NCBI GenBank assembly: GCA_964057225.1
Contig: OZ059894.1
Coordinates: 17,608,001 to 17,672,000, forward strand
DNA: 64,000 nt
Reading direction: 5' to 3'
Source of the DNA: Auanema rhodensis
Taxonomy: Eukaryota > Animalia > Nematoda
Shown here: positions 1 through 64,000 of the stretch, piece by piece
Layout: each line of letters starts with the position of its first letter
Numbering within the stretch: the first letter of the stretch is position 1
The notes under the pieces: generated by a model
Seen by the model: only the letters and a program-made list of their open reading frames with translations
What the model was told of the DNA's origin: nothing
The model's database searches: none
Translations under genes and position numbers: made by a program

Positions 1-25
1 TTCTAATAAATTTGTATTTTTTCAG

Positions 26-204
26 ACAAATCTTGTTAATGATGAGTAATCTCTTTTCAATAAAATTAATACTTTGATTGAATTGTAGACTGTGAAAAAC
101 TATTTGGCAACTACGAGAAGCAACCGTTCATCAGATATCGGAAAATTAAAATAAATGTTTTTGACGTGAAAAGTATCACGTGGAAATTTGAATGTTATCA
201 ATGA
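26..204 (+). CDS. Probable last two exons of an unidentified gene entering from the left edge
   Basis: TTTTTCAG acceptor ends at 25. Exon 26-45 is followed by a 43-nt GT..AG intron (46-88). Depending on phase, the product ends ...TNLVNDEL* or ...QILLMMNCEKLFGNYEKQPFIRYRKIKINVFDVKSITWKFECYQ*. The phase cannot be fixed from this window. Confidence 0.3.
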
Positions 205-2281
205 TTATACAGTATATTTGTTGTATAAATATGTTTATTTCTTATATTTTTAATTTTTTTTGTTGAACCCTCTGGGCAAGGGCAGATGCTGAAAGTTGGG
301 GCTTACGAATTAATTTGAAGTAAGAAAAAGCTTTTCAAGTGGAGATGGATATCAGCCGTCCATCAATTAGTGCCATCAGTTCTCATCATTACTTTCAGTC
401 AGATATAGCTTCTTCAAATTTCTTTCTTAATGATAAAAGAAGAGAAGCAAGAAGATACTGGAAGAAACATAAAGAGTATTGGAAAGAAACTTAAAGTAAA
501 TACAATCATCATACTTTCAAATCTTCATTCTTCCCTTTAAAATATCGTTGTCACATCTCATTTTCTTTTTAACATTTCCATCTATTTCTAACTTCTATCT
601 TTCAAATCTTTTCTACACTCTTCTTACTATTCTGTATATAACATTAGTCTCTTCCTAAATCACAATATATCGCTTCTGTCTGCCTAACCTTTAGCATCTC
701 TTTCAAGTCATTCTCATACCTCATTCTCTTCATAGCTCATCTGCCGTTCGTTGTGAGATGCGTCAGGTGTCATTTAACAGCTTTAGTCTTCAATTTCGTA
801 CGGCTTTTTCCTCATCCCTGAATTTCCGTGGCCTCGTGCCATCTCCCTTCAAAGTCATTGAGATATCCAGAGAAATATAGACGATAAGAGATAATAAAGA
901 AGAGTTCTTTTCTTTAGTCAATGGATGAAAGACATTCTCAAACTTCGTTTGTGTCCTTCCCTCAATAATCGCTTTACCACCAAATTTTTTATAATTTTCA
1001 ACATAAAAATTCAAAATTTCAGTTAATAATCTCTACTAGATTACCGATATAAACTATATTATGTTGAAATCCAATATAACTATAATACAAGATTATAAAC
1101 TATATTCCATAAAAGATATAATTGAAAGTTCAACAACATATTGTTGCTTAATACTGTAATATTATGTTGTTTTTCGAAACAAATCTGAATGCTTTTCTCA
1201 ACCACAATATCATCTTTTCCTGGTTTTTCTTTCATTTTTTGTTATTTGAGCTTCTTATACACTTTGAGTTCATCAGCTATTACTTACTATTGTTTTTCTT
1301 TAAAACTTCCTATAGTTGCAAATTTCATATATACAACTCAAGAACCAAAAAAATATTTTTTGAAACATTTGCCGAAGAACTTTATTGCAGAGAACTTTGT
1401 TTTCTATTCTCTCAGCAGATTATACTATCATAGGTTTTTTTTCTAAATAAAATAACATACTCAATGAATTCCGAATGATCAGCATCATCGTTTATGAACA
1501 AATCAGATTACTGATTCCAGTTCTCTTGCACCGAAAATGTCAGAATTTTATCTTTTTTTCTCTATTTCTCTAATAAATATAATGTTATCATAATATCTTT
1601 GTATCTTATATTGAGAAATACAATTTTGGTAGTACTACGTAAACGACTACCCGGTTTAGCACTACCAGTAGAACCAATAGGTTTTCGAAATCATTCTGGA
1701 TCATCTCCCATTTTTGGAATTTTATTTTTTCCCCCTTAATCTTAAGTCCTCATTTGCATTAAATATCCAATTCATTTTGCAAATGATTTTGCTGATCATT
1801 GATACAGTATCAAACATTGGTCTCATGGGATTGGTTGGTTCTTCTTAATTTAATCAACTCCCATACCAATATCATTACAAAAATAAGATTAAGTTCAATT
1901 TGTATATTAAAGTTATTATTATTGATCAATTTCATAACTCATAACCAATTATTATTATTATTATTATTTTATATAATTATATTGATTACTTGTAACGAAT
2001 GTAGGAAAATCAATCAAAATTTTTGAGGAACGATGAGTGTTGTGATGGAAACAAGGCTGGTTCAGGTTGTCCTAATCACCCGCAGTGAAGTTTATGAGCA
2101 AAACAAGCCGTCATGACATGTGTCTTCTCACGTCATCATCGTAGTCTTCCTCGTACTTCTGAAGCTGCTCTTTACTGCGACAAATTTTTAAAATATTTGC
2201 CATCTTTTGAATATTTGACGCATTTCTTATATTTTCTGCGACTATTCCTTCACATCGAAAGATTTCAAGAGAAATATCATC

Positions 2282-3272
2282 ATGGATCTGCCACCTCACA
2301 GCGTGCCACAGTCTCCAGCTGAACCTAGTTCACCTAATCACTTGGAAGAAGTAATTTCAGATTTTAAAACAATCAGTTTTGATACCGACTATCCTACTTG
2401 TCAAATCGAACAAGCCATCTCAGATGTTAAAGGTATACATTTTATTTATTTTTTTTACTAAAATTATAAATATTTTTTTAAATATTTAAAGAATTAATAT
2501 TAAAATTTAAAAAAATTATATCTGAGAGCTTAAAATTGTATATAAGAAACAAATATTACATGACAATCAAATCATAAAATCAAATAATATGTTTTTTCTT
2601 TTTCAATTTTATAATCTACTTAGAGAGTCCTACAGTAAAAGGTGAAAATATGATCTTAGAAATCTCACAAAGCCAAAAAAGTAGTCAGGTTAGTTATAAA
2701 TTTACTTTTCTATCTTTCTATAAATCTAACTATATATAGAATTGATATTAATCAATATTTAATTAATTTTATATAAAATAATGTAAAAAAATATTTATTT
2801 TGAATTATCTATTAATCATATGTATAAATAGAATAAGGTATTTGTTTCTTTTAACTCATTCTCATTTGATTGACATATATTTTGTGGCATAATTGACCTC
2901 TTAACTATACATTTTAATATGTAATCTCAAGTATTAAATATACAAAAAATATGAAACAGTAATAGTATTTATTATTATTTGAAATTCGTTTTTTTTTTTG
3001 TTTGTTTTGATATCAAAAAAACGAAGAAAGAAAGAGATTTCGGCTAATGTTGTTTAACTATTCACTCTTTAACAGCTCAATACAACTAGTATACACAAAT
3101 ATTATGTTATATTTTCTTCTGTCTAGACAGTTGTCAGAGAAAAAAAAATATTTTTTAACTTTTTTTTTCTTTGTTCAATTACTTGAACAGAGTATAGCAA
3201 AAGATTTTTTTTGAGATAATGAATAAGAGTTAGAGATAGTCATTCCAACTCTACATCTCATCTCTCTATATT

Positions 3273-3310
<38 letters not shown>

Positions 3311-5804
3311 TTTCTTATTCTCTTTTACTTTTCTAACAGAATGAAACATTTTATAAGAAAATATGTATTACTTATTGACTTGATTTCTATATTTATTTGT
3401 TTTTCTCTAACTATCTATTAAACTTTCTTCAATCTCAAACAGAGAAAATATATTCAAAGTAGATTGTTTTCTTCTATTACTTCTAATAGTTTTATATTTA
3501 AATATCGTGTATTATAGGTAACTGCAAAACCTCCACCATTTGAAATTCCGGAACATAAGGTCTTGTAGTTTCTATCATCTATAACATGAGAAAACAACTT
3601 TTAGATATTTCCTATCTTTTTTTTTATCTTTTCATCTTATTATTTCTTATATATTTTAATTTCTATTAATACTTTCTCTTTTACTTTCTCTTTCTTTTCA
3701 TCATTTTCAGTTGTATATTTCATTTATTTCTCTCTTTAGGATATGAATATAGTGGATAAACTTCGATCAAAACTGAACATTGGAAATGAACTTTACAGAG
3801 CAACTCTTGCTGAGTTATTCTGTACTGGATTCTTATTGGTATACATATAGTTAACTAACTATGTATCTATTTATATATTTTATTAAGTTTGCTGGTACAT
3901 CTGTAAATGCTCAATTTGTTCTATCTAAAAGAAGAAATAATGATTGGATTGGAGTTTCTGTTGGATGGGGACTTGTTCTCATGTTCGCTGTTCTTATGGG
4001 TCAAAGAATTTCAGGTAACAGATTATTTCTGTTCATTTTAAAGCCAAGAAAGAGAATAGGACAAAAGTGACAACACATTTATCTTTCAAACATTGTTAAG
4101 AAATAGTTCCACTGATACAATTGAACAACTGAAGATATATGGATATTTAAGAGGAACCATTAACTTTCTCTCTCTCTCCCTCTCTCTTTCATTCTCTCCA
4201 CCTTTTTATCTTTTTTTTGATTTTATCTTGCCAATATTCTAACTAAAAATCTCTTCTTTTTCATTTTACTGTCTTTGAAAGAAAAAATTTCACACTTTAG
4301 TCATATTTCAATTTCTGACAAATTAATATTAGTTAGAACATTGTAATCATTAATCATGCAAATGACATATATCATTTTCGAAAACTACAACAAAACATTT
4401 TTCATTTCATTATAGTTTCTTCAAAAAAAAATTTAAAAATAGGAATAATAAACATTCCAAAAATAGATTTGTTTCTTCAAAAATAGAAGACATCACTCTT
4501 ATTTCAGGAGCTCATCTCAATCCAGCCGTTTCGTTTTTTCAACTTACTCAGGGCAAGATTAATGCTCTCAGATTCATTCTTTTTGCCATTGCTCAGAATG
4601 TCGGAGCTTTCTTCGGTGCTATGCTTACATACATAGTCTATTACGGTAATATATATACATATAAGATTTCTTAAATATAAATTCTAATGAAATTCATGAC
4701 GATATCATGAAAATTATTTGAAAAAAGCAATATTTCTAATGATTTTTAATAATTATGTTCAAATTCAGAGGCCATCAACTCGTATGATAATGGACTTCGT
4801 AATGTTACTGGACCAGCTGCTACAGCTCACATTTTTGCCACTTATCCAGCTTCATATCTCAGTACTTTGGGGGGAATTATTGACCAAGTAAACTATTTTA
4901 ATTAAAAATGATACAAAGAAAATTATTAAATATCTTTCTTCAGGTTGTTGGAACTGCTGTGCTTTGTATGGGAATTGCTGCTATTACTGATAGAAGAAAC
5001 CGTATCCCACCATTCCTTCAGGTAATTATTTCAAATTTCAGTTAAATAAAGGAAATTCAAATTTGTAATAAAATTTTAATCTTCTTATCATTTTAAATAT
5101 GAAATATATATATATATATATACATATATGTAAATTATTCGGTTTCAGCCTGCTTTCATCGGAAGTCTTTTAGCTCTTCTCGGAATGTTTGTTGCTATGA
5201 ATGCTGGTTAGTTTTAACTAAATTAGATTTAAAAAAATATATAAAATATGCACATAACATCATCTTTACCATCATTTCTATCATAAATTGATATGCAAAA
5301 CGTTTTGTAAGGTTATGCTGTTAATCCTGCCCGTGATTTCGGACCCAGACTGTTCACTCTTATTGCCGGATATGGATGGAAAGTTTTCAGGTACAGTTTC
5401 AACTAATCTCATAGCATAATGAGATATTACGGTATTCTAGTTATCGTTCATACAAATGGTTTTTGGTGCCAATTATCTGTCCAATGATTGGAGCTCTCTT
5501 GGGAGCATGGCTTTACGAGTTTTTCATTGGTTTCCATATTCCTGATGATCCTGAAACCACCTATATTCATCGAGTAAATTTATAAATTAAATATAAAATA
5601 AATTATATTGAAAGAATAAATTTAAGATTTTGGATGATCGTAACCCTGATGGCCAATTACGTGAAGTTCATCTAGTTGAAACTAAGCCGTAAGAGTTTAT
5701 GAATGAAATTTCAAATAATTTTCGTTTATAGATATAGCGAATCAGAAAAAATTAAAGAAATCAATGGCGAACAAACAACTCCAACTCAATATAGAAACAT
5801 GTAA
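2282..5804 (+). CDS. aqp-3: Aquaglyceroporin (MIP family), 13 exons
   Basis: Approximate exons: 2282-2432, 2624-2688, 3518-3559, 3740-3838, 3888-4014, 4508-4645, 4769-4887, 4944-5021, 5149-5206, 5312-5390, 5441-5573, 5627-5688, 5732-5804, forming one continuous frame. Translation: [12 protein letters not shown]...[27 protein letters not shown]...[19 protein letters not shown]...IFATYP...[15 protein letters not shown]...[14 protein letters not shown]...QYRNM*. It has two NPA boxes, and the second is NPARD (glyceroporin signature). The long N-terminal extension and overall sequence match my recollection of C. elegans AQP-3; the family call is firmer than the symbol. AATAAA at ~5861. Confidence 0.92.
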
Positions 5805-6606
5805 TTGAAGATTAGATATCTTTTGAATTAAGTGGATTACGATAAACAAGAGAACTTTATAATAAATCTCAAAATGTCTGTAAAAAGAATTTTCAATTGT
5901 ATTTGAAGATTTTTATATATTTTTTTTTATTTTTCGAAAGAACAGAAAAAATGCTTTTTATTAAAACTTGGTTACTTTTTTTTCTTTTAAATATTTGTGT
6001 ATAATTATATTTGGTTTAAAATTATAAAATCATTTTAAAATTGACAAAAATCTGTTCTTAGATTATATTGAATTAATGAAAATTTGAAATAAAATAAATA
6101 AATTGGTGTATATACTATATGTAGAAAATGAATTAAGTAATATTTGAAATATATAAGATTTATAAACAAAAACATCATATAATATAAGATTATTAACTAA
6201 ACATAACTATATGATATAATTAAGGAAAATAAATGAAAAAGAAAATATTTTATTGTAACACAGACTATCTGAAAGATCCAAATGAATTATATTATACTTA
6301 TTGGATGTATAAGCCATAAAATAGAATTTAAAGAATGAAAGTTGATACTGTAATGATCAGTATTTGAATCAAACTATAAATATTCAACAACAAATATTTT
6401 TATATCAAGAGGGCGTTAACCAACACTATATTTATCATTTTATTGGATATGATGACATTAACCTAAAATTACTATTTTCAGAAATGAATTGTAGCTCTTC
6501 CGGTATGATTAAAAACCATTGGTCGGTGACATTGAAGCGGGTTCTCTTGCTCAAGCAGCAGTATATACTACATAATAGCATGATGCTCCGTTCTATTCTT
6601 TAATCT

Positions 6607-6690
6607 TTATCATGAAATAGGAAAGGTAAATTAATCTAAAAGATGATAAGCGTATCAACACTCTTAGAGTACTTCACGGGTGGTATATTA
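6607..6690 (+). promoter_or_regulatory. GATA (TGATAA) sites and TATA-like element upstream of lysozyme-like gene 1
   Basis: TTATCA at 6607-6612, TGATAA(G) at 6644-6650 and TATATTA at ~6684, all within 130 nt of the ATG. TGATAA is the nematode intestinal ELT-2 motif. Confidence 0.4.
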
Positions 6691-6732
6691 ATGAAGTTCC
6701 AGTGCACATTCTCATCACATCCTAACTCTTCA

Positions 6733-7881
6733 ATGAAGCTTCTTTTGATTGTAGCTTTTGCTCAAGTTGTTCTACATCATGCTGTTGCTGCTGCGGACGA
6801 AGTAAACTATATACCTTTTTCAGTATTAATTATTCATAAACTTTAATAATAATGTTTGCATTTCACGTGAACACGTGAAGATCGTAACAACAGTTATTTC
6901 TAAATTATGAAATAAGAAAATCGGTTGCATGAATTTCAAATCTAATTTTCATCTTTAATCTTCAGTAAATTGTTATTTCAGATAGCTACAGGATATATGT
7001 TTTCGGATATAAGTAGTGTTGAACGAGACGTTATGATTCTGGATAATATGTGTCTTTCATCCAATAATATCAAAGGAGTATTCTTGAAGTAATATTTGAT
7101 TTCTTATTCAAGATATAACTTTGATTTACAGTGTTTATAATTCTTCTAATAATGAATATAACGCTGGATACATAACTTCAATTTATAAATGTAAGATAAT
7201 ACTTTCAAATATAAATATTATAGTTAATAATAATTATATTTAAGCTATGAACGACATCTTTCTTCTTATTTCTCCAAGTATAACTAGTTACGATAAAACT
7301 GATTTATTCTCAAAAATTTATAAAACTTTATCTCCATATGGTTATACAACTAACTTTTTCTGGATTGACGTAAGAAAATCAGAAAAACAATATGGATAGT
7401 ATAAATTGAAATTTCAGCCACAGTATCTCAAAGGTGAAAATGATATGCAATTTATTCAAAACGTTGCTCAAGTTAGTATATCTGATTATCAAGTTTATAA
7501 CAAATATGTTTAGACAAGCAATGTTAAATTTGGAATTAAAACAACAACAGATTTCTGGTTAAATACAATGAATAATCTTGTAATTGACAATAATGTTCCT
7601 TTGTGGTATATTCTTATAAATATTTATAAAATATAATTTACCAATTTTAGGGTATCTGACTTGAAGTCATTTGATGATTACAAACCTATTGGTGGCTGGA
7701 AAGCTCCTGTTGTCATTTCTTCTGGCTATATCCAAGAGGATTGTCTCACAAAATCAGAGAAGAACAAATACGAAACGTAAGAATTGAATTTTAAATTAAA
7801 TTAATGTTATGTTTTAGTGTTCAATATAAGAGACAAGATATATTACCTTATGCTTTGGTTCCTGAGAACAAATCCACTTAG
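6733..7881 (+). CDS. Secreted GH25/protist-type lysozyme-like protein, single domain, 8 exons
   Basis: Signal peptide MKLLLIVAFAQVVLHHAVAA. The spliced frame reads GYMFSDISS...C...GVFLNVY...FFWID|PQY...FIQNVAQ|TSNVKFGIKTTTDFW...VPLW|VSDLKSFDDYKPIGGWKAPVV...C...*. WxD, GIxT...W, PLW and FxDFxxxGGWxxP are hallmarks of nematode LYS proteins. AATAAA at ~7945. Confidence 0.8.
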
Positions 7882-8899
7882 ATCATTAGTACTTCAATCA
7901 TCAGTTTCACCTCTGTATGTATCAAGTGAATGTACTATTTAAAGAATAAATATTCATGAATATTATTATTTCTTAGATTACAACATATTCTATCTATTTT
8001 TCCTATTTTTAGCAAAAAATATGTATCAAGTTTAACTGATTTACTAATTAAATATAAATTGGGATACTATACAGAAACATTTTTGAAAGCTCAATTTCTT
8101 TTGAATTTAAAATGTGTTTGTTAGGTTTGTAGGTTTCATGAACTAGACCGACTTTTCACAAACCTGAAATCCGAGGTTGTTATCTACACAGAGTTCATAT
8201 GAAACACGATCACCTATGTATCTGAACCCAATCCTCACATCGGTTCTTAACGACTTTGGATTGTTTTGTTGAATTATTTAAGTTAACTATCGGATGGGAT
8301 AGCTTGGGCTAAGCAGCTTGAAGCTGAATTGAAAACGGTTCCGTTATTCTGCAAAGCATTACAGGATAAGGTCCTCGAAAGTCAAGTGAGGATGGGCTTG
8401 GTTCATGTAAAAGTGATAATACTTGATAGCACGATCGAGAAGCAAGGCGCAAAAACAGAGTCAAAAGAAAACTTCAGAGATCATATTAAAGAATATTCAG
8501 ATACTGGCTTGGCTACTTGAGCTCAACTTACATCAAATAAGGAATGAAGAATCTATCGATATCGGAACGTCAAAACCAGTAAAAGAGAGAAAAAAGAAAA
8601 CAAAAATGACTCTTATGAATATGTAAAGTGCTAAATGAATTAGTATTTAGTCTAGAAAAAATATTTTATATTAATGAAATCAAACTCAGCATGGTATATC
8701 CTATTAGTTTTATTTTAAAATAATGATTCTTTATTCAGAATATTTGCTGATTTCCATGAACTAAATATATGGAGCTGGTACTCCAAGCGCTAACTGGGAA
8801 GAAGGTCTTTTCTTCATTATACCTTACCAGCGGGTTATCGAATATATATATTAAGAAACAGGACAGGAAAAAAACACGATTTTCAACTACTAGAAACGC

Positions 8900-9350
8900 T
8901 TACCAATCTTACGGTTTGGCATAACAAATTGGTTGGCAATCTTCCAACACATGGTGGATGTTATCTTGAATGCAATATTTCTAGCGGAAGACGGGTACAT
9001 TCATACTCAAATGATATGTGGAGAATAAGCAAGGGAAAGGAAGTCGAAAACTTAGAAACTCATTACCCCATAACTAACTTGAAATATAAACAAAAACTTG
9101 AGAGCTTCATAGTAAGGGTATAGATTGCAAACTAACAAGTCTTGTTCATTCATTGAAGAGCAGGAACTCAGAACCAGAAATGTGTGTGAAGAAGCTCTGA
9201 GTTTTATGATTATTGTATTACTCATGTCAAGGCTACTGTAAGAGAGTAGTTCCATGATATTATAAATATAAAATTAAGAAGAAGATTCATTTTGACTGCC
9301 GATGGAGCCGAAATATTCCAATATATCAAACCTCATGTACCTGGCGAGCT
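8900..9350 (+). mobile_element. Highly decayed non-LTR retrotransposon reverse-transcriptase fragment (tentative)
   Basis: Intronless, purine-rich stretch with broken frames. Pieces read ...HYPITNLKYKQKLESFIV... and ...IEEQELRTRNVCEEAL..., resembling the RT N-terminal blocks YRPITxLxxxYKL and EQxGxR..GCxE. It has many stops and frameshifts; the element may span ~8100-9520. Confidence 0.3.
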
Positions 9351-11108
9351 AGTAGAAAAAAAATGTATAAAACCCAAAAATTAACACGAAGACTCTCATA
9401 TTTGGAAAAGATGACAACAAGAAGTCCGGAGGCAGGAACGCTTTCGATAACAGTGTAGAAGAGAATGACTGAGAAAAGCTGAAGAGAGTTCAATAGTTCA
9501 GATCTGTAGGCGATTAGGTGATTTTATTGTTTTTCTTATCAAAAAGTATTTCAAAGACAACATTTTGTTTTATTAATATATTATATTATTGTCGGAGAAA
9601 CAATTAAATTTTGTGTCACAACATTACAATGCAAATTTTTCTTAAAAATATTTGTAAACATAACACAAAAAATGTTGTCAATATGATCCACAACCATTTC
9701 CATCATTAGTTTATGATGAAGAAGCCTTCTGAATTGAGGAGGTAAAAGGAGATCCAGTTTATAGATTATCAGGAGCGTTGTAACCGCTTCTGAGCCGCGA
9801 AATGGGTTAAACTTATAAGATTTTCTTAGTTTTCCCCACATAGTTTGGCTAGAACCAATCTCAGATAGAGAGATATTTTGCTCATCTTATTCTATTCCTA
9901 ATCAAAACGTTTCTATGATACTTCAGGCAAACCAACTTTTTTGGATTTTAGATGGAATGTTTTAAACGTAGTAGAGCAAGTTGAATATTGATTTTAAAAC
10001 ATTTTTTTTAGAAAGGAAATTTGTAAATTGAAGGGAAATGAGAGTTAAAGATTATTAAAAGAATAGTTTGGAAGTTTAAAATAAAGTTTAAATAAATAAT
10101 TTTTACTCAGTTTACTCTTATATAGTCTTGTTAGTATCATAGTTCTTGTTTCAACTAAACAGTTTTGTTTTTAATTTCACTAATTTCTATGTTTTTTTCT
10201 CTATAATCTTAACATATCTAACAACTGTTTATGAAATGTTCTTACATATTCTAATAGAGAAGGAAACAGATGAAAATCTGTTAATGCTAAATCAGAAGAG
10301 TAAGGTGAATGATCAAGAGTATTCCATGGAGTCTCTATGAATTTCTATTCTCTCTCGTTTTTCTACACAAACAATTCATATACAAGCATGGTGCTAGTGT
10401 ACACAAAGTTTACAAAACATACTATATGAATCAGATAAAATTGTCAAAAAATGTCTTAACGCCTTACAGAATATAAAATATGTTAAATTCTGTTAAATAC
10501 AAGAATAATTTGAGTAAATTTTCATTTCAAAATAACAAATCCTGAAATGATAAATGAAGGAAAAGCACGTTCTTTTACATTGCACATATCTAATCTGTTT
10601 CAGATTATACAATGAAATATATATTTTATTATCTGAGTTTTCTATAATAATACGTCAACAAGACTGTAGTAGATATTAAAAAATCAAAAATATAATCAGA
10701 AATTATTACAAATTTTATGTTTATGATCGATGCTCTCAAGAACTGAGTCTATGTTGGGTGTATGTGGTTTTTAGTTCAATTTCCTTGTTTGCTCTCAATC
10801 TCGTTGAGCCTCAAAGTTGTTGGGAAGATATACAAAAGTGCTATCAAAACCATTAAAAATGAAGTTTTGCCTATCTTTATTTCTGAAAATACGTGACAAC
10901 TTCAATACAAAATTTCTGTGGGTGAGATGAAACGTCATTTTAAATAAGCAATCATAAATCAATGACATCAATTTAGCTCAGATAAGACTTTTATGGATCA
11001 ACTTTGAAAAAGTTTGAGGATGTCTTTCATATATAAACACAAGCTGATCTTGAAGTAGTATCATACTCTCTTACATTTTATTTATTTTAATTATTTTAAG
11101 ACATCAAG

Positions 11109-12146
11109 ATGTTGAGAACTGTAGGACTTCTATGTCTAACAATTAGTTTTGCTATTTGTGCTCCAGTTGATGACTTGTCAGTTAAAGCTTTTGTTGTTGA
11201 TGCAACAGTTGATGTTAATATTGCTCCATCATTAGATTGTTTGAAGAATGAGAAATATCAAGTTGGATTCCTCAAGTAACTTCTTTTTTTTTTGATTTCA
11301 ACGTTCTTTTTCATTATTTCAGTATTTATGAAAATGATCATTTCGTTGATTCCAGTGCTAAATGGATTAAGCCAATGTCTAACCGTTCGTATCGATTTAG
11401 AAAATATAAATTTGAAATTTTGAATTTCAGAAGGTTTCAAGACTCAGTTCATAATTCGACCAAAATATGATTCATCTGAAGATGCTGCAGCTAATATTAT
11501 TAAATTGGTTAAAAATAGAATGTCATCAGCTTATAATACTGATGTGAAATTCCTTTGGTTAGATGTATGAAAGTGTTTTTTTTTGTTTTTTTAAACTTTA
11601 TTTTGAAGACTAAATACCTTTCTCAAAGCTCTTCTGCTAATATTAATTTCATTACTTCATTGGAATCTATGGGAAAAGTAAGTTTTAACATAAATTAATA
11701 TAATTTACATATTATAAAATAGGTTAACAAGATAAAACTTGGAATGATTACATCAAAATCCAATTGGGAAAGTTATGAAGGAGATTGGAACGGTCCAGCT
11801 GCTTATGATGAGCCTCTTTGGTATACATTTCGAATTTTATTTTTAATTTTATTCTGCTTAAACCTTTAATTATAATATTTTAAATTTTGATTTAAGGTGT
11901 ACTGATGCTGGAGTAACATCTAATTCATTTGTATCATTCGGTGATTGGAATTCACCTACCGTAATCAATGGAAAGTCTCAATCTACTTGTTTCACACGTG
12001 GAGGAGCCAAAATGACTGTCCCAGAGTAAGTTTTTATATTTTATTAAGAATTTTTTTTATAATAATATAAAATTTTTTAATTTAATTTAAAAGTTTTTTA
12101 TAAAAACTAATTTAGTGCCCTGTGTAAACGTTCTTTGATCGCTTAA
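11109..12146 (+). CDS. Secreted GH25/protist-type lysozyme-like protein, single domain, 7 coding exons
   Basis: Signal peptide MLRTVGLLCLTISFAICA. Spliced frame: AFVVDATVD...LDCLKNEKYQVGFLN-IYEND...QFIIRPKYDSSEDAAANII...FLWLD|TKY...NINFITSL...KLGMITSKSNW...DEPLW|CTD...FVSFGDWNSPTVING...TCF...ALCKRSLIA*. TATATAAA at 11030-11037, then a probable 5'-UTR intron at 11055-11100. AATAAA at ~12209. Confidence 0.82.
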
Positions 12147-13716
12147 AGAAGTATATGGTATCATCATTAACTGAAATACATTAATTATTTACTGTACTTC
12201 ATTATTAAAATAAAGTTATTAATCTATTTTATATTTTATATATAAATATATAATTATACAACTATTATAAAATATATAAAAATCTATTTTAATATAGATA
12301 ATCAATTTTAAATTGAAATCAACAAACAAATGTACTAGAGCCTATAATGCAAATATATTATTATATTATTAATCCTTTAACCTTTTATAATTTAAAGATA
12401 AAATATTTTAATTATAATATTAAATTTTAATTTTCATATAAATAGTTTAATATTTCAATAATTTCAATATTTTATGAAAACATTAAAGTTTTCTTATCAT
12501 TAAAATAGATTATTAATTATATATTAATCTTATATCGTATATCTTTTTTTGGAATGCTTTAGGGGGGAGGAGACAAACTATCAATGTACTACTAGATAAT
12601 TCATATTTTAGTTTTTTGTTTAAAATATTTTTTTTTATAAAAAATTTTTAAGCTTTTCTATTATTCTTTGTTAATCCATTTTAAATTTTATTTACTTTTT
12701 CAATTATATTTTTGTATATATATATATATATACTTCTATAATCCAATTAACATTATCAGATAGAATAATCTTCTGATTATGTAGTTGAATCAGCTAAAAA
12801 TTAAAAAGATGTATAAGCTATTCTATAAATAATATTTTTGGCCAATATTAAAAATGATCAAAGGACCGAAAAAGATCGTTAATTTGTTCTGAAATACAAA
12901 TAAAATCTATAAAATTTTAATTTATTTTAAAAGATTTTATTTGAAATATTAATAAATATATGTATGTATGTATGTATCATACAAAGATTATATAGAAAAA
13001 GTATTATTAATCCAATTTTCACTGCTTAAGTTTAAGATTTGGGTGGGGTTTTTATCAATAATAATATATCAATTTTTAATTCCTTTTAATATTGGTATCA
13101 GTGACTAAATGATAAGAAGGTTCATATAGAACGTCATTATATATTTTTTGAAATCTGATTAATCATTCGATAAGAATTATAAGAATTTAAAATTTTAATT
13201 GAAATAATCTAAGTTAAATATATTAAAACTTTTAACAGTTTTAATAAAAAATAATTAAAACAAAGTTATTTTTAAAGTTTTATGAAAAAAACTTTTTCAA
13301 AACTTTGTAAAACATTTAAAATACAAAAATGAAGATTAATTAATGAATAAACAGTACTTATATGACTTCTAATCTTCCAAGCGACTAGTTGTAAAGAAGG
13401 AAATATTTCAATATTCTGATGTAACAAAACAGATAAATCTGGGAAATTATTATAAATTTAGTATAAAAGTTTTTTTTTGATGATATTACTGAATAAAATA
13501 AATGATTCGAAATAAGATAAGGTTCGAAATATATCTTTATGTCTTCACAGGGGTGGATGATATCAAGAAACGTCATTATACGGTACATATATATAAATGA
13601 TTTTCGAGTTTGAAGATAGCATTATCGTCATTCTTTTTCTTTGATAATCTCCTTTTTACTTTTATATTTTTACATATTATTAATTAATTTAATTAATATA
13701 TATATATATAGAAACT

Positions 13717-16700
13717 ATGAAAACAATATTATTATTGTTTTTGTTTGTTGGTTTCACAACATTTGTACAACCAAATCCTGAAACTGGTACACAAAGATTG
13801 GTAAGATATTAATTATTTAAAAAAAAAAATAAATAAAAATATATTAAAGCAAGAAGATATTGGTAGAGGTTTTGTAGTTACTTCTGATGTTAAAGCTGAT
13901 CATATACCAAATGCTGTTGATTGTTTAGCAGATGACTATGACGGTGGATTTATATAGTTAATATTTAAATTTTTTAAAATTTAATTTATAACAAAATAAT
14001 TTCAGTGTTTATGAAAATAATACATTTCTTAATAATAGTATACAATGGATAGCAACAATGCAAAAAGATTATATTGGTATTTAAAATATTTAAAGAAAAT
14101 TGTATTTTAAATCTAAAAGTTTAGCTTATTCTATTCAATATGTAATAAAACCACGATATGATGCTTCTGCAGATGCTGCTACAAATATTATTGGAACTAT
14201 TATTAATAAGATTAAAATAGCAGCTAATGCTGATATTAAGCTTATTTGGGTTGATGTATGTGAACTAAATATATTTTTAAAATTAATTTTTTAAAATTTA
14301 TAGATTGGTTTCATTAATCAACAACAAGTAGCAGATAATGTTAATTTCTTATCAAAATTACAAACAGCTGCAACAACTAAGAATATCAAACTTGGAATCA
14401 TCACATCAAAATCTCAATGGAAAAATCAAACAAATGATTGGAGTGGTCCAGCTTTAAGCAATGATCCTCTTTGGTAATTATTTAGAAAATTAAATTTGTA
14501 AATATTCAAATTTAAATTTATAGGTTTACTGATAGGGATACTAGTTTCGGTGAATTTGTGCCAATGGCCGGTTGGCAATCAACAGCAGTTATCAATGGTG
14601 TTAATGCTCGAATGTGCTTTACTGAAAATGGTGATGTAAACTTCAGACAAGAGTAAATTAATTAATTTTCTTCAAAAACAATTAATTTTCAATTAATTTA
14701 GTGTTTTATACAAACGTTCAGTGATTAATACAGAAGGATCCACAGGAACACCAACAACTAATATACCAACAACAGTTCAAGATATGGTTAATATTTATTA
14801 TTATTATTATTTATATAAATAATAATATTATTTTAGGATAAATATAATTATGGTTATTCTGTTTATGCAAAATCAAATGCTTATTGGATTGCATTCAGAG
14901 ATGAATTAGAGTGTTATAAAACACAAGGAAAAGCTTTCTTCCTCTAGTAATTTGAAATTATTTTTTAAAAATTTTTTAAATTTTAACTTTAAGTATTTAT
15001 GATGGTGATGGTGTACTTGATCAAGTAATGCATTTACTTCCACTTATAATTAAAGGTTTGTTAATATTTCAGAAAAATTGTTTTTAAAAATTAAAAAATT
15101 TAGCTAAAATGGATATTCAAATAGTTATTATGCCACGTACAGTAGAACTGGCTGATAAGGTATACATCAAAGTTATGGAAGCATTTGATTCATATGGATT
15201 CAAACCAACTAGTATTTGGCTTGATGTAATGATATCATGTTATAAGTATAATTATATTAATTATATTAATTTCAGACATATTATTATTATTTTCAAAGTC
15301 CTGATATGAACATAGAGTTCTGTGAGACACTTAGTCAATTGTTTAGCGTATGTTTGATGAATTTTAAGTTTTTTCAAATTATTTTCTTATCATCATTACA
15401 GTTAAACGGAATTAAAATGAATTATATTACTAATACAAGAACATGGATTGAATATCTTGGAGATTGGCAATTACCGGCTCTTAATGGTTCCATTTTATGG
15501 TTATTACAAACTTTTCTTTTAAATAAAATACTTAAACTCAATATTTAGGGATGATCAAGAAATTTTAAAAGAACAAGAATTCAATGAATTCGGAGGATGG
15601 ACTGAAGTTTCAGCTTATACTACTTTCGAAGTGCGTACATGTCGTCAAAATGATGATCAATATCAGGCTAGAGTCTTACAGTATGTTTTACTTTTAACTT
15701 TTGAAAAACAAAATTATAATTTAAGAGTTATATATAAACCATATCGACTTGATTTCAATTATACATACAATCCTTCTACACCAATTCCATATATTACAAG
15801 TCCTGCACCAACATCTACTTCGAAATTACCTACTACTTCTACTACAAAAACACCTATTACTACACCAGCAGACGTATATATTCTAATATTTAAATATTTT
15901 TCTAAATATATTTTATTTTTAAGAAACAAGCATCAGGTGTATTAATTTCTGCTGATTCTCCTGTTGCTGTAACTACAACAGATCTTGCTAACTGTTTCAA
16001 AGCTGATGGAGATAGCGCAGTTTTCCTTTAGTATGTTCATTAACTATATTTATCTATTTAGTTTATATTATTTTAGTATTTATACTAACAATCAGGTCAA
16101 TACTATACTATCAAAGAATGCTTTTGATCTTCAAAATGGTAAATTTGTTTTATTTTTGTTTTAAAATATTTGAAAACAATTTATGTTTTAGCTGGATTCA
16201 ATGTTCAATTTATCATTCAACCAAGCTTTTTGGTAAATGCTACAGATGTTATTAACAATGTTACAACAACTTTAAATGAATTAAACTTATCTATTGATTA
16301 TTTGTGGATTGATGTATGTTTTTAAAATTATTTTTTATTTTAAAATATTAATTTTAGACTGCATTCATTTCTAATGATGTATCAGTAAATAAGATGTTCT
16401 TAGGTGATATTCTTATGGCTACTTTGGTATGTTTTCAATTATTTTTAATTCAATCTTTTAACATTTTTTTTTCTTTGAAAATTAAAAAAAAATCTAGTTT
16501 TTACTCCGAAAACATATAATTACAATTAAGTTCTTATAGAAGCAAAATATCACTGTTGGAATTCAAACATCCCAAATCCAATGGACATATGGTTTTGGTA
16601 ATTACGGAACTTTTTCCGCAATGGGGGCACTTCTTTGGTAAATATTTATTATAATTATATATATTATATTTCATATTTTAGGGATAGAAGTTCTCAAAGT

Positions 16701-17078
16701 TTTGGCAGCTTTAACTCATACGGTGGATGGTCAAGACCTACTGTATTAAGCTCAAATCTTTCACCAACATGCAGTTTTAATCAAATCAATATGATTTTAA
16801 CAAAGTATATTACTTGTTTTTCTTTTTTTTTATTTTATTTTTCTTTCAGAGTTTCATATCTAAGTGATTTCTTACGTTTTGTTCCTTTAACTACTGCCCA
16901 GCCTAATGTATCAAGTACTCCATCTACAGTTCCAACAACAAGTAATGTGACTTTACCAACTGGAGGATCAACAATGGGATCAACAACTACTAAAGTTCCA
17001 TTAACAACTTCAACAGCAGCTTCAAGCTTATTTTCATTGAGCATTTTTGTTTCAGCTTTATTGAGTGTCATGTCTTAA
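13717..17078 (+). CDS. Secreted, probably GPI-anchored protein with three tandem GH25 lysozyme-like domains and Thr/Ser-rich spacers, 21 exons
   Basis: Signal peptide MKTILLLFLFVGFTTFVQP. Domain 1 (~13850-14720): LIWVD, KLGIITSKSQW, DPLW, FVPMAGW. Linker GSTGTPTTNIPTT. Domain 2 (~14838-15745): SIWLD, YITNTRTW, ILW, FNEFGGW. Linker PSTPIPYITSPAPTSTSKLPTTSTTKTPITTP. Domain 3 (~15924-16880): YLWID, VGIQTSQIQW, LLW, FNSYGGWSRP. A Thr/Ser stalk and terminal hydrophobic tail follow (TSTAASSLFSLSIFVSALLSVMS*). All 20 GT-AG introns join in phase with no internal stop. AATAAA at ~17110. Confidence 0.85.
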
Positions 17079-17201
17079 ATATTATATGATAGTATATTAT
17101 AAAATTATAAATAAAATAAGGTCTCAATGAGGGTCATGTTTAACTTCCTAGTCTGAATATATATGATAATGCTTGAAGTTTATTCAGGCTTTTTCTAAAT
17201 T

Positions 17202-17300
17202 ATGCCCTAATTCAGTGATTTGTCAATTGCTGAGAAGGCTCAAATCAACGCGTGTTCAATCGCGCTTTGAAGCCATAAAGCAATTGCTGAGAATCTTCAG
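17202..17300 (+). mobile_element. Tc1/Tc3-like transposase N-terminal (HTH) remnant
   Basis: In-frame MP*FSDLSIAEKAQINACSIAL*SHKAIAENLQ has the layout of the Tc3-type start MPRGxxLSxxExAQIDx...SxxxIAxxL. It has two stops and no downstream DDE domain. Confidence 0.5.
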
Positions 17301-17819
17301 GTCTACTTTGAATTATTATATTATTTTGTTTTGAAACATCAAATGCTAAAAGTGGATAGTAACACCTTCTTAAATAAAAATATAATCCTTCACACGTTTA
17401 TGATAACTATTTCTGAATTCTTTAGCAAAATAATATTTTTGACTGCATTGTAAATTTAGCAAAATCAAACTATAGACACTCATATGGCTATCTTTCTGAA
17501 TTTAATTCAACATTTTTCTAATCCACAACTATTAAATTTACTATCATTTAGATAATTATTATCTCTAGAAATTTGAAAAGCTATTACAATATATTTTATT
17601 TTATTATACTTTAGTTCTGAATTTCCATGTAAACTCTCTATTACCATTGGAAATATTATAACTTTTAAATTATTTAAAAATAAAAATAATTTGAATTAAT
17701 TTATTACTTTCATGAAAATTCATCAGTCGTATTTGCATCTTCAAACTCGGAATAATCTTAATGATTATCCATTGTAATTTATTAAAAACAATTTTTGCTG
17801 TATCATCTGTGATGATGAT

Positions 17820-18090
17820 GTAACGTTTATGCTTATGGTATTCTGAATATATACTTCACTTCAAATGCAACATTGAATCTTTCTAATGATAATCTTATTA
17901 AACAAACAATTCTTAATCCACATTCTTTTACTTTTCTTTGTTTCTTTATCATTAATAGGTTTAAATGTTTGGATTTAAATGCAATCAATTCAATTTGTAA
18001 TCGAAACGTTCTCGAAAGTGAAAATTCTTCTTTGAATTTTCGAACAACTTTCTTATTCTCAATTGAATACAATGGATGATTTTTCGGACA
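17820..18090 (-). mobile_element. Maverick/Polinton protein-primed DNA polymerase B (pPolB) C-terminal remnant
   Basis: The minus strand reads CPKNHPLYSIENKKVVRKFKEE...IELIAFKSK, then after a frameshift DKETKKSK...KNCLFNKIIIRKIQCCI*SEVYIQN. This matches the Polinton pPolB blocks YPxDHPLYSxxNKKVxGKFKDE...EFxxLRSK...KKAKG...YKNCLF...IRS..HEVY. Confidence 0.72.
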
Positions 18091-18207
18091 TTAAACTGTT
18101 AGTATTTTGATAATAAACCATATGGGTACTTGTAATAGCAGTAATTAATAATTGTTATTCTTCTGTTGTTGAATTCACAAGTGAATCCAAAGGAGATCCT
18201 TTTAATT

Positions 18208-18572
18208 TTCTGCTTCACATGTAAAGAGAACACGCATACTATCGACACATCACAGATAATTTCCAAAAGCAATAGATCCATGATAAAGGGAAATGCAACA
18301 CTATGAAGTGTAAGATCTTTAGAAATGAAGAAAAGATACAAGTTGGATCAGGATTTTAAAAAGAAAAAGATGAATCTTCTTCAGATAAATCATTAGACAA
18401 AAAATCTGAAATTCTTTTAGATGAAACATATTACTCACCATTCAGTGGATTTTATGGTATAAATGAGTTAACAAGACTGACGAAGAAACCTATCGAAGAG
18501 GTCAAAGAATTTCTGAATCAGCAGGATGTCTATACTCTTCACAAGCCAGCTCGAGTGGGGGAACTGAACTAG
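18208..18572 (+). mobile_element. Maverick/Polinton zinc-ribbon plus retroviral-like integrase N-terminal remnant
   Basis: FCFTCKENTHTIDTSQIISKSNRSMIKG[frameshift]CNTMKC (DUF5679-like CxxC ribbon). After one stop it continues ILLDETYYSPFSGFYGINELTRLTKKPIEEVKEFLNQQDVYTLHKPAR, the typical YYxPxxGFxGxxxL...VKEFLxxQDxYTLHKP start of Maverick c-integrases. It is truncated before the DDE core. Confidence 0.78.
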
Positions 18573-18706
18573 AGCCAAATAAATAAATAAATGAATAATA
18601 TTATAATTTAATTTTTATAAATTAAAAAAATGATTCATATACATATGTATAGATATAGAATCTATGAATATAAAAGTTGTTAGTTTCGTTGTTATCCGAT
18701 TGTGAA

Positions 18707-18742
18707 TCATCATCATCATCATCATCGTCATCATCATCATCC
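18707..18742 (+). repeat. (CAT)n microsatellite, imperfect
   Basis: About 11-12 CAT units with one CGT variant. Confidence 0.85.
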
Positions 18743-21700
18743 AGTATCTAGTATTATCCTTAACTATTCAATTCAATATATAACTTCAAATATTAAAATA
18801 CTAGTTATTCTATTAAACATCTAGTGACAGTTGAAATTTAATGTTTTAAATCGAACTATTTGGCTTTATTATATAGTTAAAAAGTTCTATTTGCAAGACA
18901 AATTTTACTTTTTGTTTTGTTAAAAAATACAAAAAAATTGTCTTTTTAATAGAATTTAACGTTATAACTTATTGGAATAAATCTTTAATATTAATTATAA
19001 TTTCATTTTTCTTTATAATTTATATATAATTATAAGTATTGTTGTATGTATGGTGACCTTATAACAACCATATAGGATATGTGTTGATATTTCATTAACA
19101 ATTAGCTATTCAGAATGAAGCTGATGATGTTCCGGTGTTCTATATATGAATAGTTCACTAATCTTCGTCTTTTTGACTGTCTTTCCTTCTTTAATTACTA
19201 GAGGAACGCATACTCCCTATTTACTTCATCTCATGCATGCTCCCTTCCCTTAGCCTCTATCTCTCTTTTCGTTTCCGCTCTATCTTATTCGCTCTTCTTT
19301 CTTTTCAGTTCATTCTTTCTCAGCTCATTCTCTTCTCTCTCTCTGTCTTTCTCTTCTTTTCTATAGTTTTCATCGCAGATAGATATAAGAAGTATGGTTG
19401 ATTGCTATAAAGCCTTATATAGATTCATACAATAGTATATTCAATAGGCAATACAACTGTATAAACCTCTTGTCCTCTTGTATTTCTTTTATCCCTGCCG
19501 TTCAATCCAAAAGATGACTTCCCTTCAATCCTCACGACACACATACTTCGACCTCGCATTCTAATTTCAATTGACCAACTGGCAACTAATGCTTATTCTC
19601 AATCACATTACTGTCTATAATAATATATTTTCTTCTTTTTTTTGTAAAATAATTATCGAAAAATGGGTTTTGATGTACTAGTTTCATTGGCCGTTTATCC
19701 TTATCTATCGAAATGTGAAACAAAAAAAATGAAATTAAATGAATCATAATAGCTGTAAAACCAGTTGAATCATATTGCTAATATCTTTTTCCTTTTTTAA
19801 TTACCCGGATAACAATACTGTGGTTTGGAAATAACTTTTCTATAGTTCTAGGTACATTTAAACTAAATTGTATCTTTTGTGTGATGAATGACATTGTTTT
19901 GGAAATAAAATTCAAACTTCTGGAACAATCTATAACTATTATTCAACTAAAAAATATATAATAACTATGTATATAATAAGAATTTATTTATTTTATTATA
20001 AATATTTTAAATATTTGTAAATGTAAAATAATAAAAAAGAAAATCCATGTATAGATAAATAGATAGATGTATGTCTGTATGTATGTATGTGGGTTGTACA
20101 TGATCCTATTCATAAAATTATAATATATAATCAACATAATATATTTTAATCAAATATTAACTATAAATATATTTTATTTAACTTTCTAATTATAAAAGAA
20201 TAGTTGTTTAACATGGATATGAACACAAATCTATTCCCTATTCAATTCTTTCTGTTTGGTTACCTTGAAAAGAGTATTACAGACGGTCATTTCTACTGTT
20301 CTTCTTGTCCTCATCATCTCTTTTACCTCTGCCTCTTTCAATTTTCTCTGTTCTTGTTCTCTTTAATCCATATTATATATCTCTCTCTAACTAATTTCTT
20401 TTCTGACATTTTCTCTTTATATCCTCATATTCACCTTTTTTCTTTTGCGAAGCGTTCATCCTCATTTCATCCAGCCTCATGTAATTATCTTCTGTATGAC
20501 AATTAGACTCACGTAACTAGCCTTCAGAACATATATATGCTGAATCTAAAGGCTTGAAATATGCATTTGCAGAATTTTTCATTTGAAAACTTCAATTTTC
20601 TCCATTTTTATTTTAAAAATATTTTCTGACATCTTTTTTTTCCTATTTTTAATCTTTTTCCTTTTTAACTAAAATCTGGGAAGTTGAAGAGAAATAAACT
20701 TTCTAAATCTCTTGTTATTTCTTATTTATCTCACTTTTTTCAAACCAGAAATTCCTTTCATTTTCAATCGAATGATTTTTTTTGGATGAGTCTTCACCAT
20801 TTTCCGAACTGCATCTCCAACCGTGTCTAATCTCCCAGTGAATCCATCCTAACTATTATAACTATATATTTTGCAAATACTAAATGTATATAGTATACTA
20901 TATTATATAACTTGTTCCATTTATATACATCTTTTTATTATATTTAATATCCTATTCTATAACTTATTCTCTTAAAGTATTCTATTTAGTAACAATATCC
21001 TCAATTATATGTTTGAATCTCAATGTTTATTAATTCTTTTTCTATAAGATATTTATTCTAATATACTAAATATATACTTATATACTTATACATAAGTATA
21101 GTAAATATAATTATATAAGACTTCTTCATAGCTAACTCTTTCAAGATGATGTATTACCAACTTGTTCTTCATCAAACTCCACTTAGGAATTATCAATTCA
21201 AGAGTTTCATCATTGTTAGACACAAAATTGCGATTTTAGCTCTTCGTTGTATTGAATGCTCATATAAGGTTCATTAGTCGATGTGTGAAGCTTGTGGACC
21301 AAGTTGTTCAATCACTATTCACGCCTGTTCGCGTCCTTATTCGCCTTTTGATGGCATGAATAAGCCATGTGAACATCACTACATCTTGAACTGCATTTAG
21401 TACTTTATTCGAAAACTCCTTAATCATTCCACAACTTTAAAGAAAAATAAACATTTTTCAAGTTAAGATCTAATTATATTTTATTTATTTGGATATATCT
21501 TAATTTTAATTTAAAACATATAGTTAATATAAATTTGAAAAATATAAAACCAAATGCTCTTTACATTCAAAAATAATATTTCTTCTGAAAATTCATATAA
21601 ATTTCTTGTAATTTCACGTGATTCTTGTATATTATGATGCTAATTCTAAACTTCTTTCTAGAATATTTCACTTTAACTATGCTCTTCTTCAAAGCTTCAT

Positions 21701-23032
21701 CAAATTCAAAAGCTTCACAGTGTCATTTGAGTAATTAATGAAATTAGCTGTTAACGAGCATTTTCTCTTTGAATTCATTTATCTTTTTTATAATTTTTGA
21801 TTGAAAAATAATATTCTTTAATAGTTTTAAACAGATTAACTATATATATATACATAGTATATATTAATCTTTTATATCTTTTTTTTATCAAATATTATAC
21901 GAAAATTTATATAATTTGTTCATTAAAAGATATAATTTCAAAAGAATGAATGTTAAATTATCTGAAATTCGAAAATCAAGTGCGCTTAAAAGCTTGATGA
22001 GGTTGAATTAAGTAGCTAAAACTGATTGAAATGGATGGAGCTATTGAAGTTAGTCCTTCAAACGGTTATCCGTCTCATTCACTCTTCGTTCCTTTTTCCG
22101 AATCTTGAATTCATCTATAAGTATTCTAATAAGTTCACACAGTACAATATTCATAATAACCTTGTAACTTAAGCTTTAAACTATATATATATAGTTAATA
22201 TTTTAATTTAAAAATTATAAATATATAGTATATGGTATTAACATATTCATAGATATACTACATATACATACATGTATGTCCTTGAAATTGAATCTTTTAA
22301 TTACATTATATGACTAGTTTTTCTTATTTTCTATCAATGAAAATATTATTATTTTTATTATATAAGAATATATTAACAAATTTTTATGTTCATCTACACA
22401 GATATTAAAATGATTTTATGTGAAAATAGATGCTTCATATATTCTCTATATCATCAATATTAATTCTTTAGAAAATATAGGTTTTTTTTAATTTTGGTTA
22501 AATTTCAAATAATCAATATAGTTAAATTAATTTTTAAAATATTCTTTTTTTTTCCTATAAATTTTAAAAAATGTTTTTGATTGTGGCTACACACATGACT
22601 TAGCATAATTCAAGTTTTGAACGGAATTCTCACTCTTTCTCTCTCTATCTCTCTCCCTTTCTTGCTCTCCTTCCATCTGTTGAACTTTTCGTCTTCTCTT
22701 TTTTCCATTAAAGAGTTTGAAAAAGTTTTACATCCTAACAGAATATTCTCAAACTATTTTTTGATCTAAAATTTAAAGTTTCATCTTGCTATTGACTGTT
22801 AGACATGTATGTATTAGTATATTTGAAAAATGACTTGTATATTCATCTCTTTTCTATAATTGAAATGCACAATGTTGGTATTTGAACTAACCACATACAC
22901 ATCTCTTCATCGACCTTCTCACAACTAACATCAACAACTTTCTTTCGTTTGTCTTGTTTTTATATTTTTATCCAATCTTCCTTTTCTCATTTCTGATCGT
23001 TATTGTTTCTCTATATTTCTCTTTCTCTCTCT

Positions 23033-23036
<4 letters not shown>

Positions 23037-23106
<70 letters not shown>
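23037..23106 (+). repeat. (CT)35 microsatellite
   Basis: Perfect CT run about 330 nt upstream of the Ly6-like ATG. Confidence 0.95.
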
Positions 23107-23110
<4 letters not shown>

Positions 23111-23434
23111 CCCTTATTCATTGCGCATTCTATGAGCGCACAAAATTCATCTGAGGTTCAACATTATTCGATATGCTGATGTCCATATAAGCCTAGAATG
23201 ACCCTCAATCCGATGATCGGTCTGGTTTTGGCATCGAAACTGTCATCTGATCATCTACTTAGCTGTATTAACTATGCAAATTATTCGTCTATAGCTGTAT
23301 CTTTTGATCTTATTCCAGATACAATATATGGACTTTTCTCCAACTTTATATTTTTCTCATATTTTTTGCCATTCTAGTTAATATATATCATATTTTAGTC
23401 ATTTTTTTCATTTCTTCTCTATTTCAGATATTAA

Positions 23435-24142
23435 ATGTCATTGATGTTACTTCTGTTAGTGGCTTTTGCTCCATCCTATGCCAGTTCAATTCAATGCTAC
23501 TCGGGTAGTCAGTTGCAGGTTTGTCTTTTTCAATTTATCTTCAAAAATATTTTGTTTTTAAGGTGTTAGATTGTCCATCACTAAGTTGTATTAAGCAGAC
23601 CTTAGGACTAGATACGGTAAGTACAAACGATTAGTATAGATTTTTTCTTTTTTTCCCATAACTATATCATATTTCTTTACTTGTTCATGTTCTTTATTTT
23701 AGTTTTCTCATACGTTGCATTTCCTTGAAATGTCAACTTAAATTTTTCATAATCTTCTTTATATTCACCTTCAAATAAGGTTTATTGTCCTTTTTTCTTC
23801 TAGGTAATCCCTATTCAATCAAATTTTTGAATCTTTTTATGCCTCCGAAAAAAAATAATCGCATTTTCCATATTCAATTCATCCAAAACTTAAAAAAAAA
23901 AAAAGAATTTTCTTCAAATATTATTTTTTATTTCTTTTTAGGTAAGATATTGTGATGGATCTGGTGTTGCATCTGTATGTGAAACATATCGTACCTTTGA
24001 AACATGTAAGATGATTCCACATTTGGGTTTCATATGCTGTTGCTCAGGAAATCTCTGTAATTCAAGCAATTCATACTTATCGTCATTTGTTTTACTTATT
24101 CCACCACTTTTATATCTTATTATCACTAACTATATCGTATAG
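23435..24142 (+). CDS. Small GPI-anchored Ly6/uPAR (three-finger) domain protein, 3 exons
   Basis: Exons 23435-23518, 23563-23616 and 23942-24142 give MSLMLLLLVAFAPSYASSIQCYSGSQLQ-VLDCPSLSCIKQTLGLDT-VRYCDGSGVASVCETYRTFETCKMIPHLGFICCCSGNLCNSSNSYLSSFVLLIPPLLYLIITNYIV*. It has a signal peptide, an IxCY start, 10 Cys ending in CCCxxxLCN and a hydrophobic C-tail. A TTTCAG acceptor lies 7 nt before the ATG. The ORF track missed this gene. Confidence 0.88.
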
Positions 24143-27100
24143 ATTAGATGTTTTAACTTTCCACTGAGCCGTATAATCATCAAATTTCAAAAAAAAAATT
24201 TTTTTTTCACATATTAATATATAAATTCAATATACATATACATATATATCTATAAAAAATATCTTTTTAGCTGTATGCGACGATTTTTTTTTCCTAAAAC
24301 ACCGCAAAACTTCAAAAATATTTAATTTACATTTAAATTTTTTGTGACATTATTATCTTTAATATATAATAATAATACTAATAATAATCTTATATATACA
24401 TATATTTTGTTTTTTGAAATGTCTGTATATTCTCGAAAAACCCGATGACAATCGATTATTTCCTTCTTAGTTCTTTGAATTTCCCTGTGAGCTTGTGTTT
24501 GTATTTTCTTCGAAAATTGTGCTTTCGGGTTTTGCACCCAAAATCTATGTTTATAAGCTCAACAGAATTGTGTATTCTATTCTTTTAAAAGAAAAATATG
24601 TAAATAAATATTTGTTTTTTTAATTTTATTTTATAATATTGATTGATTTTATAACAAATTATTTAATTTAATGAATTCAGTGAAATAACAATGACTCATG
24701 TGATATAACCCTTCTTCAAGTTTACAGATTTAGTTTAACATTTTGAGGAAAAAATTCAAAAAAATGATATTTGCTAAGAACATTTGAACATTTAATTTCT
24801 TATTTTAATGACTCACAGTTGCATCAATTATTTTAACAAACGAAATGAGTAACATCATTAACAAGAAGATATAAAGATTTTTCAATCAACATCTCAATAT
24901 ATATATTTTTTAATTTTCTTATATTATGTGAAATATAAAAAATTAGCATAATTATCATATTATTACGTGAAAAAAATTGACGTTAATGAGAAACATTAGT
25001 GATGATCATTTAATTGATATACTTGCTTTCTCTGAGAACGGTTGTGTTCTTCTGTCCTTAAACCACTTGCCATCCCTTCTTCTTCATCTTTGCTTCTCTT
25101 CTATCTCTCAATATTCTTATATATTCATTTCAATCTTTATAAAAATGTTTTTCTCTCATTTCTCTTTATAAATCTTAATCAATCACTATAACACAAAATT
25201 AGAAAATAAGGGAAATATATGCCATTTGTTACATATAGTTAACGTTTAGAAAACATTTATATCTTTATTCATATACATATCTATTTATCTATTCAATATT
25301 CATACTATTTTCATTAAATATCTTCCTTTACTGTTTCTTTCTCTTATTTCTTCGATCATTTGAACAATTTGAGTAAACAACAGGCAAAATAGATAGAAGA
25401 TACACATACGATGAGCACTTATTCTCAATGTTCTTGCTACCAGCCGAATATGATTTATGGTCAACCTGTCAATTCAAACTATTCCTAATCAAGTATAGAA
25501 TGCTTTGAAAGTATTATTTTGCTTTTTTTTCTGTAAATATGATATATATATATATATCATATAATAGATTATATGTATATGAGGTTAACATATATTTGGC
25601 AAGTTAAAGCATGTTCATTCAATCTCATTCTGCAGCTTCTTCGTCCATCTTTCGATCTCACTCTCGTCTAAGCTTATCTTCATTCTACCATATTTCTCTT
25701 ACACTTTCTACTCTCTTATTTCAATATAGTGTTCAGGCTTCTTCTCTTTATGTATATTTCTCTTATGATTTCTTCGATCTTTCATGCAGATTGTATTGAA
25801 TGTTAAAAAGCCATGTCGTATGGGACAGTCCCCTGAGATTTCATGCTTTCATGTCATGCTGGAAAAGGAAGCATTACGAAGAAACTAGGAATTGTTGCAA
25901 AAACAAAGTTCATCTATAGTTTTTCATAGTTTAATTTTAAGTGCAGTTACACGTGTTTATTGAATACGAAAATTCTTTTTCTTTAAAAACGAAAACAATT
26001 ATTGAAAATATCTTATGATTTTCTCGTTGATTAGAAGTATTAAAAATTATTTTTTTAAAGTTAGATATGTCTATATATAACTAATTTTGAAATAATTATG
26101 TTTTAAATCAAATAAAGAAACATAATACTTTCATTTTTTATATTTTGTTTTTCTTGGAATATTTATTTCAAAATAGATTAGTTTTTCTGGATTTTAAGTT
26201 TTGTAATATTTCATTTCAAATTTTATATAATTAATAATAAAATATTTTATAAAAAAATTTTAAAAATAAAATAATTATTTAATTTTTGTATAAAGCTTCT
26301 ATATTAGAAAATATTTTCTTTTTAATATGAATTTTAACCTATTTCTGTTCAAAATTACAAAAAGTTTTTACACTTTTCCAGTATCTTTTGCAAACCTTCA
26401 AGAACATTTTTAAAAAGCTCTTCTATATAGAATCATTTTAAATTTTTTATTTTTATTTATATATAATATCATATATTACTAAAAATAAATAAATTATAAT
26501 ATATATATTAGAACTTGAAATTAATTTTTTTATTTATTTTGAATAAAAATTTTTTAAAAATATGAGATCATTGAAATCTGTAGATAATTGATAATCTATT
26601 CTTATAAAAGGAGAAGCTGCACTTCTATTCAAGTATTTCCTTGTGTGAAAACCCTTTAAGGCTTTCTCATTCTTGTAAGACATCTGAGTCCCTTAGGGCT
26701 CATCCACATGCAATTTCTTCGTCAGCTTCTCCTAGAGACAATGCACATATATTATAGTTTCAGATCTTATGAAGAAAAATCCTTTTGAATGATATGTATA
26801 TTTGCATATAATTTATATTTAATTATATTAATATAATTAATACAAATATTCTTTCAATATTTCATATATATGTATGTATTTCTATAAATTTTAGTATATA
26901 AATTTTCTTTTTTTAATAAATTTATTTGTAAATTTATAATTTGAAACCATTATTTGAATAATTTTCTATTCTACATCTAATTAAAATTAAAAATTTCTCA
27001 TATTTTTATTATTATTATTAGTTAACTTATTGTAATCTTTGAAATAAAAAGTATAGCAAGCTTCTAATTGATTTTGATTTTCCAAATCATTTAGAAAATT

Positions 27101-28026
27101 TATGTTTGAACTTTATTTCCAACATCAACAAGTACATTCAATGAATCAGTGCATGCTTCTTCCTCTATTTTTTTTTTGAAAATAAAGATGAACATGCAGA
27201 AGAAGCATCGTGTGTGCTTTGAACTCAAATTTTTTTTTTGGCGCATTGAACTCAAAAGTTCATCTTCTCAATCTATATAGTTCTGTTACTTTCGGACACT
27301 CATCCATTCTTCTTCTTTAGTCTTACACATCAAAAATAAGAAAACGATGCTTTAAGTCATACGAGACACCTGAGTTCCAACTGACCTGACCTGGCCTTCT
27401 CTTCCTTCTATCCCTTTAAGTTTGCTAGCTCGATTTCGGCAATTCCTTCGAAGAACAACACCAACTGTTCAATCAGATATGAAGAAAAAGTTTCAGAATT
27501 CCAATAAATTGACAATTTTTTGAAAAAATTAATAGAAACAATAAAAGATTTTTATATTAACTATATGTATAGATTAACTTTTTATTATTCATATTTTTGA
27601 AAATATTTTAACATACAGCAAATGATCATGTTTAGAAATTCGTATGAAGCTGAAAATTTATATTTTTTTTCTTTTTCGTCTTGTTTAAAATAAATATTTG
27701 TACATAAATCATAGTATATACTAATATATAGTTTATTCTTTCAAATATTATAATAAATGAAATGTTTTCTCAATCAATATTCTTATATTAAAAATTATTT
27801 TTTTTATTTCTTTCATTTTATTCTTAATTTTATTTTTATAGCTGAGAAATTATCTCACCGTCAGGAAGAAACAATAGTTTGTCAAAATCCTGACGGTTTT
27901 CAATCTGACTCATAAGATATCAGTAATCAATAACAACAACATCAACAACAACAGTCAACAAACAACATCATTCCCTCAAAAACAGTTTTAGGAACACGAG
28001 AGATTTTTGAATAATAGAACAACAAC

Positions 28027-28059
28027 ATGGAAAATCCTTTGATTGGAATTCCCTCTGAG
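28027..28059 (+). CDS. Candidate short coding first exon (MENPLIGIPSE); either a distal unc-70 start or exon 1 of a microprotein
   Basis: TTTATAG acceptor at ~27841, an A/C-rich leader, ACAACATGG start context and a GAG|GTAAAT phase-0 donor. It is in frame with both the 29243 and 39287 acceptors. Confidence 0.45.
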
Positions 28060-31000
28060 GTAAATTCACTTTACTTTTTACTTTTTGTTTCTCCACTCAT
28101 ACTGATCTATGTAGATGACCTTCTGATATTCGTGTGCCGACTGTCCGGTCGGCATCCTCATATCCTTAGTGGTCTGTATTATGTCCTATGAGAGCCTACA
28201 GATTTTTTTTGGAAACGAAAGTAAAAGGATCTTCTTCTCATATATATACTCATTTTTGAAATATCTATGTAGAGGTCATTAGAGAGAGAGAGAGAAAGAG
28301 GGAAAAAGACAAAGAGAGTAAGAGAGAAAGAGAGTACGAGAGAAAAATAATTTTGTGAATGGGGTGTGAGACTTAATCTTTAACTATTCATCTCAATTGA
28401 ATACTGTCTAATATTGTCATATACATCGTTGAATCACAACTGTTTCTCTCTTGCTCTCTTTCTCTTCCATCCTCCTCTCTCTATCTATATCTCTTCCTTT
28501 TATGCTCACTCACTCTTATCCCTTCAATCCGTCTTCCTCTTATCCTCTCTCTTCATTCAATCTCCTCGTTCGAGCTCGTTTCCCGCTTTATGCCTATCTT
28601 CTGATACCGCTATCCGGGCATTCTGTCCATTCCGGCTTTCTTTACATCCGCTAATCTCTCTTACCCTCATACTGGCTCAACCTCCCCGATCTCTCTCTCT
28701 CTATATCTCTCTTTCTCTCTCGCTCTCTTTTTTTCCTCTCTCTGTCTATGAATCAATCTAGCAACCCATATATTCCACTGGGCTTCATCAATCTATGCAT
28801 CTCTGCATGACTCATGTGTCGATATTCGGAAATGAATCCAAAAAAATTTAATCTACTGAAGCTCTTCATGAAATAAATTCTTTTCTTATCCTATTTACCA
28901 GTCCCTCCATCCTCACTCAATGTTGTCATGAAAAAGGTTCTTCATGTTACTAAACTATTTTTACTTATATTTCTATTTATTCAAACATTAGTTCGCTCTG
29001 TCCAAACATCACACATTTCAACTTTTCTTTCATTTTCTCATGCTCAACCCTATTTTCAATTACTCAACGGATTTAAAACGCTGTAGTCGTTTCAATTTTC
29101 CGTGTATGTTCATGAACTAGCATACGCCTCCTATCTATAACTGAATTACAAATTATTTTTTTGTTGAATTTGTTTTGATTTCGTACCATTACATGCTTTT
29201 CTCACTTTCCCCTAATATTTTGATCTTCAACCTGCTTTACAGCAGGAAGAGGTTGAAGAGAAAATCGAAATATCTCCAGAAATTCTGAGAAGCAAAAACC
29301 ATTCGCTTCGTGCATCCGTCTGTATACTTGACTTTGTTTGCGAGTTTTGTGCCGAAATCGCACTGACTGAGCCGGTTTCCCAACGACAACGACGGCAACG
29401 ACCAGGACGTCGACAACAGAAATAGTGATTGCCGTGGTTGTCAACCACGTCGTCACTTCGCATTCTCCTCCTTCTAATATCGAAAATTGCTTTTAACACA
29501 CTTCAACTAAACACATTGTCCATCATCAAGCACTAACATTGAAAGGAAAAAAAACTGATGAATGTACTAAACTTTCATTTCATTCCTTCTTTGTTCTTCC
29601 AAAATTCAAATCTAACAAACACTTGCTCTTCCTTTCTATTTCCTTCCGTACAATCGTCATCATTGCTAGATCGTCTGATGACTTCTAATCGTCAGTTTGA
29701 AATTCTTTTAGTCGTCTCACTCATTTTAGCTGCTTTATGTATTTCCTTCGTGGGTTTTCTATTCCTCATCCTCTGCTTCTTCTATTTCCCTTAATTCAGT
29801 CTACTTTGGTCTCAGTTTCCTTTTCCTTTCTTTCGACAATGCAATCGGTTAAAACAACATACATATATCTTTTTTTCAAAAAAATATATATTTTTTATAT
29901 AAAAATAGTAAATGTTTTCATATAATTATAATAATTAAGAAATATAATCATTCTAAATCCTCATAAAGTTATTTCATATACATAGTATATGATATGTATT
30001 TACGTATCAATCACTAACTTACCATTTGTCTTAATTCCTAAATTTTTATAATTTTTTCTTTATCAAACTTATATATTTTTAAATTCTACTTAAGCATATT
30101 CAATTCATTTATAGCTTATGTTTGTAAATCATAACATATACATCATATAACTAACTATAACTAACTATATGTATATATTATTATAAATACAATTTTATCT
30201 TTCTTTTATAACTTTTTTTTCCAAATTTTGATTTCTATTTAAAACATTAAAAATCTAGTTTTTAGTATATATATACTACATACTATATGTATATTATATA
30301 CGTATAATTTATATTATTTGGGATTTTTCAAACGTAAATTACTGTCAAATTCAATTAGATTCTGTTCAATTCATTCGCTTTCAATTTGAAATTGGATTCA
30401 AAAATTATTTTTTTTCACTATTATTGATTATCAGTTATTTTACTGTAATTCTTTTGTATATAATGCTTAATTTGCATAATTTTACGTGAAACACGTGAAT
30501 GTTTATTAAATCTTTCGTTTACATTCTTGAGAATAGTTATCATATTGAAGTACTTGTATAGCTTCTCGCAAAGTTGCAGAAATCTGTAGCTTTTTCCCAT
30601 AGATGAAATAGCCAAATGAGATAGTTAGAACAAGTAAGAGACATTGAGAAAAGAACGAAGCTTTTACCATATTTGATTACTACCCATCTAAGCTATCCCT
30701 TCGTCGTTGAGTAAATTAACTTCTCTATGACTATTTAGCTAAACCTATTTCCAAACCATCTTACTTATTATCATCTTTTACTCTTTCACTATCTTTTTGC
30801 CCAACTTGTTTTTAGTCATTTTTACTTTGTTTTCAATAAATTAACTGTTTTAGGAAACAGTTAGAAACCTACTTTTTTGAAACTTTTTACCCACATTTAA
30901 AGTTTTACATGTTCTTTCTTGTTACATCTTCATTACTTTGAAATGGAGAACTCTGACGGATAGACAAACTTCTCAACTTCACAGTCATTTTCATCGTTTT

Positions 31001-31496
31001 GTCTCTCCTATTCAGACTCATCTCTCATCTCAGGCTTCCTGCGGTAGGAAAACGTGCCAAGGTCGTAAAAATCGAAACGTTTTCCTTCAAACTAACGTCG
31101 TTATCGAACAAGTAGCCCCAGACATTTGTCATTTTCGTCAACCAAAAAGTTGTCATCAATGTTAATTTCCATATTCTAGCTTTTCCTATTGCCATAGTCA
31201 AATTTTCATTTATTATACTTTATTTTTTGCAATTTTTGAACATATTTATCTTAATATCATATAATGTTCTTTACTTAATCTATAATATTTAAAGTTGTAT
31301 AGTTAAAAATTCAAAATTTATATTCAATTTATTCGTTTTATTATCATAAATGATCTTTATGAAATGAAGTCATGCCATTCATTAGTCATCTAACAACGTT
31401 CTTCTGCTTTGCATCATCTTATTTGGAACACAAATTTATTTTCTACAAATATAATTTTGTTTTTGAAATTTTAGATTATATGTATATATACTCTTA

Positions 31497-31530
<34 letters not shown>

Positions 31531-32467
31531 TTATATTCTTATTTATATTTTATATATTCTTATTTAACTATATCATTAGTTATAATATTCATATTCTTAA
31601 TTTATATCTTATTTTTTCTTCTTATTATTAATACTGCTGAGAGATTCATGTAATAGTTTAAACACCCTTAAATGGAACCAGCAGTACAATGTCATCCCAA
31701 TGGCACCAATGATGTCGTCGTCGTCGACGTCTATTTATTGATTGCGACCTCTATGTCCGGCCAGAAGATGACGCGCCTCGTTTATTATTGCCGATGGTTG
31801 GTATAGGATTGGCTTGGGCTCTACTCCTCTTCTTTCTCTCTTTTTTACTTCCACTTTCGTTTCCGTTTTCTTTTCTCTCTATCCTCCTGTATGACATTCT
31901 TTCATATGGATATACTTTGTTCAGTTTCACTTACTGCTCCCTTTCTTCCTTCAGCTTTTCATTATTTTTTTGGAATTGTTAATTATTTTCTTTTCATTGT
32001 AAAGTCATTTTTCTTTATTTTATTCATTTTTATAATCTTTTACTATTTCTATATTTTATGAAAAGAAATATATACATACATATACTATATATAAGGTCAT
32101 TTCTCTAAAATCTTTTAAAAATTAATTATTTTTAAAGTTTTTATTAAGTTTATTAGAATCAAAATTTTAAATTAAACAACATATGTAGTTGTATGTATGT
32201 ATGTATATACTATACTTTTTTATTATTGCATTTCATAGTTATCCTCATAGGTGAGTTATTTTAGTTTTTTTTCCTGTTTTCCTCTTTAACCAAATATATT
32301 TATTTCTGGAAGTATTAATATTACTATATATATTGAGTATATCTCTATTTCATTATTGATTTAATTGATTTTTATTTGTTTCGTATGACAACTGAAACTC
32401 TTTTTTTCTTGTTAATATGGGAACAGTTAATTTTCAATGCATTGATATTGGCATTTCTCTCTTTCTT

Positions 32468-32506
<39 letters not shown>

Positions 32507-35500
32507 GTCTCTTCTGACTCAATTCTAGCGTTGGACACCTATCTATACTTCTCATGTACACACACACACATATAGGTCTCCATGTCAGTTTTCTATATTT
32601 AAATTTCTTTCGATACCTTCAACATGAATTGATTTTCTATTCTATTGGTTATTCCGTTCAAAAATGTTTTTTTTTCTCAACTGATTGACCTTTCTTTTCA
32701 ATTCTCATTGTTCTATTGCTCTCGTCTGACATCAGTTTGAAACATTTGGTCTGAAAGCGATGTAAGCCATCTGTTTTATATGACTATAATAGACCTACGA
32801 TGTTTAAATTTTATAAATACATATAGTAATGTATAACATATTGTTATGTGTAATTTCTTTTTTTTTTGAATTTTTGCAATTTTGCCGACCTTTTTCTGTC
32901 CATTCTCAATATTGAGAGGTTTCATACGCCTTGTTGCCCATGCATGGTCCTTTCTTTTGTATTTTCAGCGTAAATGTCTAGATTCCAGTTCTGAGCTGAG
33001 TTTTCTATCGAGTTTCTTTCGTTTTAATTTTTTTAAACCTTTGACTGTGTCATCATTTCCTTTCGAGAAAGTCCTCTATCTTTTTTGCGTGATCTTCTTG
33101 TATGGGACCATAGGCCAAGCGCGGACTTCTTTACTTTTATCCAAAATTTCTGGTCTTTTAGCTGTCCAGCTGTGTGAGGAGATAGCCAAAATAATAGGAA
33201 AACGACATAGATTATATGGTGAGAATAGAAGAGAGGGAGGTAAATTGTGAAGGCATATATAACAGTTATAAAGTATGAAAAGAAGAGAGAGAGAGAGAGA
33301 GAGAGAAAAAGAGAGAGAGTATGAAAGTAACAGAGAAGAAAGAGAAAACCTTGGATTACTCATTGTCAACATGACTCAACTGTTTCCTCTTCGCCTTGTA
33401 CACGTATAAAGTGTGTGTAGGTCCTAACAATCTTTTTTTTATATGTATATCTTCCATATTTGTCTTCATCTCTTTTGTCAAATATTAATCGAATTCTGGA
33501 TTTTTTGTTGCCTTTGTATAGTCATGTATAATATTATACTAAACTATATGGCATTTGCTAGTTTTCTCTAAAACATCTTCCATCATAGCATTAACGATGA
33601 GCAACGCTCAGCCCACTCTTTCCCGTTTTCGCCGTTCGTTCTGTGTGTCAAATCGTTTCTAATGTTCTTGTAAACTGCCAGCTTAGTTTTTCCTTTCTCA
33701 TTCTCTAATTCTCTTCTCCTATTAGACTCTATATTCATTTTTTGTAAATCTCCTCCAAGTTTTTGTATCCACTTCTCCGTTATACCATCGTCTTAAAACA
33801 AAGTTGTCGAGTTGGATACTTATGTATCGGTCATATCCGTCTCCTTCATCAAACTTATTGAGAGCTACGATGGCAAGAGAGAGAGAGAGAAAACTCAGAT
33901 GATCTATGACAACGGCATCAGTTTCACTTGTCCTCATTGCATACATTATGATCTTGTTCGATTACATGTTCACTCCATTTTAAACTCACAACTTGCTGTA
34001 TTAGATTTTGTTTTATTTTCGTTGATTGCAGAGAATATTCAAATAGCCAATGTTCACACAAATTGTTTTTTCTACTTTTTTTTGCCTGAGGGTTTGTTGG
34101 TTGAAAGTGCATAAGAAAAAAATGAGTCGTATATGAGAGAAATAGTGTTGATATAATGGAGTTTATGAAGAAAAATATTGGAAATAGATGGAGGAAGGGT
34201 GGTGGACAACGAGGAGTTAAGAACCGAAGATGTATGAAAAGACTATGAATGAAAGAGAGGCAAAAGCAATAGCCTAAAGCGAAAAAAGAGGGAAAGAACG
34301 CATTCAGTCAGTGTACGAGACAGGAAAAAGGGCTGGAAGCTTTAGGGGGGAGGGGAGAGAAATCGATTTTCTGCCGCTGGCGTGCTGAATGAGAAGAGAA
34401 TGCTATAATAGAGAAGGAGCAAGGGTAGGGGGTGAGACGAGCCGTAAGACAGAGAAAGCTTGGTCTAGCTTTTTCTAGCGCTTTTCTCATCTCTCTCTAG
34501 CCTTCATTATCTCTAGTTCCCTCTCTTTGGTTATAGCAACTGAATGGCCGGCTAGTTGGCTTTGAGCTCCGGCGATCAGAGAAAGCTTGGCTTCAACAGG
34601 CTATGAGATGAAGAAAAGAAAACGAGGAAGAGGAGAATCAGATAAGCGAGAGGAAAAGAGAGTGAGTGGGTCTCGCTTGGCAAGCCGCGGCTGCTACGCT
34701 ACTGCTGTCGCTTCTTCTTCTTCTTCGGTTTCTGCTGGTAATCTGCTAGCCACTGGTCTCACATCAGCACATCAGTTGCGGAACAGACTTCTGTCCCTTA
34801 TTCCTCTATTCGTTTTCGAGATATTTCTTTTCTCTTTTTATTCCCTTCTTCTCCCTCTCTCTCTCCCTCTCTTTCTCTCTCTCTCTCATCTTTTTCTTTA
34901 ACAATTTTCTCTTTTAAATTTTTCTTTTCTTTTACTTTTTTCGTTCAGCTAATTTTCTGTTTGATGACGATATTTAACTTGCGTTATCATTTTGTTTTAT
35001 TGTATACAGAATTTCTATTCAATCTCTTTGCTTTTTATCTTTTCTTCCATTTTCTCATTTGCCGACTGATCAGGTTGTTGGTTTCTCTGTGCCTCTTTCC
35101 AACTTTGCTCGCTCATCTTCTTCTGTTACTTCGTTGTATTACATGCTTTATTGATTCTTCCATATTATGGTTTTGAAGGTTGTTTTTGATAGCCAAATGA
35201 TTGAATATGAAACTATTACCAGCAGCTTAAGCAATCCATACACATGTCCTACTAACTAGGATTATTGGCCCAGACGACATTACTAACGGTCTGTGTGTCA
35301 GTGACTCTGCTGCCATCTGGCTGCTGATGGTCCTGATGTATAGGCCTGACAACATCCTTCTCTCCGTCCTCTATTTTCTGCATCTCTCTCTCTCTCTCTA
35401 TTTCTTTCTCCCTCTCATCCACTTAATCTCAACATCTCTCATTATTCTATTCTTCTGTTGCTATCTCACTTGCCCTTATTTCAATCGTCCAGTAGAATGT

Positions 35501-36964
35501 CGCCTGCCCTTCGTATTTTCTCAGAAATTTGCCGGAATTACTGTCCTGTTGACTGCTATCTATTCTAATTAGACGAGCTGTCTGTCGTAATGTCGTTGTC
35601 ATACCGCGTTTTCATCATTAGCCCATGCCCGTCATCATCACCATCTTCCTTTTTGTTCAGCCAGTCACCGTCATTTTCGTTTACCTTCTAGCTGCATGTA
35701 TCTTGCCTCCGTGTGCTTGATTTCATGAACCTGCTGTTCCTGCTGTCCTTTTTCTTCTCCGTTGTTATCCGTTTAGATATTCATGTATCGTTTGACTGTT
35801 CAATCGCGTTTTTCTTCCGTAGCCGTCTTACGAGCCTAGGTCGCCTCATTCAAGCTGCTGGTCATTTAAATGATGTCGTTATATGTCATCCATGTTAACC
35901 AGCTTTCTGGATATCTCTATAAACGCAATTGACACCCCCCCCCACTGCAATCCTACGAGAGACGAGCGATATTCGAATCTACGGGAAGCATTGATTTTGC
36001 TACAAACACTTAGATTCTTCTTTTGTTTTGTTTTTTCTAAAAACTTGAAACTCAAATTTTATTGTTTGTAGCTAACATTACAGCTGACTTTTTATAATAG
36101 CTTTATAGAGAATTTGTTTTTATATGCATTTCATACTTCAAATTTCAAATCTCCTTTTATTTCTCTGAATAAATGGTCAGTTATTAAGAATTCTCCTAGG
36201 CATAATCCTACAATATTCTCAAGATTCTGATAGAATTAAGAGACAAAAATAGAGTTTTTTGGTGAAGCCTCTATATCTCTTAACTCGAAAAATGACCAAT
36301 GACCCACATAGCCTAATGCCCTTCCGAGGTTCAAGCCATAGAAGGACAGAGACCAGCTAGTCTTTTACTGCAACAACTACCAATCGTTGATGTGGATCGA
36401 TTCTTCTTGTGTGTCTTGTAGTCTCTCTCTTTTCCTCTCTCTTACCCTCCCCAATAGCAGATAGAATGGGCATAAGCTCCGTCTCTGTGTCTATCCAGCT
36501 TGCTGTTCGTTCCTTCTTCAAACACAAGCTGTATAAGGCAATATGATCAAATTGAACCATCGCTTTCATTACCTTAACGATGTAACTTCTTTCTTTTCGC
36601 TTTACTATTCTTAACCTGCTTTTTCCTTTTCCCAATAGTATTCTCGGTTCTATTTATTTCTTTCAAATTGCTTTCAAAGCCATATATGTATTTTGAAATG
36701 TTCTATTGAAGTTGTTACTCTTCTTGAAAGCTTCCTCTTCTGAACAACTGTAAAACTAGTATGTATTGAGCTTTTAATCATTTTTCAAGTGTTTTGTAAT
36801 CAAATTCACAGCTGAAATCGGGTACATAGACACTTTTTTTCATATTTTAAAGCATAGACTAAGCAATCTAGTTCTATTATTCTCTATTATATTGTATTCT
36901 ATCAACGCTTATTAGGTCTTCATCACCTCGTTTTTACACCTATCCCTTCCTTTACTTCCTCCCA

Positions 36965-36977
36965 CTCTCTCTCTATC

Positions 36978-37036
<59 letters not shown>
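36965..37036 (+). repeat. Compound (CT)n/(CTAT) microsatellite
   Basis: Directly visible. Similar CT tracts lie at ~3272-3312 and ~32460-32506; GA tracts lie at ~33283-33318 and ~41361-41428. Confidence 0.9.
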
Positions 37037-37039
<3 letters not shown>

Positions 37040-39295
37040 TTTCCCTCTCTTCGCTTATTTTTTAACGAAATTCTGCTTTAACCTACTTTACTTGATCAAT
37101 TAAATCTATTTTCTATTACAATTGAGACATCACTAGCCAACTGGCTTAACATTTTTTGGCTATAAATCGATTTACCCACTCTGCGTTCAATTGGCGTTCA
37201 CATCGACCAGAACAAATTGGTAAATCAACAATCAAAACCATTTTAGTTTTGAAAAATATAACATTGATTGTTTCTTATAATCTTTAACCCATTATATCTT
37301 TTCTTTATAACTTTTTTTTTATAAAATATATATTGAATTAGTAGCAATTTTCATTGTTTCTTCTGAAATATTTTATTTATTTTTCATATTGCCTTGATAT
37401 TTCGGTCTAAAACTATTAAACAATTGTATTGTTAGAGAATTAGAAAAAATTGATGAAAATGAATAAAGAGTACAGCCAACGGTTTCGCAAATATGACACG
37501 CATCCATAATGGACGTTTTCTAGTTGTTGGAATTATTGAAACTGTATGTAACTTTCAATATCATTCCATTCTCTCTCTCTCTTTCTCTTTCTCTATCTCT
37601 CTCTACCTATATATATATTTCTCTCTCCTTTACTATATCTCTAACATTTCTCTTATGTTTCTACTCTCTATACTCAACTGATTCATTTTCTCATAGCGTA
37701 TAGTAGCTCAACAATGTTTTGTGCCATTTATTGATTTTGTATTCAGAATCTGTAATCATTATAGCCATCCCAGAGTATATGTTGTCTGGCTACTACTATA
37801 TTCTCATTCAATCATACATATTTTTTCAATAAATATATATATTGTCTCTATAACCATGCTTGATGAGAACCCTAGGTGATTTCATGGTTGTTGTGTTGTT
37901 TGTTGACCAAGGTTCTACTGATTCTAGTGATGGTAGTTATACCTTCGCAATGACTATTCACTTCTGTTCAATCAAGGATCAGCCTATTCTTTTGTGCTCC
38001 AAACTATTCTTGTTTATGATTTTTCTTGCACTTCATTCAATCTCTCAGGATATTTGTGTTTAGAACTTCTTGTATCTGATGATCAAACAAACGAAGAACT
38101 TAGCCAGTTGACTTAGTTCTTTCACGTCCATCCGTCCTCTTGTTCTCATTTTGCTTGTGTCTTCTCACTTTTCTGCCATTCGCCTTTGCTCTGATACATG
38201 CACAATTTGTCTTGTCCAGTTAATCCGTCCATTCTCTCTGTCCTCTCTTCTATTCTCCGTACTTTGTTTCATTCATGCATTCATCACGTTTTCTCTTCTT
38301 TTTATGGTTTTCTGGGAGGGATTTTGTCAAGGCAAGAGACAATCGATTCAATGCAACCCTTCCGGCTCGCGGTCTCTTCTAGAGTTTGTGCTCGCAAAAC
38401 TCTTTGGCCATATTGGTCCTTCTTTTTTCCATTTTCATTCTTGTAGTATGTCTCCTTCTTTTCTTTTCTCTTCATCTATCTAAAAGATTTTGATGAAACT
38501 AATTATGATCTTCAGTTATGTTTAGCTAATTTCTCTAATAGTCTCATATCTAACTGGTTTTGATTGTACTTTTTTCCTTAAAACTTTATCGACTTATCCA
38601 GCTAAATAAAGCAATTTCTTTCGCATATTTTTATTATCCAAATCTTTCTTTTTCCTCTTCGACTTGAGCATTTTTCTTTTTTTTTTCTTTTTCTTTTATT
38701 TGTTTTCATTTGCTTTGTTGACAATCTGATTACTTAGGTTAATGACAAATGGCTTTTAAGATATTTTCTCTTTAACCTCTGATCGATGTAATAGAAAAAT
38801 CATCGAAATCTTTGATAATATCCAATTATTTTAAGTAATAAATACTTAATAACATTAATTTTTACATTTATTTTTAGTTCTTCTATCTGTGTCGGATTTT
38901 CTTTTCAATCTTCTACCTTTCAAACAGCCTATCTTTGCCCTTTCCTTGTTTAAGCTTCTCCATCTGCCATACTCTCTACCTTCTATTTGCTTTCGTATTT
39001 CTTGAGCGTCTCTTCTTACACGAAGGTTTCTTGTACAACTCAATGGTACTCAACGTACCAAATAGGGCAAAAGGCCTTTCGTATTGCCATTGGAGCATTT
39101 TTTTGTTTTCTCATCTAACTACACTTATTCGATTGCAACCAAACTCTGATCAATCATACACCCATTTCTCTCTACAAAGATCGCAACTCTTTCATCACTT
39201 TTTTCCTTTATCGATAGATTTTCTCATTCATTTCGTGTAATTTTCTTTTTTTTTTTCAAACTATTTTTTCATTTTTTTGATTTAAGGCGTCAGCG

Positions 39296-42200
39296 ATGAC
39301 GACAGACATCGCTGTACGGGGCCATGCTGACTATGGCGGTGGAGGTATGAATGATGAGGAATACGACGAAAATTCATCAGCTCGACTTTTCGAGCGTAGT
39401 CGTATCAAGGCCTTAGCAGGTTAGTATATTATAATTTATAATTTATTTTTGTATTATATTGAATTGATCTAATTATCCATTCTTTAATTTTTACTAGTTT
39501 CGGTTTGATATACATTAGGAAGTGTTGAACGTTGATAGTTTTGTCCAGTATTTGTTGATTTTCTAAGTTGCTCTCTAGTATAGAGATCGTATTTTAGCCG
39601 CTGACACATTTCGTTTTGTGTTCAAAAGTTTGTTAATTAGTGAAAAGCTCTTTTTAAAAAGACTCTGCAAGTGCTCTCGAAAAGTTCTGCATTTCTTTTT
39701 TTCTTTCTTTGTGCTAATTCGGGAAGTGAAATAAACAAATGACACTTAAATAGGAAAAAATCGATATCTTGAGAGAATGTAAAACACAATCTAGAGCTTG
39801 CCTTCAGTCTTGCACAGCACCAGCTTTTTCTCATTCATTTCAATGAGATCCATTGGAATATAAAACAGAATGGAAAGTATGGTAGACTGCATTATAGTCC
39901 ATTTTTGAACATATAAATAGCATATCAGATGTAAAATATGGGTTTCTTTCTATTTTTATGTTGCAAAAATTAATTTCATTTTCATAAAAAAACTCTTAAA
40001 AAAACATTTAAATACATTTATATAAATAATTAATTTATATAATTATTTTGTATTTTTTTTTGTTATTAAAGAATAATAATGAATATTATTATTGTAATAT
40101 TCATATAATTTGACTAATTGTTCTGAGATTGAAAGGTTTTTCGTTTTTTTCTTTTGTAATAGCGCTTAGCCGTATAGGTTTCAAGAGAATTTTGTTGTTG
40201 TATTAGGGGGTTTTCACATAAATTAATTGAATTACTATTAGTAAATGTAATTACATCGGTTGAATCATCATCAGATTCTTATGTTTTATAATTAACTTCA
40301 GCTTCTAAAATGATTGTTTTTTCAATTTTTAATCAAATGAATAGATTATTGGTAATAGTTATGTAATAATAACTTTGCCAATTTTTCATATCATCCTTCA
40401 AGGGTGCATCATCGCACCTGTCAGCTCAAATGACGCTGTTTCACCTTGTCAAGGAGTAGATAAGAAAATATTGGCTGTAGCATTCTCCCTCTCTATGCCA
40501 AGGAAAAAGGTGGCTGGCAAAACCTCAGGCAAAAAGCGGCCTGTAGGTGCACAACAGTCGACGTCAGACCTTCCGATTTCCGATAGTAGTACTGTGCTAG
40601 CTACAGAATCTGATGAAGCGCTACTTTCACCTGCTATTACTCAGGAGCCACTTGAAATATCGTCGGCTGGTATTGGTGACATTTCTCCACCAACAGTGTC
40701 ACCTGTGGATGCTGTTGAAGAGACTTCTACTGATCCCAGGCCAATTACTCTAAATGTGGTTATTGATGAAAATCTACAATCCGTCTCAGTGCAGGGTATT
40801 CGTGAGAATTACCTCGGACAACTATTGTCACCTTCGATTTTATCGAGCACAGTTAGTCCTGCTTCTGAGGCATGTCCAAGTCCAGGACTCTATCCCGGTT
40901 CTGTAGCCTCACTTAATGAAGCTCGACGTAAATATATTTCTGATCCATCACATACTGACCATATTGAATGTCCTTCTGCTGTTACTCTGGATTCTGAGAT
41001 AGGTCGAAGCAATATTAGTATGGATTATAGAATCAAACGTTTAAAAGGTATATTTTTATAAATTTCAACGTCATTATCTATATATATTAATATTAATATT
41101 AATCTTTTACTCATTACTGTTATTCAGAATTACAATGAAGTAAATATTTTGTTCTAAATGATTAATAACCTATGTGTAAAGATATAGCTCTATTGATTGT
41201 TTAGAATTGCTTTTTCTCGTCCTTATAGTGTTGTCGTGGGCGATAAGGGAGGGCAGAAGACATGATTATTGCGAGTGTTCAGCATCCTTTGACACAAACG
41301 TGTAAATTGTCAAAGATGATACTAAAAACTTCTTAAGAACTAAATAAGTAGAATAGAATTGAGAGAGAGAGAGGAGATAGAGAGAGAAAGAGTGAGAGAG
41401 AGAGGGAGATAGAGAGGAAGAGAGAGAAAGTATTATAAGGAAAAAAATAATAATTATATAGTGAATGATATTGATAGGAACGGATTGTTTCTTATGTGTT
41501 CAATTGAAATGATTTGAATTATGAAATTACATTGATGAAAGATCTTTATGTATCCGTTCATGAACATTTTCCTTTTATAGTGCCGCTATAACTGTGCTTC
41601 CATCATATAAGGTTAGCATTTAAAAGTTGGAAGATAAATTTTGATTTTGACTATTTGTTTCTCATTTTCTGTCCTTTTTTTGGTTTTAAAACAAACTAAA
41701 CATTGTAAAACTTTATCTATATTTGCTTATATTTGGTTTACATGTTAGTTAAATGCAGATGGGAAATATATTACGCCATATGCATTAGTTTGAATGAAAA
41801 TTGTTTGAGAACGAATGTAATAGCAAATCGAAGAATTTAATGAAATCAAGATTCTTTTTCTATATAATCGTTATTCGTATTATATAATAGAATATAAAAC
41901 GTTATAATCAAGTAATGAGAGACGAATTATCTTAATAAGGCTCTAGTCGTTATAAAACTTTTTTAAAGTTAAAAGAATGGATTTTCACATCAATTTGTAC
42001 ATGAAATGTTCTTGATTTTTCTTTAATTTTACTTTTATCTATAGATGAACGTGAGAACGTACAAAAGAAAACGTTCACGAAATGGGTCAACTCACACTTG
42101 GTCAGGGTGAGCTGCAAGGTTCAAGATCTCTATATGGATTTAAGAGATGGCAAGTACTTACTTAAATTGTTGGAAGTTTTATCGGGAGAACGCTTGGTTA

Positions 42201-45200
42201 GTTACAACATTTTCCTTATCAACTTATGATTTATTGCTTTTAGCCAAAACCTACTAGAGGTAAAATGCGTATTCATTGCTTGGAAAATGTAGAAAAAGCA
42301 TTGAATTTCCTCCGCGAACAGCATGTACATCTTGAAAATCTGGGTTCCCACGATATTGTTGATGGAAGCCCACGTCTTACCCTAGGTCTCATTTGGACCA
42401 TTATTCTTCGATTCCAGGTACTTTATCAGTATTTTGAAGATATTCACCTTGGTATTGCTTATAGATTCAAGATATCACCTTCGAGGATGCTGATAACCAT
42501 GAGACACGCAGTGCTAAGGAAGCTTTACTTCTTTGGTGTCAAATGAAAACTGCTGGTTATCCGAATGTCAATGTCCGAAACTTCACAACTAGGTATAATC
42601 TGATCTATTTCTTTCTTGTAAAACCATATTCAATCTTACAGTTGGCGTGACGGTTTGGCATTTAATGCCCTTATCCACAAACATAGGTGCGATTTGGTTG
42701 ATTATGAGAATCTGCAGAAGTCTAATGCCCTCTTCAATTTGCAAAATGCATTTGATGTTGCTGAGCAACAACTTGGTCTTTCAAAGTTTTTGGATGCTGA
42801 AGGTATAATGATGTAAATCATATGAATCAAATGTATATTTGGATCATTTTCAGATATCAATGTCGATCAGCCTGACGAGAAATCTATTATTACCTATGTT
42901 GTCACATACTATCACTATTTCAATAAGATGAAACATGAGAACATCCAAGGAAAACGTATTGGAAAAGTTATTAACGAACTTATGGAAAATGAAGAACGAA
43001 TTAACAAATATGAAACGATCTCCTCAGATCTATTAGATTGGATTAAGCAGACTATTGAGAAACTTAACGATAGAACATTCTCTAATTCACTTCAAGGAGT
43101 TCAAGAACAATTAGCTCAATTCAACACATATAGAACACAAGAAAAGCCTCCCAAGTAAAAAATTTTATTATATTAATGATTATGCTAACTATTATTTTAT
43201 TTTTTAGATTTGAGGAAAAAGGTGAACTTGAAGTTCTATTATTCACTCTTCAGTCAGCTATGAGAGCTAATAATCAAAGACCTTATGTTCCACGTGAAGG
43301 AAAACTAATTGGAGATATCAATCGAGTAAGTTTTCATTGTATTCAATTTTATTATAATTTGTTTATCTAGGCTTGGGAAGCTCTTGAGAAAGCCGAACAC
43401 GAGCGTGAACTTGCCCTCAAAGAGGAACTAATCCGTCAAGAAAAGCTGGAACAGCTTGCCGCCCGTTTCAACAGAAAGGCTGAGATGAGAGAAACATGGC
43501 TGACTGAAAACCAACGGCTTGTTAGCCAAGATAACTTCGGATCTGATCTGGCTAGTGTTGAGGCTGCTACCAAGAAGCATGAAGCCATTGAAACTGATAT
43601 ATACGCTTATGAAGAGCGTGTCCAAGCTGTTATTGCCGTTGCTGGAGAACTTGAAGCTGAGAATTACCATGCTATGGCTGATATTAATGCCCGAAAGGAT
43701 AACGTTGTCCAATTATGGAATTATTTAGTTCAACTTTTACTGGCCCGACGTGTCCGCCTAGAGCTTTCCATGGCTATTCAACGTGTGTTCCACGATATGC
43801 TTCTTACCCTCGATCTCATGGATGATATCAAGTCTCGTCTCTTATCCGACGATCTTGGAGTTCATCTTATGGATGTTGAAGATCTTCTCCAGAAGCATTC
43901 TCTCCTTGAGTCTGATATTAATATCATCGGAGATCGTGTACGTAACGCTGTTGGCCAAGCCGAACGTTTCAAGTCACCTGAAGGACCTGATGGCAGCAAG
44001 TACTTCCCAGTCGAGCCTTCAGTTGTTGAAGAGCGCTCGTCTATTCTCCAATCCCGTTATCAAGAACTTTTGGAGTTGGCTGCTCAACGCAAGCACCGTT
44101 TGGAAGACAATCGCCGTCTTTGCCAATTCTGGTGGGATGTCGCTGAGTTGGAACAAGGCATCAAGGAGCAAGAACAAGTTCTTTCTTCCTCAGATACCGG
44201 AAAGGACATTGTTACAGTCTCTCATCTCTTGGCTAAGCATAAGAATGCAGAGAACAACTTGGCTCAACTTGAGAAGAGTCTGGATAACCTTGATAAGGAC
44301 GGACACACACTTGTTCAAGAAAACATTCCTGGATCTGATAACATTCCTCCAAGACTTGATCAAATTCGAGAGTACATTGGCAAGCTCAAAGATCTCGCTG
44401 TCTTGCGACGCAACCGCCTATCCGGTGGAGTGGATTACTATCAATTCTTCACTGATGCTGATGATGTTGATGCTTACTTACTCGATACTCTTCGTGTTGT
44501 CAGCTCAGATGATGTTGGTAAAGACGAAGGAACTGTTCAACTTCTTCTTCGTAAACACGATGATGTTAGTGAGGAGCTTCAAGTCTTCGACGAGCACATC
44601 AAGCAGCTCTACCAAAAAGTCGATGCTTTACCTGTTGATGCCCGTGAACACCCAGATATCCGGGATCGTTTGGATATGACTTTGAAACGTAAGACCGATT
44701 TGGAAAATCTTGCTCAACTCCGAAAGCAACGCCTTATCGATGCTTTATCTCTCTACAAACTGTATGCTGATGCCGACAGCGTTGAAGCATGGATCGATGA
44801 GAAGGGTAAACTTCTTGCTACTCTTGTTCCTGGCCAAGATTTAGAAGAAGTCGAGATCATGAAGCACCGTTTCGAGACTTTAGAGCAAGACATGAACAAC
44901 CAAGAAGCAAAGGTTGCCACTGTCAACGAGTTGGCCCGTCAACTTCTTCATGTCGAACATCCCAACTCCGAGGACATCCTGCATCGTCAAAACAAGCTCA
45001 ATGCACGCTGGGCTCAACTCCGCGATATGGTGGATCAGAAACGTGCCGAGTTGGATCGTGCTCACCGTCTCGAGACTTTCCGTATCGATTGCCAAGAAAC
45101 TGTTACCTGGATCGAAGACAAGACACGTGTTTTGGAGGATTCCGACGCTCTTACCAACGATTTGTCTGGTGTTATGAAGCTTCAACGTCGTCTATCCATG

Positions 45201-48200
45201 ATGGAGCGCGATTTGGGAGCTATCCAAGCCAAACTCGACTCTCTTCACAAAGAGGCTGACTCTATCGAGCGTGAACGTCCATCTGAAGCTCATGCTATCC
45301 GCGAAGATATCAAGCGTATTCATCACGTAAGTATTTTCAATTCAATATTGGTTTTTATGTTATTTCTTTTTAGGTTTGGGATATCCTCAACAAGAAGGTG
45401 CGTGAGCATGAAGCTAAGCTCGATGAAGCTGGAGATCTCCAACGATTCCTCCGCGATTTGGATCACTTCCAAGCCTGGCTCACTGCCACCCAACGTCAAG
45501 TTGCTTCTGAAGACGAACCCCAATCATTGGCTGAAGCTGAACAACTTCTTAACCAGCATGCTTCTATCCGTGAGGAAATCGATGGATATGCCGAGGATTA
45601 CCGCAAGATGCGAGCTATGGGCGATCGCGTAACCCAAGATCAAACCGATCCTCAGTACATGTTCTTACGTCAACGTCTTGTTGGTCTTCAAGAAGGATGG
45701 GATGAGTTGCAATCCATGTGGAATAACCGTCAACACTTGCTCAGCCAAGGACTCAACCTTCAAATGTTCCTTCGTGATGCTAAGCAAGCCGAAGTTATGC
45801 TGTCTCAACAAGAGAACTTTATGACCAAGGATGAAGTCCCAAGTAGCTTGGAGCAAGCCGAGAATGTTCTCAAGAGATTCCAGGTAATATCGTTTTGAAT
45901 AACTTTTTTTTAATTTTAATCTTACAGGATTTCATGACAACTATGGATGCCAACGACGAGAAAATTCGTGCCGTCGGTATGTTTGGAGATCAGCTTTGCC
46001 AAGACGGTCACTATGCTGCCGATAAGATCCACAAGAAGGCTCGTAACATCGAAGAACGCCGTGAAGCAAACCGCGACAAGGCTAAGGATATGCTTGCTAA
46101 ACTTAAAGATGCTCAATCTCTTCAACAATTCTTGTCTGATTGCGAAGAATTGCGTGAATGGATCGAGGAGAAGATGATCCGTGCCCAAGACGAGACCTAC
46201 AGAGATGCCAAGACCATCACCTCCAAATTTGTTCGCCACCAAGCCTTCCAAAGTGAGCTTCAAGCTAACAAGGAACGCTTGGATCAGCTCCGCCAAGCTG
46301 CCATCCACCTTGAGGAAGATAAACCTGAGTTCCAAGGAACCATTGATCCTCAGATCTGCGAATTGGCTACCCAATGGGAACAATTGGAGAAAACTACTGT
46401 AGAGAAGGGACAAAAGTTGTTCGATGCCAACCGTCAACAACTTTATGTTCAATCTATTGCTGATATGAAGGAATGGGCTACTCAACTCGAAAAGGAAATG
46501 GTCCGCGACGATCCTGCTGCCGACCTCACTACCGTAAACGTGGCTATGCAGAAGCAGCATCTCATCGAGACCGAGATGATCAAGAAGGCTCAGCACATCG
46601 ACGAACTCAAGGAAATGGAACCTCAATTGGAAGAGATGCATCCAGATGAGTTGGAAGACATCCGTGCTCACCGTTTGGCCATCCAAGAACAACTCCAACG
46701 TCTCCAAGCGCCACTCGAAGACCGTCGTCGTCATTTGGAACGCAAGAAGGCTGCATTCCAATTTGGTCGCGATGTCGACGACGAATTGGATTGGATCCAA
46801 GATCGTCTGTTGGCTTCTCGCAACACCCAGCTTGGAGAGAGTCTTCCAGATTGTCACAGGTAACTAGATAAACTAGCAAGAACACCTAATTACATGCCTT
46901 TTCAGACTACAAAAGAATGCTCAATTACTATCCAACGAAATCGACAACCACGAGCTCTGGATCAACAGAATTTGCGACAACGGACGTGCCCTTATCGAAG
47001 GCGGCCATGAAAATTCTGGTGCCTTCCAACTTCGTATTGCTGAACTCAACAATGCATGGCAGGAGTTGAAGGATGCTCTTAGGGAGCGCAAAGCCAAGTA
47101 CGTTTACTTTCATGAAATGAAGATGTGCACTTTGATTTTGATGGTTTGCATCAAAGAAATTAAGTGTAGTTAGCTTAAAGAATGATGAATGATGATGATT
47201 CTAATGTATATTTCATTTAATTCTATTTGTTCTTCTCGTCATTATCATCTTTTCTTCATGTATTCATATTGATTTCATCTGACAACATTGAAAGAATATT
47301 TGTGAATACAATAAGAATGAAATGTTAAAGTTATCATCATCATCATCATCATCAGTGTACAAGATATCATTAGTGTTGAAATGAAATATAACAAATCATG
47401 ATTTGATTTGTTTCTTATCATAACTACTGACCCTATTCCGGTTTTTTACTTTTTTTTGTTCTTTTCAACCATCTCCCCTCCCAACGTTCTAAATTCGTTT
47501 ATATTCTATTCCTATAGAAGAATTCAAACTGTTAAGAAACAAGGTTCGAAGTCAAAAACTTTTTAATTGCTTTTTCTCAAACCTAGGCTTATTTATCTTT
47601 TTTCAGTCTTGCTGAATCTGAGAAGGCTCACCAATTCTTGTATGATTGTGGTGAGGCTGAGGCTTGGATGAGTGAGCAGGAACTCTACATGATGCAAGAT
47701 GAACGTGGCAAAGACGAATTTTCTACCAAGAATCAAATCAAGAAGCACGAACGTCTTCAGCAAGAGATTGACAAATTCGCTGACACCATCCGCGATTTGG
47801 CCAACAAAGCTCAGAAGTTTGTTGATGAGAAGAGTCCATTGAGTGATCAAATCATCCTCCGACAAGCCCAAATCGAGAAGTTGTATGCTGGACTTCAAGA
47901 TCTATCCAAGGAACGCAAGAAGAGACTCGAAGAAACTCTTGAACTTTATGCTCTTCATCGTGAAATTGATGACTTATTGCAATGGATCGCCGATAAGGAG
48001 GTAGGATTATATCAAATATTCATGATTATACTTACATTGTTTCAATCTATTTAGGTTGTTGCTGGAAGTCAAGAAAATGGACAGGATTACGAACATGTAC
48101 AGATGCTTCAAGAACGATTCCAACAATTTGCCCGAGATACCGAAGTTATTGGAGCTGATCGGGTTGCCAAGGCTAATGACGGTTGCGATGCAGTATGTTT

Positions 48201-49807
48201 CGAACATCTTTTTCTCTTTTCTAATATGAATCATTTCAGTTAATTGCTGCTGGACACACTGATGCCCCAACCATTGCTCTCTGGAAAGACAGTCTCAATG
48301 AGGCCTGGGAAAATCTCCTGGAACTTATCGACACTCGCGCCCAGATGCTGGAATCCAGCCGCCTTCTTCATAAGTTCTTCCACGATTGTCGCGACTGTCT
48401 TTCTCGCATCATCGAGAAGACACACAGCATGCCTGAAGAACTTGGACGCGACTCTTCCAGCGTGGGAGCCTTGGCTCGCAAGCATGCCAATTTCCTTACC
48501 GACATCGAAGCCATTGGAGAACAAGTTGCTCAAATCGAACGAGATGCTGGTTCCCTCCGAGATGGATATGCAGGAGAAAAGGCTATGGAAATTGCCACCC
48601 GTGAAAGTGAAGTTGTCAAGGCCTGGAGACATCTTAGAGCCAGCTGTGACGTCCGTACCTCTCGCTTACACGATACCAACGACTTATTCCGTTTCATTAA
48701 CATGGTCCGCGACTTGTTATTGTGGATGGATGAGGTTAAGAGAGAGATGAGCACCCAAGAACGACCGAAAGACGTCAGTGGTGTTGAATTGCTTATGAAC
48801 AACCATCAAAGCCTCAAGGTATATCTTATATAAGTTACAATATTTTTCTAATTTTTTAATTTTAGGCTGAAATTGATGCCCGTGAAGAGAATTTCAACAA
48901 CTGTATTTCTCTTGGACGTGACCTGTTGAACAGGCGGCACTATGCTTCAACTGAGATCGAAAAGAAGCTGATCAAATTGACAACCGAAAGAGCCGAAATG
49001 ATGAGACGATGGGAAGACCGTTGGGAATATCTTCAACTCAGTAAGTGGAAGATCGTTTTTTCCATGCTTGAGCACATTTCTCGTTAATAATATAAAAAAT
49101 TTCAGTTCTCGAGGTTTACCAGTTCGCTCGCGATGCTGCTGTTGCCGAGGCTTGGCTTATGGCTCAAGAACCATATCTTCTATCTCGTGAATACGGTAGA
49201 AACCTTGAAGAGACAATTGCTTTCATCAAGAAGCACGAAGCCTTCGAGAAGTCTGCCCAAGCACAAGAAGAAAGATTCTTGGCACTAGAGAAATTGACCA
49301 CCGTAAGTTGATACACATTTCCTTGAACATTTAACAATTAATGTGTCGATAACTAGTATAACTAGATAACATTATTCAAAAATTTTTTTGACTTATGTTG
49401 ATCCTCTTGAGTTAGTCTTTCTATTGTTTGCTTAATCGTCATTTTGCGGCATTCGCGACACGTTTTAGTGAGATGTTTATAAGATTTACGCTGTACTTAT
49501 ATATTCTTTTGAAAACATTGGGTTTCAGTACGAATTGAAAGAACGACAACGGGAAGAAGAAGAGACCCATCCTCGTGGATACGTAGGCTCCCCCTCCAGA
49601 TCTCAGCCCCACGAAACCACCTTTGCAACGGATCAAGACGGTACGTCCATTTCATTATTACCTACTATCCATTCCCATATCTTTTACCTGCAAAGTAAAG
49701 CAGAATAACCTACCGTACTCTTTGTGACAATAGCTTTTTTTTGAAATGATATTGTGTTATGCTTATCGTTGTTAGTTGAATAGTTAATCGAAAAGGACAT
49801 AATTTAC

Positions 49808-49838
<31 letters not shown>

Positions 49839-50955
49839 CTCTGCATGAATTTGATTTGCTGTGTAGTACCTTTGTCGTTTTTACAGAATTCAATATGACC
49901 CTAAGCAGTATGGATAGTGGAGCAGCTAAATCAAGTACATTGGGTCAGGCTTTAATCTTAACAGTTTATTATTTTTCTGATTTGGATGTAACATGTCTAA
50001 TGGTTCACCCTTAGCTTGTTTAATCACAAAATCTTTTTTTTTTGAAATAGTGTCAGTTTTGTCTTGTTAGTGTTGTGTTGTTTAGATCGTAGTCGGTTAT
50101 CATCGGAGCCTTCCGGCTGGAGGATGAGTCTTGCTCGAACTGCCAAGTTTGATTCCAAGGATGCTCGTGGTATGAATATGTTTTTGATAGTCGTTTTTAT
50201 GCATAAGCTATTGTCTCCTTTGTTAATTCAATGTGTTTTAAGTGAAATTTATTCAATTTTCAAGAAAATATTCAATATAATTCTTATTATTTTATAATTT
50301 TAGGCACTAAATCCGGAGATGCGTTCGAAGGTGTTTTAATACGAAAACATACCTATGAAGCATTAGACCGTAAATCTGCTAACCGATCGTGGGAGAAGTT
50401 GTTTGCCGTCTTACGGGGTAGTGAACTTTCCTTCTTCAAGGATTCCAAACATAGGTAAGTCATTTTATATTAAAATTCTCGCAATCATTCAGAGATTTGT
50501 GTGTGAATCAACATTTTCTGTGTTGAGCCACTCAAATCAACTCAAAAAATACGAAATAAGCATCTGGTGTTTACAGAGATGATGGAGCAACGTTCCACAA
50601 CGAGCCCGCTCTTTCATTGGCCGGTTGTTCTGTCACCATAGCTCAAGACTATTCAAAGAAGAAGAACGTGTTGTCTTTACGACTACCAGTTGGAGCCGAA
50701 TTCCTCTTGCAATGTGCTGACGATGTAAGTCCTTGTTTTTAACCTTTTCGGCTAATCAGTGGTCAATGATTTATATAAACATTGAATGTATTTTCATTTT
50801 CATTTTTTCAGAACGATCTTCAACGATGGTTAACCGAATTACAAGTCGCTACAGGTCAGTCACAACTTGAGGAGGCTTCCAGATCTCAGACACTACCTGA
50901 GGGATCACAAGCAAAGGCGAAGAAGGGTGGCTTCTTCTCTAGGAGTAAGAAGTAA
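39296..50955 (+). CDS. unc-70: Beta-G spectrin (two CH domains, spectrin repeats, PH domain), ~20 exons
   Basis: Exon 39287-39419 reads MTTDIAVR...[18 protein letters not shown] and splices to 42045 [19 protein letters not shown]...[15 protein letters not shown] (CH1) and [23 protein letters not shown] (CH2). Spectrin repeats run through the large exons 43371-45327, 45373-45882, 45928-46859 and onward. Tetramerisation region: [17 protein letters not shown] domain: [25 protein letters not shown]...EFLLQC...LQRWL. The protein ends [11 protein letters not shown] (TAA 50953-50955). Confidence 0.97.
40495..41047 (+). CDS. unc-70: Alternative N-terminal exon of beta-spectrin (184 aa, Ser/Pro-rich)
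   Basis: Long open frame in an otherwise AT-rich intron: MPRKKVAGK...[10 protein letters not shown], then a G|GTATAT phase-1 donor that joins 42045 to give [17 protein letters not shown]. This parallels the canonical [17 protein letters not shown]. Confidence 0.78.
49887..50169 (+). CDS. unc-70: Two small phase-1/phase-1 cassette exons in the spectrin-repeat-to-PH linker
   Basis: First exon: TTTACAG|49887-49934 (or -49943), 48 or 57 nt, (E)[15 protein letters not shown]. Second exon: TTTAG|50086-50169, 84 nt, (D)[27 protein letters not shown]. Both preserve frame between exon 49529-49640 and the exon starting at ~50304. Confidence 0.6.
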
Positions 50956-51598
50956 ATCCAACTATAAAATCCAACTCAGTGAATCAACCAGAGAGTCGTC
51001 CCTTAGTCTCAATATAACGTGATTATTATTCTATTTTATTATTCTGAATGCTTAAGTGAAAAAAATAAAATAAAGAATTGTTATAAATTTCAATAAGTTT
51101 TGTATTTTTTATAAAACGCAAACCAGACTAGGTGATTTCGAAAATTGTAAATGCACTTTAATAAAAATTTGAAAATTTTCCTTGTCTTTAGTTTTTTTTA
51201 TTCTTAATTATACTAATTATGTTGAATAATAATATTAAGATAAAGATATACAAGGGTGTCTAGTGGGTGTACGAGTCTGAGGTTCATCGCGAAAGACTGT
51301 AAACTAAAGTCTAAACATCTAAATTCAAGAAGAAAAAAGAGAATATATTATTATTTATTATTAAAAATTTATATTTTCTTTTAAGAAAAATAAGAAAAAG
51401 TATATTAAAACAAAAAAAAACAATTGAAATCCGTAATAATATAATTGATATGTTATAATATATGATATGATTAATATAATTAATTAATTAATGATTATAT
51501 AAATAAAAATGTTGAAATATTTTCAAAATTAATTAATATAATTAATTATAAAATATTAAAAATTTTAATGAAAAAATAAAATTATAATTAAAGTAATA

Positions 51599-53578
51599 TT
51601 AATATAATCCACATCCTTTAAGTTTTGATGAAATTATTGTATCCAAAACACTATCGAGTACAAATTGAACCTGCAAATACAAAAACAAAATAAAATTAAT
51701 AACAATAAAAATATTTTTTTCTTTGGATAACCTTCTTTACATCCTTTAGCTTATGTTGGAGAATAGTGCATATACTATATACATATGTATATGCTCAAAG
51801 TTGGGCATACAAACTTGAAACTTTTCATATGAAATCTCAACCTCAAGCTAATTTAAAGTTATTAATTTTGATATATTGAAACGATTATTACTCATATAGA
51901 TCTATTAATACATTTTCTAATTAAATCTTTTGTTTTCTTCAGTTTTTAAAAAAGAAAATTAATTAAAAATGAGAACCTGCTCAGTATCTGTTGCACAAGT
52001 ATGATGACAATATATAGATTTATCTGGGTTTGCATTAGCTTCAATATACTTTCGTTCTATATATGACGAAGCTTCATCGTATGTTTCTGAGCCTTAATCA
52101 GATTCATTACAAGAATGAACAAAATGATTCTGTTCTTTACCATTATAATTAGGAAAAGCTAATTTTAATGATTTTGAAGCACCAATTTTCTGCTTGAATA
52201 GATCTTTTTTATTCAAAAATAATATAACAGACGTATTAATAAAATATTTGTTGTTAATAACTTGTCGAAAAAGTTGTAATGATTCTTGCATTCGATTCTA
52301 TAAGATAATGATTTTTAAAAAATAAAAATTTAATTGGAAACATACTGTAGTATTATCTTCCATTAAAACTTGATCATATTCACTTAATGAAGCAACATAG
52401 ATTAATGCTTTAACATCATCGAAACAATGAATCCATTTTTTTCTTTGAGATCTCTGGCCACCAACATCAAAAACTCTAAAAATCAGATATGAATAACAAT
52501 TAGATATTTAAAAAATACTATTTTATAAAATTAATATTATATTTACTATATATCATAAATAAATATGTATATATGTAGTTTTGTCTTGATATACAAATAA
52601 TATACAAAATAGCCAATAAAGGTAGCAGAAAACACAGAAAAATTAGTAAAAAACAAATTAAAAAAGTAATTTTTTTAATATTCATTTCGGTTATTACCTC
52701 CAAATTTTATTTTTCATAATAAAAGAAACAGCAATAACACCCATTGTTGCCATTCGAACATGTAAAATATCTTGTTCTGTTGGTATATAATCAGAATCAT
52801 GTATTCGATCAAGATTATCAAAAAAACTAAAAATGAAAAGTAAATACAAAAAAAACCAAAGAAATATATGAAAATACTATTTAGCTGAATCATGTAAATA
52901 ATATTCATCTCTCCTTATATAAGCTGTTTGAACTCCTTCATCATTCCATAAATGTTTAATAGCTCTTAAGATTATATGATATACATACGTATGTTTTATA
53001 TAATTTTAAAATATTTAAAAAAAAGAAAACTAACAGATACATAGTTTCAGTTAATGGTTGATCTTCAACTTTTGTTTCAATAATTTTATTTATATATAAA
53101 GCATGAACCTTAATATTTTAAATTTTAAAAATTTCAAATTTCAAATCAAAAACCTCATTTTCAGGTAATTGAAATTTGATATTTAACATTTCCATTCCTT
53201 CTAAGATAGAACCCATACATTGAACTAAATTTACAGTTATATTGGAACGTCCCAAATTAATATCTTCTTGTGTAAAACCATTATCATGTATTATTCTTAA
53301 AATATAATTATTTCAATATTCAATTAATATAAAACTAACTTCATTTGTTTTAATATTGTACTTTTCCCACTGTCACCAGCACCTTAAATATTAATTATTA
53401 TTAATTAAATATATTTATTTTTAATTTTAATTAAATTAAAAAAGAAATATATATATATATTACCCAAAAGTAATAATCTTATAACTGAATCTTCTTTTTT
53501 CCTATCTGAGTCAATAACAGCATTAATCTTTCGATTACGTTTATACATCTCAGCTTGAGCTGAATCACAGTTACCCAT
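51599..53578 (-). CDS. gpa-1: Heterotrimeric G protein alpha subunit, nematode GPA-1 type, 10 exons
   Basis: MGNCDS (myristoylation/palmitoylation)...[23 protein letters not shown]...YLHDSAKYFFD...[12 protein letters not shown]...[21 protein letters not shown]...[19 protein letters not shown]...[20 protein letters not shown]...[36 protein letters not shown]. The [16 protein letters not shown] and KLKGCGLY motifs match C. elegans GPA-1. Confidence 0.93.
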
Positions 53579-55922
53579 TTCTATAACATTATCAGAACTA
53601 AGTATGTTTCACATTTAAAAATATTAAAAAATTATCCTTAAACGAAAAAAAAAAACATTTTTTTCATAAAAATTCGATTATTTTCCTGATTGAAATGTTG
53701 AAAGAAAAGTTTTTTTATAGGTTATTAATATTTAATTATTAGTAATATAATATATAATTTAAAAGAATATAAATTAATTTTTTTAATATAAAAATAAATT
53801 TCGAATATATATTTGAAGAATAAAAGGAAAAATCTCTTCTTTGTAACATTTATGAATAACTCTCAAACGTTTTCAAACGGAAACAAAAAATTATAATTAT
53901 TCTTTTAAAAAAATTAAAAAATAAAAGAAAATAAGCAAATAAATAATTCTTTCTTATAGAATTCTAAAAGAAAAAGTAATATTTTCAAAAGAAATTGCAA
54001 ATAATGAATTGATAAGTATAAAGAATCTGAGATTAAAATTCATTTACATAGATGTATGTACATATACGTATTTTATAATATTATTTTAGAAAATACACAT
54101 TTTTTTTTAAAAAAGAAAAAATAATTTTATAAATATAATTTATAATAAATAATAATAAATATATTAATTTAATCAACAATATTCATTTTATTCAGAACAT
54201 CTTTCTACATGAACTCACTATAGGTATAGTAAAATATATCATACGACGAAGTATTCGTTGCTTGGCTACCAAATTAAGTTGAAAATTTGACCAACAGTTC
54301 TCTCTCCCTCTCAATCTCTCTCTCACAAACCCTCTCTCTCAATCCCTCTCTCTAAATCTCTCTCTATTATCCATTTTTTCGCTCATTCTCTGTCATATAT
54401 GTATGTATGTATATATGCATAAATATAATATACATATAGTATAGTATATACATATGATATATACATTCGTATATCTTTTTTTCTTATTTTCTCTCAATTT
54501 ACTTTCTTCTTAATCATATTCTTTTTCTTATTTAATTTCAATGGAATTACTTGATAAATAAATAATTTTAGTGATCAAACAATTGATTTATGATTTACAA
54601 TTCAAAATACATTTATATAATCAAATATTATATAATTATACTTATAATAATTATAATTTTCACATATTTTTATTTAATTTTTGTAATTTAAAGTAATTAT
54701 ATTACTTTAATTTATTTTTTTTATGTTTTTTATATATTAACTTCAGATTAATTTCAGGAAATCATGCTAAAAATATGTTTGATGACGCAATCATATAAAA
54801 TTAATTAAATACATTTCTTACTACGTTTTTTATAATTTAATTTATAAATATTTATAAACTTTATATTGTTTTTTTTTAATTTTATATCATCTTAAGCATT
54901 TAGCATGTCAATATTTGTAGATACAAGCATACATATGTACATAGATTCAATTTTTAAAATATTTATTATTATTAAGAAGAACAGTTTTTAATTTTTATTA
55001 TTATTTTAAAATAAGAATAAATTTTATTTCCAAATGTTTTATTAAACTCAATATTATTTCGAATAATACATTCAAAACTTCAATTTTCTATATGAAGTTA
55101 CAATAATCATAATATTTCCTGTGAAAATATATTTTAGTACGACATTTTCAAATTATATAAATGATTATTAAAAATAATTTATGTATTTCAAATATTATCT
55201 AATAAATCTTTCTATTTATCTATCTTTCTATCTATGTATCTTTGAAAAAAATGTAATAAATGTGAGTAGAAATGATAAAAATAAAAAAAAAAGAAACATT
55301 GAGTAATAAAGAGAGAGATAGAGAGAGAGAAATGAAAAAGATTAAAAGAATACGTGGGAGGTTAGGGAAATGGTGAGATAGGAGTTGAAATTACATTGAA
55401 AAGAATATGTATATGGTCAGATAAACTTGAAAATGAAAAAGGTGTTTAGTCTTTAACATCTTATCTCATGTTATCTTATGACGATTCTCACATGAATGTA
55501 CACATATACATACATGTATGAATGATTACATACAATACATACATTTTACTATTTCTATTATTAACTTTATTTTAATTTATTATTTTATTAAAAATAATTA
55601 TATTATTACTAATATGTTTATATATATATTTTTATAATTAAATATAAAAGTTTTATATTAAATTTAAAGATAAATTAAAAAATAATATTATTATGGAATA
55701 CTTAATTCTATAACACTATCATATTTGTTTATTTGTTTACTTGTTTATTTATTAAGTTATATAATAAATAAGTGATAAGATAGGTCATATATTGTTCTTA
55801 GTTTATAATCAACTTCTTCTGTTTTCAATCTCTATATAATATATAAAATTTATAATTTATAATATACTTTTAATATATATATATATATATATATTATAAT
55901 TTATTTATATTTTAGTAATATA

Positions 55923-57409
55923 ATGAATCGAAATGATTCTTCTGATGTACCTGAAGAAGAAAAATATGAAATTGTGAACTCTGAGTATGTTAAATATTTC
56001 TTTTTTTGATTTCAATATCATTATATGTACATTCCTTTCTATATATTATTATTATTATAGATCAACACGTGCTAGTTCTAGTGCTCGAAATTTTACCAAG
56101 AAGGTATTAACTTTAAATTCTTTCAATAAACTTTCAATAGACGATAAGAATATTAACTACATTTATAATTTTAATATTTTCACTCTTTGATATGATATCA
56201 GACATAAAAATGATATTAACGAAAGTGATTGTATTTCAATACATTCCTTATTCTACAGAACAAATCTTTAAAAATATCATTTTATTCTTCTTTAACTTTC
56301 ATTTATTCTCCAACTATTTTACAGAGTAAAGCTCCTGTGTTGCCCATGCCTTCGCATCCAACCGAAAGTTCTGATTCAACACCTCTACCTCAACGTGTCA
56401 GTCGACCCGAGAGTTCTAGGCAAAACCAGTTTGATTTAAAGTAAGTTTTCTATATTTATCTATCAAATTATATTTAATTTACAATATAATTAAGTTGAAA
56501 AAAGATTTTAATCCCGGAAATAGATTATATTCATATCTAGCATGATGTGTACAATTGATTGATATGATTTTTATAGATATAATATGACGTCAACCTTAAT
56601 ATTCATTGAACTTTTTATGATTTTTTACATATTTCTTATCAAATTTAATATTTTATCTCTTTTTTTTTCATATTTAACATCCAATTATTCACTAACTTAA
56701 CTGAAATATATACAAAGTCATCAGATTTTTATTTATTTTCACGTTTAAGCAAACAAAATGTTATCACCTCATATACAGTCCTGTGAATCTTAAAAAAACA
56801 TTCTTTTTCAGTTTTGATACAGGAAACAAAGTCATTGAAACCGTTATTGATATTGATGACAGGGATGAATTAAATATTAATAAAGCTTTGAATGTATGTT
56901 CTAAACCTACAATCTTAGAAATCGTTATGTTTAGGCACCATTCTCAGAAATATATGCTGAACCTGGTCCAGACTATCATAGTATTGCATGTGTTTGGACA
57001 AATAGTTTCAGAGTAAAATCATTCACTTTTACAAATAATTAACTGTTTATATATTTATTTTAGGTTTTTCAAATTACCCGTGTTTATTGCTATAAAGCTT
57101 TAAGCTTAATTTTGGGAATACCGCTTGCATTCATTTTTGGATTAATTTTTGCTTCTACCGTCTTTTTCGCAGTATGGATTGGACGAGTAAGAACAACTAT
57201 TTATTCTTCCATTCAAATATAATTTTCAGCCCTTAATGCGTTTAACCCGTATGGCACTAGCTCAAGTATTCCAACTTACAGCATTAATAGCTATTTATGC
57301 TGTTAGACCATTCTTCTATGCAATGGGTGCATGCTTCAGTTCAGCTCGAGTTCATTACAGTAGTGGTGAACCAATAACTGAGCCATGGTATCCAGAAGAA
57401 AAGCCATAA
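55923..57409 (+). CDS. cav-2: Caveolin, CAV-2 type, 7 exons
   Basis: Approximate exons: 55923-55984, 56061-56103, 56325-56441, 56812-56893, 56935-57012, 57064-57186, 57230-57409. Translation: ...IDIDDRDELNINKALN-APFSEIYAEPGPDYHSIACVWTNSFR-VFQITRVYCYKALSLILGIPLAFIFGLIFA...WIGR-PLMRLTRMALAQ...YAVRPFFYAMGACFSSAR...EKP*. It shows a caveolin signature variant (FSEIYAEP), the scaffolding region and the intramembrane hairpin. Further 5' exons are possible. TGATAA at 55773. Confidence 0.9.
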
Positions 57410-57691
57410 ATGAAATGAAATGAATCATGATGATGTAAACATTCACTACAATACATTTAAACTTTTTTTTTCATTTTATATTATTATTATTATAAAAATA
57501 TATTATTAATTCTTATTAAATAATTAAATTGTATAAGAAACGTTCATGTTTATTGACGTGTTGTTTTCATTTCCTTAATTTTTATCTGATAACCACATGA
57601 GTGCGGTTGTATTCAATTCACTTGTTTCGAAAAACAAAATTAAAAAAATACAAAATAAAAACAAAGTTATAACAAAAGGTAATATTATATA

Positions 57692-57695
<4 letters not shown>

Positions 57696-57739
<44 letters not shown>
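57696..57739. repeat. (TA)~22 microsatellite
   Basis: Directly visible downstream of the cav-2 stop. Confidence 0.9.
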
Positions 57740-57744
<5 letters not shown>

Positions 57745-58265
57745 TGTATAAAATATAGAAATAAAAGATTAAAAAGATTTTTTCTCTCCAAATTATTAAT
57801 ACTATACGAATAATATTACATGATTATTCGTTTTTTTTTGTGTGTCTTCACATCATATTATTTTTTTTTCTTTATTTATATTTTATTATATAATATATGT
57901 TTATAAAATTTATTTATTTTGATTTGATGACACCTGTCTATATTATCCAAATATCAATAATATCCACACGAATTTGATGATTTATCTGTCTGTCTACTAA
58001 TCAAACTATTTATAAGTATATAGAATATCTTCTTTTCAATTATTTTTATTATATTTCTCATCTACTTATCCACTTAAATATACTTTTAGAAATTTAAAAA
58101 TCAGTAGATCAATAACTAATCGTATACAGAGATTTAATATATTCAATTATATGATTTGTTGAATATTTTAACTTTATTCAAGTAGAACAATTAGAAATTT
58201 GAATAAGATCTCTCGAGGTGATCTTATATAGAAAGTATACATGTAGCCTTGGGAAAGGCCAATAG

Positions 58266-60599
58266 AGGTCAAACAATATTATACTACAACCTTTTTTTTT
58301 GCTTTACCTACCAACTTTTTTAGGATATTGTAAAACAAATTTATTAAGGTCAACCTTACTTTCAATATCATATCGTTTTTTTTTCTTTTAAAACTTTTTT
58401 TTATGAGAAATACAAATTGAGCGGTAAGATTGAAAGATGAACATCGTATAGTATTAGCTTTCACGGACGTGTTACATGACAGACCTTGCTCGTCAATATC
58501 AACCTGATCCCCCCCAATCTATTTCAATTTTTTTTCGAAATAATACGAAACTCGTTTGGAGGAATATATTGTGGTATCAATTGAACATAAAGATTAAAGA
58601 ATAAATTTTCTTTATAATATAAGAGAAAGAAAAAATTATTTGAATGTTTAAAACTGTTGTTACCTAGTCAAGTACGGAAACGGAAATAACAAATATCTAT
58701 ATAAGATATTTCTTTAAAGATAATAAATCAAGATGAATACATAATACATATCTATAAACAAAACAAAAAATATCAAATAAATCTCAATTACATATAGTAT
58801 TTAGATTTTATCAATAATTTGAATCTTTTTTCTCACTGTTTTATATGTGTAAATTGCTTCTTGTCGGCATATATTGCTGATGTCACATCAAAAAGAACTG
58901 ACAATACCGCAACTTAAGATGTGAAGAAGTAAGAAGACAGGTTAGATGTCATCTATCTTCATCCCTTGCGTCATGCTTATCTTTGCCACTTATGTGAACC
59001 AAAATATTAAAAATATTTTCTCAATATCATATGGATAATTAAATTAATTTCTTTGTCGGAAATATTTCATATAGCTAAATTGCCAATGATGCAATATCAT
59101 ATCAGGATTTATAGAATAAACTGTATTTAATTGTATTTAATAAGTGTATAGTTAGATCTCAATCCTCGTGTTAGGTCAGACAATGCTCAATGCAAGTTTC
59201 TTGCCGTTGGTGAAATCTTGACAAACAGTTAATTAGTTTATTTATATAATTAATATAATACGATTTAACATTCCCTATAGCTAATAATTTAAACTTAACT
59301 ATATTCACATAGTTATACTGATTTGAAATAATACGATTACTTACTTATTTTTTTTCTTGACCTGTGAAAATTTATAATCTATTCATAATAAGTGCATAGT
59401 TAGTAAAAAAACTTGAATGTCTAACTATGCTGGTCGTTATATACACAACGATTAAGATGTTAACTATACAATACTATAACAATGAATATTTAGTATATTC
59501 TATTGTTACAAAGAAAATGAATAAATGGCATGGGAACAAGTATGAATGATGCTCCTCTGGTCAGAAAAGAAAGATTTTTTTTTTGAATTTTTAGACTCCT
59601 ATATATTCATGGCTATCACATCAATCTCATCGTATATCTCTATCTTTTTTTTTCAATATTTCTTTCATATAAACTGTATATATTGAATGTATTGAAATGA
59701 TGTGCAATCTGATTTGCTTTACGATTCACAGCAAATTTGAGGCAGGTCATTCTGCTCTTAATACGATGTTCATGACCTTCATCCTTCATGTTTCTTGAAG
59801 AAAAGAATAAAATATAAAAAAAGACACAAATATATTTTATATTAATATGGATGAATCATGCTGTGAGAACTCTTGTAAGATAAGATACATGTACCCATTG
59901 CTCTTCCAATCTCCCCCTTCTCTCTCTCTCTCCCTTTCTTGCTCTCTTCAATTTAATCAAACTACATCATGTTATATATTATATATAAATTAATATCTAA
60001 TAGTATATATTTGTTTTTTTCTAATTTATATTTATTATCTACTTATATAAATATTTTTTTACTTAATTTAAGATAAAATCATATATTTGATCCAATGTTT
60101 TATGTTTATGTAACATCTCTATGTATATTCATTGATGAATATATCAAATTTAAACGGTTATTCATTGTTATGTGTATATCAAGCTTATCAAAGAAAAAGC
60201 CGAATCTTTCAAATAGAAAGATACATAAAAGGATAATGGCTGGTTAATAGTTGAAAGAGATATTGTGACAGACAGAGGCTCGTTCAGATAGCGGACAGGC
60301 TCAGATGGCATGGTAAGTGAGGTCAGCTGCGGACACATAGAGAGAGGAAAAAAGATAGGAAAGGAGAGGGAAAAGAAATGAATAGATAGGATGGGTTGAA
60401 AGGGAAATGAGTTAAGCCAAGCAAAGCAAAGCTATTTGTACAGGTTATTAACGGTCGGTGGAGCTGTCTTTTGTGATGGCTAGAGGTCTAACACTCTCAT
60501 TCTATATCATTCTATCTAACATAAAATGCTTTTTGAGACTTGTCTCAGATCATTTGTAATAGGAATCAAATTAAATGCTATTTGTGTGTCTGATGACCT
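58266..60599. promoter_or_regulatory. Cluster of eight AGGTCA/TGACCT nuclear-receptor half-sites
   Basis: Sites start at 58266, 58347, 59173, 59358, 59744, 59773, 60320 and 60594. Confidence 0.4.
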
Positions 60600-62833
60600 A
60601 AACGAGTCTCACGTAAAGAGCAACTCAGATCGTATACGGTGCTGGCACTTATTATCCGCTCAACAAATACAACAAGAAAATTGGATAGTCATCATAAGCA
60701 ACATAGACCTATGAATATAGTCATTTCTTGTATTTCTTACAATCTTATTCTGTTTTTTTCAAAAATTAATATCAAAGAATGATTTAACAATCCTTTCATA
60801 TACACATCGACAACTATTTATCATTTCACGTCATTTTCACGTGAAGTTAATATTGGAATAAAAATTTTTATTTTTCAATTCGAATAGCAAAGTGATCGGT
60901 TGCAAAGATGAGAGAGAGCTATACTATACATACATTCAATTATGTTTTTCAATACCTTTATGCATAACGATCTTTTTGATTTTAAATGAAAAAATAATCT
61001 TTTACTATATCTTTAAAGAATTATTTTGATGATCCGATCAATTTAGATATAAGTAGAGTAATGTATTATATAAAGAAAAACTAAATATTTTCATAGATTT
61101 CCGATGCAACGATTTTTTTGTGTTTTTCGAAAAAATATTTATATTTCTTCATTAATTTAATAAAAAAATAACCATTTTCCTTATAAAGAATTACAATATC
61201 TTTCATCTATGTATATATTTTTTCTTTTATTCTTAAGTACTTCTTACTTCTCTTTTATATTTATTCACTTAATTTTCTTTTTATTTTACCACTTTTCATT
61301 TCTTTTTTTTTCTTTTAAAATAGTCTCAAAGTCATATTGTTCTTTCCGACCTTTCTTTCATTTTTCTTTCTTTCTTTATCTTCTTTCTTTCTCAATTCTT
61401 GTATATATTGGTTGTTGATGTATCGGCAATATCAACTCAATTGTCTACACACCTTTTTAAGTGGATTGGCACACTTGTCTATTTTCTTATAAGTAAATAA
61501 CATTTATTGTTATATGGTTATTCATATAAATATATATAAATATACATATATACATATATATAATTTCATTTTTAATTTGATTTTCAAATCAAAAAGAATC
61601 GACCAACTTCTTCATTCTCTGTTCCCACCCTTATCGGAAAAGTAATGGAACTCCACCTTTTATATTTCTAATGAAATAATAAAATTATCTAATTAAAAGT
61701 TCATTTTAATATAGTTATTTTTGAAATTACTCTTCAATTACTTGCATTTTCTCGTTTTCAAAATCTCAAAGGTAATCCGCGATCATTGATTCCATCCGTA
61801 GCGATTTTGCTCATGACGTCAATAGTCACATCCTTCATGTACTTTCTCTTATGAAAAGAGTTTAGTATTTGTTATCTGAATATCTACTTTTCAACTTAAA
61901 ACTGATTTCAATTCATTGAAATCTTATAAAGATCATCTTATATCAATAATTTTCAACTCTGTTTTCAATCAGATATATAAAACTAGTTTATAATCTATTT
62001 CAGAGAAATTCCGTTAATCCTAGCTCATATACATAGTTAGCTAGTTTACCTTTTCGTTCTGAACTTTTTTAAACCTAATAATGGTTTCATATTGATTTAT
62101 GCTCACTACAGCTTCGTATTTGCCCGATTCAATCATAATCATCAATTTTTCCAATTCTTCCTCCTCCTCTCTCCCTCTCTCTCTTTCCCTCTCCTTACCT
62201 CTCTCTTTCTCTCTTTATATCTGTTTTATTCAGTCACGTTTGACTCACTTCTGTTTGCTTCTTCGTCCAACAGGACAATGCTGACATAACTGTCTGTACA
62301 CGTCATCTAGTTCAATGTTAATGCATTTGCCGAATGAAACTAAGATGCATGTTTTCATATCCTGTGGGCTTAAGATTGTCGGTATGTCTTCTGTTTCATC
62401 TATAACTTGTTGTGTTATATCTATTCTATTGTATATGATGTATAATACAATGAATAGAATTGCAAAGTACTATCTTTCAATGATTGTACATCATAATCAT
62501 CATTTTGATTATCAGCACACATGTATTCAAGTAATTTATTTTAAATGATAATATGAATATATAATTTATATTTTTAATATTTCAAAGAGTTTTTTCAAAG
62601 TTTTCTTTCATTTCAATCCATTATTCATATTTATTTCGTTTTATCTTTTTTTCCTTTTCAAGACTTTTTTGTCGTTAACTCGTTAAGATGGTCGCAGACA
62701 CTGTGTTCTTCACCGTCCAGCCACGTGTACCAATTTGTGTATTCGTCGCCCCGTTGTCGACTTTTTTCTTTCGCTCTTTCAACTTACTTTGGAATTTGTT
62801 CGAATTCTTTTCATAGCCACTCTCTACCTCACG

Positions 62834-62947
<114 letters not shown>

Positions 62948-62968
62948 GACAACTGTTCGATCTAATGT

Positions 62969-63120
62969 ATGTGTGCATTACGTGGCAATGCATCTGAAGC
63001 AAACGATTCATTCTACAATACCACGTACAATGAGTTTGTGAATGCCACGACTTCCCCAGCTGCAACAGTGGTTGTTGATGCTAACCAACGATCTCTCATC
63101 TATTGTAGAATATCCATGTG
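62969..63120 (+). CDS. Candidate first coding exon of a membrane receptor (GPCR-like extracellular N-terminus); the gene would continue beyond the window
   Basis: MCALRGNASEANDSFYNTTYNEFVNATTSPAATVVVDANQRSLIYCRISMW has four N-x-S/T sequons in 27 residues, no signal peptide and higher GC than its flanks. The donor site is uncertain. Confidence 0.35.
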
Positions 63121-64000
63121 GTCCGCGCTGCAAAACCCTTCACATTCATCAATTTTATTTAATTCTATTCGTTTATATTTAGCACCAAATATACAAAAAC
63201 ATGAATGATTTTAATGAAATTCAATCAATTAACTATGTATTATATACAGTTTGAATAAAATTTATTTTTTATAATCAGTAAATCACATCGTATATCTACT
63301 ATCATATTACATATTTATAATATTATAAATATTTAAAATATGTCATTCTATCTTGTCCTTTCTCTCTCTCTCTCACTTTTTCTCTCTCTATCTCTATCTC
63401 TCTCTATTTTTATCTATAAATCATATTTAATATAGTTTATGATAATGATTATTCATTACCAGCTCCACCCAATAGCACAATTTCTTATCCAAGATCGTCT
63501 CGAATCTAGAGAGCGAGACTATGAGCGAGAGAGTAAGGAAATATGAGAAACATACAGATTGAGAGTTAGAAGAGGATCACCATGTATGATCGTTAGGTTT
63601 GATTACGACCTAACGACCTCAGGTCACTCCTCCCACCTTTGGCCATGACAGCAGCTCCGCCCCTCAAGCTATCAGTAGGAGTAGTTGGTTGTCTTAAGAA
63701 CAGTTGTAGCTGTTTCTCCTCATCAATTCAACTGTTTCATTCTACATAATTTCAATCACATCCATGTGTGTTCTTCAAAATGAAGAAGTATGAAGCATTT
63801 CTTTGAGAACAGAGCGCCACCTGCGTTAGCGATGATTCACTGAAAGAATTCGCACTTGTTTCTGAGTTTCAAACCATATTTGATCGAATTCCCCCTTCCC
63901 CTTTCTATCTTCAAACCAATTTCTTTAATTATATGTATAGTTAGAACTACTAATTTATGTCTATGTAGCATTTATATACATATGTATTTGCCAATTGATG

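What the first reader, a model, noticed from the sequence alone, without database searches (positions are those of the whole stretch)
13717..17078. Membrane-tethered triple GH25 lysozyme-like protein on a mucin-like stalk
Seen: 21 exons splice into one frame encoding a signal peptide, three divergent lysozyme-like domains separated by Thr/Pro/Ser spacers, a Thr/Ser stalk and a terminal hydrophobic tail with small residues (STAASS) at a plausible omega site. Known: nematode protist-type lysozymes (C. elegans LYS-1 to -10, GH25) are single-domain soluble gut proteins. I know of no three-domain GPI-anchored member. Inference: a multivalent peptidoglycan/glycan-binding array displayed on a cell surface, probably the gut brush border. 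It would act as a bacterial trap, pattern-recognition or colonisation receptor rather than a secreted enzyme.
Basis: partly seen in the sequence, partly recalled or inferred. Interest (0 to 1): 0.85.

Follow-up and report, generated by a model that had tools for sequence, protein, structure and literature searches.

The report
Tethered triple dead-lysozyme-like nematode protein
A nematode gene of 21 small exons encodes a secreted protein with three old copies of a lysozyme-like (GH25-like) domain that lack the key catalytic glutamate. Sugar-rich spacers join the copies and a greasy tail fit for a lipid anchor ends the protein, so it looks like a surface-displayed binder of bacterial wall sugars, not an enzyme; this is not yet proven.

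Summary
Window 13717-17078 (+) splices through 20 GT-AG introns into one 776-aa frame. It encodes a signal peptide, three mutually homologous ~205-aa domains (23-28% identity, E 1e-11 to 1e-17), Thr/Ser/Pro linkers, a 48-aa stalk and a 16-aa hydrophobic C-terminus. Domains 2 and 3 have no start codon or signal peptide of their own, and the ~48-nt introns leave no room for one.

Four small RNA-type runs hold 45-46% of the locus's 31-mers, against 49% expected for fully spliced mRNA.

The GH25 label is supported only modestly. Exon-level Pfam and PDB searches found nothing. A self-built profile of 25-33 bacterial and phage GH25 domains aligns collinearly with the family over ~200 columns (hhalign P 0.001-0.003; 0 of 300 shuffles reach the score). 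In that alignment the DXE aspartate is kept in all five domains of the cluster, while the glutamate is G/Y/A/K/Q.

The fold, the GPI anchor, binding and gut location are untested.

This scan had already noted the missing glutamate (s1-378981).

Verdict: a real gene, probably a membrane-tethered array of catalytically dead lysozyme-like domains, and a new variant of a known kind.

The parts
13717..17078 (+). Whole coding region, 21 exons, 776 aa. Exons: 13717-13800, 13850-13956, 14006-14076, 14125-14255, 14304-14473, 14524-14652, 14702-14786, 14837-14946, 14994-15055, 15104-15225, 15276-15347, 15402-15499, 15549-15680, 15726-15873, 15924-16030, 16077-16138, 16192-16313, 16358-16426, 16540-16637, 16682-16804, 16850-17078
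   Evidence: all introns GT-AG, frame open; exon GC 0.323 against intron 0.120; 0 of 2000 shuffles stay open
13717..13800 (+). Exon 1: signal-peptide-like N-terminus (28 aa, hydrophobic core at residues 3-17)
   Evidence: KD 2.45. No signal-peptide predictor was available, so this rests on inspection
13850..14652 (+). Domain 1 (exons 2-6), GH25-like. Closest to paralogue parA (40% identity, E 1e-52). The motif W-V-D-I-G lies where GH25 has L-D-x-E
14702..14786 (+). Exon 7: end of the domain-1 unit. It is homologous to the last exon of the single-domain paralogues but has no stop. It runs into linker 1 (20 aa, 50% T+S+P)
14837..15680 (+). Domain 2 (exons 8-13), the most divergent copy. Motif W-L-D-T-Y. 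No Met or signal peptide of its own
15726..15873 (+). Exon 14: end of the domain-2 unit plus linker 2 (35 aa, 69% T+S+P)
15924..16804 (+). Domain 3 (exons 15-20). Motif W-I-D-T-A. No Met or signal peptide of its own
16850..17027 (+). Exon 21, first part: end of the domain-3 unit and a 48-aa Thr/Ser/Pro stalk (62% T+S+P) that ends in S-T-A-A-S-S
17028..17078 (+). Last 16 codons (hydrophobic tail, KD 2.09, no residue after it) and the stop. A candidate GPI-attachment signal, or else a C-terminal membrane helix
   Evidence: No GPI predictor was run
17110..17115 (+). AATAAA, 32 nt after the stop
13642..13647 (+). TGATAA (GATA-factor-like site) 75 nt upstream of the ATG. Similar sites lie upstream of both paralogues
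   Evidence: 5 WGATAAR sites in 900 nt of the three promoters, against 1.1 expected
11109..12146 (+). parA: single-domain secreted paralogue, 7 exons, 229 aa, same intron phases. Motif W-L-D-T-K
6733..7881 (+). parB: single-domain secreted paralogue, 8 exons, 231 aa, same intron phases. Motif W-I-D-P-Q. It gives the best single match to the GH25 profile

Best explanation
This is one real nematode gene. Its product enters the secretory pathway through an N-terminal signal peptide. It carries three anciently duplicated GH25-like (protist-type lysozyme-like) domains in a row, each probably held by one disulfide. Thr/Ser/Pro spacers separate the domains and a 48-aa stalk of the same kind follows; both are likely to be O-glycosylated. 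The protein ends in a 16-residue hydrophobic peptide after small residues, which is most simply read as a GPI-attachment signal.

Each unit equals a whole single-domain paralogue minus its signal peptide and stop codon. The gene therefore arose by tandem duplication and in-frame fusion within a local three-gene cluster.

All five domains of the cluster keep the aspartate of the GH25 DXE motif but have G, Y, A, K or Q at the glutamate position. They are therefore most likely not muramidases. The inferred action is that three glycan-binding grooves, held out from the apical membrane on a mucin-like stalk, bind peptidoglycan or a related glycan multivalently without cutting it. The membrane is probably that of the gut.

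Shown here: the gene structure, the repeat homology, the linkers, both termini, and the loss of the glutamate in the alignment. Modestly supported: kinship with GH25. Inferred only: the fold, the GPI anchor, the tissue, the ligand and the biological role.
For: Gene and frame.

Internal homology and shared intron phases with two single-domain paralogues. Domains 2 and 3 lack a Met or signal peptide, and the flanking introns are only 44-54 nt.

Expression: four small RNA-type runs each hold 0.45-0.46 of the sampled 31-mers, against 0.49 expected if every exon is present and spliced.

GH25 kinship:
- hhalign of the five-domain alignment against 25 GH25 domains scored 27.7, P 0.0028, over 200 collinear columns. 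Against 33 domains it scored 29.8, P 0.0013.
- Controls scored at most 17.5 in 100 column shuffles and at most 21.3 in 200 segment shuffles; the reversed alignment scored 15.0.
- hmmsearch gave parB 10.6 bits, reached by 1 of 3000 shuffles; D1 4.7 bits, reached by 35 of 3000; and parA 6.7 bits on an earlier profile, reached by 4 of 2000.
- The ESM Atlas look-up of exon 5 put 75 of its 100 nearest clusters in the set that carries PF01183, though only 11-14% of the members of the top clusters carry it.

Catalytic motif: Asp is kept and Glu replaced in all five domains. The DXE pair is the catalytic motif of GH25 (PMC7954357).

Termini, linkers, 12 N-X-S/T sequons and two conserved Cys per domain. 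GATA-like promoter sites.
Against: - No curated model recognises the domain: per-exon Pfam scans gave nothing and PDB sequence searches gave nothing.
- hhalign probability is only 11-18%, and domains 2 and 3 alone do not match the GH25 profile.
- Two of three Atlas look-ups returned no family, and the third scored only 0.72, which that tool calls a lead.
- No fold prediction was possible, because the tools take proteins by reference only and a spliced product has no reference.
- The GPI signal was judged by eye. The spacer between the small residues and the hydrophobic run is short, so a plain C-terminal membrane helix is possible.
- No junction reads were seen.
- Loss of the Glu rests on an alignment of modest significance.
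Confidence: 0.45

Rival explanations
1. It is an active, membrane-tethered digestive or defensive muramidase. The three GH25-like barrels would still cut peptidoglycan, using the retained Asp and some other acidic residue, and the tether would keep the enzyme at the gut surface.
For: The DXE Asp is kept in all five domains. The domain family is under enough constraint to keep two Cys, the W-x-D motif, L-W and G-W. Nematode protist-type lysozymes are gut-expressed defence or digestion genes (PMC3169628 and PMC2383907). GATA-like sites lie upstream.
Against: The Glu of DXE is replaced by five different, mostly non-acidic residues (G, Y, A, K, Q). That pattern looks like relaxed constraint at this position and not a conserved alternative. 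The column aligned with the first-strand Asp of GH25 is V/S/L/V/M. Both DXE residues are described as catalytic in GH25 structures (PMC7954357).
Confidence: 0.15
2. The domain is not a functional glycan-binding lysozyme relative. It would be a lineage-specific alpha/beta domain, of GH25 descent or only resembling it, used as a building block of a glycoprotein coat (gut glycocalyx, cuticle surface coat or eggshell layer). In that case the mucin-like parts matter most.
For: No close relative of exon 5 was found among 1.84 billion representative proteins or in JGI metagenome contigs. GH25 similarity is weak (hhalign probability 11-18%). The domains diverge fast (20-28% identity between copies). 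There are long T/S/P stretches and 12 N-glycosylation sequons.
Against: The collinear match to GH25 is far beyond the shuffles. It places the family's own invariant residues (Asp of W-x-D, L-W, G-W) on GH25's conserved strand ends. Two soluble single-domain paralogues exist without any mucin part.
Confidence: 0.2
3. The single 776-aa product is partly an artefact of modelling. The locus would mainly give shorter products, for example a soluble one-domain protein when intron 7 is retained, and the three-domain tethered form would be rare or absent.
For: No junction reads were examined. Retaining intron 7 gives a stop after 12 codons, and intron 20 can be read through in frame. Exon 7 is homologous to the terminal exon of the paralogues.
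Against: Domains 2 and 3 have no start codon or signal peptide. All 20 introns have canonical ends and the local modal length. The share of 31-mers held by four RNA-type runs (0.45-0.46) needs nearly all 21 exons to be present without introns. One domain alone would give about 0.16.
Confidence: 0.1

Closest known systems
Nematode protist-type (Entamoeba-type) lysozymes, C. elegans LYS-1 to LYS-10 (GH25)
   Same: They are nematode secreted proteins with one lysozyme-like domain of about 200 aa and belong to locally duplicated gene families (PMC2383907, PMC3169628). The two upstream paralogues have this single-domain secreted layout.
   Different: Here three domains are fused in one chain with mucin-like spacers and a membrane-anchoring tail. 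The DXE glutamate is absent in every copy. Direct comparison with LYS sequences could not be run, because none could be obtained by reference. Exon 5 found no relative in the protein library, which includes UniRef and NCBI.
GH25 muramidases (Cellosyl, Cpl-1, fungal GH25; Pfam PF01183)
   Same: The profile match is collinear over about 200 columns. The family's conserved strand-end residues fall on those of GH25 (L-D of strand 4, the strand-5 G-x-x-T/Y, L-W of strand 6, W-Q of strand 7). The spacing of predicted strands is similar (crude).
   Different: The DXE Glu is missing, and the first-strand Asp column is hydrophobic or Ser. Pfam did not report PF01183 for any exon. Known GH25 enzymes carry cell-wall-binding modules (choline-binding, LysM, SH3), not tandem catalytic-type domains on a lipid anchor.
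Catalytically dead hydrolase folds reused as glycan binders or receptors (chitinase-like lectins of GH18; non-amidase PGRPs such as membrane-bound PGRP-LC). From general knowledge, not tested here
   Same: The logic is the same: a hydrolase fold keeps its substrate groove, loses a catalytic residue and acts as a lectin or pattern-recognition module, sometimes tethered to a membrane.
   Different: The folds and lineages differ. No binding or signalling has been shown for this protein. It has no cytoplasmic part, so any signalling would need a partner.
GPI-anchored mucin-stalk surface proteins
   Same: It has a signal peptide, globular head domains, a Thr/Ser/Pro stalk, small residues, and then a hydrophobic C-terminal peptide with no cytoplasmic residues.
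   Different: The anchor is not predicted by a trained tool or shown experimentally. The spacer before the hydrophobic run is short.

Membership tests
GH25 glycoside hydrolases (Pfam PF01183) | Significant sequence match to a GH25 family profile | tested here: inconclusive
   Pfam on single exons found no hit; the whole spliced domain could not be submitted. A self-built GH25 profile (25-33 phage and plasmid domains, with PF01183 confirmed for 9 of them) gave: hhalign P 0.0028 then 0.0013 with probability 11-18%; 0 of 300 shuffles reached the score; hmmsearch parB 10.6 bits, reached by 1 of 3000 shuffles; D2 and D3 not significant.
GH25 glycoside hydrolases (Pfam PF01183) | [quoted passage not shown] | not testable with these tools
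   Structure prediction and fold search take a protein by reference, and a product spliced from 6 exons has none. Only a crude Chou-Fasman strand spacing resembles GH25.
GH25 glycoside hydrolases (Pfam PF01183) | Catalytic DXE motif at the end of strand 4 | tested here: not met
   Asp is kept in all five domains. The Glu position holds G (D1), Y (D2), A (D3), K (parA) and Q (parB). The register is supported by the HMM and hhalign alignments.
GH25 glycoside hydrolases (Pfam PF01183) | Muramidase activity | not testable with these tools
   Needs a lysis or peptidoglycan-cleavage assay.
Nematode protist-type lysozymes (LYS family) | Demonstrable homology to C. elegans LYS proteins | not tested
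   No LYS sequence could be obtained. The phmmer search with exon 5 against 1.84 billion representatives found only 3 spurious repeat proteins.
Nematode protist-type lysozymes (LYS family) | Single-domain secreted protein | tested here: not met
   This gene has three domains and a membrane-type tail. The neighbours parA and parB do fit this layout.
GPI-anchored proteins | N-terminal signal peptide plus a C-terminal hydrophobic peptide with no cytoplasmic residues | tested here: met
   N-terminal core KD 2.45. The last 16 residues have KD 2.09 and end the protein.
GPI-anchored proteins | Omega site with small residues at omega and omega+2, a polar spacer, and a positive call by a trained predictor | tested here: inconclusive
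   Small residues (S-T-A-A-S-S) directly precede the hydrophobic run, but the spacer is short. No NetGPI, PredGPI or big-PI was available.
Mucin-like O-glycosylated stalk proteins | Extended Thr/Ser/Pro-rich, low-complexity segments | tested here: met
   Linkers of 20, 35 and 48 aa with 50%, 69% and 62% T+S+P. Glycosylation itself was not tested.

The most novel reading that the evidence does not exclude
The protein is a lipid-anchored, trivalent peptidoglycan-recognition receptor or bacterial tether on the nematode gut surface. It would be built from lysozyme domains that lost catalysis: a functional counterpart of PGRP-type receptors, made from a GH25 fold, in a phylum in which (from general knowledge, not checked here) PGRPs are not known. 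The two soluble single-domain paralogues would act as decoys or opsonins.
Probability: 0.2. Interest if true: 0.8.

Novelty: new variant of a known kind. Interest (0 to 1): 0.55.

Why it matters
How nematodes sense or handle bacterial cell walls is poorly understood, because they lack several classical pattern-recognition families. A surface-displayed array of catalytically dead lysozyme domains would be a concrete candidate for peptidoglycan recognition, for holding bacteria at the gut wall, or for shaping colonisation.

It would also be a clean example of enzyme-to-lectin conversion followed by domain multiplication. The history is visible in one locus: two soluble single-domain genes next to a fused three-domain tethered gene with identical intron phases.

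If the domains instead prove active, it would be the first brush-border-type tethered GH25 enzyme. Either outcome can be tested with simple expression, lysis and pull-down assays.

Tried and rejected
1. Pfam on 20 single exons: nothing. The exons are too short.
2. PDB sequence searches with exon 5 and with two exon-class profiles: only chance hits.
3. phmmer of exon 5 against 1.84 billion representatives: three spurious repeat proteins. The genome and its close kin seem absent from that collection; the best hit of the spectrin gene next door is only 87-88% identical.
4. The search for homologous proteins with Cpl-1 and with a 9-sequence GH25 profile: only Firmicute and phage GH25, with no eukaryotic LYS. 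Both were of little use.
5. tblastn of exon 5 against phages: no match.
6. hhalign against Cpl-1 alone and against 9 or 13 narrow GH25 sequences: not significant. The signal appeared only after the template was widened with 12 and then 20 plasmid-borne GH25 domains.
7. An attempt to assemble a full-length profile from exon pieces on a scaffold with MAFFT: the pieces stacked on each other, so this was abandoned.
8. A synteny walk from the spectrin gene on a related nematode's Logan contig: no lysozyme-like gene there, and that genome has 45% GC.
9. JGI metagenome scan: no relative.
11. Structure prediction, whole-domain Pfam or HHpred and GPI predictors were left out, because a spliced protein has no reference and long letters may not be typed.
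12. A retroelement reading of ORFs at 8.3-9.1 kb: no family found, so dropped.
Full report
**The sequence and the gene model**

The window is AT-rich (GC 0.19-0.45). The stretch 13717-17078 was read directly and spliced in a script. It gives 21 exons and 20 introns, all GT...AG. Nineteen introns are 44-54 nt and one is 113 nt. The open frame is 2331 nt, or 776 aa, from ATG 13717 to TAA 17076-17078.

This is not chance. Exon GC is 0.323 against 0.120 in the introns. GC at codon positions 1/2/3 is 0.40/0.40/0.17. About 59 stops would be expected in 776 random codons of this composition, and 0 of 2000 shuffles stay open. AATAAA lies 32 nt after the stop.

**Repeat architecture**

The product has, in order:
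- a signal-peptide-like start (hydrophobic core, KD 2.45);
- three units of about 205 aa;
- two Thr/Ser/Pro linkers (20 aa at 50% T+S+P, and 35 aa at 69%);
- a 48-aa stalk (62% T+S+P) ending in S-T-A-A-S-S;
- a 16-aa hydrophobic end (KD 2.09) with no residue after it.

There are 12 N-X-S/T sequons.

The three units are homologous to each other (E 1e-14 to 1e-18; 23-28% identity). Each has two conserved cysteines near its two ends.

Two single-domain genes with signal peptides lie upstream on the same strand: parB at 6733-7881 and parA at 11109-12146. All five domains share the same intron positions and phases. Domain 1 alone has lost one intron.

Exons 7, 14 and 21 are homologous to the last exon of the paralogues, but exons 7 and 14 carry no stop and splice onward. 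Domain 1 is much closer to parA (40% identity, E 1e-52) than to domains 2 and 3. The three-domain gene is therefore an old in-frame fusion of tandem duplicates. Domains 2 and 3 have no Met or signal peptide, and the neighbouring introns are too short to hide one. Three separate genes is not a workable reading.

**Expression**

The look-up of sequencing runs listed four small runs of one organism, guessed to be RNA, each holding 0.45-0.46 of the sampled 31-mers of 13650-17150. If every exon is present and every intron removed, 0.49 of the words are exon-internal. One domain alone would give about 0.16 and genomic DNA about 1. This fits a fully spliced, fairly abundant mRNA.

The first 8 bases of exon 2 fall inside that stretch and were handled only in local scripts.

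**What the domain is**

Exon-sized queries are too short for curated libraries. Pfam gave nothing and PDB sequence searches gave nothing.

phmmer of the longest exon (56 aa) against 1.84 billion representative proteins gave only three spurious repeat proteins. The neighbouring beta-spectrin-like gene finds at best 87-88% identical nematode fragments. This genome and its close relatives therefore appear to be missing from that collection.

A language-model look-up of exon 5 put 75 of its 100 nearest clusters in the set that carries PF01183 (GH25), and 16 more in the set that carries PF08924. Only 11-14% of the members of the top clusters carry PF01183, and the top score of 0.72 is a lead only. 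Two other exons gave no family.

I then built my own GH25 template. With Cpl-1 alone, or with 9-13 phage and Firmicute domains, hhalign saw nothing. One paralogue gave a collinear HMM alignment from strand 1 to strand 5 at 6.7 bits, reached by 4 of 2000 shuffles.

After 12 and then 20 plasmid-borne GH25 domains from Nostoc, Streptomyces, rhizobia, Pseudomonas, Bacillus and Clostridium were added, the signal grew:

| Test | Result |
|---|---|
| hhalign, 25-domain template | score 27.7, P 0.0028, 200 collinear columns |
| hhalign, 33-domain template | score 29.8, P 0.0013, probability 18% |
| Control: 100 column shuffles | maximum 17.5 |
| Control: 200 shuffles of 12-column segments | maximum 21.3 |
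| Control: reversed alignment | 15.0 |
| hmmsearch, parB | 10.6 bits, reached by 1 of 3000 shuffles |
| hmmsearch, D1 | 4.7 bits, reached by 35 of 3000 shuffles |
| hmmsearch, parA | 3.8 bits, reached by 59 of 3000 shuffles |
| hmmsearch, D2 and D3 | not significant |

The alignments put the family's own invariant residues on GH25's conserved strand ends:
- W-x-D on L-D of DXE;
- the K-x-G-I-x-T run on the strand-5 G-Y-x-x-x-x-Y;
- P-L-W on L-W-x-A-x-Y;
- G-W(-Q) on W-Q-Y.

A crude propensity plot gives similar strand spacing in both families. I read this as real but modest support for GH25 descent, with a probability of about 0.75. The fold itself could not be predicted, because a spliced protein has no reference in these tools.

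**Catalytic residues**

GH25 enzymes use the DXE pair at the end of strand 4 (PMC7954357). In the five-domain alignment the Asp is invariant. The Glu position is G, Y, A, K and Q in D1, D2, D3, parA and parB. The HMM and hhalign registers agree.

The column aligned with the first-strand Asp is V/S/L/V/M, though an Asp lies a few residues downstream of it in four of the five domains, so that site is uncertain.

Five different, mostly non-acidic replacements at the Glu position argue for loss of muramidase chemistry across the whole cluster.

**Likely mechanism**

- Shown: a secretory signal, three homologous extracellular-type domains, spacers of mucin-like composition, and a terminal hydrophobic peptide without a cytoplasmic tail.
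- Inferred: GPI attachment at the small-residue patch; O-glycosylated rigid spacers; and three non-catalytic GH25 grooves that bind peptidoglycan or a related glycan multivalently at a cell surface.
- Tissue: GATA-factor-like sites upstream of all three genes hint at gut expression (5 WGATAAR in 900 nt against 1.1 expected). This is a weak hint.

Rivals are an active tethered muramidase, a structural coat glycoprotein with no specific ligand, and alternative shorter isoforms. Retaining intron 7 would give a stop after 12 codons.

**Comparison and novelty**

Caenorhabditis protist-type lysozymes are treated in the papers consulted as ordinary lysozyme genes in large, locally duplicated families (PMC2383907, PMC3169628). 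That they are single-domain secreted proteins is general knowledge, not checked here. The two upstream paralogues fit that layout.

I found no paper on tandem GH25 domains, dead GH25 lectins or GPI-anchored lysozyme-like proteins in nematodes. I found no relative in JGI metagenome contigs. I could not search nematode proteomes for the architecture.

Conversion of hydrolase folds into lectins or receptors is a known theme (chitinase-like lectins and non-amidase PGRPs, from general knowledge). This is therefore a new variant of a known kind, not a new category.

**Verdict**

Interest is moderate. The finding gives a directly testable candidate for bacterial-wall recognition at a nematode surface, but its central functional claims are still inference.

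Noticed in passing
window 6733-7881 and 11109-12146 (+): Two single-domain secreted paralogues (parB 231 aa, parA 229 aa) lie upstream on the same strand, with the same intron phases as each unit of the triple gene. Together they form a three-gene cluster. parA is 40% identical to domain 1.
   Followed up: yes
window 13642-13647, 10980-10986, 6644-6650: GATA-factor-like sites (TGATAA or WGATAAR) lie 75-130 nt upstream of the start codons of all three genes. There are 5 WGATAAR in 900 nt against 1.1 expected from the window. This is a possible sign of gut expression.
   Followed up: partly
window 14787-14836 (intron 7) and 16805-16849 (intron 20): Retaining intron 7 would end the protein 12 codons later, giving a soluble one-domain form. 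Intron 20 is 45 nt with no in-frame stop, so retaining it would add 15 residues (ORF 16635-17078). Whether either happens is unknown.
   Followed up: no
window 16427-16539: Intron 18 is 113 nt, about twice the otherwise very uniform intron length of 44-54 nt, and contains long A and T runs.
   Followed up: no
window about 40375-48833 (+): A beta-spectrin-like gene (calponin-homology domain at 42265-42543, long spectrin-repeat exons) has much higher GC (0.41-0.46) than its surroundings. Its best database hits are 87-88% identical fragments from other nematodes, so the source species seems absent from the protein collection.
   Followed up: partly
window about 28000-39500: A stretch with strong strand asymmetry (GC skew to -0.28, AT skew to -0.25) has ORFs made of Ser/Leu/Phe-rich low-complexity translations, which suggests pyrimidine-rich simple sequence. 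No RNA family matched 17100-64000.
   Followed up: no
window 8000-10700: The spacer between parB and parA is GC-richer (0.33) and holds several 50-90-aa ORFs. No Pfam family was found for four of them, and their nature is unknown.
   Followed up: partly
They cover intron 1 and the first 8 bases of exon 2.
   Followed up: no
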